Source: a bacterium (GTDB lineage: Bacteria; JACRDZ01; JAQUKH01). From it: a stretch of DNA of 33,708 nucleotides. Shown here piece by piece: positions 1 through 33,708 of this stretch. The notes under the pieces are model-generated. The model did no database searches, was not told where the DNA came from, and saw nothing but the letters and a program-made list of their open reading frames with translations. A program made the position numbers and the translations under genes. The DNA lies in NCBI GenBank assembly GCA_028719205.1, contig JAQUKH010000028.1, forward strand, positions 1 to 33,708, given 5' to 3'. Each line of letters starts with the position of its first letter. Positions within the stretch are counted from its first letter, which is position 1.

Positions 1-98
1 GTTACGCGTCGGCGTTGATCTTGACAGTTATAATTTTAGTTATCAGCATCGCGTCGAGGATTTTGACAAAGAGGTTTTCAAAACATATTATAAAATAA
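1..98 (+). CDS. pstA: Phosphate ABC transporter permease PstA, 3' end (partial)
   Basis: Frame starting at nt 3 reads YASALILTVIILVISIASRILTKRFSKHIIK* (TAA 96-98), a typical last TM helix of PstA, directly upstream of pstB. Confidence 0.75.
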   Translation, partial: YASALILTVIILVISIASRILTKRFSKHIIK

Positions 99-100
99 TT

Positions 101-162
101 TGTAGGGGCAGACCCGTGTGTCTGCCCAAATAATAGGGCGAACACATGGGTTCGCCCCTACA
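101..162. repeat. REP-like palindromic doublet (GTAG-type, RAYT-associated family)
   Basis: TGTAGGGGCAGACCCGTGTGTCTGCCC...GGGCGAACACATGGGTTCGCCCCTACA: two inverted hairpin units with GTAG ends; related copy at 26259-26327. Confidence 0.85.
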
Positions 163-176
163 CACGGGAAATTACA

Positions 177-1190
177 ATGCAATCTAAAACACACATCAGC
201 GTAAAAGACCTATCAATATGGTACAACGGCCAGCAGGCTTTGAATAACATAACTATTGATATTCCTGATAAAAAGATCACGGCGATTATCGGGCCGTCAG
301 GCTGCGGGAAGACGACTTTGCTTAAATCTTTTAACCGCTTGATTGAATTACGAGAAGGGATAAAAATTCAGGGCGAGGTTTTGGTTGACGGCGAGAATAT
401 TTACGGTCCGGATGTTGAAGTTATGGACCTTAGGAAAAAAATGGGTTATCTTTCCCAGCGTCCGCAGGTGTTACCGATGTCTATCTATGAAAATATTGTT
501 TATGGCCCGAGGCTTTTTGGCATAAAAAATAAAAAGGAACTGGATATAATTGTTGAAAAGTATTTGAAAGAGGCTCATTTATGGGATGAAGTAAAAAACA
601 GGCTGCATAATTCCGCTTCAGGCTTATCAATAGGGCAGCAGCAAAGGCTTTGCCTTGCAAGGGGTTTGGCTGTTGAGCCGGAGGCTATATTGGGAGATGA
701 ACCTACTTCCGCTCTGGATCCGATCTCGTCAAACCGGATCGAGGAACAATTTTTAGAGCTAAAAAATCGTTATACGATCGTGCTGGTTACTCACAGTTTA
801 AGCCAGGCTAAACGGATCGCTGATCATGTAGTATTTTTATATCTTGGAAATTTGGTTGAACACGGCCCGGCGGACGTTATTTTTAAAAATCCGAAATATA
901 TGAAAACACAAAGTTATATTAACGGAAAAGTTATTGAAGAGCCTGATATAGATAAAACCCTGGATTTGAAAGGAACAGTCCTCTCCGGCAATTTTGTGAA
1001 GATAAAACTGGCTTTGGAAGAACTCGAAGCGGGGAAAGTATTAAAAATTATTATTGACGATAATCCTGAAAAATCAGGGATCCTGAATTTTATTGAATTT
1101 GACGGACATAAGGTCCTTGAAATAAAAAGGCTAAACACAAAAGATTGGGAAGTAATTGCCAGGAAACAGGAGCGGGATTATTTTGTTTAA
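177..1190 (+). CDS. pstB: Phosphate ABC transporter ATP-binding protein with C-terminal TusA/SirA-like extension
   Basis: Walker A GPSGCGKT, signature LSIGQQQRLCLAR, DEPTSALDP, H-loop VTH; extra ~80 aa starting KTLDLKG resemble the TusA fold. Confidence 0.9.
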   Translation: MQSKTHISVKDLSIWYNGQQALNNITIDIPDKKITAIIGPSGCGKTTLLKSFNRLIELREGIKIQGEVLVDGENIYGPDVEVMDLRKKMGYLSQRPQVLPMSIYENIVYGPRLFGIKNKKELDIIVEKYLKEAHLWDEVKNRLHNSASGLSIGQQQRLCLARGLAVEPEAILGDEPTSALDPISSNRIEEQFLELKNRYTIVLVTHSLSQAKRIADHVVFLYLGNLVEHGPADVIFKNPKYMKTQSYINGKVIEEPDIDKTLDLKGTVLSGNFVKIKLALEELEAGKVLKIIIDDNPEKSGILNFIEFDGHKVLEIKRLNTKDWEVIARKQERDYFV

Positions 1191-1987
1191 AATTTATTTT
1201 CGCGGGTAAAAATAAAAGCTTTGTGCCAGGAATGATCTTTTAAAAAGCTTGTTCCTGAAAATAAAAGGTCAACCGGTATAGATAAAAATACAGAAATATA
1301 CAGTAACAAATAATATAGCGGAACCGGTATGCCTTTTGAATGCAAGATCAGTTTCTGCTTAATTGGCATTATATCAACCGAATAAGTATTTTTCAAAGAC
1401 GCTCCGGCCTCTTTGAATGCCGATAAATATTCCATTTCACTCCGGATGAACAATATATCGCTGAATGAATTTTTATCGCGGGCCCGGTTGGGGGCTACTT
1501 CCAGAATAAAAATTTTGCCGTTTTTATTGAGCAGCCTGACCATATTACCCACACTTTTTTTAAATTCTTTTTCATCTGTGATATGCTGAAGCACGGTAAC
1601 ACAGGTTATCAGGTCAAAAGTATCCGCGGGAAGTTCTATCTCGGCGATCGCCGCGTTCAGGAAATCCACGTTCTTATCGGCCGGTATTCCGGCAATTTTG
1701 ATCATTTCATTTGATATGTCCGCGCCTGTTACCTTGGCTCCTTTTTGCGCGAGGATACGGCACCACCTGCCTACTCCGCAGCCCAGGTCAAGTACTTTTT
1801 TATTTTTAATATCAATGGAATTAAGCATCTTGTAAAAAACCTTTTTATGTATCAGGTCAATATATTTATTATAAAAATACGGTGAACCATAAGAGCATAT
1901 AGCTTTAAATCCGTTTTGAGAATTGCCGTACTGCTGCGCCCTGTTATCCCAATATTCCTTTTTTATATCAGGCATATTTATATCCAT
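1187..1987 (-). CDS. Class I SAM-dependent methyltransferase
   Basis: Motif I VLDLGCGVG, GADIS, FDLITCVTVLQH; overlaps the GT2 3' end. Confidence 0.85.
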   Translation of the reverse strand: MDINMPDIKKEYWDNRAQQYGNSQNGFKAICSYGSPYFYNKYIDLIHKKVFYKMLNSIDIKNKKVLDLGCGVGRWCRILAQKGAKVTGADISNEMIKIAGIPADKNVDFLNAAIAEIELPADTFDLITCVTVLQHITDEKEFKKSVGNMVRLLNKNGKIFILEVAPNRARDKNSFSDILFIRSEMEYLSAFKEAGASLKNTYSVDIMPIKQKLILHSKGIPVPLYYLLLYISVFLSIPVDLLFSGTSFLKDHSWHKAFIFTRENKF

Positions 1988-3263
1988 CTTCGACCACCTT
2001 TACTCCGAATATTTTTATTGTTATAAAGTTTAGAAAACCCAAAGTTTTTGGGACCAATCCCATATATAAACTATAAAAAGGAAAAAGAGGTAAAATATAG
2101 TAATATTTATTCCTTCTTCTGCGTTCAACAGATATAAGCAGTAAATACATTATCAGCATGCAAAACACATAGAAATACAGGAACAGAGCAGGATTGGTGA
2201 AATAATAGTCCGGGATCAAATTAAGGCCTGCCAAGTTATCAAAGAAATTTAAAAAGGAAACTGCGAGGAGAACAATTGAAAGCATTCTTAGGGGATGAAA
2301 AATAACCGATATGAAAATGTTATAAATTATGTATTGGTAGATCGAATAAAATTTCCTGGGTAAAAATCTTAACTGGCCGGCCATAAGGGTATCGATTTTA
2401 ATTAATGAAAAATCCCATCCCATCCTCTGTTGTGTAAGATCCTTTAAAGTCTTTCTTTGTTTCGTTAATACGCTTAACCGCCCGTCATAATAAATATGCC
2501 CGCCGCTTGTTAATATCCGCAAAGATGTTTCATAATCTTCTCCATATACGCTTTGGCTGTGTTTGGATAAAACGGATTCAAGAAAGCCGCGCTTAAAAAA
2601 AGCGAAAGCGCCGGAGATAACGGTGAGTTCTTCCATGGATTTTTTTGCCAATCCCATGGAAATTTTATATTCAAAGTTCTGAAGCCGCTCTAAGATCGAA
2701 TTCCCTTCCACCAGAATTCTTACAGCGCAAGCGTCAAAGGAAGAATTTTGAAAATTATTTAAAACCTCATCAAAATCAGATATTTTTTTATTATGTTCCT
2801 TAGGATTTAAATTCAGTATCGCTGAATCCGGATCCATTACGATCACTGTATAGATCCTTTCCGGCAGTTTTTTTAGTCCATTAAGTATGCTTGCCGGCTT
2901 TTGTAAATTATGTTCATTTGTAATAAAAGGAATGCCGCGTTCTTTTAAGAGAGCGGCGGTATTATCACTGGAAGCATCATCAATAATTAATATATTTTGA
3001 TAACCGAAAGGTTTTATATTTTTAACAAAGTTTTCGAATGTCTTTGAAATATTATAAACAGAAATAATAACCTTGTATGAATTTAACCCGGAGGCATTTG
3101 CCCCGTTTTTATTCCGCGCATTTTCTTTTTTTACGGAGGTTGGCAGCATGGAATTACCTTCTTTGGTATTTTTTTTCCGGTAGATCAATTTTATTATAAA
3201 ATCAACTGAATCTATCAGCGGGATATACAGCCCTATAACGAGTGCTAATATTATTTTTACCAT
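1968..3263 (-). CDS. Processive membrane GT2 glycosyltransferase (PgaC/IcaA/YaiP-like polysaccharide synthase)
   Basis: IIDDASSD, VMDPDS (DxD), GEDY (TED-like), QQRMGW (QxxRW-like); N-terminal TM and several C-terminal TM helices. Confidence 0.8.
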   Translation of the reverse strand: MVKIILALVIGLYIPLIDSVDFIIKLIYRKKNTKEGNSMLPTSVKKENARNKNGANASGLNSYKVIISVYNISKTFENFVKNIKPFGYQNILIIDDASSDNTAALLKERGIPFITNEHNLQKPASILNGLKKLPERIYTVIVMDPDSAILNLNPKEHNKKISDFDEVLNNFQNSSFDACAVRILVEGNSILERLQNFEYKISMGLAKKSMEELTVISGAFAFFKRGFLESVLSKHSQSVYGEDYETSLRILTSGGHIYYDGRLSVLTKQRKTLKDLTQQRMGWDFSLIKIDTLMAGQLRFLPRKFYSIYQYIIYNIFISVIFHPLRMLSIVLLAVSFLNFFDNLAGLNLIPDYYFTNPALFLYFYVFCMLIMYLLLISVERRRRNKYYYILPLFPFYSLYMGLVPKTLGFLNFITIKIFGVKVVEDGYKYA

Positions 3264-4060
3264 GTGTGTATAAATCCTATTCCAATAACTTCCTGCTCGG
3301 CGTTAATTGGTTTTTTACGTTTTTGAAAGCTGATGTCAGCTGTCAGCCACCAGTCTTTTTTAATATTCATTTTCCAGAGCGCGGCAAAAGTATCGGCCCT
3401 GAATTTCCCTAATTCTTCCACGACAAGATATGATTCAGAATTATTAATATACATAAATCCAAATTCATGGCGGGAAGAAAGAAAATAATCCGCTTTTAAA
3501 AGAAAGGAATTATTTGATACCGATAAAGAATTGACATCAAAAGTTGTAACGGCATGAAAGACCTTTACATGTAAATTAACTTTCGGTAAAGAAAAATCTG
3601 TCGCCCCTAAAGAATATATGTGTACATGGGCATCTTCAAAAATATTAGACTTATATCCGAAATGAAGAATATTTTTGCTTTTCAAATTATAGGTTAATTC
3701 CGTATCGGAGAACAATTTAGGGAAGGTCCATTTGTTTGAAGAAAAACCCAGGGTTTCTCTTAAAGCGAATTTATCGTCAAGTTTAAAAGAGCCGCCGATT
3801 TCCTGTAAACTTTCATTTGTCTTGAATTTATCCTGATAGGTAATTTGGGCAAAAAGAATGATATCTTTTAATTTCCTGTCAATAAATAACAGTGAGGTTC
3901 CCTTGGTTCCGCTGGTGCCGAAAGAATAGTTTTCCAGAAAATATCTGTTTTGGATTTCATAATATTTTTCTTCAGCAGTAAATACCGTTGAGAAAAGCAG
4001 TATTAATAAAATCATAGATATAATTATGATATAAACATTTTTTTTAAACATTTTGTTCAA
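3257..4060 (-). CDS. Outer-membrane beta-barrel protein, YaiO-like
   Basis: Signal peptide, alternating amphipathic beta-strands, C-terminal IGIGFIHTW beta-signal; adjacent to a GT2 as in yaiO/yaiP. Confidence 0.65.
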   Translation of the reverse strand: MNKMFKKNVYIIIISMILLILLFSTVFTAEEKYYEIQNRYFLENYSFGTSGTKGTSLLFIDRKLKDIILFAQITYQDKFKTNESLQEIGGSFKLDDKFALRETLGFSSNKWTFPKLFSDTELTYNLKSKNILHFGYKSNIFEDAHVHIYSLGATDFSLPKVNLHVKVFHAVTTFDVNSLSVSNNSFLLKADYFLSSRHEFGFMYINNSESYLVVEELGKFRADTFAALWKMNIKKDWWLTADISFQKRKKPINAEQEVIGIGFIHTW

Positions 4061-5609
4061 CCATTGTTAATATCTTATTTTTAAAATATTCAGGTGAATT
4101 AGCTAACCTCACCGGATAAGCCTCGGTAACAGACATTATATACAGCAAAGAACGGAGGCGTGAAGGGAAATACTCAACGTTATATTTATTTTTAAAATAG
4201 GTGATATTGTTTTGCATAATTTTATCTGTTATCTGGATGAAATCCTGGAGTTCTTTTGACCTAGGCTGGATACTGATGCCCCGAAGTAATTTATTTTTGG
4301 TTAAAGGGATCTGTATATTTTTGTATAAAATCAGGTCCTGCAGACCGGGGTCCTGTGTCATTTTAGATCCGGCAAACGGGATAACTGACGGATAGATAGA
4401 AACCTCACAGCCTTTTTCCAAATATTCGATACATTTACTTAAAGTAAGGAAAACATCGTTAAAAGAACAGTCCGGGGATATTAAAATTATATCTAGAAAG
4501 GGTTTTATTCCAACCTCTAAACTGATATTTAATATTTTATCAATTTTATTATAAATTGTTTCTTTGTTGTATTCTTTTAAAGTATTTATTGAAAAAGATT
4601 CAACGCCGTAACCTATCAGCCTGAATCCGGCTGATTTCATCAGTTTCAGGTCATTCTCATCCAAAGAATCTATCCTGCAGGAAGCGATAAAAGTAAGATC
4701 TTCAGGGATCAAATTATCTTTTTTGCACTTGATTATATCCTCGAAAATGTTAGGATTCCTTTTTTCCCCTCTAAGAACAAAAATATCATCCTGAAAAATT
4801 ATTGTTTTAACAGAAGGATATTGACTGGTTATTTTGGTTAACATCAATATTATATCCTTTGAGGTCAACCTTACTAATTTTGCTTTATGGCAGTTATTTG
4901 CAAAACTTAAAAAGTTGGTATAGCAGCAAAAAGAACAATTCATCGGGCAGTAATTCGAGGTCATTAACCTGATACTGTTAACTTCGCGGAGATGATAAGT
5001 ATTTTCCTTAAGGAGAGAATTATCCATATGGGAAATAGCCTTTATTTTATGCCAATAAGCCGTGACAGGGATTTCCTGATAAGGAATACTGAAAGTGGCA
5101 AGCTTAAATAGTTCATAATCCAGAGGGATATTGTGATTCCTGATGAATATTCCGGATTCTTTATAAACTAAACCGGGTGTATGTTTGTTGACAACTCCAT
5201 TAATTTTTAATGAAGTACAAATATTTAGTAAAGGGATTTCTCCTTCGCCCATGACACAATAATCCAGGGAAGAATTATTTAATACTGTTTCATATTCAAA
5301 CGTCGCTCCAATTCCTCCTCCTATACAAATAATATTTTTATATTGCGATTTTACTAAATTGATCAGTGAAAGGTCATAAGGCAAAGTCATGCTTGTAATG
5401 GAAAAACCTATGATCTTTGGATTATAATATTTGACCATTGACATAAGGGTCTGGTAAGGATCTAAGTACAGGTTAGGGTCAAAAACAGCGCATTTTATTC
5501 CATAGTTCCTGACAAATCCGCAGATCCTCCATATGCCTAATGGCGGGGCAATAAATGACTGATTTCCTTTAAGGGGATCATATGGGCCTACCAAAAGAAC
5601 GTCCAGCAT
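4044..5609 (-). CDS. B12-binding domain radical SAM protein
   Basis: PPLGIWRI and IGGGIGAT cobalamin-binding N-domain; CPMNCSFC motif; IGYGVES. ATG at 5609 follows a GGAG RBS; the longer 5636 start lies inside the terminator. Confidence 0.85.
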   Translation of the reverse strand: MLDVLLVGPYDPLKGNQSFIAPPLGIWRICGFVRNYGIKCAVFDPNLYLDPYQTLMSMVKYYNPKIIGFSITSMTLPYDLSLINLVKSQYKNIICIGGGIGATFEYETVLNNSSLDYCVMGEGEIPLLNICTSLKINGVVNKHTPGLVYKESGIFIRNHNIPLDYELFKLATFSIPYQEIPVTAYWHKIKAISHMDNSLLKENTYHLREVNSIRLMTSNYCPMNCSFCCYTNFLSFANNCHKAKLVRLTSKDIILMLTKITSQYPSVKTIIFQDDIFVLRGEKRNPNIFEDIIKCKKDNLIPEDLTFIASCRIDSLDENDLKLMKSAGFRLIGYGVESFSINTLKEYNKETIYNKIDKILNISLEVGIKPFLDIILISPDCSFNDVFLTLSKCIEYLEKGCEVSIYPSVIPFAGSKMTQDPGLQDLILYKNIQIPLTKNKLLRGISIQPRSKELQDFIQITDKIMQNNITYFKNKYNVEYFPSRLRSLLYIMSVTEAYPVRLANSPEYFKNKILTMVEQNV

Positions 5610-5620
5610 TGGGTATCTCC

Positions 5621-5664
5621 AAAATAAAAAAGTCACTTAAGTTTAAAAACCTAAGTGACTTTTG
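5621..5664 (-). terminator. Intrinsic terminator/attenuator in the 5' leader of the radical SAM-GT2 operon
   Basis: Minus strand AGTCACTTAGGTTT-TT-AAACTTAAGTGACT followed by a T-tract (TTTTTATTTT), immediately upstream of the RBS. Confidence 0.8.
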
Positions 5665-5690
5665 TCCTTGAAAAACGACTCCTGTCCTTA
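5654..5690 (-). promoter_or_regulatory. Tandem leader motif (GGRCADRAGYCRYTT x2) overlapping the terminator
   Basis: Minus strand TAAGGACAGGAGTCGTTTTTCAAGGACAAAAGTCACT; matches the leader at 7854-7889. Confidence 0.6.
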
Positions 5691-5737
5691 TTTTTGCTGA
5701 CAGATCAATATATTTATCAGAGCATTTACTTAAATCA

Positions 5738-5766
5738 ATGCTATTCCTCTTTTTTTAGTTTGTCAA
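5738..5766 (-). promoter_or_regulatory. Sigma70-type promoter of the minus-strand operon
   Basis: TTGACA (5766-5761), 17 bp spacer, TAGCAT (5743-5738). Confidence 0.65.
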
Positions 5767-5806
5767 TATCTATTTATTATCTATTTATCATCAAGGATAA
5801 TACTTA

Positions 5807-5835
5807 TTGAAATAGATCCTGAATTAAAGTATAGT
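5807..5835 (+). promoter_or_regulatory. Sigma70-type promoter of glgB
   Basis: TTGAAA, 17 bp spacer, TATAGT ending 9 nt before the ATG. Confidence 0.5.
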
Positions 5836-5844
5836 ATTCTTACT

Positions 5845-7758
5845 ATGGACAACGAAATAAGCCTGTTTACGGATTATGATATTCATCTTTTTAAAGAAGG
5901 CAATCATTTTACCATTTATGAAAAATTGGGTTCGCATCTGATGAAGGTAAATGGTGTTGAAGGAGCCTATTTCGCGTTATGGGCGCCTAACGCTGTGAAA
6001 GTTTTTGTTATCGGTGATTTTAACGCGTGGAATACCAACGCGAATCTGATGTCCTTAAGAAAAGACGGATCCGGTATCTGGGAAATTTTTATACCGAATG
6101 TGGTAAAAGGCGCTGTATATAAATATCATATTGTTTCCAAATACCGTAATTATAAAGTCAATAAAGGAGACCCTTACGCGTTTTACTGGGAAGTGCCTTC
6201 AAAGACCGCGTCGCGTGTCTGGGATCTGGATTACAAATGGAATGATGCGTCATGGATGAAAGACAGGATCCATCACAATAGTTTAAACGCGCCTATTTCG
6301 ATCTATGAAGTTCACCTTGGTTCATGGAGAAGGGTCCCTGAAGAAAAAAACCGGTTTTTAACCTACCGTGAAATGGCGACTATTTTAACTGATTATATTA
6401 AGGCAATGGGATTCACGCATGTCGAGTTTTTACCTGTTATGGAACATCCGCTTTACCGTTCATGGGGGTATCAGACCGTCGGATATTTCGCGCCAACGAG
6501 CCGTTACGGCACACCGCAGGATTTCATGTTCCTTGTTGATTATCTGCATCAGAATAATATTGCCGTAATACTGGATTGGGTGCCGTCGCATTTTCCGTCG
6601 GATGAACACGGGCTTTCATATTTTGACGGGACGCATCTTTATGAACATGAAGACCGGCGGAAAGGTTTTCATCCGGATTGGAAGACCCATATTTTTAATT
6701 ATGGAAGAGGAGAGGTTTGGAATTTTCTTATCAGTAACGCGTTATTCTGGCTGAAGAATTATCATATTGACGGGATCAGAGTGGACGCGGTAGCGTCGAT
6801 GCTGTATCTTGATTATTCACGCAAAGAAGGCGAGTGGATCCCGAATAAATACGGGGGCAGGGAGAACATCGAAGCGATAGATTTTATCAAGCGGTTCAAT
6901 GAGGTTATTTACGGTAATGTAGAAGGGGTCCAGACTTTCGCGGAAGAATCAACGGCTTGGGGTATGGTATCGCGCCCTGTGCATGTCGGCGGATTGGGCT
7001 TCGGGATGAAGTGGAACATGGGCTGGATGCACGATACGCTTGAATATTTTAAGAAAGATCCGCTTCACCGGAAGCATCACCAGAACGATATCACATTCAG
7101 TATGTGGTATGCCTTTACCGAGAATTTTCTGCTTCCGTTTTCTCACGATGAGGTAGTTCACGGAAAGGGTTCGCTTTTTGGAAAAATGTCCGGAATAGAC
7201 ACCTGGCAGAAATTCGCGAATTTAAGGCTTTTGTTCGGATTTATGTATATGCATCCCGGCAAGAAACTTTTGTTTATGGGTGATGAGATCGCCCAGTGGA
7301 AGGAATGGGATGAGGCGCACAGCCTGGAATGGGATGTCCTTAAATATCCCGATCACCAGGGGATCAGGATGTGGGTCCGCGATCTTAATTATTTTTACAG
7401 GAATGAACCTGCGATGTATGAACTTGATTTTGAACTTGCCGGTTTTAAATGGGTGGATTTCCATGATGTGAATAACAGCATATTAAGTTTCTTGAGAATG
7501 GGGAAAACCACTGACGATAAAATACTCGTGATCTGTAATTTTACGCCTGTCATCCGGCATGATTACAAAGTCGGAGTGCCGGAGGATGGATTCTGGAAAG
7601 AGGTATTGAACAGCGACGCGAAATGTTACGGAGGCAGTAACCAGGGAAATATGGGGGGCGTTGAGGCGGTTGAATTCAATATGAATAATATGGATCATTC
7701 CATTTCCGTAACCCTGCCGCCGCTGGGGGTTGTGGTATTTAAAAAAGAGGCTGAATAA
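5845..7758 (+). CDS. glgB: 1,4-alpha-glucan branching enzyme (GH13)
   Basis: [64 protein letters not shown]. Confidence 0.97.
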
Positions 7759-7774
7759 AAATTTAAAAAAAGAC

Positions 7775-7802
7775 TTGACAAACAGAAAAAAAGTATTATT
7801 AT
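7775..7802 (+). promoter_or_regulatory. Sigma70-type promoter of the pilus-like operon
   Basis: TTGACA (7775-7780), 16 bp spacer, TATTAT (7797-7802), A-rich UP-like sequence upstream. Confidence 0.55.
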
Positions 7803-7853
7803 CAAATTATAGTTTTAAGAGTATTTTTTTTAAACTTCGATTTTTAGATCTCT

Positions 7854-7889
7854 GAGGGGCAAGAGTCATTTAAGGACATAAGCCGCTTG
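7854..7889 (+). promoter_or_regulatory. Tandem leader motif (GGRCADRAGYCRYTT x2) overlapping the terminator
   Basis: GAGGGGCAAGAGTCATTTAAGGACATAAGCCGCTT; matches the minus-strand leader at 5654-5690. Confidence 0.6.
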
Positions 7890-7926
7890 TTATACTGAAA
7901 AGTATAATAAGCGGCTTTTTTATTTT
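7880..7926 (+). terminator. Intrinsic terminator/attenuator upstream of the pilin gene
   Basis: AAGCCGCTTGTTATACT-GAAA-AGTATAATAAGCGGCTT then a T-tract; 17-bp stem with GNRA loop. Confidence 0.85.
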
Positions 7927-8059
7927 CAGGAAAAAAGGAGGTGAATAAAATAGTTATTCTTTTAATGTTTTATGTTGCTTATTCTATTTGAGATTGGCAT
8001 TAAAAGCTGTGGGGAAAGTTTTATTTACTTTTAATTAGAAATATATAAAGGAGTCAAAA

Positions 8060-8647
8060 ATGAAAAAAAGTATATTATTACTTGCAGCTTTTACGTTTTT
8101 GGTGGTATGTAATTCCTTTGCCGTGGCAGATATGACCGATAACGCGGCAGCCCATGTTTTTTTAAATATAGTTCCAAACATTGCTGTAACAGCTACTGAT
8201 GCTAATGTGGCAGCCCAAAGCTTACAGACAGGAGCAGTGCTGGTTCCTATTTCCTTCAGAGTTGATGCTAATACGGAAGCAGTTGATCTGTCTGTATTAG
8301 TTACTAATCTCTATAAAGGGAATGATCCAGCCGGAACCGAAGTGGCTCCAATTCTTCCTGCCGGTGGAGGCGTGCAAATTGACCCGGATAATGCTAACGA
8401 AATGGGCGGTGGTGACGGTTTTGCTGAGTTCGTTACAGGCGGCAGTTACACAAATGAAAAGGGAACTTTTGAGGGCATGCAAACTCAGGAAGTTATATTT
8501 GAAAGCTCTCAAAATGGCCATTTCAGCCAGAATGTCGAAGTTATTCCTTCATGGAGTAATGAAGACAATGAAAAACCTGTAGGCCAATACAGTGGTTATG
8601 TTATACTGTATAGTGCGGTTGTTGGTGCTTCACAGCCAGGGTATTAA
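8060..8647 (+). CDS. Secreted putative major pilin (alternative chaperone-usher type)
   Basis: AAGGAG RBS, Sec signal peptide, beta-rich body, N-terminal alternating strand AHVFLNIVP, C-terminal PVGQYSGYVIL like the GxYSGxV end of CS1/CfaB-type pilins. Confidence 0.6.
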   Translation: MKKSILLLAAFTFLVVCNSFAVADMTDNAAAHVFLNIVPNIAVTATDANVAAQSLQTGAVLVPISFRVDANTEAVDLSVLVTNLYKGNDPAGTEVAPILPAGGGVQIDPDNANEMGGGDGFAEFVTGGSYTNEKGTFEGMQTQEVIFESSQNGHFSQNVEVIPSWSNEDNEKPVGQYSGYVILYSAVVGASQPGY

Positions 8648-8711
8648 TTAACGTGTTTACCCTGGATAAGAACAGTGATTAATGCCAATCTCTTTTTTAT
8701 CTGGATATATT

Positions 8712-9533
8712 ATGGAAATAATAACCTTAAAATATGCAATAAGATATTTAATGGTGTGTTTTTTTCTTTTGGTATTGGTCTTTGATGTAAAGGTTAAGGC
8801 GGCGTTAGTTATAAAACCCGCTTACATCATGCAGAAATTGACCCAGAAGCGTATTTCAGATGTCTTTTATATTAAAAATGTTGGGGATAAGGAGGAGCGG
8901 TACCGGGCTACCGCTATTCATTTTATAGTTGGTGATAAGGGTGGTTTACAGGTTATACCTTCTGATGAATATTCCCTGGCTCAATGGATAAAGTTTAATC
9001 CTACTGAATTTATCCTGCCTCCTAATACCAGCAGGATGATCCGGTATTCCATAATTCCACAGGGAAAATTGAAAGAACGGGAATATTGGGGTGCCATCCA
9101 GTTTGTTCCATTGAAAGGCCAGACAGTGACTACTAAAGGGAAGGAAGGCCAGGATATATCCCTGGAAGTTGTGAGTGTTATACTGGTGCCGATTTATGGC
9201 AAGGTTGAAGGGACTAAATTTTCCGGCGAACTTTCCGGCTTTGAGGCCAAACAGCAAAAGGATGACATTAACTTGCTGTTCCGCGTTAAAAATACTAACG
9301 AGGGTGTTTTGCGCTTGCCAGGCCTTTGCCAGATTGTGGATAGTAATAACAAGATAATAAAAGAAGTTGAAATAAAATCAATCGTAGTATTTCCTGGAAA
9401 AAATCGATTGATGAGTGTTTCTATCAAAGAAAAATTAACTTCAGGAAACTATACCGCAAGGGTAGTTCTCGATAATAAGGAAGAAAAAATTTATCTGACC
9501 GGTGAAGCTAGTTTTATATATGAAAGTAAATAA
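8712..9533 (+). CDS. Putative periplasmic pilus chaperone (PapD/EcpB-like)
   Basis: Signal peptide; FYIKNVGD, WIKFNPTEFILPPNTSRMIR, EYWGAIQF, ILVPIY and VKNTNEG resemble a two-Ig-domain chaperone; start could be 8682. Confidence 0.7.
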   Translation: MEIITLKYAIRYLMVCFFLLVLVFDVKVKAALVIKPAYIMQKLTQKRISDVFYIKNVGDKEERYRATAIHFIVGDKGGLQVIPSDEYSLAQWIKFNPTEFILPPNTSRMIRYSIIPQGKLKEREYWGAIQFVPLKGQTVTTKGKEGQDISLEVVSVILVPIYGKVEGTKFSGELSGFEAKQQKDDINLLFRVKNTNEGVLRLPGLCQIVDSNNKIIKEVEIKSIVVFPGKNRLMSVSIKEKLTSGNYTARVVLDNKEEKIYLTGEASFIYESK

Positions 9534-12500
9534 AACCGTACTTATAATAATATTGAATGTTTTTTTTTATAATTTTTCCTTTTGCGCGGAAATCCAGCCT
9601 GCTCAATCTTCATCATGGGACTTTCCATCACAAAAAACCGTTTTACAAACAGCCTTGACGGGTTTTCACCTGCAGGGAAAAAAACGCAGCCAAAGTATTT
9701 ATATTTTTGATTTTGATATAGTGATAACTGAAGATAATTCCCGTTTGGTGCCGTTATTCCGTTTATTACGCCTATTGGGCGCTAACGGCCAGGTACAATA
9801 TGATAATCTGATAACCTTTCAAGTGGAAGCCGGGCCAAAAGTGAAACTGAATGCCGTTGAGCAATCCCTGCATGTGGAGAATAGAAATATTCCTGTAGAA
9901 ATCAAAATTGGGAATTCAGATGTTACCGGACGGGGTGAGATGTATGTTTCAGAAAAGATAATTAAAGAAGCCTTCGGTTTTGATTTTAACTGGAGCGAAG
10001 AAAATTATGAGTATACATTAAATACTGATAAATCCCTTGAATTGTTCAATCAAAACCGGCCGGGAGGGCAATCTCTGCTTTCCGCGAAAGTACAGGAACC
10101 TTCTTCATCGCTTTATGAAACTGAACCTGATGTTTATTCAGATACCTGCAGGTCTTTTTTTTCTTTTATTCAGCCTCAGTTGCGTGTCGATAGCCAATAT
10201 CACTTGGTCAGAGATGAACGTCATGTAGAAACTGTCGCGCATCCGGCTTTAACTTTATGGGGGAATTTTTCGTCCGGCATATACAGGATAAAATTGAGCC
10301 AGACTATCAATTATCCAAATGCGAAAATCCCAAGCATTATAAACTGGCTGGATGAAGGTGTATGGACCTCCAAGGAAGAAAATATGATCACAAAGGTTGG
10401 AGATACTAATTTCGGGTGCAGTGAACTGGTGGCTCCGGGGACAAGTGTTTTTGGAGCCAGCGTTAAATGGATCTCGCCGCAAAAAGAAAAGGATGTTAAA
10501 TATGACCGTTACCTTAAGCGACGAAGTATCGGGTATTTAAGCGAGGATAATTTTGAAGGGCTGGCTCAACTTGGTGCAACCGTAGAGCTATGGGTAAATA
10601 ACATTCTTATACAGACTAAAATTGTTGAAGAGCCGGCAATTGAAAGAGCCGGTTATGGTATTTACAGGTTTAATAGTGTTGGTTTGCTTGAAAAGGCCCT
10701 GAATGAGATAAAAATTGTAATTAAGCGTAAAGACGGAATGGTTGAAGAGTATTACAAGCAAATACTTGGGACTACCGCCCTCCTGCCGGCTGGAAGCTGG
10801 GCAATCCTCGGCGGAGCGGGAACCCGCCGCCAGAAAAATTTAACTGAAACTGTGACAGAAGGAGTTTTTTTTGCTTCACAAGTTAACTATGGTCTTACCA
10901 AGGCGGTAACTTTAGGATTAACCGTTGCGGCCCAGAATAAATTTGCCCTTCTTTTAGATACAACAGGAAGTGTTTCAAGATCACCGGAAAGTTATAATGT
11001 CGGCCAACAGGTCAATATACGTCTACTGGACAAGTTATTGCTGAAGGAAGAAGCAGCTAAGAGTATAAAAACTGCGGATGATACAAATGCCGGGGCTTAT
11101 AAGCTTGGGATAGAATATTACTTCAAAAAAATAAAATTGGAATCACAGTTATTTTCATACGCGCCGGGGTATATGAACGGATTAACTGATATAAGCGACC
11201 GGCGGGGATATTCAGCTTTTACCCGCTGGCCGTTATTAAAGAAACTGTCTATGAATTTAATGGGCCTGCGTGTTCATAATAATATTGATCATAGTGAAGA
11301 TTATACAAAAACAGAAGATATTGTCAGTTTAAGTTTAAGTTTTCCCGGTTTGATTCCAAAAACAGATATAAGATTAGGCACTTTTTATACAGATCTGGAT
11401 AATTTAACCGGAATGAATATTAGATCTATTACGCGTACATATATCGCTGATATGAATATCAATTTTACAAACGACCTGAACATGGAAGTCAGACACGTAT
11501 TTGGGGATAAGTCCGGCTTGCAGGAGACTGAGGATTTGGCTTATGGGTTGTCTGTCCCTGGCATTGATCAATATTTTTCCCGTGGAACCAGGGTCAGGAC
11601 AAGTTACAGTATAAATCCACGCAATGCCGTATCTTCCATGTACTGGAAAACAGACAGCCAGCGCCAGGCAGAAGTCTCTTATGAACATAAATACTATAAC
11701 AGTGAAGGTAAAAACACCTGGGATTCCCGTATTGATCTTGGTAAGATCATTAGTACCGGAAAGTTTTACAGCCATGGCAATATGGAATTCAAAATTGATG
11801 AATCCGGATATAACCGCGTCGGTTTGGAAGCGGATACAAAGAATAACGGCAAGGAATATTATTTTGGATTTTATTTTTCTTTAAATAATCTTTTCAGTAT
11901 TAGTGAAGGCAAATTTAAGAAAGTAACGCAGTTTGGTATTTCCCCTGAAATGGGAGGCGTAGAAGGTTTTGTATACCTGGATAAAGACGGTAATGGCCAT
12001 CGCGGAGCGGATGAGCCGGGATTACCAAATATACCCATTATGATGAACGGGCGCAGTTATGGAGAATCGGACCAGAACGGCAATTTTTTTATCTCTTGTA
12101 ATCCTAAAAAAGAATTTGTGACTGTGAGCCTGGACGAATATTCATTACCGGCCATATATATACCGACGCAGGGCAAACAGAAAGTATATTGGAAAGAAGG
12201 GATATTCAGCAAAGCAAACCTTGGATTATGTGTTACTAACGCGGTTTCCGGTGAAGTCAGTGCTTATAGCCTGGAAAACACTAAAAAAAGATTTCCCGGG
12301 TTACGTGTGATGCTGCTTATGGCTGATGACAAGAAAACCTTAATAAGAGACTCTGTCACAGGGTCTGACGGCAGTTTCTATATCGGAGAAATTAAACCGG
12401 GGAACTACATGCTGGATATAGATATTGATTCCGTGCCGGTTGAATATAAACCAATAGGTTTGCCCAGGGAATTAAACATTGTATCCGGTGCTGAACCGGG

Positions 12501-12543
12501 CGAACTTAAGGATTTTAATATTTTGTTGATAAAAAAGGAATAG
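9520..12543 (+). CDS. Large usher-like outer-membrane protein with C-terminal SdrD-B/carboxypeptidase-regulatory-like domains
   Basis: Signal peptide; ATVELWVNN...G.Y.F and NEIKIVI plug-like region; YGLTKAVTLG barrel strand; GFVYLDKDGNGHRGADEPG and TGSDGSFYIGEIKPGNY C-terminal repeats. Confidence 0.6.
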   Translation: MKVNKTVLIIILNVFFYNFSFCAEIQPAQSSSWDFPSQKTVLQTALTGFHLQGKKRSQSIYIFDFDIVITEDNSRLVPLFRLLRLLGANGQVQYDNLITFQVEAGPKVKLNAVEQSLHVENRNIPVEIKIGNSDVTGRGEMYVSEKIIKEAFGFDFNWSEENYEYTLNTDKSLELFNQNRPGGQSLLSAKVQEPSSSLYETEPDVYSDTCRSFFSFIQPQLRVDSQYHLVRDERHVETVAHPALTLWGNFSSGIYRIKLSQTINYPNAKIPSIINWLDEGVWTSKEENMITKVGDTNFGCSELVAPGTSVFGASVKWISPQKEKDVKYDRYLKRRSIGYLSEDNFEGLAQLGATVELWVNNILIQTKIVEEPAIERAGYGIYRFNSVGLLEKALNEIKIVIKRKDGMVEEYYKQILGTTALLPAGSWAILGGAGTRRQKNLTETVTEGVFFASQVNYGLTKAVTLGLTVAAQNKFALLLDTTGSVSRSPESYNVGQQVNIRLLDKLLLKEEAAKSIKTADDTNAGAYKLGIEYYFKKIKLESQLFSYAPGYMNGLTDISDRRGYSAFTRWPLLKKLSMNLMGLRVHNNIDHSEDYTKTEDIVSLSLSFPGLIPKTDIRLGTFYTDLDNLTGMNIRSITRTYIADMNINFTNDLNMEVRHVFGDKSGLQETEDLAYGLSVPGIDQYFSRGTRVRTSYSINPRNAVSSMYWKTDSQRQAEVSYEHKYYNSEGKNTWDSRIDLGKIISTGKFYSHGNMEFKIDESGYNRVGLEADTKNNGKEYYFGFYFSLNNLFSISEGKFKKVTQFGISPEMGGVEGFVYLDKDGNGHRGADEPGLPNIPIMMNGRSYGESDQNGNFFISCNPKKEFVTVSLDEYSLPAIYIPTQGKQKVYWKEGIFSKANLGLCVTNAVSGEVSAYSLENTKKRFPGLRVMLLMADDKKTLIRDSVTGSDGSFYIGEIKPGNYMLDIDIDSVPVEYKPIGLPRELNIVSGAEPGELKDFNILLIKKE

Positions 12544-12544
12544 C

Positions 12545-12573
12545 TTGCAATAAATTTAAATAACCGATAATAT
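12545..12573 (+). promoter_or_regulatory. Putative promoter of malQ
   Basis: TTGCAA, 17 bp spacer, TAATAT ending 6 nt before the ATG; no SD. Confidence 0.45.
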
Positions 12574-12579
12574 TATAAT

Positions 12580-14079
12580 ATGTCAAATCGAAAAAGCGGA
12601 ATACTTTTACATATCAGTTCGCTTCCCTCGCCCTATGGAATAGGTGATTTTGGTCCGCAAGCCTATAAATTTGCCGATTTCCTTGGCAAAACCAAACAAG
12701 GTTTTTGGCAGGTATTGCCTTTTAATCCTACTGAAGTTGAATTCGGTAATTGTCCTTATAACAGTCTTTCTGTCTTCGCGGGGAACACGCTTTTTATCAG
12801 CCCTGACCTATTGGCCAGGGATGGATTTTTAGACAAAAAGGATCTTAAGCCTAAACCTGTATTCCCTAAAGAAAAATGTGATTATGCCGGCGTTACATCC
12901 TATAAACAAAAAATATTTTATAAAGCGTATGAAAACTTTAAAGGGAAAAAAGAAGGATTAAAAGAATATAAAGAATTTTGTTTAAAGAATTCCGAATGGC
13001 TGGAGGATTTTTCTATTTTTGTGGTATTAAAAAAAGTTTTTGAAGGGAAAGCCTGGTGCGATTGGCCGGAAGGACTTAAGAACAGGGAACAAAGTTCTTT
13101 GGAGGATATCAGAAAAAAATATGGCAGCGAAATTGAGCGCGAAAAATTTCTACAGTATGTTTTCCATAAGCAATGGTATATGTTAAAAAAATATTGCGAC
13201 AAAAACGGGATAAAAATAATAGGAGATATCCCTATTTATGTTTGTTATGATAGCGTTGATGTATGGAAAAATCCTGAATTATTTAATCTTGATGGAAATA
13301 AAAAACCGGTTACGGTCTCAGGTGTTCCCCCGGATTATTTTAGTTCTACCGGACAGTTATGGGGAAATCCGGTGTATAGATGGGACGCCCTGAAAGAAAC
13401 AAATTATAAATGGTGGATTGACCGGATGGCGCGTGATCTTGAAATTTTTGATATTATGAGAATAGACCACTTCCGCGGTTTTGTAGGGTACTGGGAAGTT
13501 CCTGCCAGTGAAATTACGGCAGTGAACGGCCGATGGGTTCAGGCGAACGCCGTGGATTTTTTTAATACGGTAGCCTGCAAGTTTCCAGGTATGCCTTTTA
13601 TTGCCGAGGATCTGGGTATTATAACGGATGATGTCAGGGAGGTTATAAAAAAATTTAATTTTCCGGGCATGAGAGTAATGCTTTTCGCGTTTGGCGATGA
13701 TAATAACGACAATCCATACCTTCCTCGTAATTTTATAGAGAATTGTGTTGTATATACAGGTACTCATGATAACAATACGGTAAGAGGCTGGTTTGAGAAC
13801 GAATCTAGTGCTAAAGAGAAAGAACGATTGTTCCGTTATTTAGGACACGAGGTTGATTCACGTAACGCGCATATGGGATTTATTAAGCTTGCGATGGATT
13901 CGGTCGCGAATACGGTTGTTTTTCCAATGCAGGATATTTTAGGATTAGGAAGTTACGCGCGAATGAATATACCGTCAACTACATGCGGCAATTGGGAATG
14001 GCGGTTATTGCCGGGACAAATTACCAAGAATGTTTCTGATAAACTTTTAAAAATAACAGAGACTTATAAAAGGGGATAG
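12580..14079 (+). CDS. malQ: 4-alpha-glucanotransferase (amylomaltase, GH77)
   Basis: RKSGILLHISSLP, GDIPIYV, GVPPDYFSSTGQLWGNP, RIDHFRGF, AEDLG, YTGTHDN. Confidence 0.97.
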   Translation: MSNRKSGILLHISSLPSPYGIGDFGPQAYKFADFLGKTKQGFWQVLPFNPTEVEFGNCPYNSLSVFAGNTLFISPDLLARDGFLDKKDLKPKPVFPKEKCDYAGVTSYKQKIFYKAYENFKGKKEGLKEYKEFCLKNSEWLEDFSIFVVLKKVFEGKAWCDWPEGLKNREQSSLEDIRKKYGSEIEREKFLQYVFHKQWYMLKKYCDKNGIKIIGDIPIYVCYDSVDVWKNPELFNLDGNKKPVTVSGVPPDYFSSTGQLWGNPVYRWDALKETNYKWWIDRMARDLEIFDIMRIDHFRGFVGYWEVPASEITAVNGRWVQANAVDFFNTVACKFPGMPFIAEDLGIITDDVREVIKKFNFPGMRVMLFAFGDDNNDNPYLPRNFIENCVVYTGTHDNNTVRGWFENESSAKEKERLFRYLGHEVDSRNAHMGFIKLAMDSVANTVVFPMQDILGLGSYARMNIPSTTCGNWEWRLLPGQITKNVSDKLLKITETYKRG

Positions 14080-14087
14080 GAGAAAAT

Positions 14088-15107
14088 ATGGGTGAACTAC
14101 GCAAAGATCCGATTTTGGAACGATGGGTAATTATAGCGAGCGAACGGTCAAAAAGGCCGGGAGGATTTTTTAAAGCACCAAGAATAACTGAAAAAACAGA
14201 TCCTGATAAATGCCCTTTCTGTCCGGGACATGAGTCAATGACGCCGCCCGAGATTTTCAGCCTGCGCGATCCAAAAGCAAATACCTGGAAAACGCGGGTT
14301 ATTCCAAACAAGTATCTGGCTTTAAGTTTGGATAATCCTTTTGTTAAAAAAGGCAAAGGGATGTATGACATGATGACAAATTTCGGCGCGCATGAAGTTT
14401 TGATCGAAACACCTTTCCATGAAAAAGAGGCAAAGGACCAGTCAAAAGAAGAAATAATTACCTGGCTTTCCGTGCTTCAACAGCGGACGGAAGACCTGAC
14501 AAAAGACCAGAGATTCAGGCATATTTTAATATTTAAGAATAAAGGTAAATCGGCGGGCGCTTCATTGTCGCATCCGCATCACCAGATCATGGCCACCCCG
14601 ATAACGCCCAAACGGGTAAGAGAAGAATTAAACGGATCATTTCATTATTATAAAATGAAAGAAAGATGCATCTTTTGTGATATTATCAATCAGGAACAAT
14701 CCGATGGCGAAAGGATCGTTTATGAAAACGAAGCATATATAAGTTTTTGCCCTTACGCGTCAAGATTTCCTTACGAGATCTGGATCCTGCCGAAAACGCA
14801 TGAGATCGATTTTTACGCGAAAAGTGTTAAAGACACTATGCCTTTATTAGCAGAATTGCTTAAGATTGTCTTGCAGAAATTGTCAGCTGTTCTGGGTGAT
14901 CCCGACTATAACTATATTTTCCATAATTCGCCCAACCGCATTCCGCGGAGGGATTATTGGCATACTGTAAAAGAAGATTATCATTGGCATATAGAACTTT
15001 TACCGAAATTGACAACAATTGCCGGTTTTGAATGGGGCACGGGATTTTTTATAAATCCGCTGGCGCCGGAAGACGCGGCTAAAGAGTTGAGGGAAGTAAA
15101 AATATAA
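14088..15107 (+). CDS. galT: GalT-family nucleotidyltransferase
   Basis: ELRKDP, CPFCPG, GAHEVLIE, GASLSHPHHQ (HxHxQ), AGFEWGTG, PEDAA. Confidence 0.9.
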   Translation: MGELRKDPILERWVIIASERSKRPGGFFKAPRITEKTDPDKCPFCPGHESMTPPEIFSLRDPKANTWKTRVIPNKYLALSLDNPFVKKGKGMYDMMTNFGAHEVLIETPFHEKEAKDQSKEEIITWLSVLQQRTEDLTKDQRFRHILIFKNKGKSAGASLSHPHHQIMATPITPKRVREELNGSFHYYKMKERCIFCDIINQEQSDGERIVYENEAYISFCPYASRFPYEIWILPKTHEIDFYAKSVKDTMPLLAELLKIVLQKLSAVLGDPDYNYIFHNSPNRIPRRDYWHTVKEDYHWHIELLPKLTTIAGFEWGTGFFINPLAPEDAAKELREVKI

Positions 15108-15123
15108 AAAGGGAGAGGTAATC

Positions 15124-16551
15124 ATGAATATACTCTTTGTTTCTTCTGAAGTTTTTCCGTTTGCGAAGACCGGCGGCCTTGCCGATGTGTCAGGCGCCCT
15201 GCCGGACGCGTTAAATTCCTTAAAGCATAAATGCAGTATAATAATGCCGATGTATCGCAAGGTTATGGAAAATGGATTTTATCCTCCCGTTTTAAAGAAA
15301 AATTTGAAAATTAGTCTTGGACAGAGAGAATATATATTTGATCTTCTATTCCTTAAGCACAGAAATACTGATGTATATTTTATTGATAATAAAGAATTTT
15401 TTAACAGAGACGGCCTTTACGGCACACCTGAAGCCGATCATCCGGATAACGCCCTGCGTTTCGCGTTCTTCGCGAAGGCTATTCTTTCCGTGCTCAATGA
15501 TATCGGGAAAATAGATGTAATACATTGCAACGATTGGCAATCCGGGTTATTGCCGCTTTATTTAAAAATAAATAAAGATCCAATCACTAAAATAAAAACT
15601 GTTTTTACTATCCATAATATGGCGTATCAGGGGCTTTTTGGACCGGATGTAATACCTTCAATAGGCCTTACCTGGGATTTTTTAACGATGGATAAACTGG
15701 AATTTTACGGCAAAATAAGTTACATGAAGGCGGGAATTATTTATTCAGACGCTGTTACTACTGTAAGCAAGGGATACGCAAAGGAGATCCTGACAAGTGA
15801 GTTTGGATGCGGCCTTGACGGTTTATTGCAGACAAGGGCTTCATCCATTTACGGGATATTGAACGGAGTGGATTATTCTGAGTGGAATCCGAAAACAGAT
15901 ATATATATAGCGGGAAAATATAATGAGAAAGACCTTACTGAAAAAGTCGAATGTAAAAAGAATCTCCTGAGGTTATTTAAACTGCCTTTTGATGACAAAA
16001 AACCGGTTATTGGATTGATAACACGCCTTGCCGCTCAAAAAGGTTTAGACCTTGTAGCGGAGCGGATAGAAGATATCCTTTCATTAAATACATATCTGGT
16101 CCTTTTAGGTACAGGTGATGAAAAATATAATAATATGTTCAAAAATATTGCTGAAAAATATAAGGGCAAGGCCGGAATTAAAATAGGTTTTGACAACGCG
16201 CTTGCCCATCAAATAGAGGCCGGGAGCGATATGTTCCTTATGCCGTCGAGGTATGAACCTTGCGGCCTGAACCAGATGTACAGCTTAAAATACGGAACGG
16301 TTCCTGTAGTAAGGGCGACAGGCGGGCTGGATGACACTATTTCTGATTTTAACCCCGCGACAAAAAAAGGCAACGGTTTCAAATTTTCTGAAGCATCAGG
16401 TGATGCCTTAGTCGCGGTTCTCAAAAGGGCCGTTGAAGTTTATAAAAATAATAAAAATTGGAAAGTTCTGCAGCAAAACGGCATGAACTGTGATTTTTCG
16501 TGGGAGAATTCCGCGAAAGAATACATCGAATTATATAAGAAAATCTCTTAA
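15124..16551 (+). CDS. glgA: Glycogen synthase (GT5)
   Basis: SEVFPFAKTGGLADV, HCNDWQ, TIHNMAYQG, RLAAQKG, MPSRYEPCGLNQ. Confidence 0.97.
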   Translation: MNILFVSSEVFPFAKTGGLADVSGALPDALNSLKHKCSIIMPMYRKVMENGFYPPVLKKNLKISLGQREYIFDLLFLKHRNTDVYFIDNKEFFNRDGLYGTPEADHPDNALRFAFFAKAILSVLNDIGKIDVIHCNDWQSGLLPLYLKINKDPITKIKTVFTIHNMAYQGLFGPDVIPSIGLTWDFLTMDKLEFYGKISYMKAGIIYSDAVTTVSKGYAKEILTSEFGCGLDGLLQTRASSIYGILNGVDYSEWNPKTDIYIAGKYNEKDLTEKVECKKNLLRLFKLPFDDKKPVIGLITRLAAQKGLDLVAERIEDILSLNTYLVLLGTGDEKYNNMFKNIAEKYKGKAGIKIGFDNALAHQIEAGSDMFLMPSRYEPCGLNQMYSLKYGTVPVVRATGGLDDTISDFNPATKKGNGFKFSEASGDALVAVLKRAVEVYKNNKNWKVLQQNGMNCDFSWENSAKEYIELYKKIS

Positions 16552-16565
16552 TATTGTTTTGGACA

Positions 16566-17807
16566 ATGACAATATTCTTCCGGAAATTTCCTAATAATAT
16601 TTTAACCATTCCTGTTCTGGTAAATTCACTTGAAAATTTATTCGGGCCTGAAGAGCTGAAATGCTTTTGTTTTTTTTCAATGGAAGAACTTTCGCAATTA
16701 AGCGCTTTTTCGGATAAAACTTTCTATATTGTTTACTCGTTCATGACGACGGAAGCGGAGAAGGTCTATAATGAGGTAAGGCAGATAAGAGGATTATTAA
16801 AAAATAAGAAATATCTTATCCTGGGAGGAGGCTCCCATTTAAACGGGGATGATAAAAATTATTTTGGTTTTGATCAAGTATTTTCAGGTTATAGCGAGGA
16901 GAGTTTTCCTTATTTTTTGAAAGACGCGGAAAATAACTCTTCAGCATATCTGAATAAAAAATATTTAATAAAAGATAAAACTGTTTTCCCCGCGGATAAT
17001 CCTATCCTTGATCAATCCTTTCCGTTTAACGGATCTTTTATGACATCACCTCCGCTTGAAATAATGCGCGGATGCAGGCAAAAATGCAATTTCTGCCAGA
17101 CGGGGACAGTTAATAAAAATAATTTCCAGATACGAAGCCCGGAATCCATAGAAAAATATCTTATTTATTCGAAAAATAAAACCTTCCAGCGAATAAATTT
17201 TATTTCGCCGAACGCGTTTGATTATAAGCTTCCTGGTAAATCCGCTTTCGGATCAATAGAAGATCTATTGTCGCTTTGCGCGAAATATAAATTCAAATAT
17301 ATAGAATACGGGATCTTTCCTTCCGAGGTCCGGCCTGAGTCGGTAAATAAAGAAATTATCGGCCTTATAAAAAAATATTGCACGAATAAAAAAGTTACGA
17401 TCGGGGGCCAGAGCGGGAATAACAGGATGTTGAAATTGATCAACCGGACACATTCGGTTGAAGATATTATCAACGCTTCGCGGATCATTTATGAGGCAGG
17501 ACTGACCCCGAATATTGATTTTATCATTGGTTTTCCGGAAGAGACTAGGGAAGATAGAATTGAATTATTCACTTTGATAAAGATGCTTTCGAAAAAATTC
17601 AGGGCTAAGATCCAGATGCATTATTTTATTCCTCTTTCAGGCACAAAATATAATTTTAAAAATCCCACCCCGATCGATCCTGAAACACAAAAAGACCTGG
17701 ATAAATTGACAGAGGGCGGCGTTATATTAAGCTGGTGGAGAAACGGCATAAAATTGTCGGAACAGGTTGTTAACTTCAGGGATTTTATAAATACTACAAT
17801 CTCTTGA
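16566..17807 (+). CDS. B12-binding/radical SAM protein (TIGR04013-like)
   Basis: EIMRGCRQKCNFCQT, FISPNAF, FPSEVRPE, IGGQSG; ATG at 16566 (TTG 16554 possible). Confidence 0.8.
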   Translation: MTIFFRKFPNNILTIPVLVNSLENLFGPEELKCFCFFSMEELSQLSAFSDKTFYIVYSFMTTEAEKVYNEVRQIRGLLKNKKYLILGGGSHLNGDDKNYFGFDQVFSGYSEESFPYFLKDAENNSSAYLNKKYLIKDKTVFPADNPILDQSFPFNGSFMTSPPLEIMRGCRQKCNFCQTGTVNKNNFQIRSPESIEKYLIYSKNKTFQRINFISPNAFDYKLPGKSAFGSIEDLLSLCAKYKFKYIEYGIFPSEVRPESVNKEIIGLIKKYCTNKKVTIGGQSGNNRMLKLINRTHSVEDIINASRIIYEAGLTPNIDFIIGFPEETREDRIELFTLIKMLSKKFRAKIQMHYFIPLSGTKYNFKNPTPIDPETQKDLDKLTEGGVILSWWRNGIKLSEQVVNFRDFINTTIS

Positions 17808-17832
17808 CATTTATTTTTTTAGGGTATAGACT
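17804..17832 (+). promoter_or_regulatory. Sigma70-type promoter of the sulfur relay operon
   Basis: TTGACA, 17 bp spacer, TAGACT. Confidence 0.6.
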
Positions 17833-17864
17833 ATATTTAGTAACGGGATGGGTTGAAAGGGAGT

Positions 17865-19028
17865 ATGAAAAGAATTTATCTGGATAATATTGCCGGAACG
17901 CCAATTCATCCTGAAGTTAAAGAAGCAATGATACCTTTTCTGGAAGGTAATTACGGGAATCCGCAGAGCCTGCATAGTTTCGGCGCCGAGGTTAACAGGG
18001 CTGTAAAGAACGCGAGAGAAAAGACCGCGTCTTTAATAAATTGTACTCCTGAGGAAATATTTTTCACCTCCAGCGGCACTGAATCAAATAATTTCGCGTT
18101 AAAGGGGATTGCCTGGGCGAACCAGAAAAAGGGCAACCATATCATCATTTCCGCTATTGAACACCAGTCAATTCTTCATTCCGCGAAGGCATTGGAAAGA
18201 ATGGGATTTAAAACAAGCATTGTTCCGGTAGATAAATTCGGTTTAGTCAGTCCGGACGATGTAGCCAAATCAATTACCAGTGAGACCATACTGGTTTCGA
18301 TAATGCTTGCCAACAGCGAAGTCGGTACGATCGAGCCTGTCAAAGATATAGCTAAAATTGTTAAAGAAAAAGGAATAGTTTTTCACACCGACGCGGTCGG
18401 CGCGGTCGGTAATATTCCGGTTGATGTAAATGAGCTTGGAGTGGACCTGTTGAGCCTTTCCGGAAGTCAATTTTACGGGCCGAAAGGAGCGGCGGCGCTT
18501 TTTATTAAAAAAGGCGTGAGGGTACTTCCTTTTATTGACGGGGGGATTCAGGAGGAAGGCCGGCGCGCTGGTACGGAGAATGTTTCCGGTATTGTCGGAT
18601 TGGGAAAGGCCGCTGAAATGGCAAAAATAGAAATACCCGGCAGGATGGCTTATCTATCCGCTTTAAGGAACCGGATGATAAAAGAATTACCGGAAAAAAT
18701 AAAGAACATTTATGTTACGGGGCATCCTGAAAATAGATTGCCTCATCACGCCAGTTTTTGTATTGAATTCATTGAAGGGGAGGCTATGCTGCTCAGGCTG
18801 GATATGGAAGGCATTGCAGTTTCAAGCGGTTCCGCCTGTACTTCAAGGGCTCTGAAGACCTCTCATGTGCTTGTCGCGATGAAGATACCGGCGGCTTTAG
18901 CGCAGGGTTCAATTGTATTTAGTTTAAATATTTTTAATACAAATGATGACGTTGATTTTGTGTTAAAAGTTTTTCCGCCGATAGTTGATTTGCTTAGAAA
19001 AATGTCGCCTCTATATCAGGGAAAGTAA
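17865..19028 (+). CDS. iscS: IscS/NifS-like cysteine desulfurase homolog (PLP Lys replaced by Gln)
   Basis: YLDN, FTSSGTES, IEHQS, HTDAVG, SGSQFYGPKG, RAGTEN, SSGSACTS, LRKMSPL; ATG 17865 follows AAGGGAG. Confidence 0.85.
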   Translation: MKRIYLDNIAGTPIHPEVKEAMIPFLEGNYGNPQSLHSFGAEVNRAVKNAREKTASLINCTPEEIFFTSSGTESNNFALKGIAWANQKKGNHIIISAIEHQSILHSAKALERMGFKTSIVPVDKFGLVSPDDVAKSITSETILVSIMLANSEVGTIEPVKDIAKIVKEKGIVFHTDAVGAVGNIPVDVNELGVDLLSLSGSQFYGPKGAAALFIKKGVRVLPFIDGGIQEEGRRAGTENVSGIVGLGKAAEMAKIEIPGRMAYLSALRNRMIKELPEKIKNIYVTGHPENRLPHHASFCIEFIEGEAMLLRLDMEGIAVSSGSACTSRALKTSHVLVAMKIPAALAQGSIVFSLNIFNTNDDVDFVLKVFPPIVDLLRKMSPLYQGK

Positions 19029-19030
19029 AA

Positions 19031-19504
19031 ATGGATAAAACCACTTTAATTGTTTTCAGCGATGATCTGGATAAAGTACTGGCAGCTTTTAATATTGCCA
19101 CAGGTTCGGCCTCAATGGGTATGGAAGTGACAATGTTTTTCACATTTTGGGGCCTTAATGTTATAAGGAAAGACAAACCATCAAAGAGATCTTCTAACTG
19201 GATGAAAAGGTTATTGGGGATGATGAATCTCGGCGGGGCGGACAGGTTGAAATTGTCAAAATTCCATATGATGGGAATAGGTACCGGAATGATGAGGGCG
19301 TTAATGAAGAAATCCAATATGCCTTCCGTTAAAGAGATGATTTCCTTATCAAAAGAGTTAGGGGTAAAAATGGTAGCATGTACAACCACTATGGAAATAA
19401 TGGGTATTCATAAAGAAGATCTGATCCCTGAGGTAGATATGATTGCCGGAGTTGCGACATATCTCGAAAACGCGAAAGAGAGCAAAGTTAATTTATTTAT
19501 ATAA
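19031..19504 (+). CDS. DsrE2-like (DsrE/F/H family) sulfur carrier
   Basis: FSDDLDK, MFFTFWGL, ACTTTMEIMG, GVATYL, NLFI. Confidence 0.85.
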   Translation: MDKTTLIVFSDDLDKVLAAFNIATGSASMGMEVTMFFTFWGLNVIRKDKPSKRSSNWMKRLLGMMNLGGADRLKLSKFHMMGIGTGMMRALMKKSNMPSVKEMISLSKELGVKMVACTTTMEIMGIHKEDLIPEVDMIAGVATYLENAKESKVNLFI

Positions 19505-19522
19505 TAAAAATAAGGATTTATT

Positions 19523-19756
19523 GTGGAAAAAAATTATACACTTGATTGTTATGGCCTGCTTTGTCCGATGCCGGTCATTAAGATCGCCCAAATGATCAAA
19601 AAAATAAAAAAAGGGGAAGTTCTGGAATTGATCTCAACGGATGAGGGTGTGAAAGAAGATATTCCGGCGTGGTGCAGGGCTACCGGAAATGAATTCTTAG
19701 GGATAGAAGAAGAAAAAGGAATTTTTAAGGTCTATATAAAAAAGATGAAGGATTAA
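19523..19756 (+). CDS. tusA: Sulfurtransferase TusA family protein
   Basis: LDCYGLLCPMP, DIPAWCRATG; GTG start. Confidence 0.9.
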   Translation: MEKNYTLDCYGLLCPMPVIKIAQMIKKIKKGEVLELISTDEGVKEDIPAWCRATGNEFLGIEEEKGIFKVYIKKMKD

Positions 19757-19860
19757 AGCTTGACAAAGTTAACTAAATATGAAAGAATAAAATTTTCTAA
19801 AAGGTAACAAAATGTTTATCAATTATTTGGATTGGGATTAACATTTTAAGAGGGGAAATT

Positions 19861-20382
19861 ATGGGGATTGATATGATCGGTTTGAATTTAAGAAGAGTTC
19901 GAGAACAAAATGGATTTACACAGGAAGCAATCGCGAAAAAACTTGGGGTATCAAGACAAGCTGTTTGTATGTGGGAATCAGGAAAAAGGGAAGTAAGTGT
20001 ATCGAAGCTTATAGAGGTCGCTGAAATTTTTAATATGAGCATTGATGAGATAATAAGGCCAGGGAAAGTAAGACCAAATAATAATAATTATCCGGTTGTA
20101 AAAAATAAAAAAGAAAAAGCGGACCCTAAAACCTGTTTTGAATTAGACGCGCCTTACGCTAATGAGGTTTTATTAGTGGGTGATTTTAATTCCTGGAACG
20201 CGGGGGGGATACTGTTAAAGAAAAATGAAAAGGGATTATGGAAAATTGAATTAGCGCTTAATCCCGGAAAATATGAATATAAGTTTATAGTTGACGGAAA
20301 ATGGCAGAATGATCCTGCTAATACTGATACAGCCGTAAATTCATACGGCACAACTAATTCGGTAAAGGAAATAACTAAATGA
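19861..20382 (+). CDS. XRE-family HTH regulator fused to a CBM48/AMPK-beta-like glycogen-binding domain
   Basis: N-term LRRVREQNGFTQEAIAKKLGVSRQAVCMWESG; C-term EVLLVGDFNSW...PGKYEYKFIVDGKWQNDP...NSYGTTNS. Confidence 0.9.
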   Translation: MGIDMIGLNLRRVREQNGFTQEAIAKKLGVSRQAVCMWESGKREVSVSKLIEVAEIFNMSIDEIIRPGKVRPNNNNYPVVKNKKEKADPKTCFELDAPYANEVLLVGDFNSWNAGGILLKKNEKGLWKIELALNPGKYEYKFIVDGKWQNDPANTDTAVNSYGTTNSVKEITK

Positions 20383-21539
20383 GAATTGCCCTGTTTTCCT
20401 GGGAATCTTTACATTCAATTGCAATTGGAGGCATAGCGGTACATGTCACGGAACTTGCCTGCGCCATGCAGCGCAAGGGGCATGAAGTTCATATTTTTAC
20501 ACGTATGGGCCGCCGCGATCACAGGCTTTATGAATGTATCGATGGGGTTCACTATCATCGATGCCCTTATCCGCATCATCCTGATTTTATTGAAGAAGTT
20601 AACAATATGTGCCGTTCATTTGTTCATTATTTTTTCCAGACAGAGGATTATATCGGCCATTTTGATATTGTTCACTGCCATGACTGGCTGACGACAAACG
20701 CGCTGGTATGGATAAAAAAAGGCAGGCCGCGAAAGTCTATTATGACAATACATTCGACTGAATTCGGGAGGTGCGGTAATAAGTTTCACAAGGGAAAATC
20801 AGACATAATAAGGCATCTTGAGTGGTATGGGACTTATGAAGCAAGTAAGGTAATAGCTGTTTCCAATTTTTTAAAGAAAGAAATAATACAGATCTATAGC
20901 CTGCCGGAAGATAAGATCCATGTCATTTATAATGGAATACATTATAAAGCTTATGACGGCTGGATAGACCCGGGCGCTGTAAAAAGGATATATGGCATAG
21001 GTCCTTTAGATCCCGTGGTTTTGTTTGTGGGAAGAATAGTTTATCAAAAGGGTGTGGACCTTTTAGTAGAGGCTATTCCTCATGTTTTAAAATTTCATAA
21101 AAACGCGAAATTTGTTTTTGTCGGTGATGGAGAAATGCGCCATCAGATCGAATCAAGGACGCATCAGTTAGGGATAAATCACGCGACAAGGTTTTTGGGC
21201 CAGGCCGGTGGAAGTAAATTAATTGATCTTTATAAAGCCTGTGAATGTGTATGCATTCCAAGCAGGAATGAGCCGTTTGGGATCGTTCTACTTGAGGCCT
21301 GGAGCGCAGGGAAGCCCGCTGTAGCCAGTATAAATGGCGGGCCGGGGGAAATAATATGGCACGATGTAAACGGGTTAAAAATTAATGACAATGTAAATTC
21401 TGTGGCATGGGGTATCGGAACATTATTGTCAGATTTTGATCATGCCAGGTGGATGGGACGAAACGGCCGGATCGCGGTTGAAACGGCATTTTCGTGGGAT
21501 GTAATTGCTGACGTAACACTTTCCGTTTATGAGAGCTGA
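20379..21539 (+). CDS. GT4 glycosyltransferase (glycogen synthase-like)
   Basis: GGIAVHV, HCHDW, TIHSTE, FVGRIVYQKG, PSRNEPFGIVLLEA; ATGA overlap with the upstream gene. Confidence 0.85.
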   Translation: MRIALFSWESLHSIAIGGIAVHVTELACAMQRKGHEVHIFTRMGRRDHRLYECIDGVHYHRCPYPHHPDFIEEVNNMCRSFVHYFFQTEDYIGHFDIVHCHDWLTTNALVWIKKGRPRKSIMTIHSTEFGRCGNKFHKGKSDIIRHLEWYGTYEASKVIAVSNFLKKEIIQIYSLPEDKIHVIYNGIHYKAYDGWIDPGAVKRIYGIGPLDPVVLFVGRIVYQKGVDLLVEAIPHVLKFHKNAKFVFVGDGEMRHQIESRTHQLGINHATRFLGQAGGSKLIDLYKACECVCIPSRNEPFGIVLLEAWSAGKPAVASINGGPGEIIWHDVNGLKINDNVNSVAWGIGTLLSDFDHARWMGRNGRIAVETAFSWDVIADVTLSVYES

Positions 21540-21547
21540 GGATATTT

Positions 21548-22573
21548 ATGCAGAAAAAAAATTTTGTTGACAACTTAGACCTGCCTGTGGATTATAATCA
21601 TACGAATCTTACTCTTATCCCAAGAGATCCATATTGGGTATTTGCTTATTGGGAAATATCTCCGTCTGTCCTTGAAACGCTTAAAAAAAAGACCGGCAAT
21701 AAATTGCCTAAAATATCATCATATATAATCAGGATGCATGATATAACTTCAGTGGATTTTAATGGAAAGAACGCGAATTCATCATTTGATATTAATATTG
21801 CCCCGCATAAGGGCAGCTCATATATAAACCTGCCGTGTGATAATGTAAATTATTGCGCTGAGTTAGGAATAACCGAACCGGATGGAAAATTTTTTCCGTT
21901 GACAATGTCAAACTATGCCGCTGCTCCAAGGCTAAGTTCATCGCCAAGGTCTGATCTTATATGGATGGATTCGAAAAACAGAAAAAGACAGCCTTTTGTT
22001 GATCCAAAAGAAGAAGAAAAAAATAAAATTTCAAACATTAAATTCGAAGACCTGCCAAAAAAAGCTAAAAGGATGTTCCTGACGGAAGACGATATAAGGG
22101 CTTATTATTCAAGGATCATGTCTTTGTATACCCGAAAAAATAAAAAGCCGGCGCATATGCCGGAAAAGGTATCAGCCGGAAAATATAATAAATCTCTAAA
22201 AAATAATTGCGCGGCAAATAATAAAGATTTAAACGATATTATTTTAAGTGAAGGATTTAATAATAATTTTTCAGGTTCATCAGGGATGGGCTCAAGTGAA
22301 TTAAAAGGCGGCGCGAGCGAAAGGGAAGAAAAAGGAAGAAAGTTCTTCTTTGAGATAGGAACGGAACTGATCGTTTTCGGCCGTACTGAACCGGACGCGG
22401 AAGTGCTGATGAATGGTAAAAAAATAGACCTTAGAAATGACGGGACATTCAGCATGAGGTTTGCCTTTCCCGATGGAAAGATCCCGCTTGATTTTATAGC
22501 AACGTCAAATGATAAAGTTGATAGACGTACCATAATGACTTCCGCCGAACGGGCAAAAACCAGATCCAGTTAA
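21548..22573 (+). CDS. DUF4912 domain-containing protein
   Basis: LPVDY...LIPRDPYWVFAYWE and C-terminal ELIVFGRTEPDA...DGTFSMRFAFPDG. Confidence 0.8.
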   Translation: MQKKNFVDNLDLPVDYNHTNLTLIPRDPYWVFAYWEISPSVLETLKKKTGNKLPKISSYIIRMHDITSVDFNGKNANSSFDINIAPHKGSSYINLPCDNVNYCAELGITEPDGKFFPLTMSNYAAAPRLSSSPRSDLIWMDSKNRKRQPFVDPKEEEKNKISNIKFEDLPKKAKRMFLTEDDIRAYYSRIMSLYTRKNKKPAHMPEKVSAGKYNKSLKNNCAANNKDLNDIILSEGFNNNFSGSSGMGSSELKGGASEREEKGRKFFFEIGTELIVFGRTEPDAEVLMNGKKIDLRNDGTFSMRFAFPDGKIPLDFIATSNDKVDRRTIMTSAERAKTRSS

Positions 22574-22590
22574 TTTAATAATAAGAAAAC

Positions 22591-23322
22591 ATGAAACTTA
22601 AAAAAAAATTATTTTTTATAGTTTTATTTATATTTAGATTAAACTCATTAGTGCTGGGAATTGATGAGGCGGAGCTTTCGAAGTTACGGAAAGCAATGGT
22701 TGAGACCCAGATAAAGGCTGAAGGGATAAAAGATGAACGTGTGCTTCAGGCGATGTTAAAAGTAAAAAGGCATTTATTCGTACCGGAGGAATATAAAAAC
22801 ACGGCTTATATTAACGGCCCTTTGCCGATCGGAGAAGGCCAGACAATTTCCCAGCCGTATATTGTCGCTTTAATGACCGAGCTTCTGGAATTGAAAGGTA
22901 ATGAAAAGGTTTTAGAAATAGGCACAGGTTCAGGTTATCAGGCCGCAATATTGGGTGAGCTGGCGAAAGAAGTTTACACAATTGAAATTCTTGATATTTT
23001 GGGAAGACGGGCTGAAAAACTTTTAAACGAATTGAAATATAAAAATATTAAAGTAAAAATAGGGGATGGTTATTTAGGCTGGCTTGAATACGCGCCTTTT
23101 GACGCGATAATCGTTACAGCCGCTCCTGAAGAGATCCCAAAGGCATTGATAGAACAACTGGCTGAAGGCGGGAAAATGGTAATTCCTGTTGAAGATCAAT
23201 TCCCGATCGACCGTTATTCTCAAAAATTGAAATTGGTTAGAAAAATAAACGGGAAACCGGTAGTTAAAGATATTATCGCGGTAAGGTTTGTTCCGATGAT
23301 AAAGGGATTAGAAAAAAAATAG
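22591..23322 (+). CDS. pcm: Protein-L-isoaspartate(D-aspartate) O-methyltransferase
   Basis: RHLFVP, PLPIGEGQTISQPYIVA, VLEIGTGSGYQAA, APFDAIIVTAA, VRFVPM. Confidence 0.95.
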   Translation: MKLKKKLFFIVLFIFRLNSLVLGIDEAELSKLRKAMVETQIKAEGIKDERVLQAMLKVKRHLFVPEEYKNTAYINGPLPIGEGQTISQPYIVALMTELLELKGNEKVLEIGTGSGYQAAILGELAKEVYTIEILDILGRRAEKLLNELKYKNIKVKIGDGYLGWLEYAPFDAIIVTAAPEEIPKALIEQLAEGGKMVIPVEDQFPIDRYSQKLKLVRKINGKPVVKDIIAVRFVPMIKGLEKK

Positions 23323-23348
23323 CTTTAAAAATCCTGAAAATTTTGCTC

Positions 23349-23378
23349 TTGACACAGATAAAAAATAAATGGTAAAAT
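23349..23378 (+). promoter_or_regulatory. Sigma70-type promoter of the fdh operon
   Basis: TTGACA, 18 bp spacer, extended -10 TGgTAAAAT. Confidence 0.6.
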
Positions 23379-23395
23379 TATAACTCAAATTAAAA

Positions 23396-23478
23396 ATTTT
23401 ATACAACTGACGGCATAGGATGGTTTTACCATCGGGGAGTATGAAATAGAGAAAAGTATTTAGTCGACCGTCTGGGCA
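23396..23478 (+). ncRNA. ZMP/ZTP (pfl) riboswitch aptamer
   Basis: P1 TTTTATAC/GTATGAAA; ACTGACGG; P2 GATGGT-TTT-ACCATC; GGGGAG; linker; GTCGACCGTCTGGGCA; pseudoknot GACGG (23409-13) with CCGTC (23468-72). Confidence 0.9.
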
Positions 23479-23508
23479 TTCTAAAATTAGATACTCAGAC
23501 GGTTTTTT
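23467..23508 (+). terminator. Riboswitch expression-platform terminator
   Basis: ACCGTCTGGG...CTCAGACGGT followed by a T-tract; its 5' arm is the aptamer P3/pseudoknot, so the two folds are mutually exclusive (ON switch). Confidence 0.85.
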
Positions 23509-23553
23509 ATTATAGTCACAAAACTTGCGGTGTGCGGGAGGAGTTAAAACAAA

Positions 23554-26244
23554 ATGAAAACAATATCACTTATGATTGATGGAAAGATTTATTCCGGAAA
23601 TGAAAACCAGAGCGTTTTGGATGTAGCTATAGAAAATGGGGTCTTTATTCCGCATTTATGCCATGACCCCCGGCTTGAGGCTTATGGCGGGTGCCGTATG
23701 TGTATAGTTGAAATCGAAGGAATGCGCGGGATGGTTACTTCCTGCACGGTGAAAATTAAAGAGGGAATGAAGGTTGTTACTAATAACGAGCTTCTAAACC
23801 GTCATAGAGTTATGATCCTGAAGTTTCTTCTGGCCAGTCATCCTAACGAATGTATGACCTGCAATAAATCAGGAGATTGTAAATTACAGGATCTGGCTTA
23901 TCATTATAAAATTGAAAATATCAGTCCGCTGCAAAAAGAAGAGAGGTCCTTTCCGCTGACAAAAGATAATCCTTTAATAGAGCTGGACCGGAACAAATGC
24001 ATAACCTGCGGCAAATGCGTAAGGATTTGCAACGAAGTTGTACAGCGTGACGTCTGGGCTTTCGCGAAACGAGGTATTAATACGGTAGTAACAACTCCCA
24101 TGTACCGTTCCATGGAAGAATCTGGCTGCGAGTTCTGCGGGCAATGTGTTTCGGCCTGTCCTACCGGCGCTTTAACTGAAAAGGCGAGCAAGGGCAAAGG
24201 CCGTTTATCGGATATGAAAAGAGTGCGTACAACCTGCAGTTACTGCGGGACCGGCTGTAATTTTTATTTGAACGCGAAAGATAATAAAGTGGTAAAAGTT
24301 ACTTCCTGTTTTGAGGGGCCTGTGAACCAGGGTAATCTTTGCGTGAAAGGAAGATTCGGATATGAATTTATAAACAGCCCTGACCGTATAATGAAGCCGA
24401 TGATACGGAAAAACGGCAAACTGGAGGAAGTGGAATATCAGGAAGCGATCGATTACACCGCGCGGAAATTTCTTGAGTTGAAGAAAAAATACGGGCCGGA
24501 TAGTTTGGGAGGATTTTCTTCTTCACGCTGTACAAATGAAGAAAATTATGTTACTGCCAAATTGGTCCGGGCGGTTTTTGGAACAAATAATATTGATAAC
24601 TGCGCTCGGGTCTGCCATGCGCCTTCCGTCGCTGGTTTGTCCGCCTGCTTCGGTTCGGGCGCGGCGACTAATTCTTTTGACCAGATCGAAGACGCAGATG
24701 TTCTGTTTATAACCGGTTCAAATACTACTGAAGCGCATCCTATAGTCAGCCTTAAAGTAAAGAAAGCGCTGCGGAATGGTGCAAAAATAATAGTAGCCGA
24801 TCCCAGAAAGATAGAACTTGCTTATAAAGCCGAAATATGGCTCGATTTGCGGCCGGGAACAAATATAGCTCTTCTTAACGGAATGATGAATGTGATTCTT
24901 AAAGAAGGCTTGCAGAACGATAAGTTTGTAAAAGACAGGACGGAAGGTTATGACGCGTTTGTTAAAGTAGTCAGCAAATATACACCCGAATATGCTGAAA
25001 AAATTACAGGGGTAGACAGGAATAAAATAATAGAAGCCGCGAGATTGTACGCGAAGGCGGAAAAGGCGTCAATATTATACAGCCTTGGAATGACGGAACA
25101 TAATACAGGCACGCTGAACGTTATGTCCATGGGAAACCTGGCGATGCTTTGTGGCCAGGTTGGAAGAAGATCGACCGGTGTAAATCCTCTTCGCGGGCAG
25201 AACAATGTCCAGGGAGCGTGTGATATGGGGGCCCTGCCGAATGTGTTTTCAGGTTATCAGAAAGTTGATGACCCCGCTATTCGCGCGAAATTTGAAAAGT
25301 TCTGGGGAGTTAAACTTCCGGAAACAAAAGGCATGCAGTCAACAAAAATGATCGAGGCGGCGCATGAAGGAAAATTAAAAGGTTTGTTTATTCTGGGCGA
25401 GGATCCCGCTCACACGGATCCGAATATCAGCCTTGTAAAAGAATCGCTTGAAAAACTGGAGTTTCTTGTTGTTCAGGAATTATTCCATACAAAAACAACA
25501 GAGCTTGCTCACGTTGTTTTTCCTGCGGCAAGTTTCGCGGAATGTAATGGAACATTCACGAACGGAGAAAGAAGGATTCAGTTGGTAATGAAGGCGATAC
25601 CCCCGCTGCCAGGGCGTGAAAACTGGCAGACTATATGTGATATCTCAACGGCAATGGGTTATCCGATGTATTATAATAACGCGTTTGAAATTATGGAAGA
25701 GGTTGCGGCTGTATCTCCGATGTTTGCCGGTATAACTTTTGAAAGGCTGAAGGAAAAAGGTTTACAGTGGCCGATACCTGACAGAAAACATCCTGGGACT
25801 TGTACCATGTATGAAAAGGCTTTTAATTTCCCATCGGGATTAGGGAAGTTTAACGCGATCGAACATAAAGATCCGATCGAAATGCCGGATAAAGAGTATC
25901 CGTATACTTTAATTACAGGCCGTCGCCGCGAGCATTATAATAACGGTTCAATGACAAGGCGAAGTAACGGTATCATGGAGATCTGGCCTGAAGAAACATT
26001 AGAGATAAGTCCGTCTGACGCGAAAAAATTGGTGATTACCGACGGTGAATATGTAAATTTGATATCCCGCCGCGGAAAAGTAAAAATCAAGGCAAGGGTT
26101 ACTGAAAAAGCGAGAGAGGGAAGATTTTTTACCTCTTTCCATTATATAAAAACTTTGACAAATCTGGTTACTAATTCGGTTTTTGATCCCATGGCGGGAA
26201 CACCGGAATATAAGGCGTGCGCGGTCAAGGTGGAAAAAATATAA
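23554..26244 (+). CDS. fdhF: Cytoplasmic Mo/W formate dehydrogenase alpha subunit (Cys type) with NuoG-like Fe-S N-terminus
   Basis: IPHLC...GCRMC...SC [2Fe-2S], HPNECMTC, two CxxCxxC ferredoxin motifs, TCSYCGTGC, active site NCARVCH, PLRGQNNVQG, PEYKACAV; no Tat signal. Confidence 0.93.
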   Translation: MKTISLMIDGKIYSGNENQSVLDVAIENGVFIPHLCHDPRLEAYGGCRMCIVEIEGMRGMVTSCTVKIKEGMKVVTNNELLNRHRVMILKFLLASHPNECMTCNKSGDCKLQDLAYHYKIENISPLQKEERSFPLTKDNPLIELDRNKCITCGKCVRICNEVVQRDVWAFAKRGINTVVTTPMYRSMEESGCEFCGQCVSACPTGALTEKASKGKGRLSDMKRVRTTCSYCGTGCNFYLNAKDNKVVKVTSCFEGPVNQGNLCVKGRFGYEFINSPDRIMKPMIRKNGKLEEVEYQEAIDYTARKFLELKKKYGPDSLGGFSSSRCTNEENYVTAKLVRAVFGTNNIDNCARVCHAPSVAGLSACFGSGAATNSFDQIEDADVLFITGSNTTEAHPIVSLKVKKALRNGAKIIVADPRKIELAYKAEIWLDLRPGTNIALLNGMMNVILKEGLQNDKFVKDRTEGYDAFVKVVSKYTPEYAEKITGVDRNKIIEAARLYAKAEKASILYSLGMTEHNTGTLNVMSMGNLAMLCGQVGRRSTGVNPLRGQNNVQGACDMGALPNVFSGYQKVDDPAIRAKFEKFWGVKLPETKGMQSTKMIEAAHEGKLKGLFILGEDPAHTDPNISLVKESLEKLEFLVVQELFHTKTTELAHVVFPAASFAECNGTFTNGERRIQLVMKAIPPLPGRENWQTICDISTAMGYPMYYNNAFEIMEEVAAVSPMFAGITFERLKEKGLQWPIPDRKHPGTCTMYEKAFNFPSGLGKFNAIEHKDPIEMPDKEYPYTLITGRRREHYNNGSMTRRSNGIMEIWPEETLEISPSDAKKLVITDGEYVNLISRRGKVKIKARVTEKAREGRFFTSFHYIKTLTNLVTNSVFDPMAGTPEYKACAVKVEKI

Positions 26245-26258
26245 TCGTGGTTTTTGAA

Positions 26259-26327
26259 TGTAGGGGCAGGCCCCTGTGCCTGCCCAAATAATAAATTATA
26301 GGGCAACCACAGGGGGTTGCCCCTACA
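26259..26327. repeat. REP-like palindromic doublet (GTAG-type)
   Basis: TGTAGGGGCAGGCCCCTGTGCCTGCCC...GGGCAACCACAGGGGGTTGCCCCTACA; same family as 101-162. Confidence 0.85.
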
Positions 26328-26331
26328 ATAA

Positions 26332-26901
26332 ATGAACCGTTGGCGGAATATAGATGACAATTTACTGAAAGACGCAGCGCTTTTCCATGGCCGTCTGGCG
26401 CCGGGATTGTATCTTGGATTTTTTATGGTAAAAAAGGCGCGGGAGCTGCTTGGTTCGCCGGAGATGATCGACGCGGTATCTGAAACTGTAAAATGCCTGC
26501 CGGATTCCGTGCAGTTGACGACACCGTGTACGGTAGGCAACGGTTGGTTAAAGGTTTTTGATTATGGTAATTTTGCCCTGACCCTTTATGATAAAAAAAC
26601 AAAAGAAGGTGTCAGGATCTGGGTTGATTTGAATAAAATTCCTAAAGACACGCTTTTTTATAAATGGTTCACCCGCCTGGAGAAAGAAAAAGAAGGTGAC
26701 GAAGAGGTACTCTTAGGAGAAATAAAACGGTTGAATGTAAAACTATTTTCTTTCAGCCGGGTAAAAGTTGAAATTGAAAAAGGCAAACATCTGCCTTTGA
26801 TGGCATGTGAAAAGTGTAAAGAGTTATTTCCCGTAAAAAATAATGTTAATGGGTTATGTTTAAGTTGTCAGGGTAAAGGATACTGGAAAACTATTGGATA
26901 G
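26332..26901 (+). CDS. FmdE-family protein with C-terminal Zn finger
   Basis: FHGRLAPG, CLPDSVQLTTPCTVGNG, CEKC...CLSCQG. Confidence 0.8.
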   Translation: MNRWRNIDDNLLKDAALFHGRLAPGLYLGFFMVKKARELLGSPEMIDAVSETVKCLPDSVQLTTPCTVGNGWLKVFDYGNFALTLYDKKTKEGVRIWVDLNKIPKDTLFYKWFTRLEKEKEGDEEVLLGEIKRLNVKLFSFSRVKVEIEKGKHLPLMACEKCKELFPVKNNVNGLCLSCQGKGYWKTIG

Positions 26902-26903
26902 TT

Positions 26904-27728
26904 ATGACAGGTAATGTTTCTAAAGGTAAAAATTTTTGTTTTACGGATAATAAAGTAAAACTCGTCAACGGTATGATGGTGAGGGAAGAACCGTTAAGTA
27001 TTATTGTGGACGGTGATCCTTACAGTGTCCTGATGAGGACACCGGGTGATGAAGAAGACCTGGTACTTGGATTTCTCTATAGTGAAGGGGTTATCAGCAG
27101 CCCGGAAGAAATAGATTTTATTCATTATTGTTCGCAGGAAAAAGAAAAAAATTCGGTTGTTGCCGGGTTAAAAAACAGGAAAAATATAAGGCGAAAAAAG
27201 CGGGCTTATGAAGTCCGTTCAAGCTGCGGGATCTGCGGGAAAGAGGTAATTGAAGATTTAAGGAAAAATTTAAAAAATATTTCTTCAGAGGAAATTTTTT
27301 TCTTTAAAAATTTAATTAATCTTGATAAAAAAATAGTTAAGAAGCAAAAGATCTTTAAATTAACAGGCGGGACGCATGCCGCCGCCCTTTTTGACAGAGA
27401 AGGGAAACTCATTTTATTGAGGGAGGATATAGGCAGGCATAACGCGCTGGATAAGGTTATCGGGCATATCCTGAAAAACGGGATCGATTGCCGGGACAAA
27501 ATCATATTTTTAAGCGGCCGGACAAGTTATGAAATGATCCTTAAAGTGATCCGCCTGGGCGCGCCGGTTGTCGCGTCTATTTCAGGAACGACAAGCCTGG
27601 CGGTGGATTTGAGTAAGGAATTTAATTTAACATTAATTGGATTTCTGCGGGGAGAAAAAATGACGGTTTACACTCACCCGTGGAGAATTGGGAGGTTCCA
27701 TGAAAAACAAGAAAAAATCAGAAGGTAA
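26904..27728 (+). CDS. fdhD: Formate dehydrogenase accessory sulfurtransferase
   Basis: EEPL, MRTPG, GFLYSEG, SSCGICG, TGGTHAAA, REDIGRHNALDKVIG, LSGR. Confidence 0.95.
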   Translation: MTGNVSKGKNFCFTDNKVKLVNGMMVREEPLSIIVDGDPYSVLMRTPGDEEDLVLGFLYSEGVISSPEEIDFIHYCSQEKEKNSVVAGLKNRKNIRRKKRAYEVRSSCGICGKEVIEDLRKNLKNISSEEIFFFKNLINLDKKIVKKQKIFKLTGGTHAAALFDREGKLILLREDIGRHNALDKVIGHILKNGIDCRDKIIFLSGRTSYEMILKVIRLGAPVVASISGTTSLAVDLSKEFNLTLIGFLRGEKMTVYTHPWRIGRFHEKQEKIRR

Positions 27729-28218
27729 AATTAAATCAAAAGATAAATGTGGTTGCGCAGTAAGCTGTGAATCAGAAGAAATTATAAAAGGATTTTCGCA
27801 TCAGGGGAAACAATATGTAATTCCTCTTTTGCAAAAAGTGCAGGAGCAGGATGGTTATATAAGCGAAGAGACTATGGATCTTGTTTCGGAAAAACTGGGT
27901 GTTCCTGTAAGCCAGGTATACGCGATCACTACTTTTTATTCTTATTTCCGCCTGCAGCCGATAGGAAAACATTTGGTCCGTCCGTGCAGGGGAACAGCAT
28001 GCCATGTGAAAGGGTCAAAACGGATCATTGAAAAGATAAAAGAACATTTAGACCTGAAGGGAGATATAGATACAACGGCTGATAACCAATTTACAGTCGC
28101 GCCTGTGGCGTGCCTGGGAACCTGCGGATTGGCGCCGGTTATGATGATAGGGAATAATGTTTACGGCAATCTTAATGAAGAAAATGCCGGGAAAATAATA
28201 GACAGGCTGAAAAGTTAG
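27700..28218 (+). CDS. NuoE/HydC-like [2Fe-2S] subunit
   Basis: LQKVQEQDGYIS, TFYSYF, CRGTACHVKG, ACLGTCGLAP; ATG 27700 follows GGAGG. Confidence 0.9.
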   Translation: MKNKKKSEGKIKSKDKCGCAVSCESEEIIKGFSHQGKQYVIPLLQKVQEQDGYISEETMDLVSEKLGVPVSQVYAITTFYSYFRLQPIGKHLVRPCRGTACHVKGSKRIIEKIKEHLDLKGDIDTTADNQFTVAPVACLGTCGLAPVMMIGNNVYGNLNEENAGKIIDRLKS

Positions 28219-28228
28219 GGAGGAAAAA

Positions 28229-30025
28229 ATGATAAAAAAAGGAACGAAAATATATATTGGTATGGCGACCTGTGGTTTAGCCGCCGGCGGACAGGAAGTT
28301 TATGACAGCTTTGTTTCTAAATTAGGTAAAAAAGAAAGTAATGTTCAGTTAATTCCCACGGGATGTATCGGAGTTTGTTCACGTGAGGTGATAGTTGACG
28401 TGGAAGTGCCGGGAATGAACCGTGTTACCTATGAAAAAGTAAAACCTGAGATGGTGGAAAAAATAATTTCGGAGCATCTGGAAAAAGATCAGCCTGTAAA
28501 TGAATGGGTTTTTGGCCAATCAGGTGATAAAAAAGTATATCCCGGGATCGAAATGTATCAGGACCTGCCGATGTTCAAAAATCAGGTAAGGATCGTTTTA
28601 CGGAATTGCGGTTCCATTGATCCGGATAAAATTGAGGATTATATAAATGCCGGCGGATATAAGGCGATCAAGAAAGCGTTAAAAATGGGGCAGTCAGCGG
28701 TGATCGCGGAGATCACAAAAGCAGGGCTTCGGGGAAGAGGCGGAGCGGGTTTTCCGACAGGAAAGAAGTGGGATATCGCGTTACAGCAGAAATCCGGCCA
28801 GAAATATTTTATTTGTAACGCGGATGAAGGTGATCCCGGAGCGTTCATGAACCGGAGCACCCTTGAGGGTGACCCTCACGCGGTAATTGAAGGATTAATC
28901 ATAGGCGGTTACGCTATCGGTGCCAGTAAAGGTTATATCTATTGCCGCGCTGAATATCCGTTAGCGGTGAAAAGGCTGCATCTCGCGCTTGAACAGGCAA
29001 GAGAAAAAGGTTTTCTCGGGAAGAAGATATTAGGAAGTGATTTTGATTTTGACATTACGGTAAAGGAAGGAGCCGGCGCGTTTGTTTGCGGCGAAGAAAC
29101 GGCGCTTATCGCGTCTATCGAAGGCGAAAGAGGAATGCCAAGGCCCCGTCCGCCATATCCGGCGCAATCGGGACTATGGGGAAAACCGACAAATATAAAT
29201 AATGTTGAGACACTCGCGAATATTCCATACATAATTAATGAAGGCGGGGAAAAATTCGCGTCTTTTGGAACAGAAAAAAGCAAGGGAACGAAGGTATTCG
29301 CTATTACCGGAAAAATTAAAAATACGGGTTTAGTTGAAGTCCCGATGGGAATTACAATTAATGATATGATCTATAAAGTTGCCGGCGGGATGGCGACAAA
29401 AAAGAAATTTAAGGCTATTCAGGTTGGAGGGCCTTCAGGCGGTTGCGTGACGGCCGCGCTGGGTGACACGAAAATAGATTATGAATCATTGGTTTCCGTC
29501 GGGGCGATCATGGGGTCCGGCGGAGCGGTTGTTCTTGATGAAGGGAACTGTATGGTTGACACGGCTAGATTTTTCCTGGAGTTTACCAAGAGTGAATCCT
29601 GCGGGAAATGCGCGCCGTGCCGTCTGGGTATCAGCCAGATGCTTTCTATTCTTAATCGTATTTGTGAAGGAAAAGGAAAACCGGAAGATAAAGTCGCTTT
29701 AGTGCAGATCGCGGAAACGGTTAAAGGCGCTTCTTTATGCGGGCTTGGCCAGACTTCGCCGAATCCGGTTATTACGACTTTGCGTTATTTCGAAAAAGAA
29801 TATGATGAACATATCAATGAGAAAAAATGCAAGGCGGGTATCTGCGCGGAGCTTTTAAGGTTTGAAGTCGATGAAACGATCTGTAAAAAATGCGGGATCT
29901 GCGTGAAACAATGTCCGGCTCAGGCCATACAGGGCGGCGCGAAAACGCTCGCGAAAATAGATAAAAGTAAATGCACGAAATGCCGGAAATGCATTGAGGC
30001 CTGCCCGTTCTGCGCGATCTATTAA
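28229..30025 (+). CDS. NuoF/HydB-like FMN/NAD-binding subunit with N-terminal [2Fe-2S] and C-terminal 2x[4Fe-4S] domains
   Basis: TCGLAAG/GCIGVC, GLRGRGGAGFPTG, NADEGDPGAFM, GEETAL, GGPSGG, ESCGKCAPCR, two terminal CxxCxxC motifs. Confidence 0.92.
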   Translation: MIKKGTKIYIGMATCGLAAGGQEVYDSFVSKLGKKESNVQLIPTGCIGVCSREVIVDVEVPGMNRVTYEKVKPEMVEKIISEHLEKDQPVNEWVFGQSGDKKVYPGIEMYQDLPMFKNQVRIVLRNCGSIDPDKIEDYINAGGYKAIKKALKMGQSAVIAEITKAGLRGRGGAGFPTGKKWDIALQQKSGQKYFICNADEGDPGAFMNRSTLEGDPHAVIEGLIIGGYAIGASKGYIYCRAEYPLAVKRLHLALEQAREKGFLGKKILGSDFDFDITVKEGAGAFVCGEETALIASIEGERGMPRPRPPYPAQSGLWGKPTNINNVETLANIPYIINEGGEKFASFGTEKSKGTKVFAITGKIKNTGLVEVPMGITINDMIYKVAGGMATKKKFKAIQVGGPSGGCVTAALGDTKIDYESLVSVGAIMGSGGAVVLDEGNCMVDTARFFLEFTKSESCGKCAPCRLGISQMLSILNRICEGKGKPEDKVALVQIAETVKGASLCGLGQTSPNPVITTLRYFEKEYDEHINEKKCKAGICAELLRFEVDETICKKCGICVKQCPAQAIQGGAKTLAKIDKSKCTKCRKCIEACPFCAIY

Positions 30026-30047
30026 TATTTTTATCTTTTAATAATAC

Positions 30048-30082
30048 AGGGAGAATGATAAACTTATCATTCTCCCTTTTTG
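30048..30082 (+). terminator. Intrinsic terminator of the fdh operon
   Basis: AGGGAGAATGATA-AACT-TATCATTCTCCCT followed by TTTT. Confidence 0.85.
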
Positions 30083-30097
30083 ATTTTAAAATCTCTA

Positions 30098-30178
30098 AAC
30101 CCCCTTTTATTCCCCCTTATCAGGGGGATAAAAAATTTTTTTTGTTTCTCCCCTGATAAGGGGAGATCAAGAAGGGTT
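30098..30178. repeat. Second-family palindromic extragenic element
   Basis: AACCCCCTTTTATTCCCCCTTATCAGGGGGA...TCTCCCCTGATAAGGGGAGATCAAGAAGGGTT: two internal hairpins in inverted arrangement. Confidence 0.7.
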
Positions 30179-30215
30179 AGGAGTGTTAGAATTTTGCCAA
30201 AGTCGAGTTGCTAAA

Positions 30216-30770
30216 ATGAACATATTTACAATCATAATTATAGGTATCGCCTTATCGATGGATGTGTTTGCCATTTCCGTAACAAGCGGAGCCGCGATAA
30301 AGGACCTGAAGATAAATCACGTTTTGAAAATAGCGTTTTTTTTCGGTTTGATCCAGTCCGGCATGTTTCTCATCGGGGATCTTTTAGGTTTCAGTATGCG
30401 GGACCTTATTTCAGGTATAGACCATTGGATCTCGTTTTCGCTTTTGAGTTTGATCGGCGGTAAAATGATCTATGAATCATTTCAAATAGGGGATGATGTA
30501 AAAAGAGACCCGCATGACACCTTTGTCCTTATCGCCCTTGCGGTCGCCACCAGTATTGACGCCTTCGCGGTAGGATTAAGTTTCGCGTTATTAAAAGTCC
30601 CGGTTTTTTTGCCCGCGTTAATTATCGGTGTTGTCACCTTTGTGATATCTTCCATCGGTGTTCTTATCGGGGAAAAGATCGGCCATTTCTTTGAAAATAA
30701 GATCGAGATCGCCGGCGGTTTGATCTTAATAGCGATCGGGGTGAAGATCTTATTTGAACATATTATGTAA
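30216..30770 (+). CDS. mntP: Manganese efflux pump MntP family
   Basis: SMDVFAIS and TSIDAFAVG repeats, IDHWI, GGKMI, EIAGGLILIAIG; multiple TM helices. Confidence 0.9.
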   Translation: MNIFTIIIIGIALSMDVFAISVTSGAAIKDLKINHVLKIAFFFGLIQSGMFLIGDLLGFSMRDLISGIDHWISFSLLSLIGGKMIYESFQIGDDVKRDPHDTFVLIALAVATSIDAFAVGLSFALLKVPVFLPALIIGVVTFVISSIGVLIGEKIGHFFENKIEIAGGLILIAIGVKILFEHIM

Positions 30771-31037
30771 GGCTGATTTTTCTCATCTTCGAAATATTCC
30801 TTTCACTTCTTTTTTTAAAATGGCTTAATTTTGAATTTAAATATTGCCAGGTATACTGATCAAGGTATATTAAATGGAAACTGGATAACATGACAAATGG
30901 GATATTACCCAACTCGGTAAGTATAATAAAATCAAGTAGTTAGGTCATTTTTTATTTCTATTTTAATTGACCATTTTAAAACTCTTTGATATTATCCAAG
31001 AAACTATATAATAATATGTTATAACTAAGGATAATTA

Positions 31038-31709
31038 ATGAATAGTGCAATATTCTGTATAACTTTTATTTGTCTTTTTAATCCAATATCTATTTTATCA
31101 AGTGAGCTTAATGATAAAAATAAATATTCAGAAGAGGCGCAAATCTATTCTACATTTCTGGATTTCTATTATGATTCAGGTATGTATTATGATCCAAAAT
31201 TAATAATAAAATCTATTGCTGTAAATGATTCAACGTCAATTAAGAGTCTTGGGTGGAGTGAAAAAGATAAATCAAGGTTTTATGAATTACTTATCAGAAT
31301 AGCTTTTAAGAATAATAATCCAGATATTGATACAATAGATAATTTTTGGGAAACAAATAGAAATAATGTAAAGATCATTAAAGAGATTCCTTCTAAATTC
31401 AATTTAATTTATCTTTCAGAAGCAGATCAGAAAGAATGGTACATAAAATATCCTGAAGCAGTGGGAATTATATCGTTTTCACAAGTTGGCTTTAATAAAG
31501 GCAGATCTCAAGCATTTTTATATTTTGTAAATGATATAAACTGGGGTGCAGGATATATTGCTTTACTAAATAAAAAGGACAATGTTTGGAAACCGGGTGC
31601 TGAGAACCTTATAGAATTGCTTGCCGGTAAAATAGACTCTGTGATCATAGATCGCATGAATTATGGGGGGTGCCGGAAAAATATACAAGGACCACGGGTG
31701 GAGCGATAA
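31038..31709 (+). CDS. Hypothetical exported protein, probably chimeric at its 3' end
   Basis: AAGGA RBS, signal-peptide-like N-terminus, very AT-rich until ~31590, then a compositional shift. Confidence 0.55.
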   Translation: MNSAIFCITFICLFNPISILSSELNDKNKYSEEAQIYSTFLDFYYDSGMYYDPKLIIKSIAVNDSTSIKSLGWSEKDKSRFYELLIRIAFKNNNPDIDTIDNFWETNRNNVKIIKEIPSKFNLIYLSEADQKEWYIKYPEAVGIISFSQVGFNKGRSQAFLYFVNDINWGAGYIALLNKKDNVWKPGAENLIELLAGKIDSVIIDRMNYGGCRKNIQGPRVER

Positions 31710-31800
31710 ACTTTCAGATAAATATTTTATTGAAGCCGGGAAAAAGATTTCAATCGATTGTAAAAAAAATGGCATTAAATGCAGATCAGTCTTTTCTTGA
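31594..31800 (+). pseudogene. Possible frameshifted C-terminal remnant of an SPL-like radical SAM protein
   Basis: PGAENLIELLAGKIDSVIIDRMNY, then removing one G from the G6 run gives GGAGKIYKDHGWSDKLSDKYFIEAGKKISIDCKKNGIKCRSVFS* (TGA 31798-31800); family recalled from memory. Confidence 0.45.
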
Positions 31801-31883
31801 CAAAACACACAATTTAATCAATAATAAAATTAATATATCTGGATCGTGTGTGAGTGGGAGGGATAAAATGAAGGAGGCAGATT

Positions 31884-33059
31884 ATGAACATAAGAAAGAT
31901 CAAAGAAAACATTTTCTGGGTGGGGGCGGTTGACTGGAACAGGCGGTTATTCGATTCGTTGATCCCTCTTCCCGACGGGACAAGTTATAATGCTTATTTG
32001 ATCACAGGAAGCGAGAAAACAGCCTTGATCGATACTGTTGATCCATCAATGGCCGATAGATTATTTACTCATTTGGGCGGAGTAAAAAATATTGATTATG
32101 TTATAAGCCATCATTCCGAGCAAGACCATTCAGGATCAATTCCTCTGGTTCTTGATAAATATCCCAATGCGAAAGTTGTGGCATCCCCTAAAGGCAAAGA
32201 ATTTCTCATCAATCATCTGCATATCTCTGAACACAGGTTCCTGGTTGTGGAAGATGGACATACTTTATCACTAGGCGATAAAACATTAAAATTTATTCAT
32301 ACGCCATGGGTTCACTGGCCGGAGACGATGGTTACTTATTTAAAGCAGGACAGGATCCTTTTTTCGTGTGATTTTTTTGGGTCGCATATCGCGGCAAGTG
32401 ACCTGTATGTCACTGATGAATCCCGTGTTTATGAAGCGGCAAAGCGTTATTTTGCGGAAATAATGATGCCGTTTAGAAGCATTATTCGTAAAAATATTGA
32501 AAAAATTAAGGCTTATGAAATTGACATGATCGCGCCGAGTCACGGACAGGTCTATGACCAGCCTGAATTTATTATTAAGGCTTATGAAGATTGGACTTCT
32601 GACCAGCCGAAGAACCTTGTTGTTATTCCTTATATTTCCATGCACGGAAGCACGGCGAAGATGGTTAATTACATGGTTGAAAAATTAAGCGCGTCAGGAA
32701 TTACAGCCCAGCCGTTTGATCTCGCGGTAACAGATATAGGAAAATTGGCTATTGAGCTTGTTGATGCCGCAACTATCATAATAGGTACTCCGACGGTTCA
32801 TGTCGGCCCGCATCCGAATGTTGTTTACGCGGCGTGTTTGGCAAATGCCTTGCGTCCAAAGGCAAAATTTGCTACTATCATCGGGTCTTATGGATGGGGA
32901 ACAAAGGCGGTTGAACAAATTGCCGCGATGATCCCGAATTTAAAGGTGGAGATACTGCCTCCGGTTATTTGTAAAGGATTACCTCTGCCGGGAGATTATC
33001 AGGCATTAGATCAATTGGCGGATGCGATCGTGAAAAAGCATAAAGAAATTGGGTTGTAG
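31884..33059 (+). CDS. fprA: Flavodiiron protein (FprA family, class A)
   Basis: GTSYNAYLI, HHSEQDHSG, VHWPET, SCDFFG, APSHG, flavodoxin domain SMHGST and GSYGWG. Confidence 0.93.
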   Translation: MNIRKIKENIFWVGAVDWNRRLFDSLIPLPDGTSYNAYLITGSEKTALIDTVDPSMADRLFTHLGGVKNIDYVISHHSEQDHSGSIPLVLDKYPNAKVVASPKGKEFLINHLHISEHRFLVVEDGHTLSLGDKTLKFIHTPWVHWPETMVTYLKQDRILFSCDFFGSHIAASDLYVTDESRVYEAAKRYFAEIMMPFRSIIRKNIEKIKAYEIDMIAPSHGQVYDQPEFIIKAYEDWTSDQPKNLVVIPYISMHGSTAKMVNYMVEKLSASGITAQPFDLAVTDIGKLAIELVDAATIIIGTPTVHVGPHPNVVYAACLANALRPKAKFATIIGSYGWGTKAVEQIAAMIPNLKVEILPPVICKGLPLPGDYQALDQLADAIVKKHKEIGL

Positions 33060-33090
33060 TTATATTAAAAAAGAAAGAGAGCGGAAAAAT

Positions 33091-33708
33091 TTGGAAAAAA
33101 AACAGGCATTTAAAATTGTGTATGAGGATGACTCTTTAGTAGTAGTTGATAAATCAGCAGGTTTGCTTGTTGTCCCGACGCCAAAGGATGAAAAACATAC
33201 CCTGGATAATTTAGTCAATCAGGCATTAAAGACAAAAGGCACGGGTCCGAACGCGTATCCCGCGCACCGGCTTGACAGGGATACCTCAGGACTTGTTATA
33301 TTCGCCAAAGGCAAGGCCGCGCTCGCGAATCTGGTGGACCAGTTCAAAAAACATATTGTTCATAAAACTTATCTTGCGATAGTTCAAGGGCGCGTTAAAA
33401 ATACTAAGGGCGAGATAAATATACTTCTCGCGACCGACAGAAAAACCTACGCGGTGTATCCGACCCAGGATAAAAAAATAGGCCAGCCCGCGCTGACCCG
33501 CTTCAGGGTTTTAAGTTATTTAAGAGGCGCGACATTGCTTGAGGTTGAGCCAAAGACAGGCCGGACCAACCAGATAAGGGTCCACCTGGCGTTTATCGGC
33601 CACCCGCTTGTCGGAGAACGCAAATACGCTATCGCCAAAGATTTTTCCGTGAAATTCAGAAGGACCGCTTTGCACGCCGAAACAATATCCTTTCGTCACC
33701 CGGTAACA
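33091..33708 (+). CDS. RluA-family pseudouridine synthase (partial, runs off the window)
   Basis: From TTG 33091: IVYEDDSLVVVDKSAGL, HRLDRDTSG, KTYLA, TGRTNQIRVH, GHPLVGE, ALHA; absent from the ORF track because there is no stop. Confidence 0.92.
   Translation, partial: MEKKQAFKIVYEDDSLVVVDKSAGLLVVPTPKDEKHTLDNLVNQALKTKGTGPNAYPAHRLDRDTSGLVIFAKGKAALANLVDQFKKHIVHKTYLAIVQGRVKNTKGEINILLATDRKTYAVYPTQDKKIGQPALTRFRVLSYLRGATLLEVEPKTGRTNQIRVHLAFIGHPLVGERKYAIAKDFSVKFRRTALHAETISFRHPVT

Follow-up and report, generated by a model that had tools for sequence, protein, structure and literature searches.

The described systems closest to the leaders reported here are the targets of ANTAR proteins (EutV, NasR, AmiR) and the RAT elements bound by BglG, SacY and LicT. 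An ANTAR target holds two similar short units, the second of which lies on the 5′ arm of a terminator; several dispersed copies form a regulon, and an ANTAR-domain protein is encoded in the genome. In the accessible part of PMC3369931, the target is defined as two tandem stem-loops of at least 3 bp each, with hexanucleotide loops whose first base is A and whose fourth is G, and the excerpted text of PMC8934654 gives the same hexaloop definition. The same excerpts describe natural eut linkers of 5–12 nt, with linkers of 3 or 14 nt abolishing EutV action (PMC3369931) and a 20-nt extension likewise abolishing it (PMC8934654); a EutV tyrosine is described as stacking on G4, and a methionine ‘plug’ is proposed to exclude tetraloops (PMC8934654).

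RAT elements are read by proteins with a CAT RNA-binding domain (PF03123), usually accompanied by PRD domains, and serve PTS sugar operons. In the structure of LicT with its RAT, a quasi-symmetric site fits binding by a dimer. According to the available portion of PMC12591593, the RAT is a palindromic stem-loop of roughly 30 nt that partly overlaps the terminator; termination is the default, and a dimeric factor stabilises the hairpin to permit read-through.

Two leaders with one layout

The window, by which we mean the whole 33,708-nt stretch analysed (contig JAQUKH010000028.1, from a 2.59-Mb bacterial genome), contains two similar leaders, TAAGGACAGGAGTCGTTTTTCAAGGACAAAAGTCACTTAGG on the minus strand ahead of a radical SAM operon and GAGGGGCAAGAGTCATTTAAGGACATAAGCCGCTTG on the plus strand ahead of an operon for secreted proteins, both present as quoted in a first-pass annotation. 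That annotation had described two copies per leader of a 15-nt unit, consensus GGRCADRAGYCRYTT, and this description is borne out by four exact matches in the window, two in each leader (5653–5667 and 5673–5687 on the minus strand, 7857–7871 and 7874–7888 on the plus strand). A fifth site, at 24192, differs at one position and is part of a coding region. When one mismatch is allowed, shuffled sequence gives 0.21 matches per shuffle, and five were reached in 0 of 100 shuffles. The similar promoters reported upstream of both leaders, including the stretch TTGACAAAC...AAAAAAAG, are likewise present and sigma-70-like, and in both leaders the second unit does run into a strong intrinsic terminator; these are the two strongest terminator-like hairpins in the first 20 kb. 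The features of the two loci are as follows.

1187–5609, minus: radical SAM operon, four genes
1187–1987, minus: SAM methyltransferase
1968–3263, minus: PgaC-like family 2 glycosyltransferase
3257–4060, minus: YaiO-type outer-membrane barrel
4044–5609, minus: B12-binding radical SAM protein
5618–5663, minus: intrinsic terminator with U-tract; hairpin 5663–5628, 16 pairs, loop of 4, tail TTATTTTGGA
5657–5687, minus: predicted antiterminator hairpin; 5′ box GGACAGGAGTC (5687–5677), 9-nt tip, 3′ box GGACAAAAGTC (5667–5657)
5738–5766, minus: sigma-70-like promoter of the radical SAM operon leader; TTGACA, 17-nt spacer, TAGCAT, 10/12 matches
7775–7802, plus: sigma-70-like promoter of the secreted-protein operon leader; TTGACA, 16-nt spacer, TATTAT, 11/12 matches
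7857–7884, plus: predicted antiterminator hairpin; 5′ box GGGCAAGAGTC (7857–7867), 6-nt tip, 3′ box GGACATAAGCC (7874–7884)
7880–7927, plus: intrinsic terminator with U-tract; hairpin 7880–7917, 17 pairs, loop of 4, tail TTTTATTTTC
8060–12543, plus: secreted-protein operon, three genes without a family name

In the minus-strand leader, the 3′ box of the predicted antiterminator is overlapped by the 5′ arm of the terminator, and immediately 3′ of the terminator come a ribosome-binding site (GGAGA) and the start codon (ATG, at 5609). This copy has no upstream gene on its own strand. The plus-strand terminator overlaps its 3′ box in the same way and is the sole terminator after glgB, which ends at 7758.

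The radical SAM operon looks like an exopolysaccharide operon. The plus-strand operon had been labelled a pilus operon; no pilin family was found in it. Its products are of 195, 283 and 1013 amino acids, and it is set within a glycogen gene cluster. The 195-aa protein, the only one of the three that was translated and read, carries a signal peptide and has no homologue in five other genomes of the phylum; the 1013-aa protein gives weak Cu_amine_oxidN1 and SdrD_B matches.

Eight copies in two genomes of one genus

A search with covariance models for further terminator-overlapping copies, which the first-pass annotation had proposed, gave five copies in the window genome and three in a congener (G001), eight in total, the two in the window included. 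Across these copies the element resolves into two 11-nt boxes, GGRCANRRGTY and RGACAWAAGYC, abutting a strong intrinsic terminator, and a TTGACA-type promoter lies upstream of 7 of the 8. In an orthologous pair (contig C3 of the window genome and C44 of G001) the boxes are identical and the spacer between them is fully diverged. One copy, on contig C18, follows a small ORF of 31 codons; this copy and the plus-strand window copy after glgB could also be used as ordinary gene-end terminators.

Our searches place the motif in these two genomes of one uncultured genus only. A first covariance model, run on 60 relatives, found true copies only in G001, its weak matches in G055, G023, G033 and G007 being plain terminators. 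Neither a second model (five genomes; weak matches to ordinary terminators) nor a third (six genomes of the phylum) added any copy, the third recovering 7 of the 8 known copies and missing the plus-strand window copy. An exact pattern scan across GTDB, which perhaps does not cover the window genome or its near relatives, returned 65 loci; we regard these as chance matches, since the leader layout was absent from all of them. A JGI metagenome pattern scan that included the T-tract returned two loci, both unrelated. A generic structural descriptor, which combined the loop pattern with helices of any sequence, gave 35 matches against 10–20 in shuffles, or 11 against 0–1 with a downstream T-run; 4 of these 11 are known copies, and in the other 7 the layout of promoter, boxes and terminator was not seen.

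Comparison with Rfam, also proposed earlier, produced no family match for the leaders, either in a gathering-threshold scan of the window or in permissive scans of all eight leaders with Rfam 15, which returned only terminator-driven noise (E > 0.5). Weak trpB and PyrG_leader matches were driven by the terminator, and no RAT model was among the results. An origin of the leaders as GEMM-I relics was considered and rejected, as no GEMM-I match appeared even at permissive E-values. A ZTP riboswitch at 23393–23484 is the only gathering-threshold Rfam match in the window.

The genes behind the eight copies form a coherent set: five encode PEP-CTERM proteins (exosortase cargo), and the others are the EPS-like operon, the secreted-protein operon and a lipoprotein gene. 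Past each of the eight copies, at 5–120 nt and with no second promoter evident, come a ribosome-binding site and a same-strand gene of exported or envelope function, and one copy stands directly after an EPS/exosortase locus. A congener without exosortase or PEP-CTERM tails (G002) also lacks the motif. The G003 orthologue of the radical SAM gene has no such leader, and no similar leader was found at the PEP-CTERM genes of G003 and G005 or at further ones of G001. Judged by these gene contexts, the leaders would control a regulon of exosortase/PEP-CTERM cargo and exopolysaccharide genes, that is, genes of the extracellular matrix. Environmental bacteria widely carry PEP-CTERM/exosortase systems, and to our knowledge little has been learnt about what turns on the cargo genes apart from a sigma-54 two-component system, which Haft et al. 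reportedly proposed in 2006. In those parts of the literature on PEP-CTERM/exosortase gene regulation that were available to us, leaders of this kind are not described.

Pairing between the two boxes is the better-supported fold

The first-pass annotation had drawn each unit as its own 3-bp hairpin. Such hairpins can be drawn, but they are not the best-supported fold. When the two boxes are instead paired with each other, all 48 of 48 cells (six core pairs in eight copies) hold standard pairs, and two of the six core pairs show compensatory changes (alignment columns 12–62, GC in six copies and AU in two; columns 20–54, CG in seven and UA in one). The two-hairpin reading pairs 41 of 48 cells and has no compensatory change: the hairpin of the first unit pairs in 24 of 24 cells and that of the second in 17 of 24, where 6 of the 8 copies have a mismatched A-C as the middle pair. 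In all eight copies the ViennaRNA minimum-energy fold of the box-to-box segment contains both inter-box helices, at −5.0 to −12.2 kcal/mol compared with +0.8 to −4.0 kcal/mol for the two-hairpin fold. For the minus-strand window copy this fold, at −5.1 kcal/mol, has a GAC/GUC outer helix, a 4×4 AGGA/AAAA loop and a GUC/GAC inner helix; the plus-strand fold lies at −8.7 kcal/mol.

The gaps between the 11-mers are 6, 8, 8, 9, 25, 29, 30 and 32 nt, the tip of the hairpin is put at 7–33 nt, and the spacer is unconserved even between orthologous copies, as would be expected of the tip of a hairpin. The boxes are conserved far beyond what pairing needs, while the sequence drifts in the promoter spacers, in the tip of the hairpin and in the terminator stem; on the 5′ side the internal loop occurs as AUAG, AGGA, AAGA and AAAG. 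For the full leaders the computed fold is the terminator, at −18.4 to −31 kcal/mol. The terminator helix is 95.2% paired with six compensatory pairs, equalled by 0 of 500 shuffles, and column 62 covaries with both of its partners, the one in the antiterminator and the one in the terminator.

These figures come from only eight sequences of two closely related genomes. The two compensatory changes in the antiterminator correspond to about two evolutionary events, because both AU copies have the same terminator arm and are closely paralogous. Each inter-box helix has only 3 bp, and both boxes have self-complementary ends, so pairing between them follows in part from the repeat itself and the slid-partner controls are not fully independent. 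The two boxes are better explained as the strands of one pseudo-symmetric hairpin than as two direct-repeat mini-hairpins.

A predicted attenuation switch

We suggest that the leader probably acts as an on/off switch, of a kind not yet catalogued, for genes of the cell surface and slime layer. Conserved sequence overlapping the 5′ arm of a terminator is the layout of factor-dependent antitermination; we infer that transcription terminates in these leaders and that a factor relieves the termination. Our preferred reading, to which we give an even chance, is an attenuator of two competing folds in which a factor acting in trans clamps the antiterminator, as in RAT/CAT systems, with the matrix genes as its regulon. 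The first fold would be a weak antiterminator of pseudo-two-fold symmetry, in which G-R-C, A-N-R-R and G-U-Y of the 5′ box face R-A-C, A-W-A-A and G-Y-C of the 3′ box to give an outer and an inner helix of 3 bp each, separated by a purine-rich 4×4 internal loop, and a tip that may be of any length. The second would be the strong intrinsic terminator, the bottom of whose 5′ arm is built from the same G-Y-C together with the AWAA run of the 3′ box. Since the terminator is favoured by energy, the default state is predicted to be OFF, with short transcripts and no expression. A trans factor that clamps the internal loop and its flanking G-C pairs would make the three bottom pairs of the terminator unavailable, and RNA polymerase would then read through. 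Because the site is symmetric, the stabilising factor is most likely a dimeric RNA-binding protein.

This proposed mode resembles that of BglG, SacY and LicT and differs from the ANTAR dual hexaloops. As in a RAT, one imperfect palindrome folds into a stem-loop, about 30 nt long or longer, with its 3′ part on the 5′ arm of the terminator; default termination and stabilisation by a dimeric factor, as the accessible text of PMC12591593 gives for RAT, are proposed here likewise. The leaders differ from RAT/CAT systems in the free length of the hairpin tip and in their targets, surface and matrix genes in place of PTS sugar operons, and the box sequences presumably differ from the RAT consensus. 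No CAT_RBD protein (PF03123) was found in the genome, while control genomes were positive; a partial sub-threshold match of 18.9 bits fell inside a Pterin_bind protein (folP, dihydropteroate synthase) and was discarded.

Leaders of the c-di-GMP-I (GEMM-I) type offer another comparison, as they share the order of promoter, structured leader, terminator and PEP-CTERM gene, although the present leaders are much smaller than that aptamer. One such module occurs in the same genome, where another PEP-CTERM gene follows a match to the GEMM-I-clan family RF03167 (51.4 bits, E 1e-9, under the gathering score of 59) and a terminator, which indicates that attenuation of such genes is in use in this genome.

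Candidate factors and alternative explanations

The first-pass annotation had the antiterminator encoded elsewhere than in the window, in agreement with the window's lack of a candidate factor gene, and its suggestion to look for ANTAR genes led to a single PF03861 match in the genome (65.9 bits), a 240-aa GAF+ANTAR protein on contig C3. We treat this protein as the only recognisable candidate factor and a weak one. The annotation's claim of an ANTAR-like antitermination element survives in so far as there is a shared, non-chance leader with conserved sequence on the 5′ arm of a terminator; the dual-hairpin anatomy is not supported. An altered ANTAR system, in which two mini-hairpins with 3-bp stems and ANNR loops are bound by a GAF-ANTAR dimer of changed loop specificity and the second blocks the terminator, is in our judgement improbable. 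The leaders share with ANTAR targets the pair of similar short units, the overlap of the second with the terminator, the dispersed copies and the presence of an ANTAR-domain protein in the genome, its cognate link being putative, and the first unit's hairpin pairs in every copy. One GAF+ANTAR gene is found in each of three genomes of the genus and in 0 of 2 other phylum genomes searched, and of the five phylum genomes tested for ANTAR and exosortase alike (G000–G004), just the two with both families carry the motif. Searches of the window genome turned up no further known antiterminator family. A naive scan for canonical ANTAR dual hexaloops was uninformative (1411 matches), and a strict one gave two candidates among 468 terminator-like hairpins, neither credible, leaving the GAF-ANTAR protein without an obvious classical terminator target. 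Against this stands the anatomy: the second unit's stem is impossible in 6 of 8 copies and has no compensatory pair, the loops are 4-nt ANRR and AWAA, and no A1/G4 hexaloop can form in either unit, since 6-nt loops (CANRRG, CAWAAG) would have C at position 1 and, in all second units, A at position 4. Spacers of 6–32 nt are too variable when set beside the natural 5–12 nt reported in the available part of PMC3369931, and the covariation favours pairing between the units. The protein itself keeps the canonical hexaloop-reading residues, the EutV tyrosine and the tetraloop-excluding methionine ‘plug’, its gene is also present in the motif-less congener, and the motif was found in 0 of 29 other genomes with an orthologue (43–62% identical). 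Two further suggestions did not hold up. CsrA-type binding, read from the GGA content, finds no counterpart in PF02599 searches, which were negative in G000 (the window genome), G001 and G002 and positive in G003, G004 and three control genomes, and 6 of the 8 first boxes carry GGG in place of GGA; a NusG paralogue was looked for and only a single PF02357 match was present in the window genome, with no second NusG-family gene.

The symmetric 4×4 loop with its G-C pairs might also bind a small molecule that stabilises the antiterminator, making the leader a new small riboswitch of the ON type; a symmetric second messenger such as c-di-GMP is an attractive guess for the ligand. Validated riboswitch aptamers include single hairpins built around a conserved internal loop, namely the NMT1/xanthine and folE/THF-II motifs, the conserved loop here is pocket-like and pseudo-symmetric, the RF03167 module precedes another PEP-CTERM gene in the genome, and no dedicated protein factor was found. 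We nevertheless think a riboswitch unlikely, as the element is very small (six Watson-Crick pairs and eight loop nucleotides), its loop positions vary, its restriction to one genus is unusual for a metabolite sensor, and it shows no likeness to any Rfam riboswitch model. Very unlikely, in our estimate, is the absence of any dedicated factor, with leaky promoter-proximal or gene-end terminators whose read-through the weak hairpin tunes passively (through temperature, NTP level, polymerase speed, NusA or NusG), or with the boxes serving as DNA sites. The terminators are indeed far more stable than the antiterminator, and two copies stand just after an upstream gene, but box conservation in excess of pairing needs speaks against passive tuning, as does the minus-strand window copy with no gene upstream on its strand; fixed orientation and terminator register combined with variable mutual spacing are unlike a dimeric DNA-binding site. 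It is hardly credible that the terminated transcripts, of ~90–110 nt as estimated from the positions of promoter and U-tract, are themselves the product, as a family of small RNAs working in trans or titrating a protein through the boxes. The succession of strong promoter and strong terminator, together with purine-rich conserved boxes common to eight loci, would suit such RNAs; the ribosome-binding site and gene behind every copy and the coherent functional class of those genes would not. CsrA is the usual protein titrated by GGA-rich sRNAs, and it was not found in this genome.

Implications

The factor-clamped attenuator that we prefer would be a compact terminator/antiterminator switch, absent from Rfam, for control after transcription initiation of exosortase cargo, an EPS-like operon and envelope genes. 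Its practical weight is limited, with the motif seen in two genomes of one uncultured genus only. Together with the RF03167 module, it suggests attenuation as a general control of PEP-CTERM genes. More tentatively, and with doubt outweighing confidence, the hairpin may be a minimal ligand- or protein-sensing antiterminator for the exosortase/PEP-CTERM regulon, either a tiny riboswitch or the first RNA target of the GAF-ANTAR class; in the latter case recognition could proceed through the internal loop and not through hexaloops. If that were so, the ANTAR recognition code would be widened and a GAF-sensed signal would be tied to matrix production. For the reading of motifs in general, the eight leaders carry a caution, as apparent direct repeats with self-complementary ends may be the strands of one symmetric hairpin.

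Two leaders of common design in the window

The sequences quoted in the first-pass annotation were all located where it had placed them, and the four copies of its 15-nt consensus were confirmed as exact matches. A fifth site in the window has one mismatch and is contained in a coding sequence. Shuffled versions of the window gave 0.21 matches, and five were reached in none of 100. The second unit of each pair had been described as the 5' arm of a strong terminator, and the two terminator-like hairpins that these units enter are the strongest in the first 20 kb; the similar promoters claimed for the two leaders were recovered upstream of each.

Promoters and terminators of the two leaders in the window
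5766-5738, minus strand: sigma-70-type promoter, near consensus
5663-5628, minus strand: terminator-like hairpin, 16 pairs, then U-tract
7775-7802, plus strand: sigma-70-type promoter, near consensus
7880-7917, plus strand: terminator-like hairpin, 17 pairs, then U-tract

A few bases beyond the minus-strand terminator come GGAGA and then the start codon (ATG) of a gene for a B12-binding radical SAM protein. The plus-strand leader had been assigned to a pilus operon, but no pilin family was found among the proteins of the three genes behind it. This secreted-protein operon (8060-12543, plus strand) lies between glgB and malQ and encodes proteins of 195, 283 and 1013 aa without family names, the 195-aa protein having no homologue in any of five further genomes from the phylum. 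The operon has the look of an accessory insertion that arrived with a promoter and leader of its own.

Further copies and their genes

The window is one of 68 contigs (C28) of a 2.59-Mb assembly with 37.6% G+C (G000). A motif scan followed by covariance models, built from four and later eight leaders, supplied the search of this genome and its relatives that the first-pass annotation had called for, and additional copies were found, giving five in G000 and three in a second genome of the same genus (G001). Each consists of two 11-nt boxes abutting an intrinsic terminator, and downstream of all eight come a ribosome-binding site and a same-strand gene, which encodes a PEP-CTERM protein in five cases.

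Copies of the leader and the genes behind them
C28 (window), minus strand: radical SAM / YaiO barrel / PgaC-like GT2 / methyltransferase operon
C28 (window), plus strand: three-gene operon, unnamed proteins, the first with a signal peptide
C3:37989-38084: PEP-CTERM protein gene
C21:13966-14059: PEP-CTERM protein gene
C18:4327-4401, somewhat degenerate: ankyrin-repeat lipoprotein gene
G001, three copies: PEP-CTERM protein genes

A TTGACA-type promoter stands upstream of seven of the eight; the degenerate fifth copy of G000 and its lipoprotein gene are instead directly preceded by a 31-codon lysine-rich ORF (MAKGMITKKNDKKKPVKTLKEKRLEKKAKKG; C18:4410-4505, minus strand; L124:1410-1505) with a good ribosome-binding site. 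A large EPS locus, whose last genes encode an EpsB-type sugar transferase, exosortase EpsH and a DUF3485 (EpsI-like) protein, immediately precedes the C3 copy, which is followed by a cluster of three PEP-CTERM genes with nearly identical tails. The middle gene is interrupted by a run of N, an assembly gap at about 39.6 kb of C3 (about 5590 of locus L001), where this repeat probably broke the assembly.

Across the phylum the motif was present in two of the six genomes searched, both from one uncultured genus. The third genome of the genus lacks the motif, an exosortase and any PEP-CTERM tail detectable by the query used, although at 92% completeness of its assembly absence is not proven. The first covariance model did not find the motif in 55 further genomes, in which weak matches were inspected. 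The GTDB species representatives, from which near relatives of the window's genome may be excluded, were all scanned for the exact pattern and gave 65 loci, all attributable to chance, as were both loci from JGI metagenome contigs, where records near this genome may likewise be excluded. The proposed comparison with known RNA families yielded no match in Rfam 15, and a literature search of mostly open-access papers found no description of such a leader. The motif is genuine and uncatalogued, and it defines a predicted regulon.

At C36:129-214 of G000 (minus strand; locus L123), AAAGGGCAAGTTAATTC stands between a TTGACA promoter and a GC-rich terminator, with a signal-peptide gene after the terminator. 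Its first box resembles the 5' box, with a weak covariance-model score (E about 2); the locus may have diverged from the motif or resemble it by chance.

Proposed pairing between the two boxes

The first-pass annotation had read the units as two separate 3-bp hairpins in the manner of ANTAR targets. When both folds were counted on the same eight-sequence alignment, this one did not hold up: 41 of 48 cells were paired, no pair showed a compensatory change, and in six of eight copies the second unit has A-C as its middle pair. In the alternative fold each half-box finds its partner in the other box (5' half of box 1 with 3' half of box 2, 3' half of box 1 with 5' half of box 2), and 48/48 cells of the six core pairs hold standard pairs. 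Two positions then change in compensation (GC in six copies and AU in two; CG in seven and UA in one), amounting to about two independent events in eight sequences from two close genomes, because the copies with AU are close paralogues of each other; the boxes have self-complementary ends, so the two folds are not mutually independent. With ViennaRNA, both box-to-box helices appear in the minimum-energy structure of the box-to-box segment in all eight copies (-5.0 to -12.2 kcal/mol, the tip adding pairs in several), against +0.8 to -4.0 kcal/mol for the separate hairpins. In the orthologous copies of C3 and G001 contig C44 the boxes are identical and the 30-32 nt between them share nothing. 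Across copies the boxes are 6-32 nt apart, a distance that is irrelevant if it forms a hairpin tip and that fits poorly with a protein site of two hairpins. On this reading the element has the form of a pseudo-two-fold-symmetric hairpin.

Parts of the proposed hairpin
Outer helix: G-R-C / G-Y-C
4x4 internal loop: 5' side AUAG, AGGA, AAGA or AAAG; 3' side AAAA or AUAA
Inner helix: G-U-Y / R-A-C
Also frequent: an A-G mismatch, with one or two U-A pairs
Tip: free length

The terminator stems vary in a compensated way: six pairs have changed on both sides and 95.2% of cells are paired, which none of 500 shuffles equals. Alignment columns 57-63, the 3' strand of the loop and outer helix, double as the base of the terminator's 5' arm, and column 62 covaries with its antiterminator partner and with its terminator partner. 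Full leaders are predicted to fold into the terminator (-18.4 to -31 kcal/mol), which suggests that their default state should be termination. Clamping of the hairpin, by whatever agent, would release polymerase past the terminator. We rate the element as a putative factor-dependent terminator/antiterminator attenuator.

Candidate factors

This logic would resemble that of RAT, described in PMC12591593 as a palindromic stem-loop of roughly 30 nt, in partial overlap with the terminator and bound by a dimeric CAT protein. No CAT protein was found in G000, where the sole CAT_RBD match was sub-threshold and inside dihydropteroate synthase, and the element is therefore not a member of that system. 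Protein-family searches of G000 and four relatives also bore on the CsrA-type binding entertained earlier: none of the three genomes from the genus gave a CsrA match; two others from the phylum and control genomes did. NusG is present in a single copy in G000. Readings as a site for CsrA or for a NusG paralogue were rejected, as was membership of the ANTAR target family, from which the leader departs in loop, stem and linker.

Each genome of the genus has one ANTAR gene, and two other genomes of the phylum that were searched have none. The G000 protein, a 240-aa GAF+ANTAR protein encoded between a BamD-like gene and pfkA, is the sole recognisable RNA-binding antiterminator there, and a strict scan of 468 terminator-like hairpins gave no credible classical A1/G4 dual hexaloop and thus no such target for it; it could act on this leader in an unorthodox mode. 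Against this, the leader RNA lacks three of the features that define ANTAR targets (PMC3369931, PMC8934654). A EutV tyrosine stacks on G4 and a methionine is proposed to exclude small loops (PMC8934654); by alignment, the G000 protein retains both residues. Its gene is also present in the motif-less congener, and the 29 other genomes with a full-length orthologue (43-62% identical) gave no credible match to the hairpin model, their three weak matches being unrelated sequence, at least one of it protein-coding. Small GAF+ANTAR proteins (about 235-265 aa, 43-62% identical to that of G000) occur in about 30 of 400 other genomes sampled, a diverse set of mostly small genomes, some with two copies. 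To our knowledge this widespread orthologous group has no characterised RNA target.

Direct sensing of a small ligand is a fair rival, since a GEMM-I-clan match and then a terminator stand upstream of another PEP-CTERM gene of G000, at about position 34,077 of contig C1.

Riboswitch-like match on contig C1
About 33893-34000 (L122:894-1001), plus strand: RF03167 c-di-GMP-I-GGC, 51.4 bits, E 1e-9, below the gathering score of 59

Judged by its sequence, this leader is a putative second, different attenuator on the same gene class. Against the ligand reading, the element itself is tiny for a riboswitch, the 5' side of its internal loop is variable, and its distribution is limited to one genus. 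Candidates for the factor of the proposed attenuator are thus a protein of unrecognised type, the GAF-ANTAR protein in an unorthodox mode, and a small ligand.

Other features of the window

23393-23484, plus strand: ZMP/ZTP riboswitch (RF01750), 57.9 bits, gathering score 39
23554-26244: 896-aa molybdopterin oxidoreductase with NuoG-like Fe-S domains
19861-20382, plus strand: 173-aa protein, XRE-type helix-turn-helix (HTH_3) fused to a glycogen-binding module (AMPK1_CBM / CBM48)

The riboswitch lies directly upstream of the oxidoreductase, which resembles a formate dehydrogenase alpha subunit. ZTP riboswitches are sensors of one-carbon/folate stress, and a molybdopterin oxidoreductase behind one is uncommon. 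The 173-aa protein is encoded within the glycogen cluster (glgB, malQ, galT-like, glgA, GT4 and a DUF4912 protein) and could be a glycogen-sensing transcription factor.

Follow-up and report, generated by a model that had tools for sequence, protein, structure and literature searches.

Analysis of the window, the whole 33,708-base stretch of DNA, revealed a ZMP/ZTP riboswitch that is predicted to turn on transcription of five operon genes, which encode a Cys-type, Bfu-type formate dehydrogenase (FDH) together with factors for its maturation, an arrangement that probably places CO2 reduction feeding Fhs under feedback control.

A search of both strands of the window with Rfam 15 at the gathering threshold revealed a single ZMP-ZTP match (RF01750; Table 1), which was untruncated (model positions 1-86 of 86) and scored 57.9 bits against a gathering score of 39 (E 4.5e-07); a search of the whole genome, which is 92.66% complete, returned the same place as the sole ZTP element. 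The aptamer proposed in an earlier sequence-only reading was thus recovered, with its proposed start (23396) lying 3 nt inside the match, and the conserved ligand-pocket nucleotides were present in the RF01750 alignment. CCGTC at 23468-23472 is complementary to GACGG at 23409-23413, and both strands occupy the positions of consensus CCGCC and GGCGg, from which they differ by a two-sided change of a G-C to an A-U pair. Among the best 40 of 68 Clostridia ZTP matches, this pair was A-T in 28, G-C in 10 and G-T in 1, and 1 was missed by the regex, so that 38 of the 39 regex-matched members had a Watson-Crick pair. Since the pair varies among A-T, G-C and G-T, it covaries across the family, in agreement with the covarying GACGG/CCGTC pseudoknot of the sequence-only reading, and the A-U form is a common variant, not a special one. 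A common origin of the two fdh-linked ZTP switches, in the window's lineage and in a genome of another phylum (G258, below), had been considered on the basis of this A-U variant and was dropped, as most of the Clostridia matches inspected (28 of 40) have it too.

Table 1 Predicted features of the riboswitch-operon locus (window coordinates).
Feature	Position	Strand	Basis or remark
Sigma-70-type promoter TTGACA-18 nt-TAAAAT, extended -10 TG	23349..23378	+	11/12 positions
ZMP/ZTP riboswitch aptamer (pfl motif)	23393..23484	+	RF01750, full model 1-86
Pseudoknot 5' strand GACGG	23409..23413	+	aligned to consensus GGCGg
Intrinsic terminator (expression platform): stem 23466-23504, T6 23503-23508	23466..23508	+	minimum-free-energy fold
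3' pseudoknot and ligand-pocket strand CCGTCTGGGC, common to terminator 5' arm	23468..23477	+	
Shine-Dalgarno GGAGG of fdhF	23537..23541	+	sequence reading
fdhF, FDH alpha fused to NuoG-like Fe-S N-terminus (BfuA-type), 896 aa, Cys type	23554..26244	+	
fmdE-like gene, 189 aa	26332..26901	+	PF02663, E 3.7e-31
fdhD, FDH accessory sulfurtransferase	26904..27728	+	PF02634, E 3.5e-76; TIGR00129, 216.4 bits vs cut-off 140.9
NuoE-like [2Fe-2S] thioredoxin-like subunit (BfuC-type)	27688..28218	+	PF01257, E 7.8e-48
NuoF-like FMN/NADH subunit (BfuB-type), 598 aa	28229..30025	+	Pfam domains
Operon-end terminator: 13-bp hairpin then T-rich tail (TTTTTGATTTT)	30048..30077	+	

The promoter was the best of 34 promoter-like sites between 23000 and 31200, near consensus, and the aptamer begins 15 nt downstream of it. 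In the minimum-free-energy fold of 23385-23560 (-38.2 kcal/mol; z -2.46 against 200 shuffles), 23466-23504 formed one hairpin with the core CCGTCTGGG/CTCAGACGG followed by T6, which gives a terminator with an 11-pair stem and U6. The 5' arm of this terminator is the pseudoknot and ligand-pocket strand of the aptamer, and the overlapping terminator of the sequence-only reading was thereby recovered. Because the terminator overlaps the CCGTC pseudoknot strand, the layout is that of a transcriptional ON switch, and the element reads as a bona fide ZTP aptamer wired in this way, which would respond to ZMP.

Pfam and NCBIfam domains confirmed the gene order that had been read behind the riboswitch, fdhF-fmdE-fdhD-nuoE-like-nuoF-like. 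FdhF contains Fer2_4, NADH-G_4Fe-4S_3, Fer4_Nqo3, Molybdop_Fe4S4, Molybdopterin and Molydop_binding domains, scored 871 bits against the TIGR01591 equivalog cut-off of 666.25 in NCBIfam, and had 6tg9_A as its best solved relative (E 5.5e-221). FDH catalysis is defined by a metal-ligand Cys or Sec followed by His, together with a catalytic Arg; in FdhF, CARVCH (Cys354-His355) and the Arg motif NPLRGQNNVQG aligned to the same motifs in 6tg9_A. With the equivalog cut-off passed, the Cys-His and Arg motifs kept and FdhD present, FdhF is a real FDH, for which activity on formate/CO2 is predicted. FmdE gave no NCBIfam match at E 1e-10, and the true start of the NuoE-like gene may lie further downstream, as the listed TTG start overlaps fdhD.

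A PF00384 search of the window's own genome revealed four molybdopterin units, namely a double unit on C9, one on C11 and the window FdhF. In the other three, Glu replaces the metal-ligand Cys (RIEH, HYEH and RLEN), so that the window FdhF is the only one of the four that keeps the Cys-His/Arg active site, and the enzyme predicted to be under riboswitch control reads as the only canonical FDH of the genome. The clear loss of the FDH active site in the three paralogous units shows that the fold is used for other purposes in this organism, and would fit an alpha subunit acting on a substrate other than formate/CO2; nevertheless, this is exceedingly improbable for the window FdhF, given its equivalog score, its intact Cys-His and Arg, and its co-transcription with FdhD, an FDH-specific sulfurtransferase.

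The two remaining subunits were compared with the definition of the Bfu family, in which BfuB has FMN (IPR011538), SLBB (IPR019554), NuoF 4Fe-4S (IPR019575) and ferredoxin-type (IPR017896) domains and BfuC has a NuoE-like thioredoxin-like [2Fe-2S] domain (IPR002023; PMC9304861). The NuoF-like protein contains Complex1_51K (PF01512), SLBB (PF10531), NADH_4Fe-4S (PF10589) and, as a 2x[4Fe-4S] domain at its C-terminus, 2x Fer4, while its N-terminus is extended by a stretch that bears Cys residues. Under our own mapping of Pfam to InterPro entries it has the BfuB domain set and the NuoE-like protein that of BfuC. The alignment of the NuoF-like protein to solved bifurcating B subunits was full-length (E 1.4e-224), compared with E 3.5e-117 and 6.4e-107 for FDH beta subunits without the C-terminal extension. 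Clusters B2-B5 set the bifurcating enzymes apart from non-bifurcating homologues; at the level of motifs, collinearity with the bifurcating B subunits extended over the Cys motifs of the N-terminus and the two CxxCxxCxxxCP motifs of the C-terminus. By these features the NuoE-like and NuoF-like subunits would form a Bfu pair of the electron-bifurcating type that couples NADH and ferredoxin, and the FDH reads as an enzyme of this type and not as a plain NADH enzyme.

Elsewhere in the genome, a complete Wood-Ljungdahl cluster was found (acsE, fhs, CODH, acsB, acsC, acsD, cooC, metF, metV and folD) that contains no fdh, and an Rfam scan of this locus, which holds fhs and folD, gave no match. purH, glyA and folD are also present in the genome. 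The sequence-only reading had suggested looking for the presence of fhs and the absence of pfl: fhs lies in the Wood-Ljungdahl cluster, and no PFL-like protein was found in the window's genome or its two congeners (G001 and G002), nor was PFL found in G258. In the same three congeneric genomes, no FNT formate channel was found and no PurT scored above the cut-off. With no PFL, FNT or PurT found, Fhs is the only recognisable formate user and the window FDH the only recognisable formate source. As the Wood-Ljungdahl cluster has no fdh and FdhF is the only canonical FDH, the riboswitch-controlled enzyme is most likely the CO2 reductase of the pathway and not merely a side route for purine supply. 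The idea of an anabolic CO2 reductase supplying C1 units and purine synthesis was partly supported, in that fhs is present and PFL, FNT and PurT were not found, with CO2 reduction as the predicted direction in vivo; "anabolic" was too narrow for a genome with a complete Wood-Ljungdahl cluster that itself has no fdh. The presence of glyA and folD means that 10-formyl-THF could also come from serine, and FDH-Fhs is not its only possible supply.

FDHs of this family are reversible. A real switch could accordingly induce an enzyme that oxidises formate, if folate or THF shortage idled Fhs and the FDH removed the surplus and recovered reducing power. The closest solved alpha subunit, FdsA of R. capsulatus (6tg9), belongs to an NAD+-reducing formate oxidiser, which counts against the CO2-reduction reading, and Bfu-type FDHs are termed "formate-oxidizing" by Schut et al. 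2022 (PMC9304861). We regard such oxidation as distinctly unlikely here, since no other formate source was recognisable, with PFL and the FNT channel not found, and draining formate when 10-formyl-THF is low would deepen the very shortage that ZTP reports. The genes behind the switch in the other ZTP-bearing genomes inspected (glyA, gcvT, pfl, purH and fhs) also argue against it, as each raises C1 supply or use.

Comparison with the two congeners revealed that the order pcm, promoter, ZTP, terminator, fdhF was kept in both, with FdhF 81-82% identical and the promoter hexamers conserved. Their ZTP aptamers scored 50.3 and 54 bits and have some 28 extra nt inserted into the 5' subdomain. The terminator was kept in both (2/2), with one A-to-G change that turns a U-A into a U-G pair; aptamer, pseudoknot and terminator were invariant or compensated across three species whose FdhF differ by 18-19%. 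In G258, a ZTP element of 48.7 bits lies directly before a NuoG-fused FdhF that is 41% identical to the window FdhF and keeps the CARLCH and Arg motifs of the Cys type. The G258 platform is translational, with a hairpin that pairs the CCGUCUGGGC strand with the Shine-Dalgarno sequence and AUG. This genome also has acsB and fhs, and a second, Sec-type FDH adjoins its fhs, so that the ZTP-gated FdhF is not the sole FDH there.

The pairing of ZTP with fdhF is sporadic. ZTP was found in only 1 of 14 genomes of the G258 phylum, and three other genomes of the window's phylum (G003-G005) had acsB with no ZTP found; one of them (G004) has a canonical FdhF, 51% identical, located after a nuoF-like gene and without a riboswitch. 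In a family-level sample of 151 genomes, ZTP was found in 11 and acsB in 19, and the four genomes with both, from two genera, were exactly the four with ZTP before fdhF; these association counts rest on two independent genera. The seven ZTP genomes without acsB had glyA (4), gcvT, pfl or purH behind the switch, and a ZTP-pfl pair was present in G292. As the pairing occurs in two unrelated small phyla with different expression platforms, it was probably selected and is not accidental.

These comparisons bear on two further explanations. That the aptamer is a relic or senses another ligand, with an accidental fdh pairing, would be compatible with ligand binding being predicted from sequence and with the insertion in the 5' subdomain of the congeners; it is very improbable in view of a full-model match well above the cut-off in the window, scores above it in both congeners, the conserved pocket nucleotides, the preservation of aptamer, pseudoknot and terminator while FdhF diverged, and the recurrence in another phylum. 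It is somewhat less improbable, though still rather unlikely, that the FDH is a housekeeping Wood-Ljungdahl CO2 reductase whose expression the riboswitch only trims by leaky termination, in which case the switch would say little about direction or an on-demand role. A sole canonical FDH beside a complete pathway, a near-consensus promoter and phylum relatives that have the same pathway genes without any ZTP element would all fit this explanation; against it, the terminator is strong and conserved in three species, and in an independent lineage the same type of gene came under an ON platform of another kind, which argues for selected, consequential control.

Wider surveys revealed no further case. 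In the Clostridia class of G061, ZTP was found in 52 of 151 genomes (68 matches) and an FdhF-like match at E<=1e-30 in 14 of 150, and none of the 68 ZTP matches in the 151 genomes lay near an FdhF-like gene, the nearest being 30 kb away (G061). In the class of G317 (an Amorphus genome), at least 5 of 151 genomes had ZTP, with 27 candidates per genome scored; the five downstream 4-kb stretches gave no match to the proteins of the operon, and behind ZTP they contained glyA (2), purH (1) or genes unmatched by the query set (2). Clostridium muellerianum, a named acetogen, has a Wood-Ljungdahl-type FDH, and its two ZTP switches precede fhs and purH, not fdh. A survey of FdhF relatives collected 34 genome loci and 41 metagenome loci, with 24 of the 34 titled Methanothrix, Methanosaeta, Methanotrichaceae, Methanocrinis or Methanosarcinales (46-58% identity); the retrieval was driven by exact peptide words and did not include the window's own lineage, which makes it a poor sample for ZTP-fdh pairing. 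Two loci stood out in it: L046, flagged by a two-motif regex among the 34 genome loci and again by a relaxed version over 75 loci, gave no Rfam match, and the match of L027, flagged by the relaxed regex over the 75 loci, was antisense inside the fdhF match. An Rfam scan of 12 loci, among them L100 (67% identical N-terminus, 3 kb of upstream flank), the homologues in G003 and G004, the Wood-Ljungdahl cluster and the loci of both paralogues, gave no match beyond the two ZTP elements of C. muellerianum. Among the sequencing runs listed for the stretch, none was an RNA run, and a single DNA run, possibly the source of this DNA, contained all of it. Four metagenome DNA runs at 80% likeness returned short contigs of relatives, some of them over promoter, aptamer and terminator (e.g. 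23347-23508), and among the listed pieces none bridges riboswitch and fdhF.

From the sequence we infer a cycle in which a response to ZMP, control of the operon by the switch, electron bifurcation and catalysis in the reductive direction in vivo would combine as follows. A shortage of 10-formyl-THF would stall PurH and raise ZMP/ZTP; ligand binding would lock CCGUC (23468-23472) into the pseudoknot with GACGG (23409-23413), block the terminator hairpin (23466-23504 and U6) and let RNA polymerase read into fdhF-fmdE-fdhD-nuoE-nuoF. The enzyme would then run as a CO2 reductase, converting CO2 with NADH and reduced ferredoxin to formate, from which Fhs, encoded in the separate Wood-Ljungdahl cluster, would make 10-formyl-THF, so that ZMP falls again. 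The cycle would act as a negative-feedback valve at the step where the methyl branch begins. We put forward more tentatively, as somewhat short of an even chance, that ZTP-gated CO2 reduction serves as a homeostat of the Wood-Ljungdahl methyl branch and has arisen repeatedly and independently, so that the cell reads its 10-formyl-THF charge by way of ZMP and opens the first step of the pathway to match. If so, ZTP before fdh would be a sequence-only marker of a reductive-direction FDH and pathway in an uncultured lineage, and the G258 switch would bring in a Cys isoenzyme that needs no selenium when the Sec-FDH encoded in the pathway cluster falls short.

The genome of an uncultured anaerobe usually cannot tell whether formate is made or burned, nor in which direction the Wood-Ljungdahl pathway runs. 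A riboswitch with a known signal, here 10-formyl-THF shortage, offers a regulatory argument for direction; the ZTP-fdh pairing points to simple feedback on the first step of CO2 fixation and suggests that an uncultured CO2-fixing bacterium makes formate from CO2 on demand. It would add FDH and CO2 reduction to the ZTP regulon, and the compact ligand-controlled leader is a possible reporter of C1 status in acetogen engineering. In the searchable literature we found neither a pairing of a ZTP riboswitch with a formate dehydrogenase, although the rarer targets in Kim et al. 2015 or in Additional File 3 of Weinberg et al. 2010 could include fdh, nor a link between ZTP riboswitches and the Wood-Ljungdahl pathway.

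Among known enzymes, close counterparts include the Type 1 Fdh-Bfu enzymes, which Schut et al. 2022 predicted and for which the uncharacterised one of Carboxydothermus hydrogenoformans is their example (PMC9304861). These share the pterin site inside a NuoG-like BfuA, a BfuB with FMN, SLBB, NuoF-4Fe4S and ferredoxin-type domains, and a NuoE-like BfuC, whereas the window operon differs in order, with fmdE and fdhD between A and C-B, and in its riboswitch, a form of control that we did not find described in the accessible text of PMC9304861. FdsGBA of R. capsulatus (6tg9/6tga) has an alpha subunit that is collinear with FdhF between the 2Fe-2S and cap domains, both included, and shares its Cys-His and Arg, but its beta subunit is without the 2x[4Fe-4S] domain at the C-terminus and matched at E 6.4e-107, where bifurcating B subunits reached 1.4e-224, and the R. 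capsulatus FDH is listed as non-bifurcating, without clusters B2-B5 (PMC9304861). FdhF2-HylABC of Gottschalkia acidurici is likewise an NAD+- and ferredoxin-coupled FDH on a BfuBC core; it differs as a Type 3 enzyme that contains Sec and W and has its pterin subunit separate from BfuA, and during uric-acid fermentation it oxidises formate (PMC9304861).

Among known riboswitches, the class that Kim, Nelson and Breaker 2015 assigned to ZTP (as cited in PMC7337938) includes an ON switch from Thermosinus carboxydivorans that acts on transcription (Binas et al. 2020; PMC7337938), with which the window element shares the two-subdomain aptamer, the pseudoknot and a terminator overlapping the 3' aptamer strand. 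In their main text, Weinberg et al. 2010 list as targets purH, fhs, pfl and glyA, along with folD (PMC2864571), in agreement with the sequence-only reading, and the fdhF operon differs from all of them; we are most likely dealing with a canonical riboswitch on a new target, in which CO2 reduction feeding Fhs would be under feedback control. The logic set out by Weinberg et al. 2010, in which pfl yields formate for Fhs (PMC2864571), would be the same here, with low 10-formyl-THF inducing a formate-producing enzyme that Fhs follows. The difference lies in the source, since in the ZTP-fdh genomes, which have the Wood-Ljungdahl pathway and in which PFL was not found, the formate would come from CO2 reduction and not from pyruvate cleavage.

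An Rfam scan at the gathering threshold revealed a single match in the whole window, a ZMP/ZTP riboswitch (RF01750, here ZTP) covering the full model, and the domain content of the genes behind it confirmed the order fdhF-fmdE-fdhD-nuoE-like-nuoF-like. The sequence-only reading had described a complete aptamer with a covarying GACGG/CCGTC pseudoknot and an overlapping terminator directly upstream of these genes, and each of these elements was recovered. One pseudoknot pair that is G-C in the consensus was A-U in the window, with both sides changed; this variable pair covaries, and the A-U form was the commoner one among the best-scoring 40 of 68 ZTP matches in a Clostridia-class sample (A-T in 28, G-C in 10, G-T in 1, and 1 missed by the regular expression). 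The minimum-free-energy fold of 23385-23560 (-38.2 kcal/mol, z -2.46) placed the pseudoknot and pocket strand of the aptamer in the 5' arm of the terminator hairpin; this strand overlap is the classical ZTP ON design, and a response to the ligand is predicted. The neighbouring genes are unrelated: pcm and glycogen-metabolism genes upstream, and downstream mntP, an ORF of 223 aa without a Pfam match, an ODP-family protein of the metallo-beta-lactamase fold that also matches flavodoxin weakly, and a pseudouridine synthase. Within the glycogen-metabolism group, a small protein with an HTH_3 DNA-binding domain fused to a glycogen-binding CBM48/AMPK1_CBM domain may be a regulator that senses glycogen. 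Two GC-rich palindromic hairpins that lack a T-run occur between fdhF and fmdE, and similar ones follow the operon terminator; they may be REP-like or RNA-stabilising elements.

Table. Features of the riboswitch-controlled operon and of related loci (C, contig; L, retrieved locus; plain positions refer to the window)
Feature	Location	Strand	Remarks
HTH_3-CBM48 protein	19861-20382		
Promoter TTGACA-18-TAAAAT, extended -10 TG	23349-23378	+	11/12 positions matched
ZMP/ZTP riboswitch (RF01750)	23393-23484	+	57.9 bits (gathering score 39), model 1-86 of 86
Pseudoknot 5' strand GACGG	23409-23413	+	aligned by model to consensus GGCGg
Pseudoknot 3' strand CCGTC	23468-23472	+	aligned by model to consensus CCGCC
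Terminator hairpin	23466-23504	+	core CCGUCUGGG/CUCAGACGG, then U6 (U-tract 23503-23508)
fdhF, 896 aa	23554-26244	+	NuoG-like Fe-S N-terminus, then Molybdop_Fe4S4, Molybdopterin, Molydop_binding domains
GC-rich palindromes, two copies	26262-26323		
FmdE-like gene	26332-26901	+	
FdhD gene	26904-27728	+	passes NCBIfam TIGR00129
NuoE-like [2Fe-2S] protein	27688-28218	+	
NuoF-like protein, 598 aa	28229-30025	+	C-terminal pair of 4Fe-4S motifs
Operon-end hairpin	30048-30077	+	13 bp with T-rich tail (TTTTTGATTTT)
GC-rich palindromes after operon	30105-30165		
Extra hairpin of congeners	L004 and L005, about 1530-1560		alignment A1 columns 87-116
Wood-Ljungdahl cluster	C3, ~70.4-83.7 kb		
Double FdhF-like unit	C9, 28273-33639		L024, 8273-13639
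Third Bfu-like set	C11, 52878-57979		L025, 5878-10979
G258 loci: Sec (TGA) NuoG-fused FDH beside fhs/acsB, and ZTP-gated Cys-type FdhF elsewhere in that genome	C18, 11480-12751; C6, 74920-77702		loci L150, L109

The genus comprises three species in the genome collection, that of the window and two congeners. In both congeners a ZTP element (50.3 and 54 bits) was syntenic between pcm and fdhF, and FdhF was 81-82% identical to that of the window. Promoter hexamers, aptamer core and terminator were kept in both, and one A-to-G change in the terminator turned a U-A pair into U-G; the congeners also carried an extra hairpin of ~28 nt in the aptamer 5' subdomain, absent from the window copy, and still scored above the Rfam cut-off. 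Viewed alongside this retention, a non-functional or re-targeted aptamer appears very unlikely. Outside the genus, the phylum is represented by three further genomes, which contained acsB and in which no ZTP was found; one (G004) encodes a canonical FdhF 51% identical to that of the window, which follows a 466-aa, putatively nuoF-like ORF, and an Rfam scan of this locus gave no riboswitch. In a peptide-word search, the closest public FdhF relatives were mostly from Methanothrix-group archaea (46-58% identity; L027-L057 genome and L060-L099 metagenome contigs); these are at least as close as the same-phylum homologue, which hints at a possible inter-domain transfer of fdhF.

FdhF scored 871 bits against a cut-off of 666.25 on the NCBIfam FDH-alpha equivalog TIGR01591. 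The closest solved relative of this alpha subunit was R. capsulatus FdsA (6tg9_A, E 5.5e-221), with whose corresponding motifs CARVCH (Cys354-His355) and NPLRGQNNVQG aligned, and activity on a substrate other than formate is extremely improbable. The gene has no in-frame stop, and the enzyme is therefore of the Cys type, not the Sec type. Residues 7-597 of the NuoF-like subunit aligned full-length to B subunits of solved electron-bifurcating enzymes, in the depositors' names NADH dehydrogenase (Quinone) (9bov_B) and NiFe hydrogenase subunit B (7t2r_B; both E 1.4e-224), NfnB (9n5u_B, 5.5e-220), NAD-reducing hydrogenase subunit HoxF (8oh5_B, 1e-216), partnered there by an FDH-like major subunit (8oh5_C), and Iron hydrogenase HydB (7q4v_B, 6.7e-212); the shorter beta subunits of NAD-dependent FDHs gave 3.5e-117 (6vw7_B) and 6.4e-107 (6tg9_B). 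The N-terminal Cys motifs and two C-terminal CxxCxxCxxxCP motifs were conserved in the alignments with the bifurcating B subunits. The electron-bifurcating (Bfu) family is defined by Schut et al. 2022 (PMC9304861) through the BfuB domain set, as in the NuoF-like subunit, plus a NuoE-like BfuC. Because of this definition and the matches to bifurcating B subunits, the product of the operon is most likely a Type 1 Fdh-Bfu, which would couple formate/CO2 to NAD(H) and ferredoxin through predicted bifurcation.

Within the 2.59-Mb assembly (68 contigs, 92.66% complete), of which the window is contig C28, the ZTP element occurs in a single copy. A complete Wood-Ljungdahl cluster lies on one strand of contig C3 and consists of genes for a pterin-binding methyltransferase (acsE-like), fhs, CODH, acsB, acsC, acsD, metF and folD, with two cooC-type ATPases and an MTHFR C-terminal-domain protein. 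No fdh was found within this cluster and no riboswitch in an Rfam scan of the locus; purH and glyA are present outside it. A PF00384 search, with which a protein search agreed, revealed four molybdopterin units in the genome: the riboswitch-controlled FdhF, two on C9 and one on C11. MAFFT alignment showed Glu (RIEH, HYEH, RLEN) at the position of the metal-ligand Cys in each of the remaining three, and the C11 unit also had Lys instead of Arg; the assembly therefore contains no canonical FDH other than the riboswitch-controlled fdhF. That this sole canonical FDH is a housekeeping enzyme, whose expression the switch merely trims, is unlikely.

The C9 units, both NuoG-fused and FdhF-like, lie in tandem in one 1788-aa ORF and share 46% identity; each has Glu at the metal-ligand position. 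This ORF is preceded by a short NuoF-like gene and followed by genes for cNMP-binding, NuoE-like, BfuB-like and cNMP-binding proteins. Double units of this type also occur in both congeners (open reading frames of 1794 and 1686 aa), and the locus looks like a Bfu-type complex with a further, third substrate. The set on C11 comprises a NuoE-like protein, a 613-aa NuoF-like protein in which Fer4 was not found at E<=1e-5, and an FdhF-like protein of 888 aa in which RLEN replaces the Cys-His motif and Lys the catalytic Arg.

No PFL-like protein was found in the genomes of the genus or in G258, a genome from another phylum; an FNT formate channel was found in none of three congeneric genomes and PurT above the cut-off in 0/3, all subject to genome completeness. 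Thus, in the 92.66%-complete assembly, Fhs is the only recognisable formate user and the riboswitch-controlled FDH the only recognisable source, a content that agrees with the sequence-only reading, which had looked to fhs without pfl. The best-supported reading, and in our judgement a fairly probable one, is a feedback loop in which ZTP-gated CO2 reduction would feed Fhs. When 10-formyl-THF is low, ZMP/ZTP would accumulate, the pseudoknot would form and the terminator would not, and the FDH operon would be transcribed; the enzyme would then use NADH and reduced ferredoxin to convert CO2 into formate, from which Fhs would make 10-formyl-THF. The reductive direction is argued from regulation and context: a cell with neither another source nor an importer of formate would defeat its own purpose by switching on formate consumption just when the cofactor made from formate is scarce; that the FDH oxidises or detoxifies formate under THF shortage is accordingly quite improbable. 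An oxidative (reverse) Wood-Ljungdahl role is disfavoured, because 10-formyl-THF would there be plentiful whenever the FDH is needed.

In a family-level sample, ZTP was found in 11 of 151 genomes (9 of 149 genera), and inspection of the gene behind every one revealed fdhF in the three genomes of the genus (G000, G001, G002) and G258, glyA in G031, G282 and G286, a DUF436 gene followed by glyA in G217, gcvT in G040, pfl in G292 and purH in G225. acsB was present in 19 of the same 151 genomes. The genomes with both acsB and ZTP (4, from 2 genera) were exactly those with ZTP before fdhF, an arrangement seen in 0/7 ZTP-bearing genomes without acsB; these counts are low, and relatives among the genomes are not independent samples. 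G258 is the one ZTP-bearing genome among 14 of its phylum, and its element (48.7 bits) abuts an 899-aa NuoG-fused FdhF that is 41% identical to that of the window and retains CARLCH and IRGQNNVQG. The platform differs, in that the Shine-Dalgarno region and start codon are base-paired to the CCGUCUGGGC strand, and a translational ON switch is therefore predicted. This genome has acsB and fhs on one contig, and a second NuoG-fused FDH adjoining fhs carries a catalytic TGA codon, CARY(TGA)H, so that G258 has both a Sec-type pathway enzyme and a ZTP-gated Cys-type isoenzyme; the latter may serve as a back-up that is independent of selenium and would be switched on by C1 shortage.

The proposed survey of ZTP-fdh pairs found the pairing in these four genomes, and no ZTP element before an FDH gene in two class-level samples. 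In the Clostridia class, ZTP occurred in 52 of 151 genomes (68 matches) and an FdhF-like gene in 14 of 150; only two genomes had both, the nearest pair being 30 kb apart in Clostridium muellerianum (G061), whose two ZTP switches precede fhs and purH. ZTP was present in at least 5 of 151 genomes in the class of an Amorphus genome, where 0/5 precede FDH genes. A ZTP leader was seen at none of 75 loci retrieved by FdhF similarity, a sample dominated by Methanothrix archaea. The ZTP-fdh pairing is therefore uncommon and scattered, and not standard for Wood-Ljungdahl organisms.

Full-text searches found no literature joining ZTP with formate dehydrogenase or Wood-Ljungdahl; a mention in a table of the original ZTP paper (Kim et al. 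2015) or in the supplementary gene lists of Weinberg et al. 2010 is possible. Aptamer, platform and enzyme type are all of known kinds, and the new element is the riboswitch target, and thereby the link of the ZTP signal to the first step of CO2 fixation. In PMC9304861, Type 1 Fdh-Bfu is a predicted, uncharacterised type with the pterin site inside the NuoG-like BfuA, and the R. capsulatus enzyme is non-bifurcating, without clusters B2-B5; the operon shares with Type 1 the BfuB domain set, the NuoE-like BfuC and the pterin site in the NuoG-fused subunit. The proposed loop would mirror the accepted ZTP-pfl-Fhs logic (PMC2864571).
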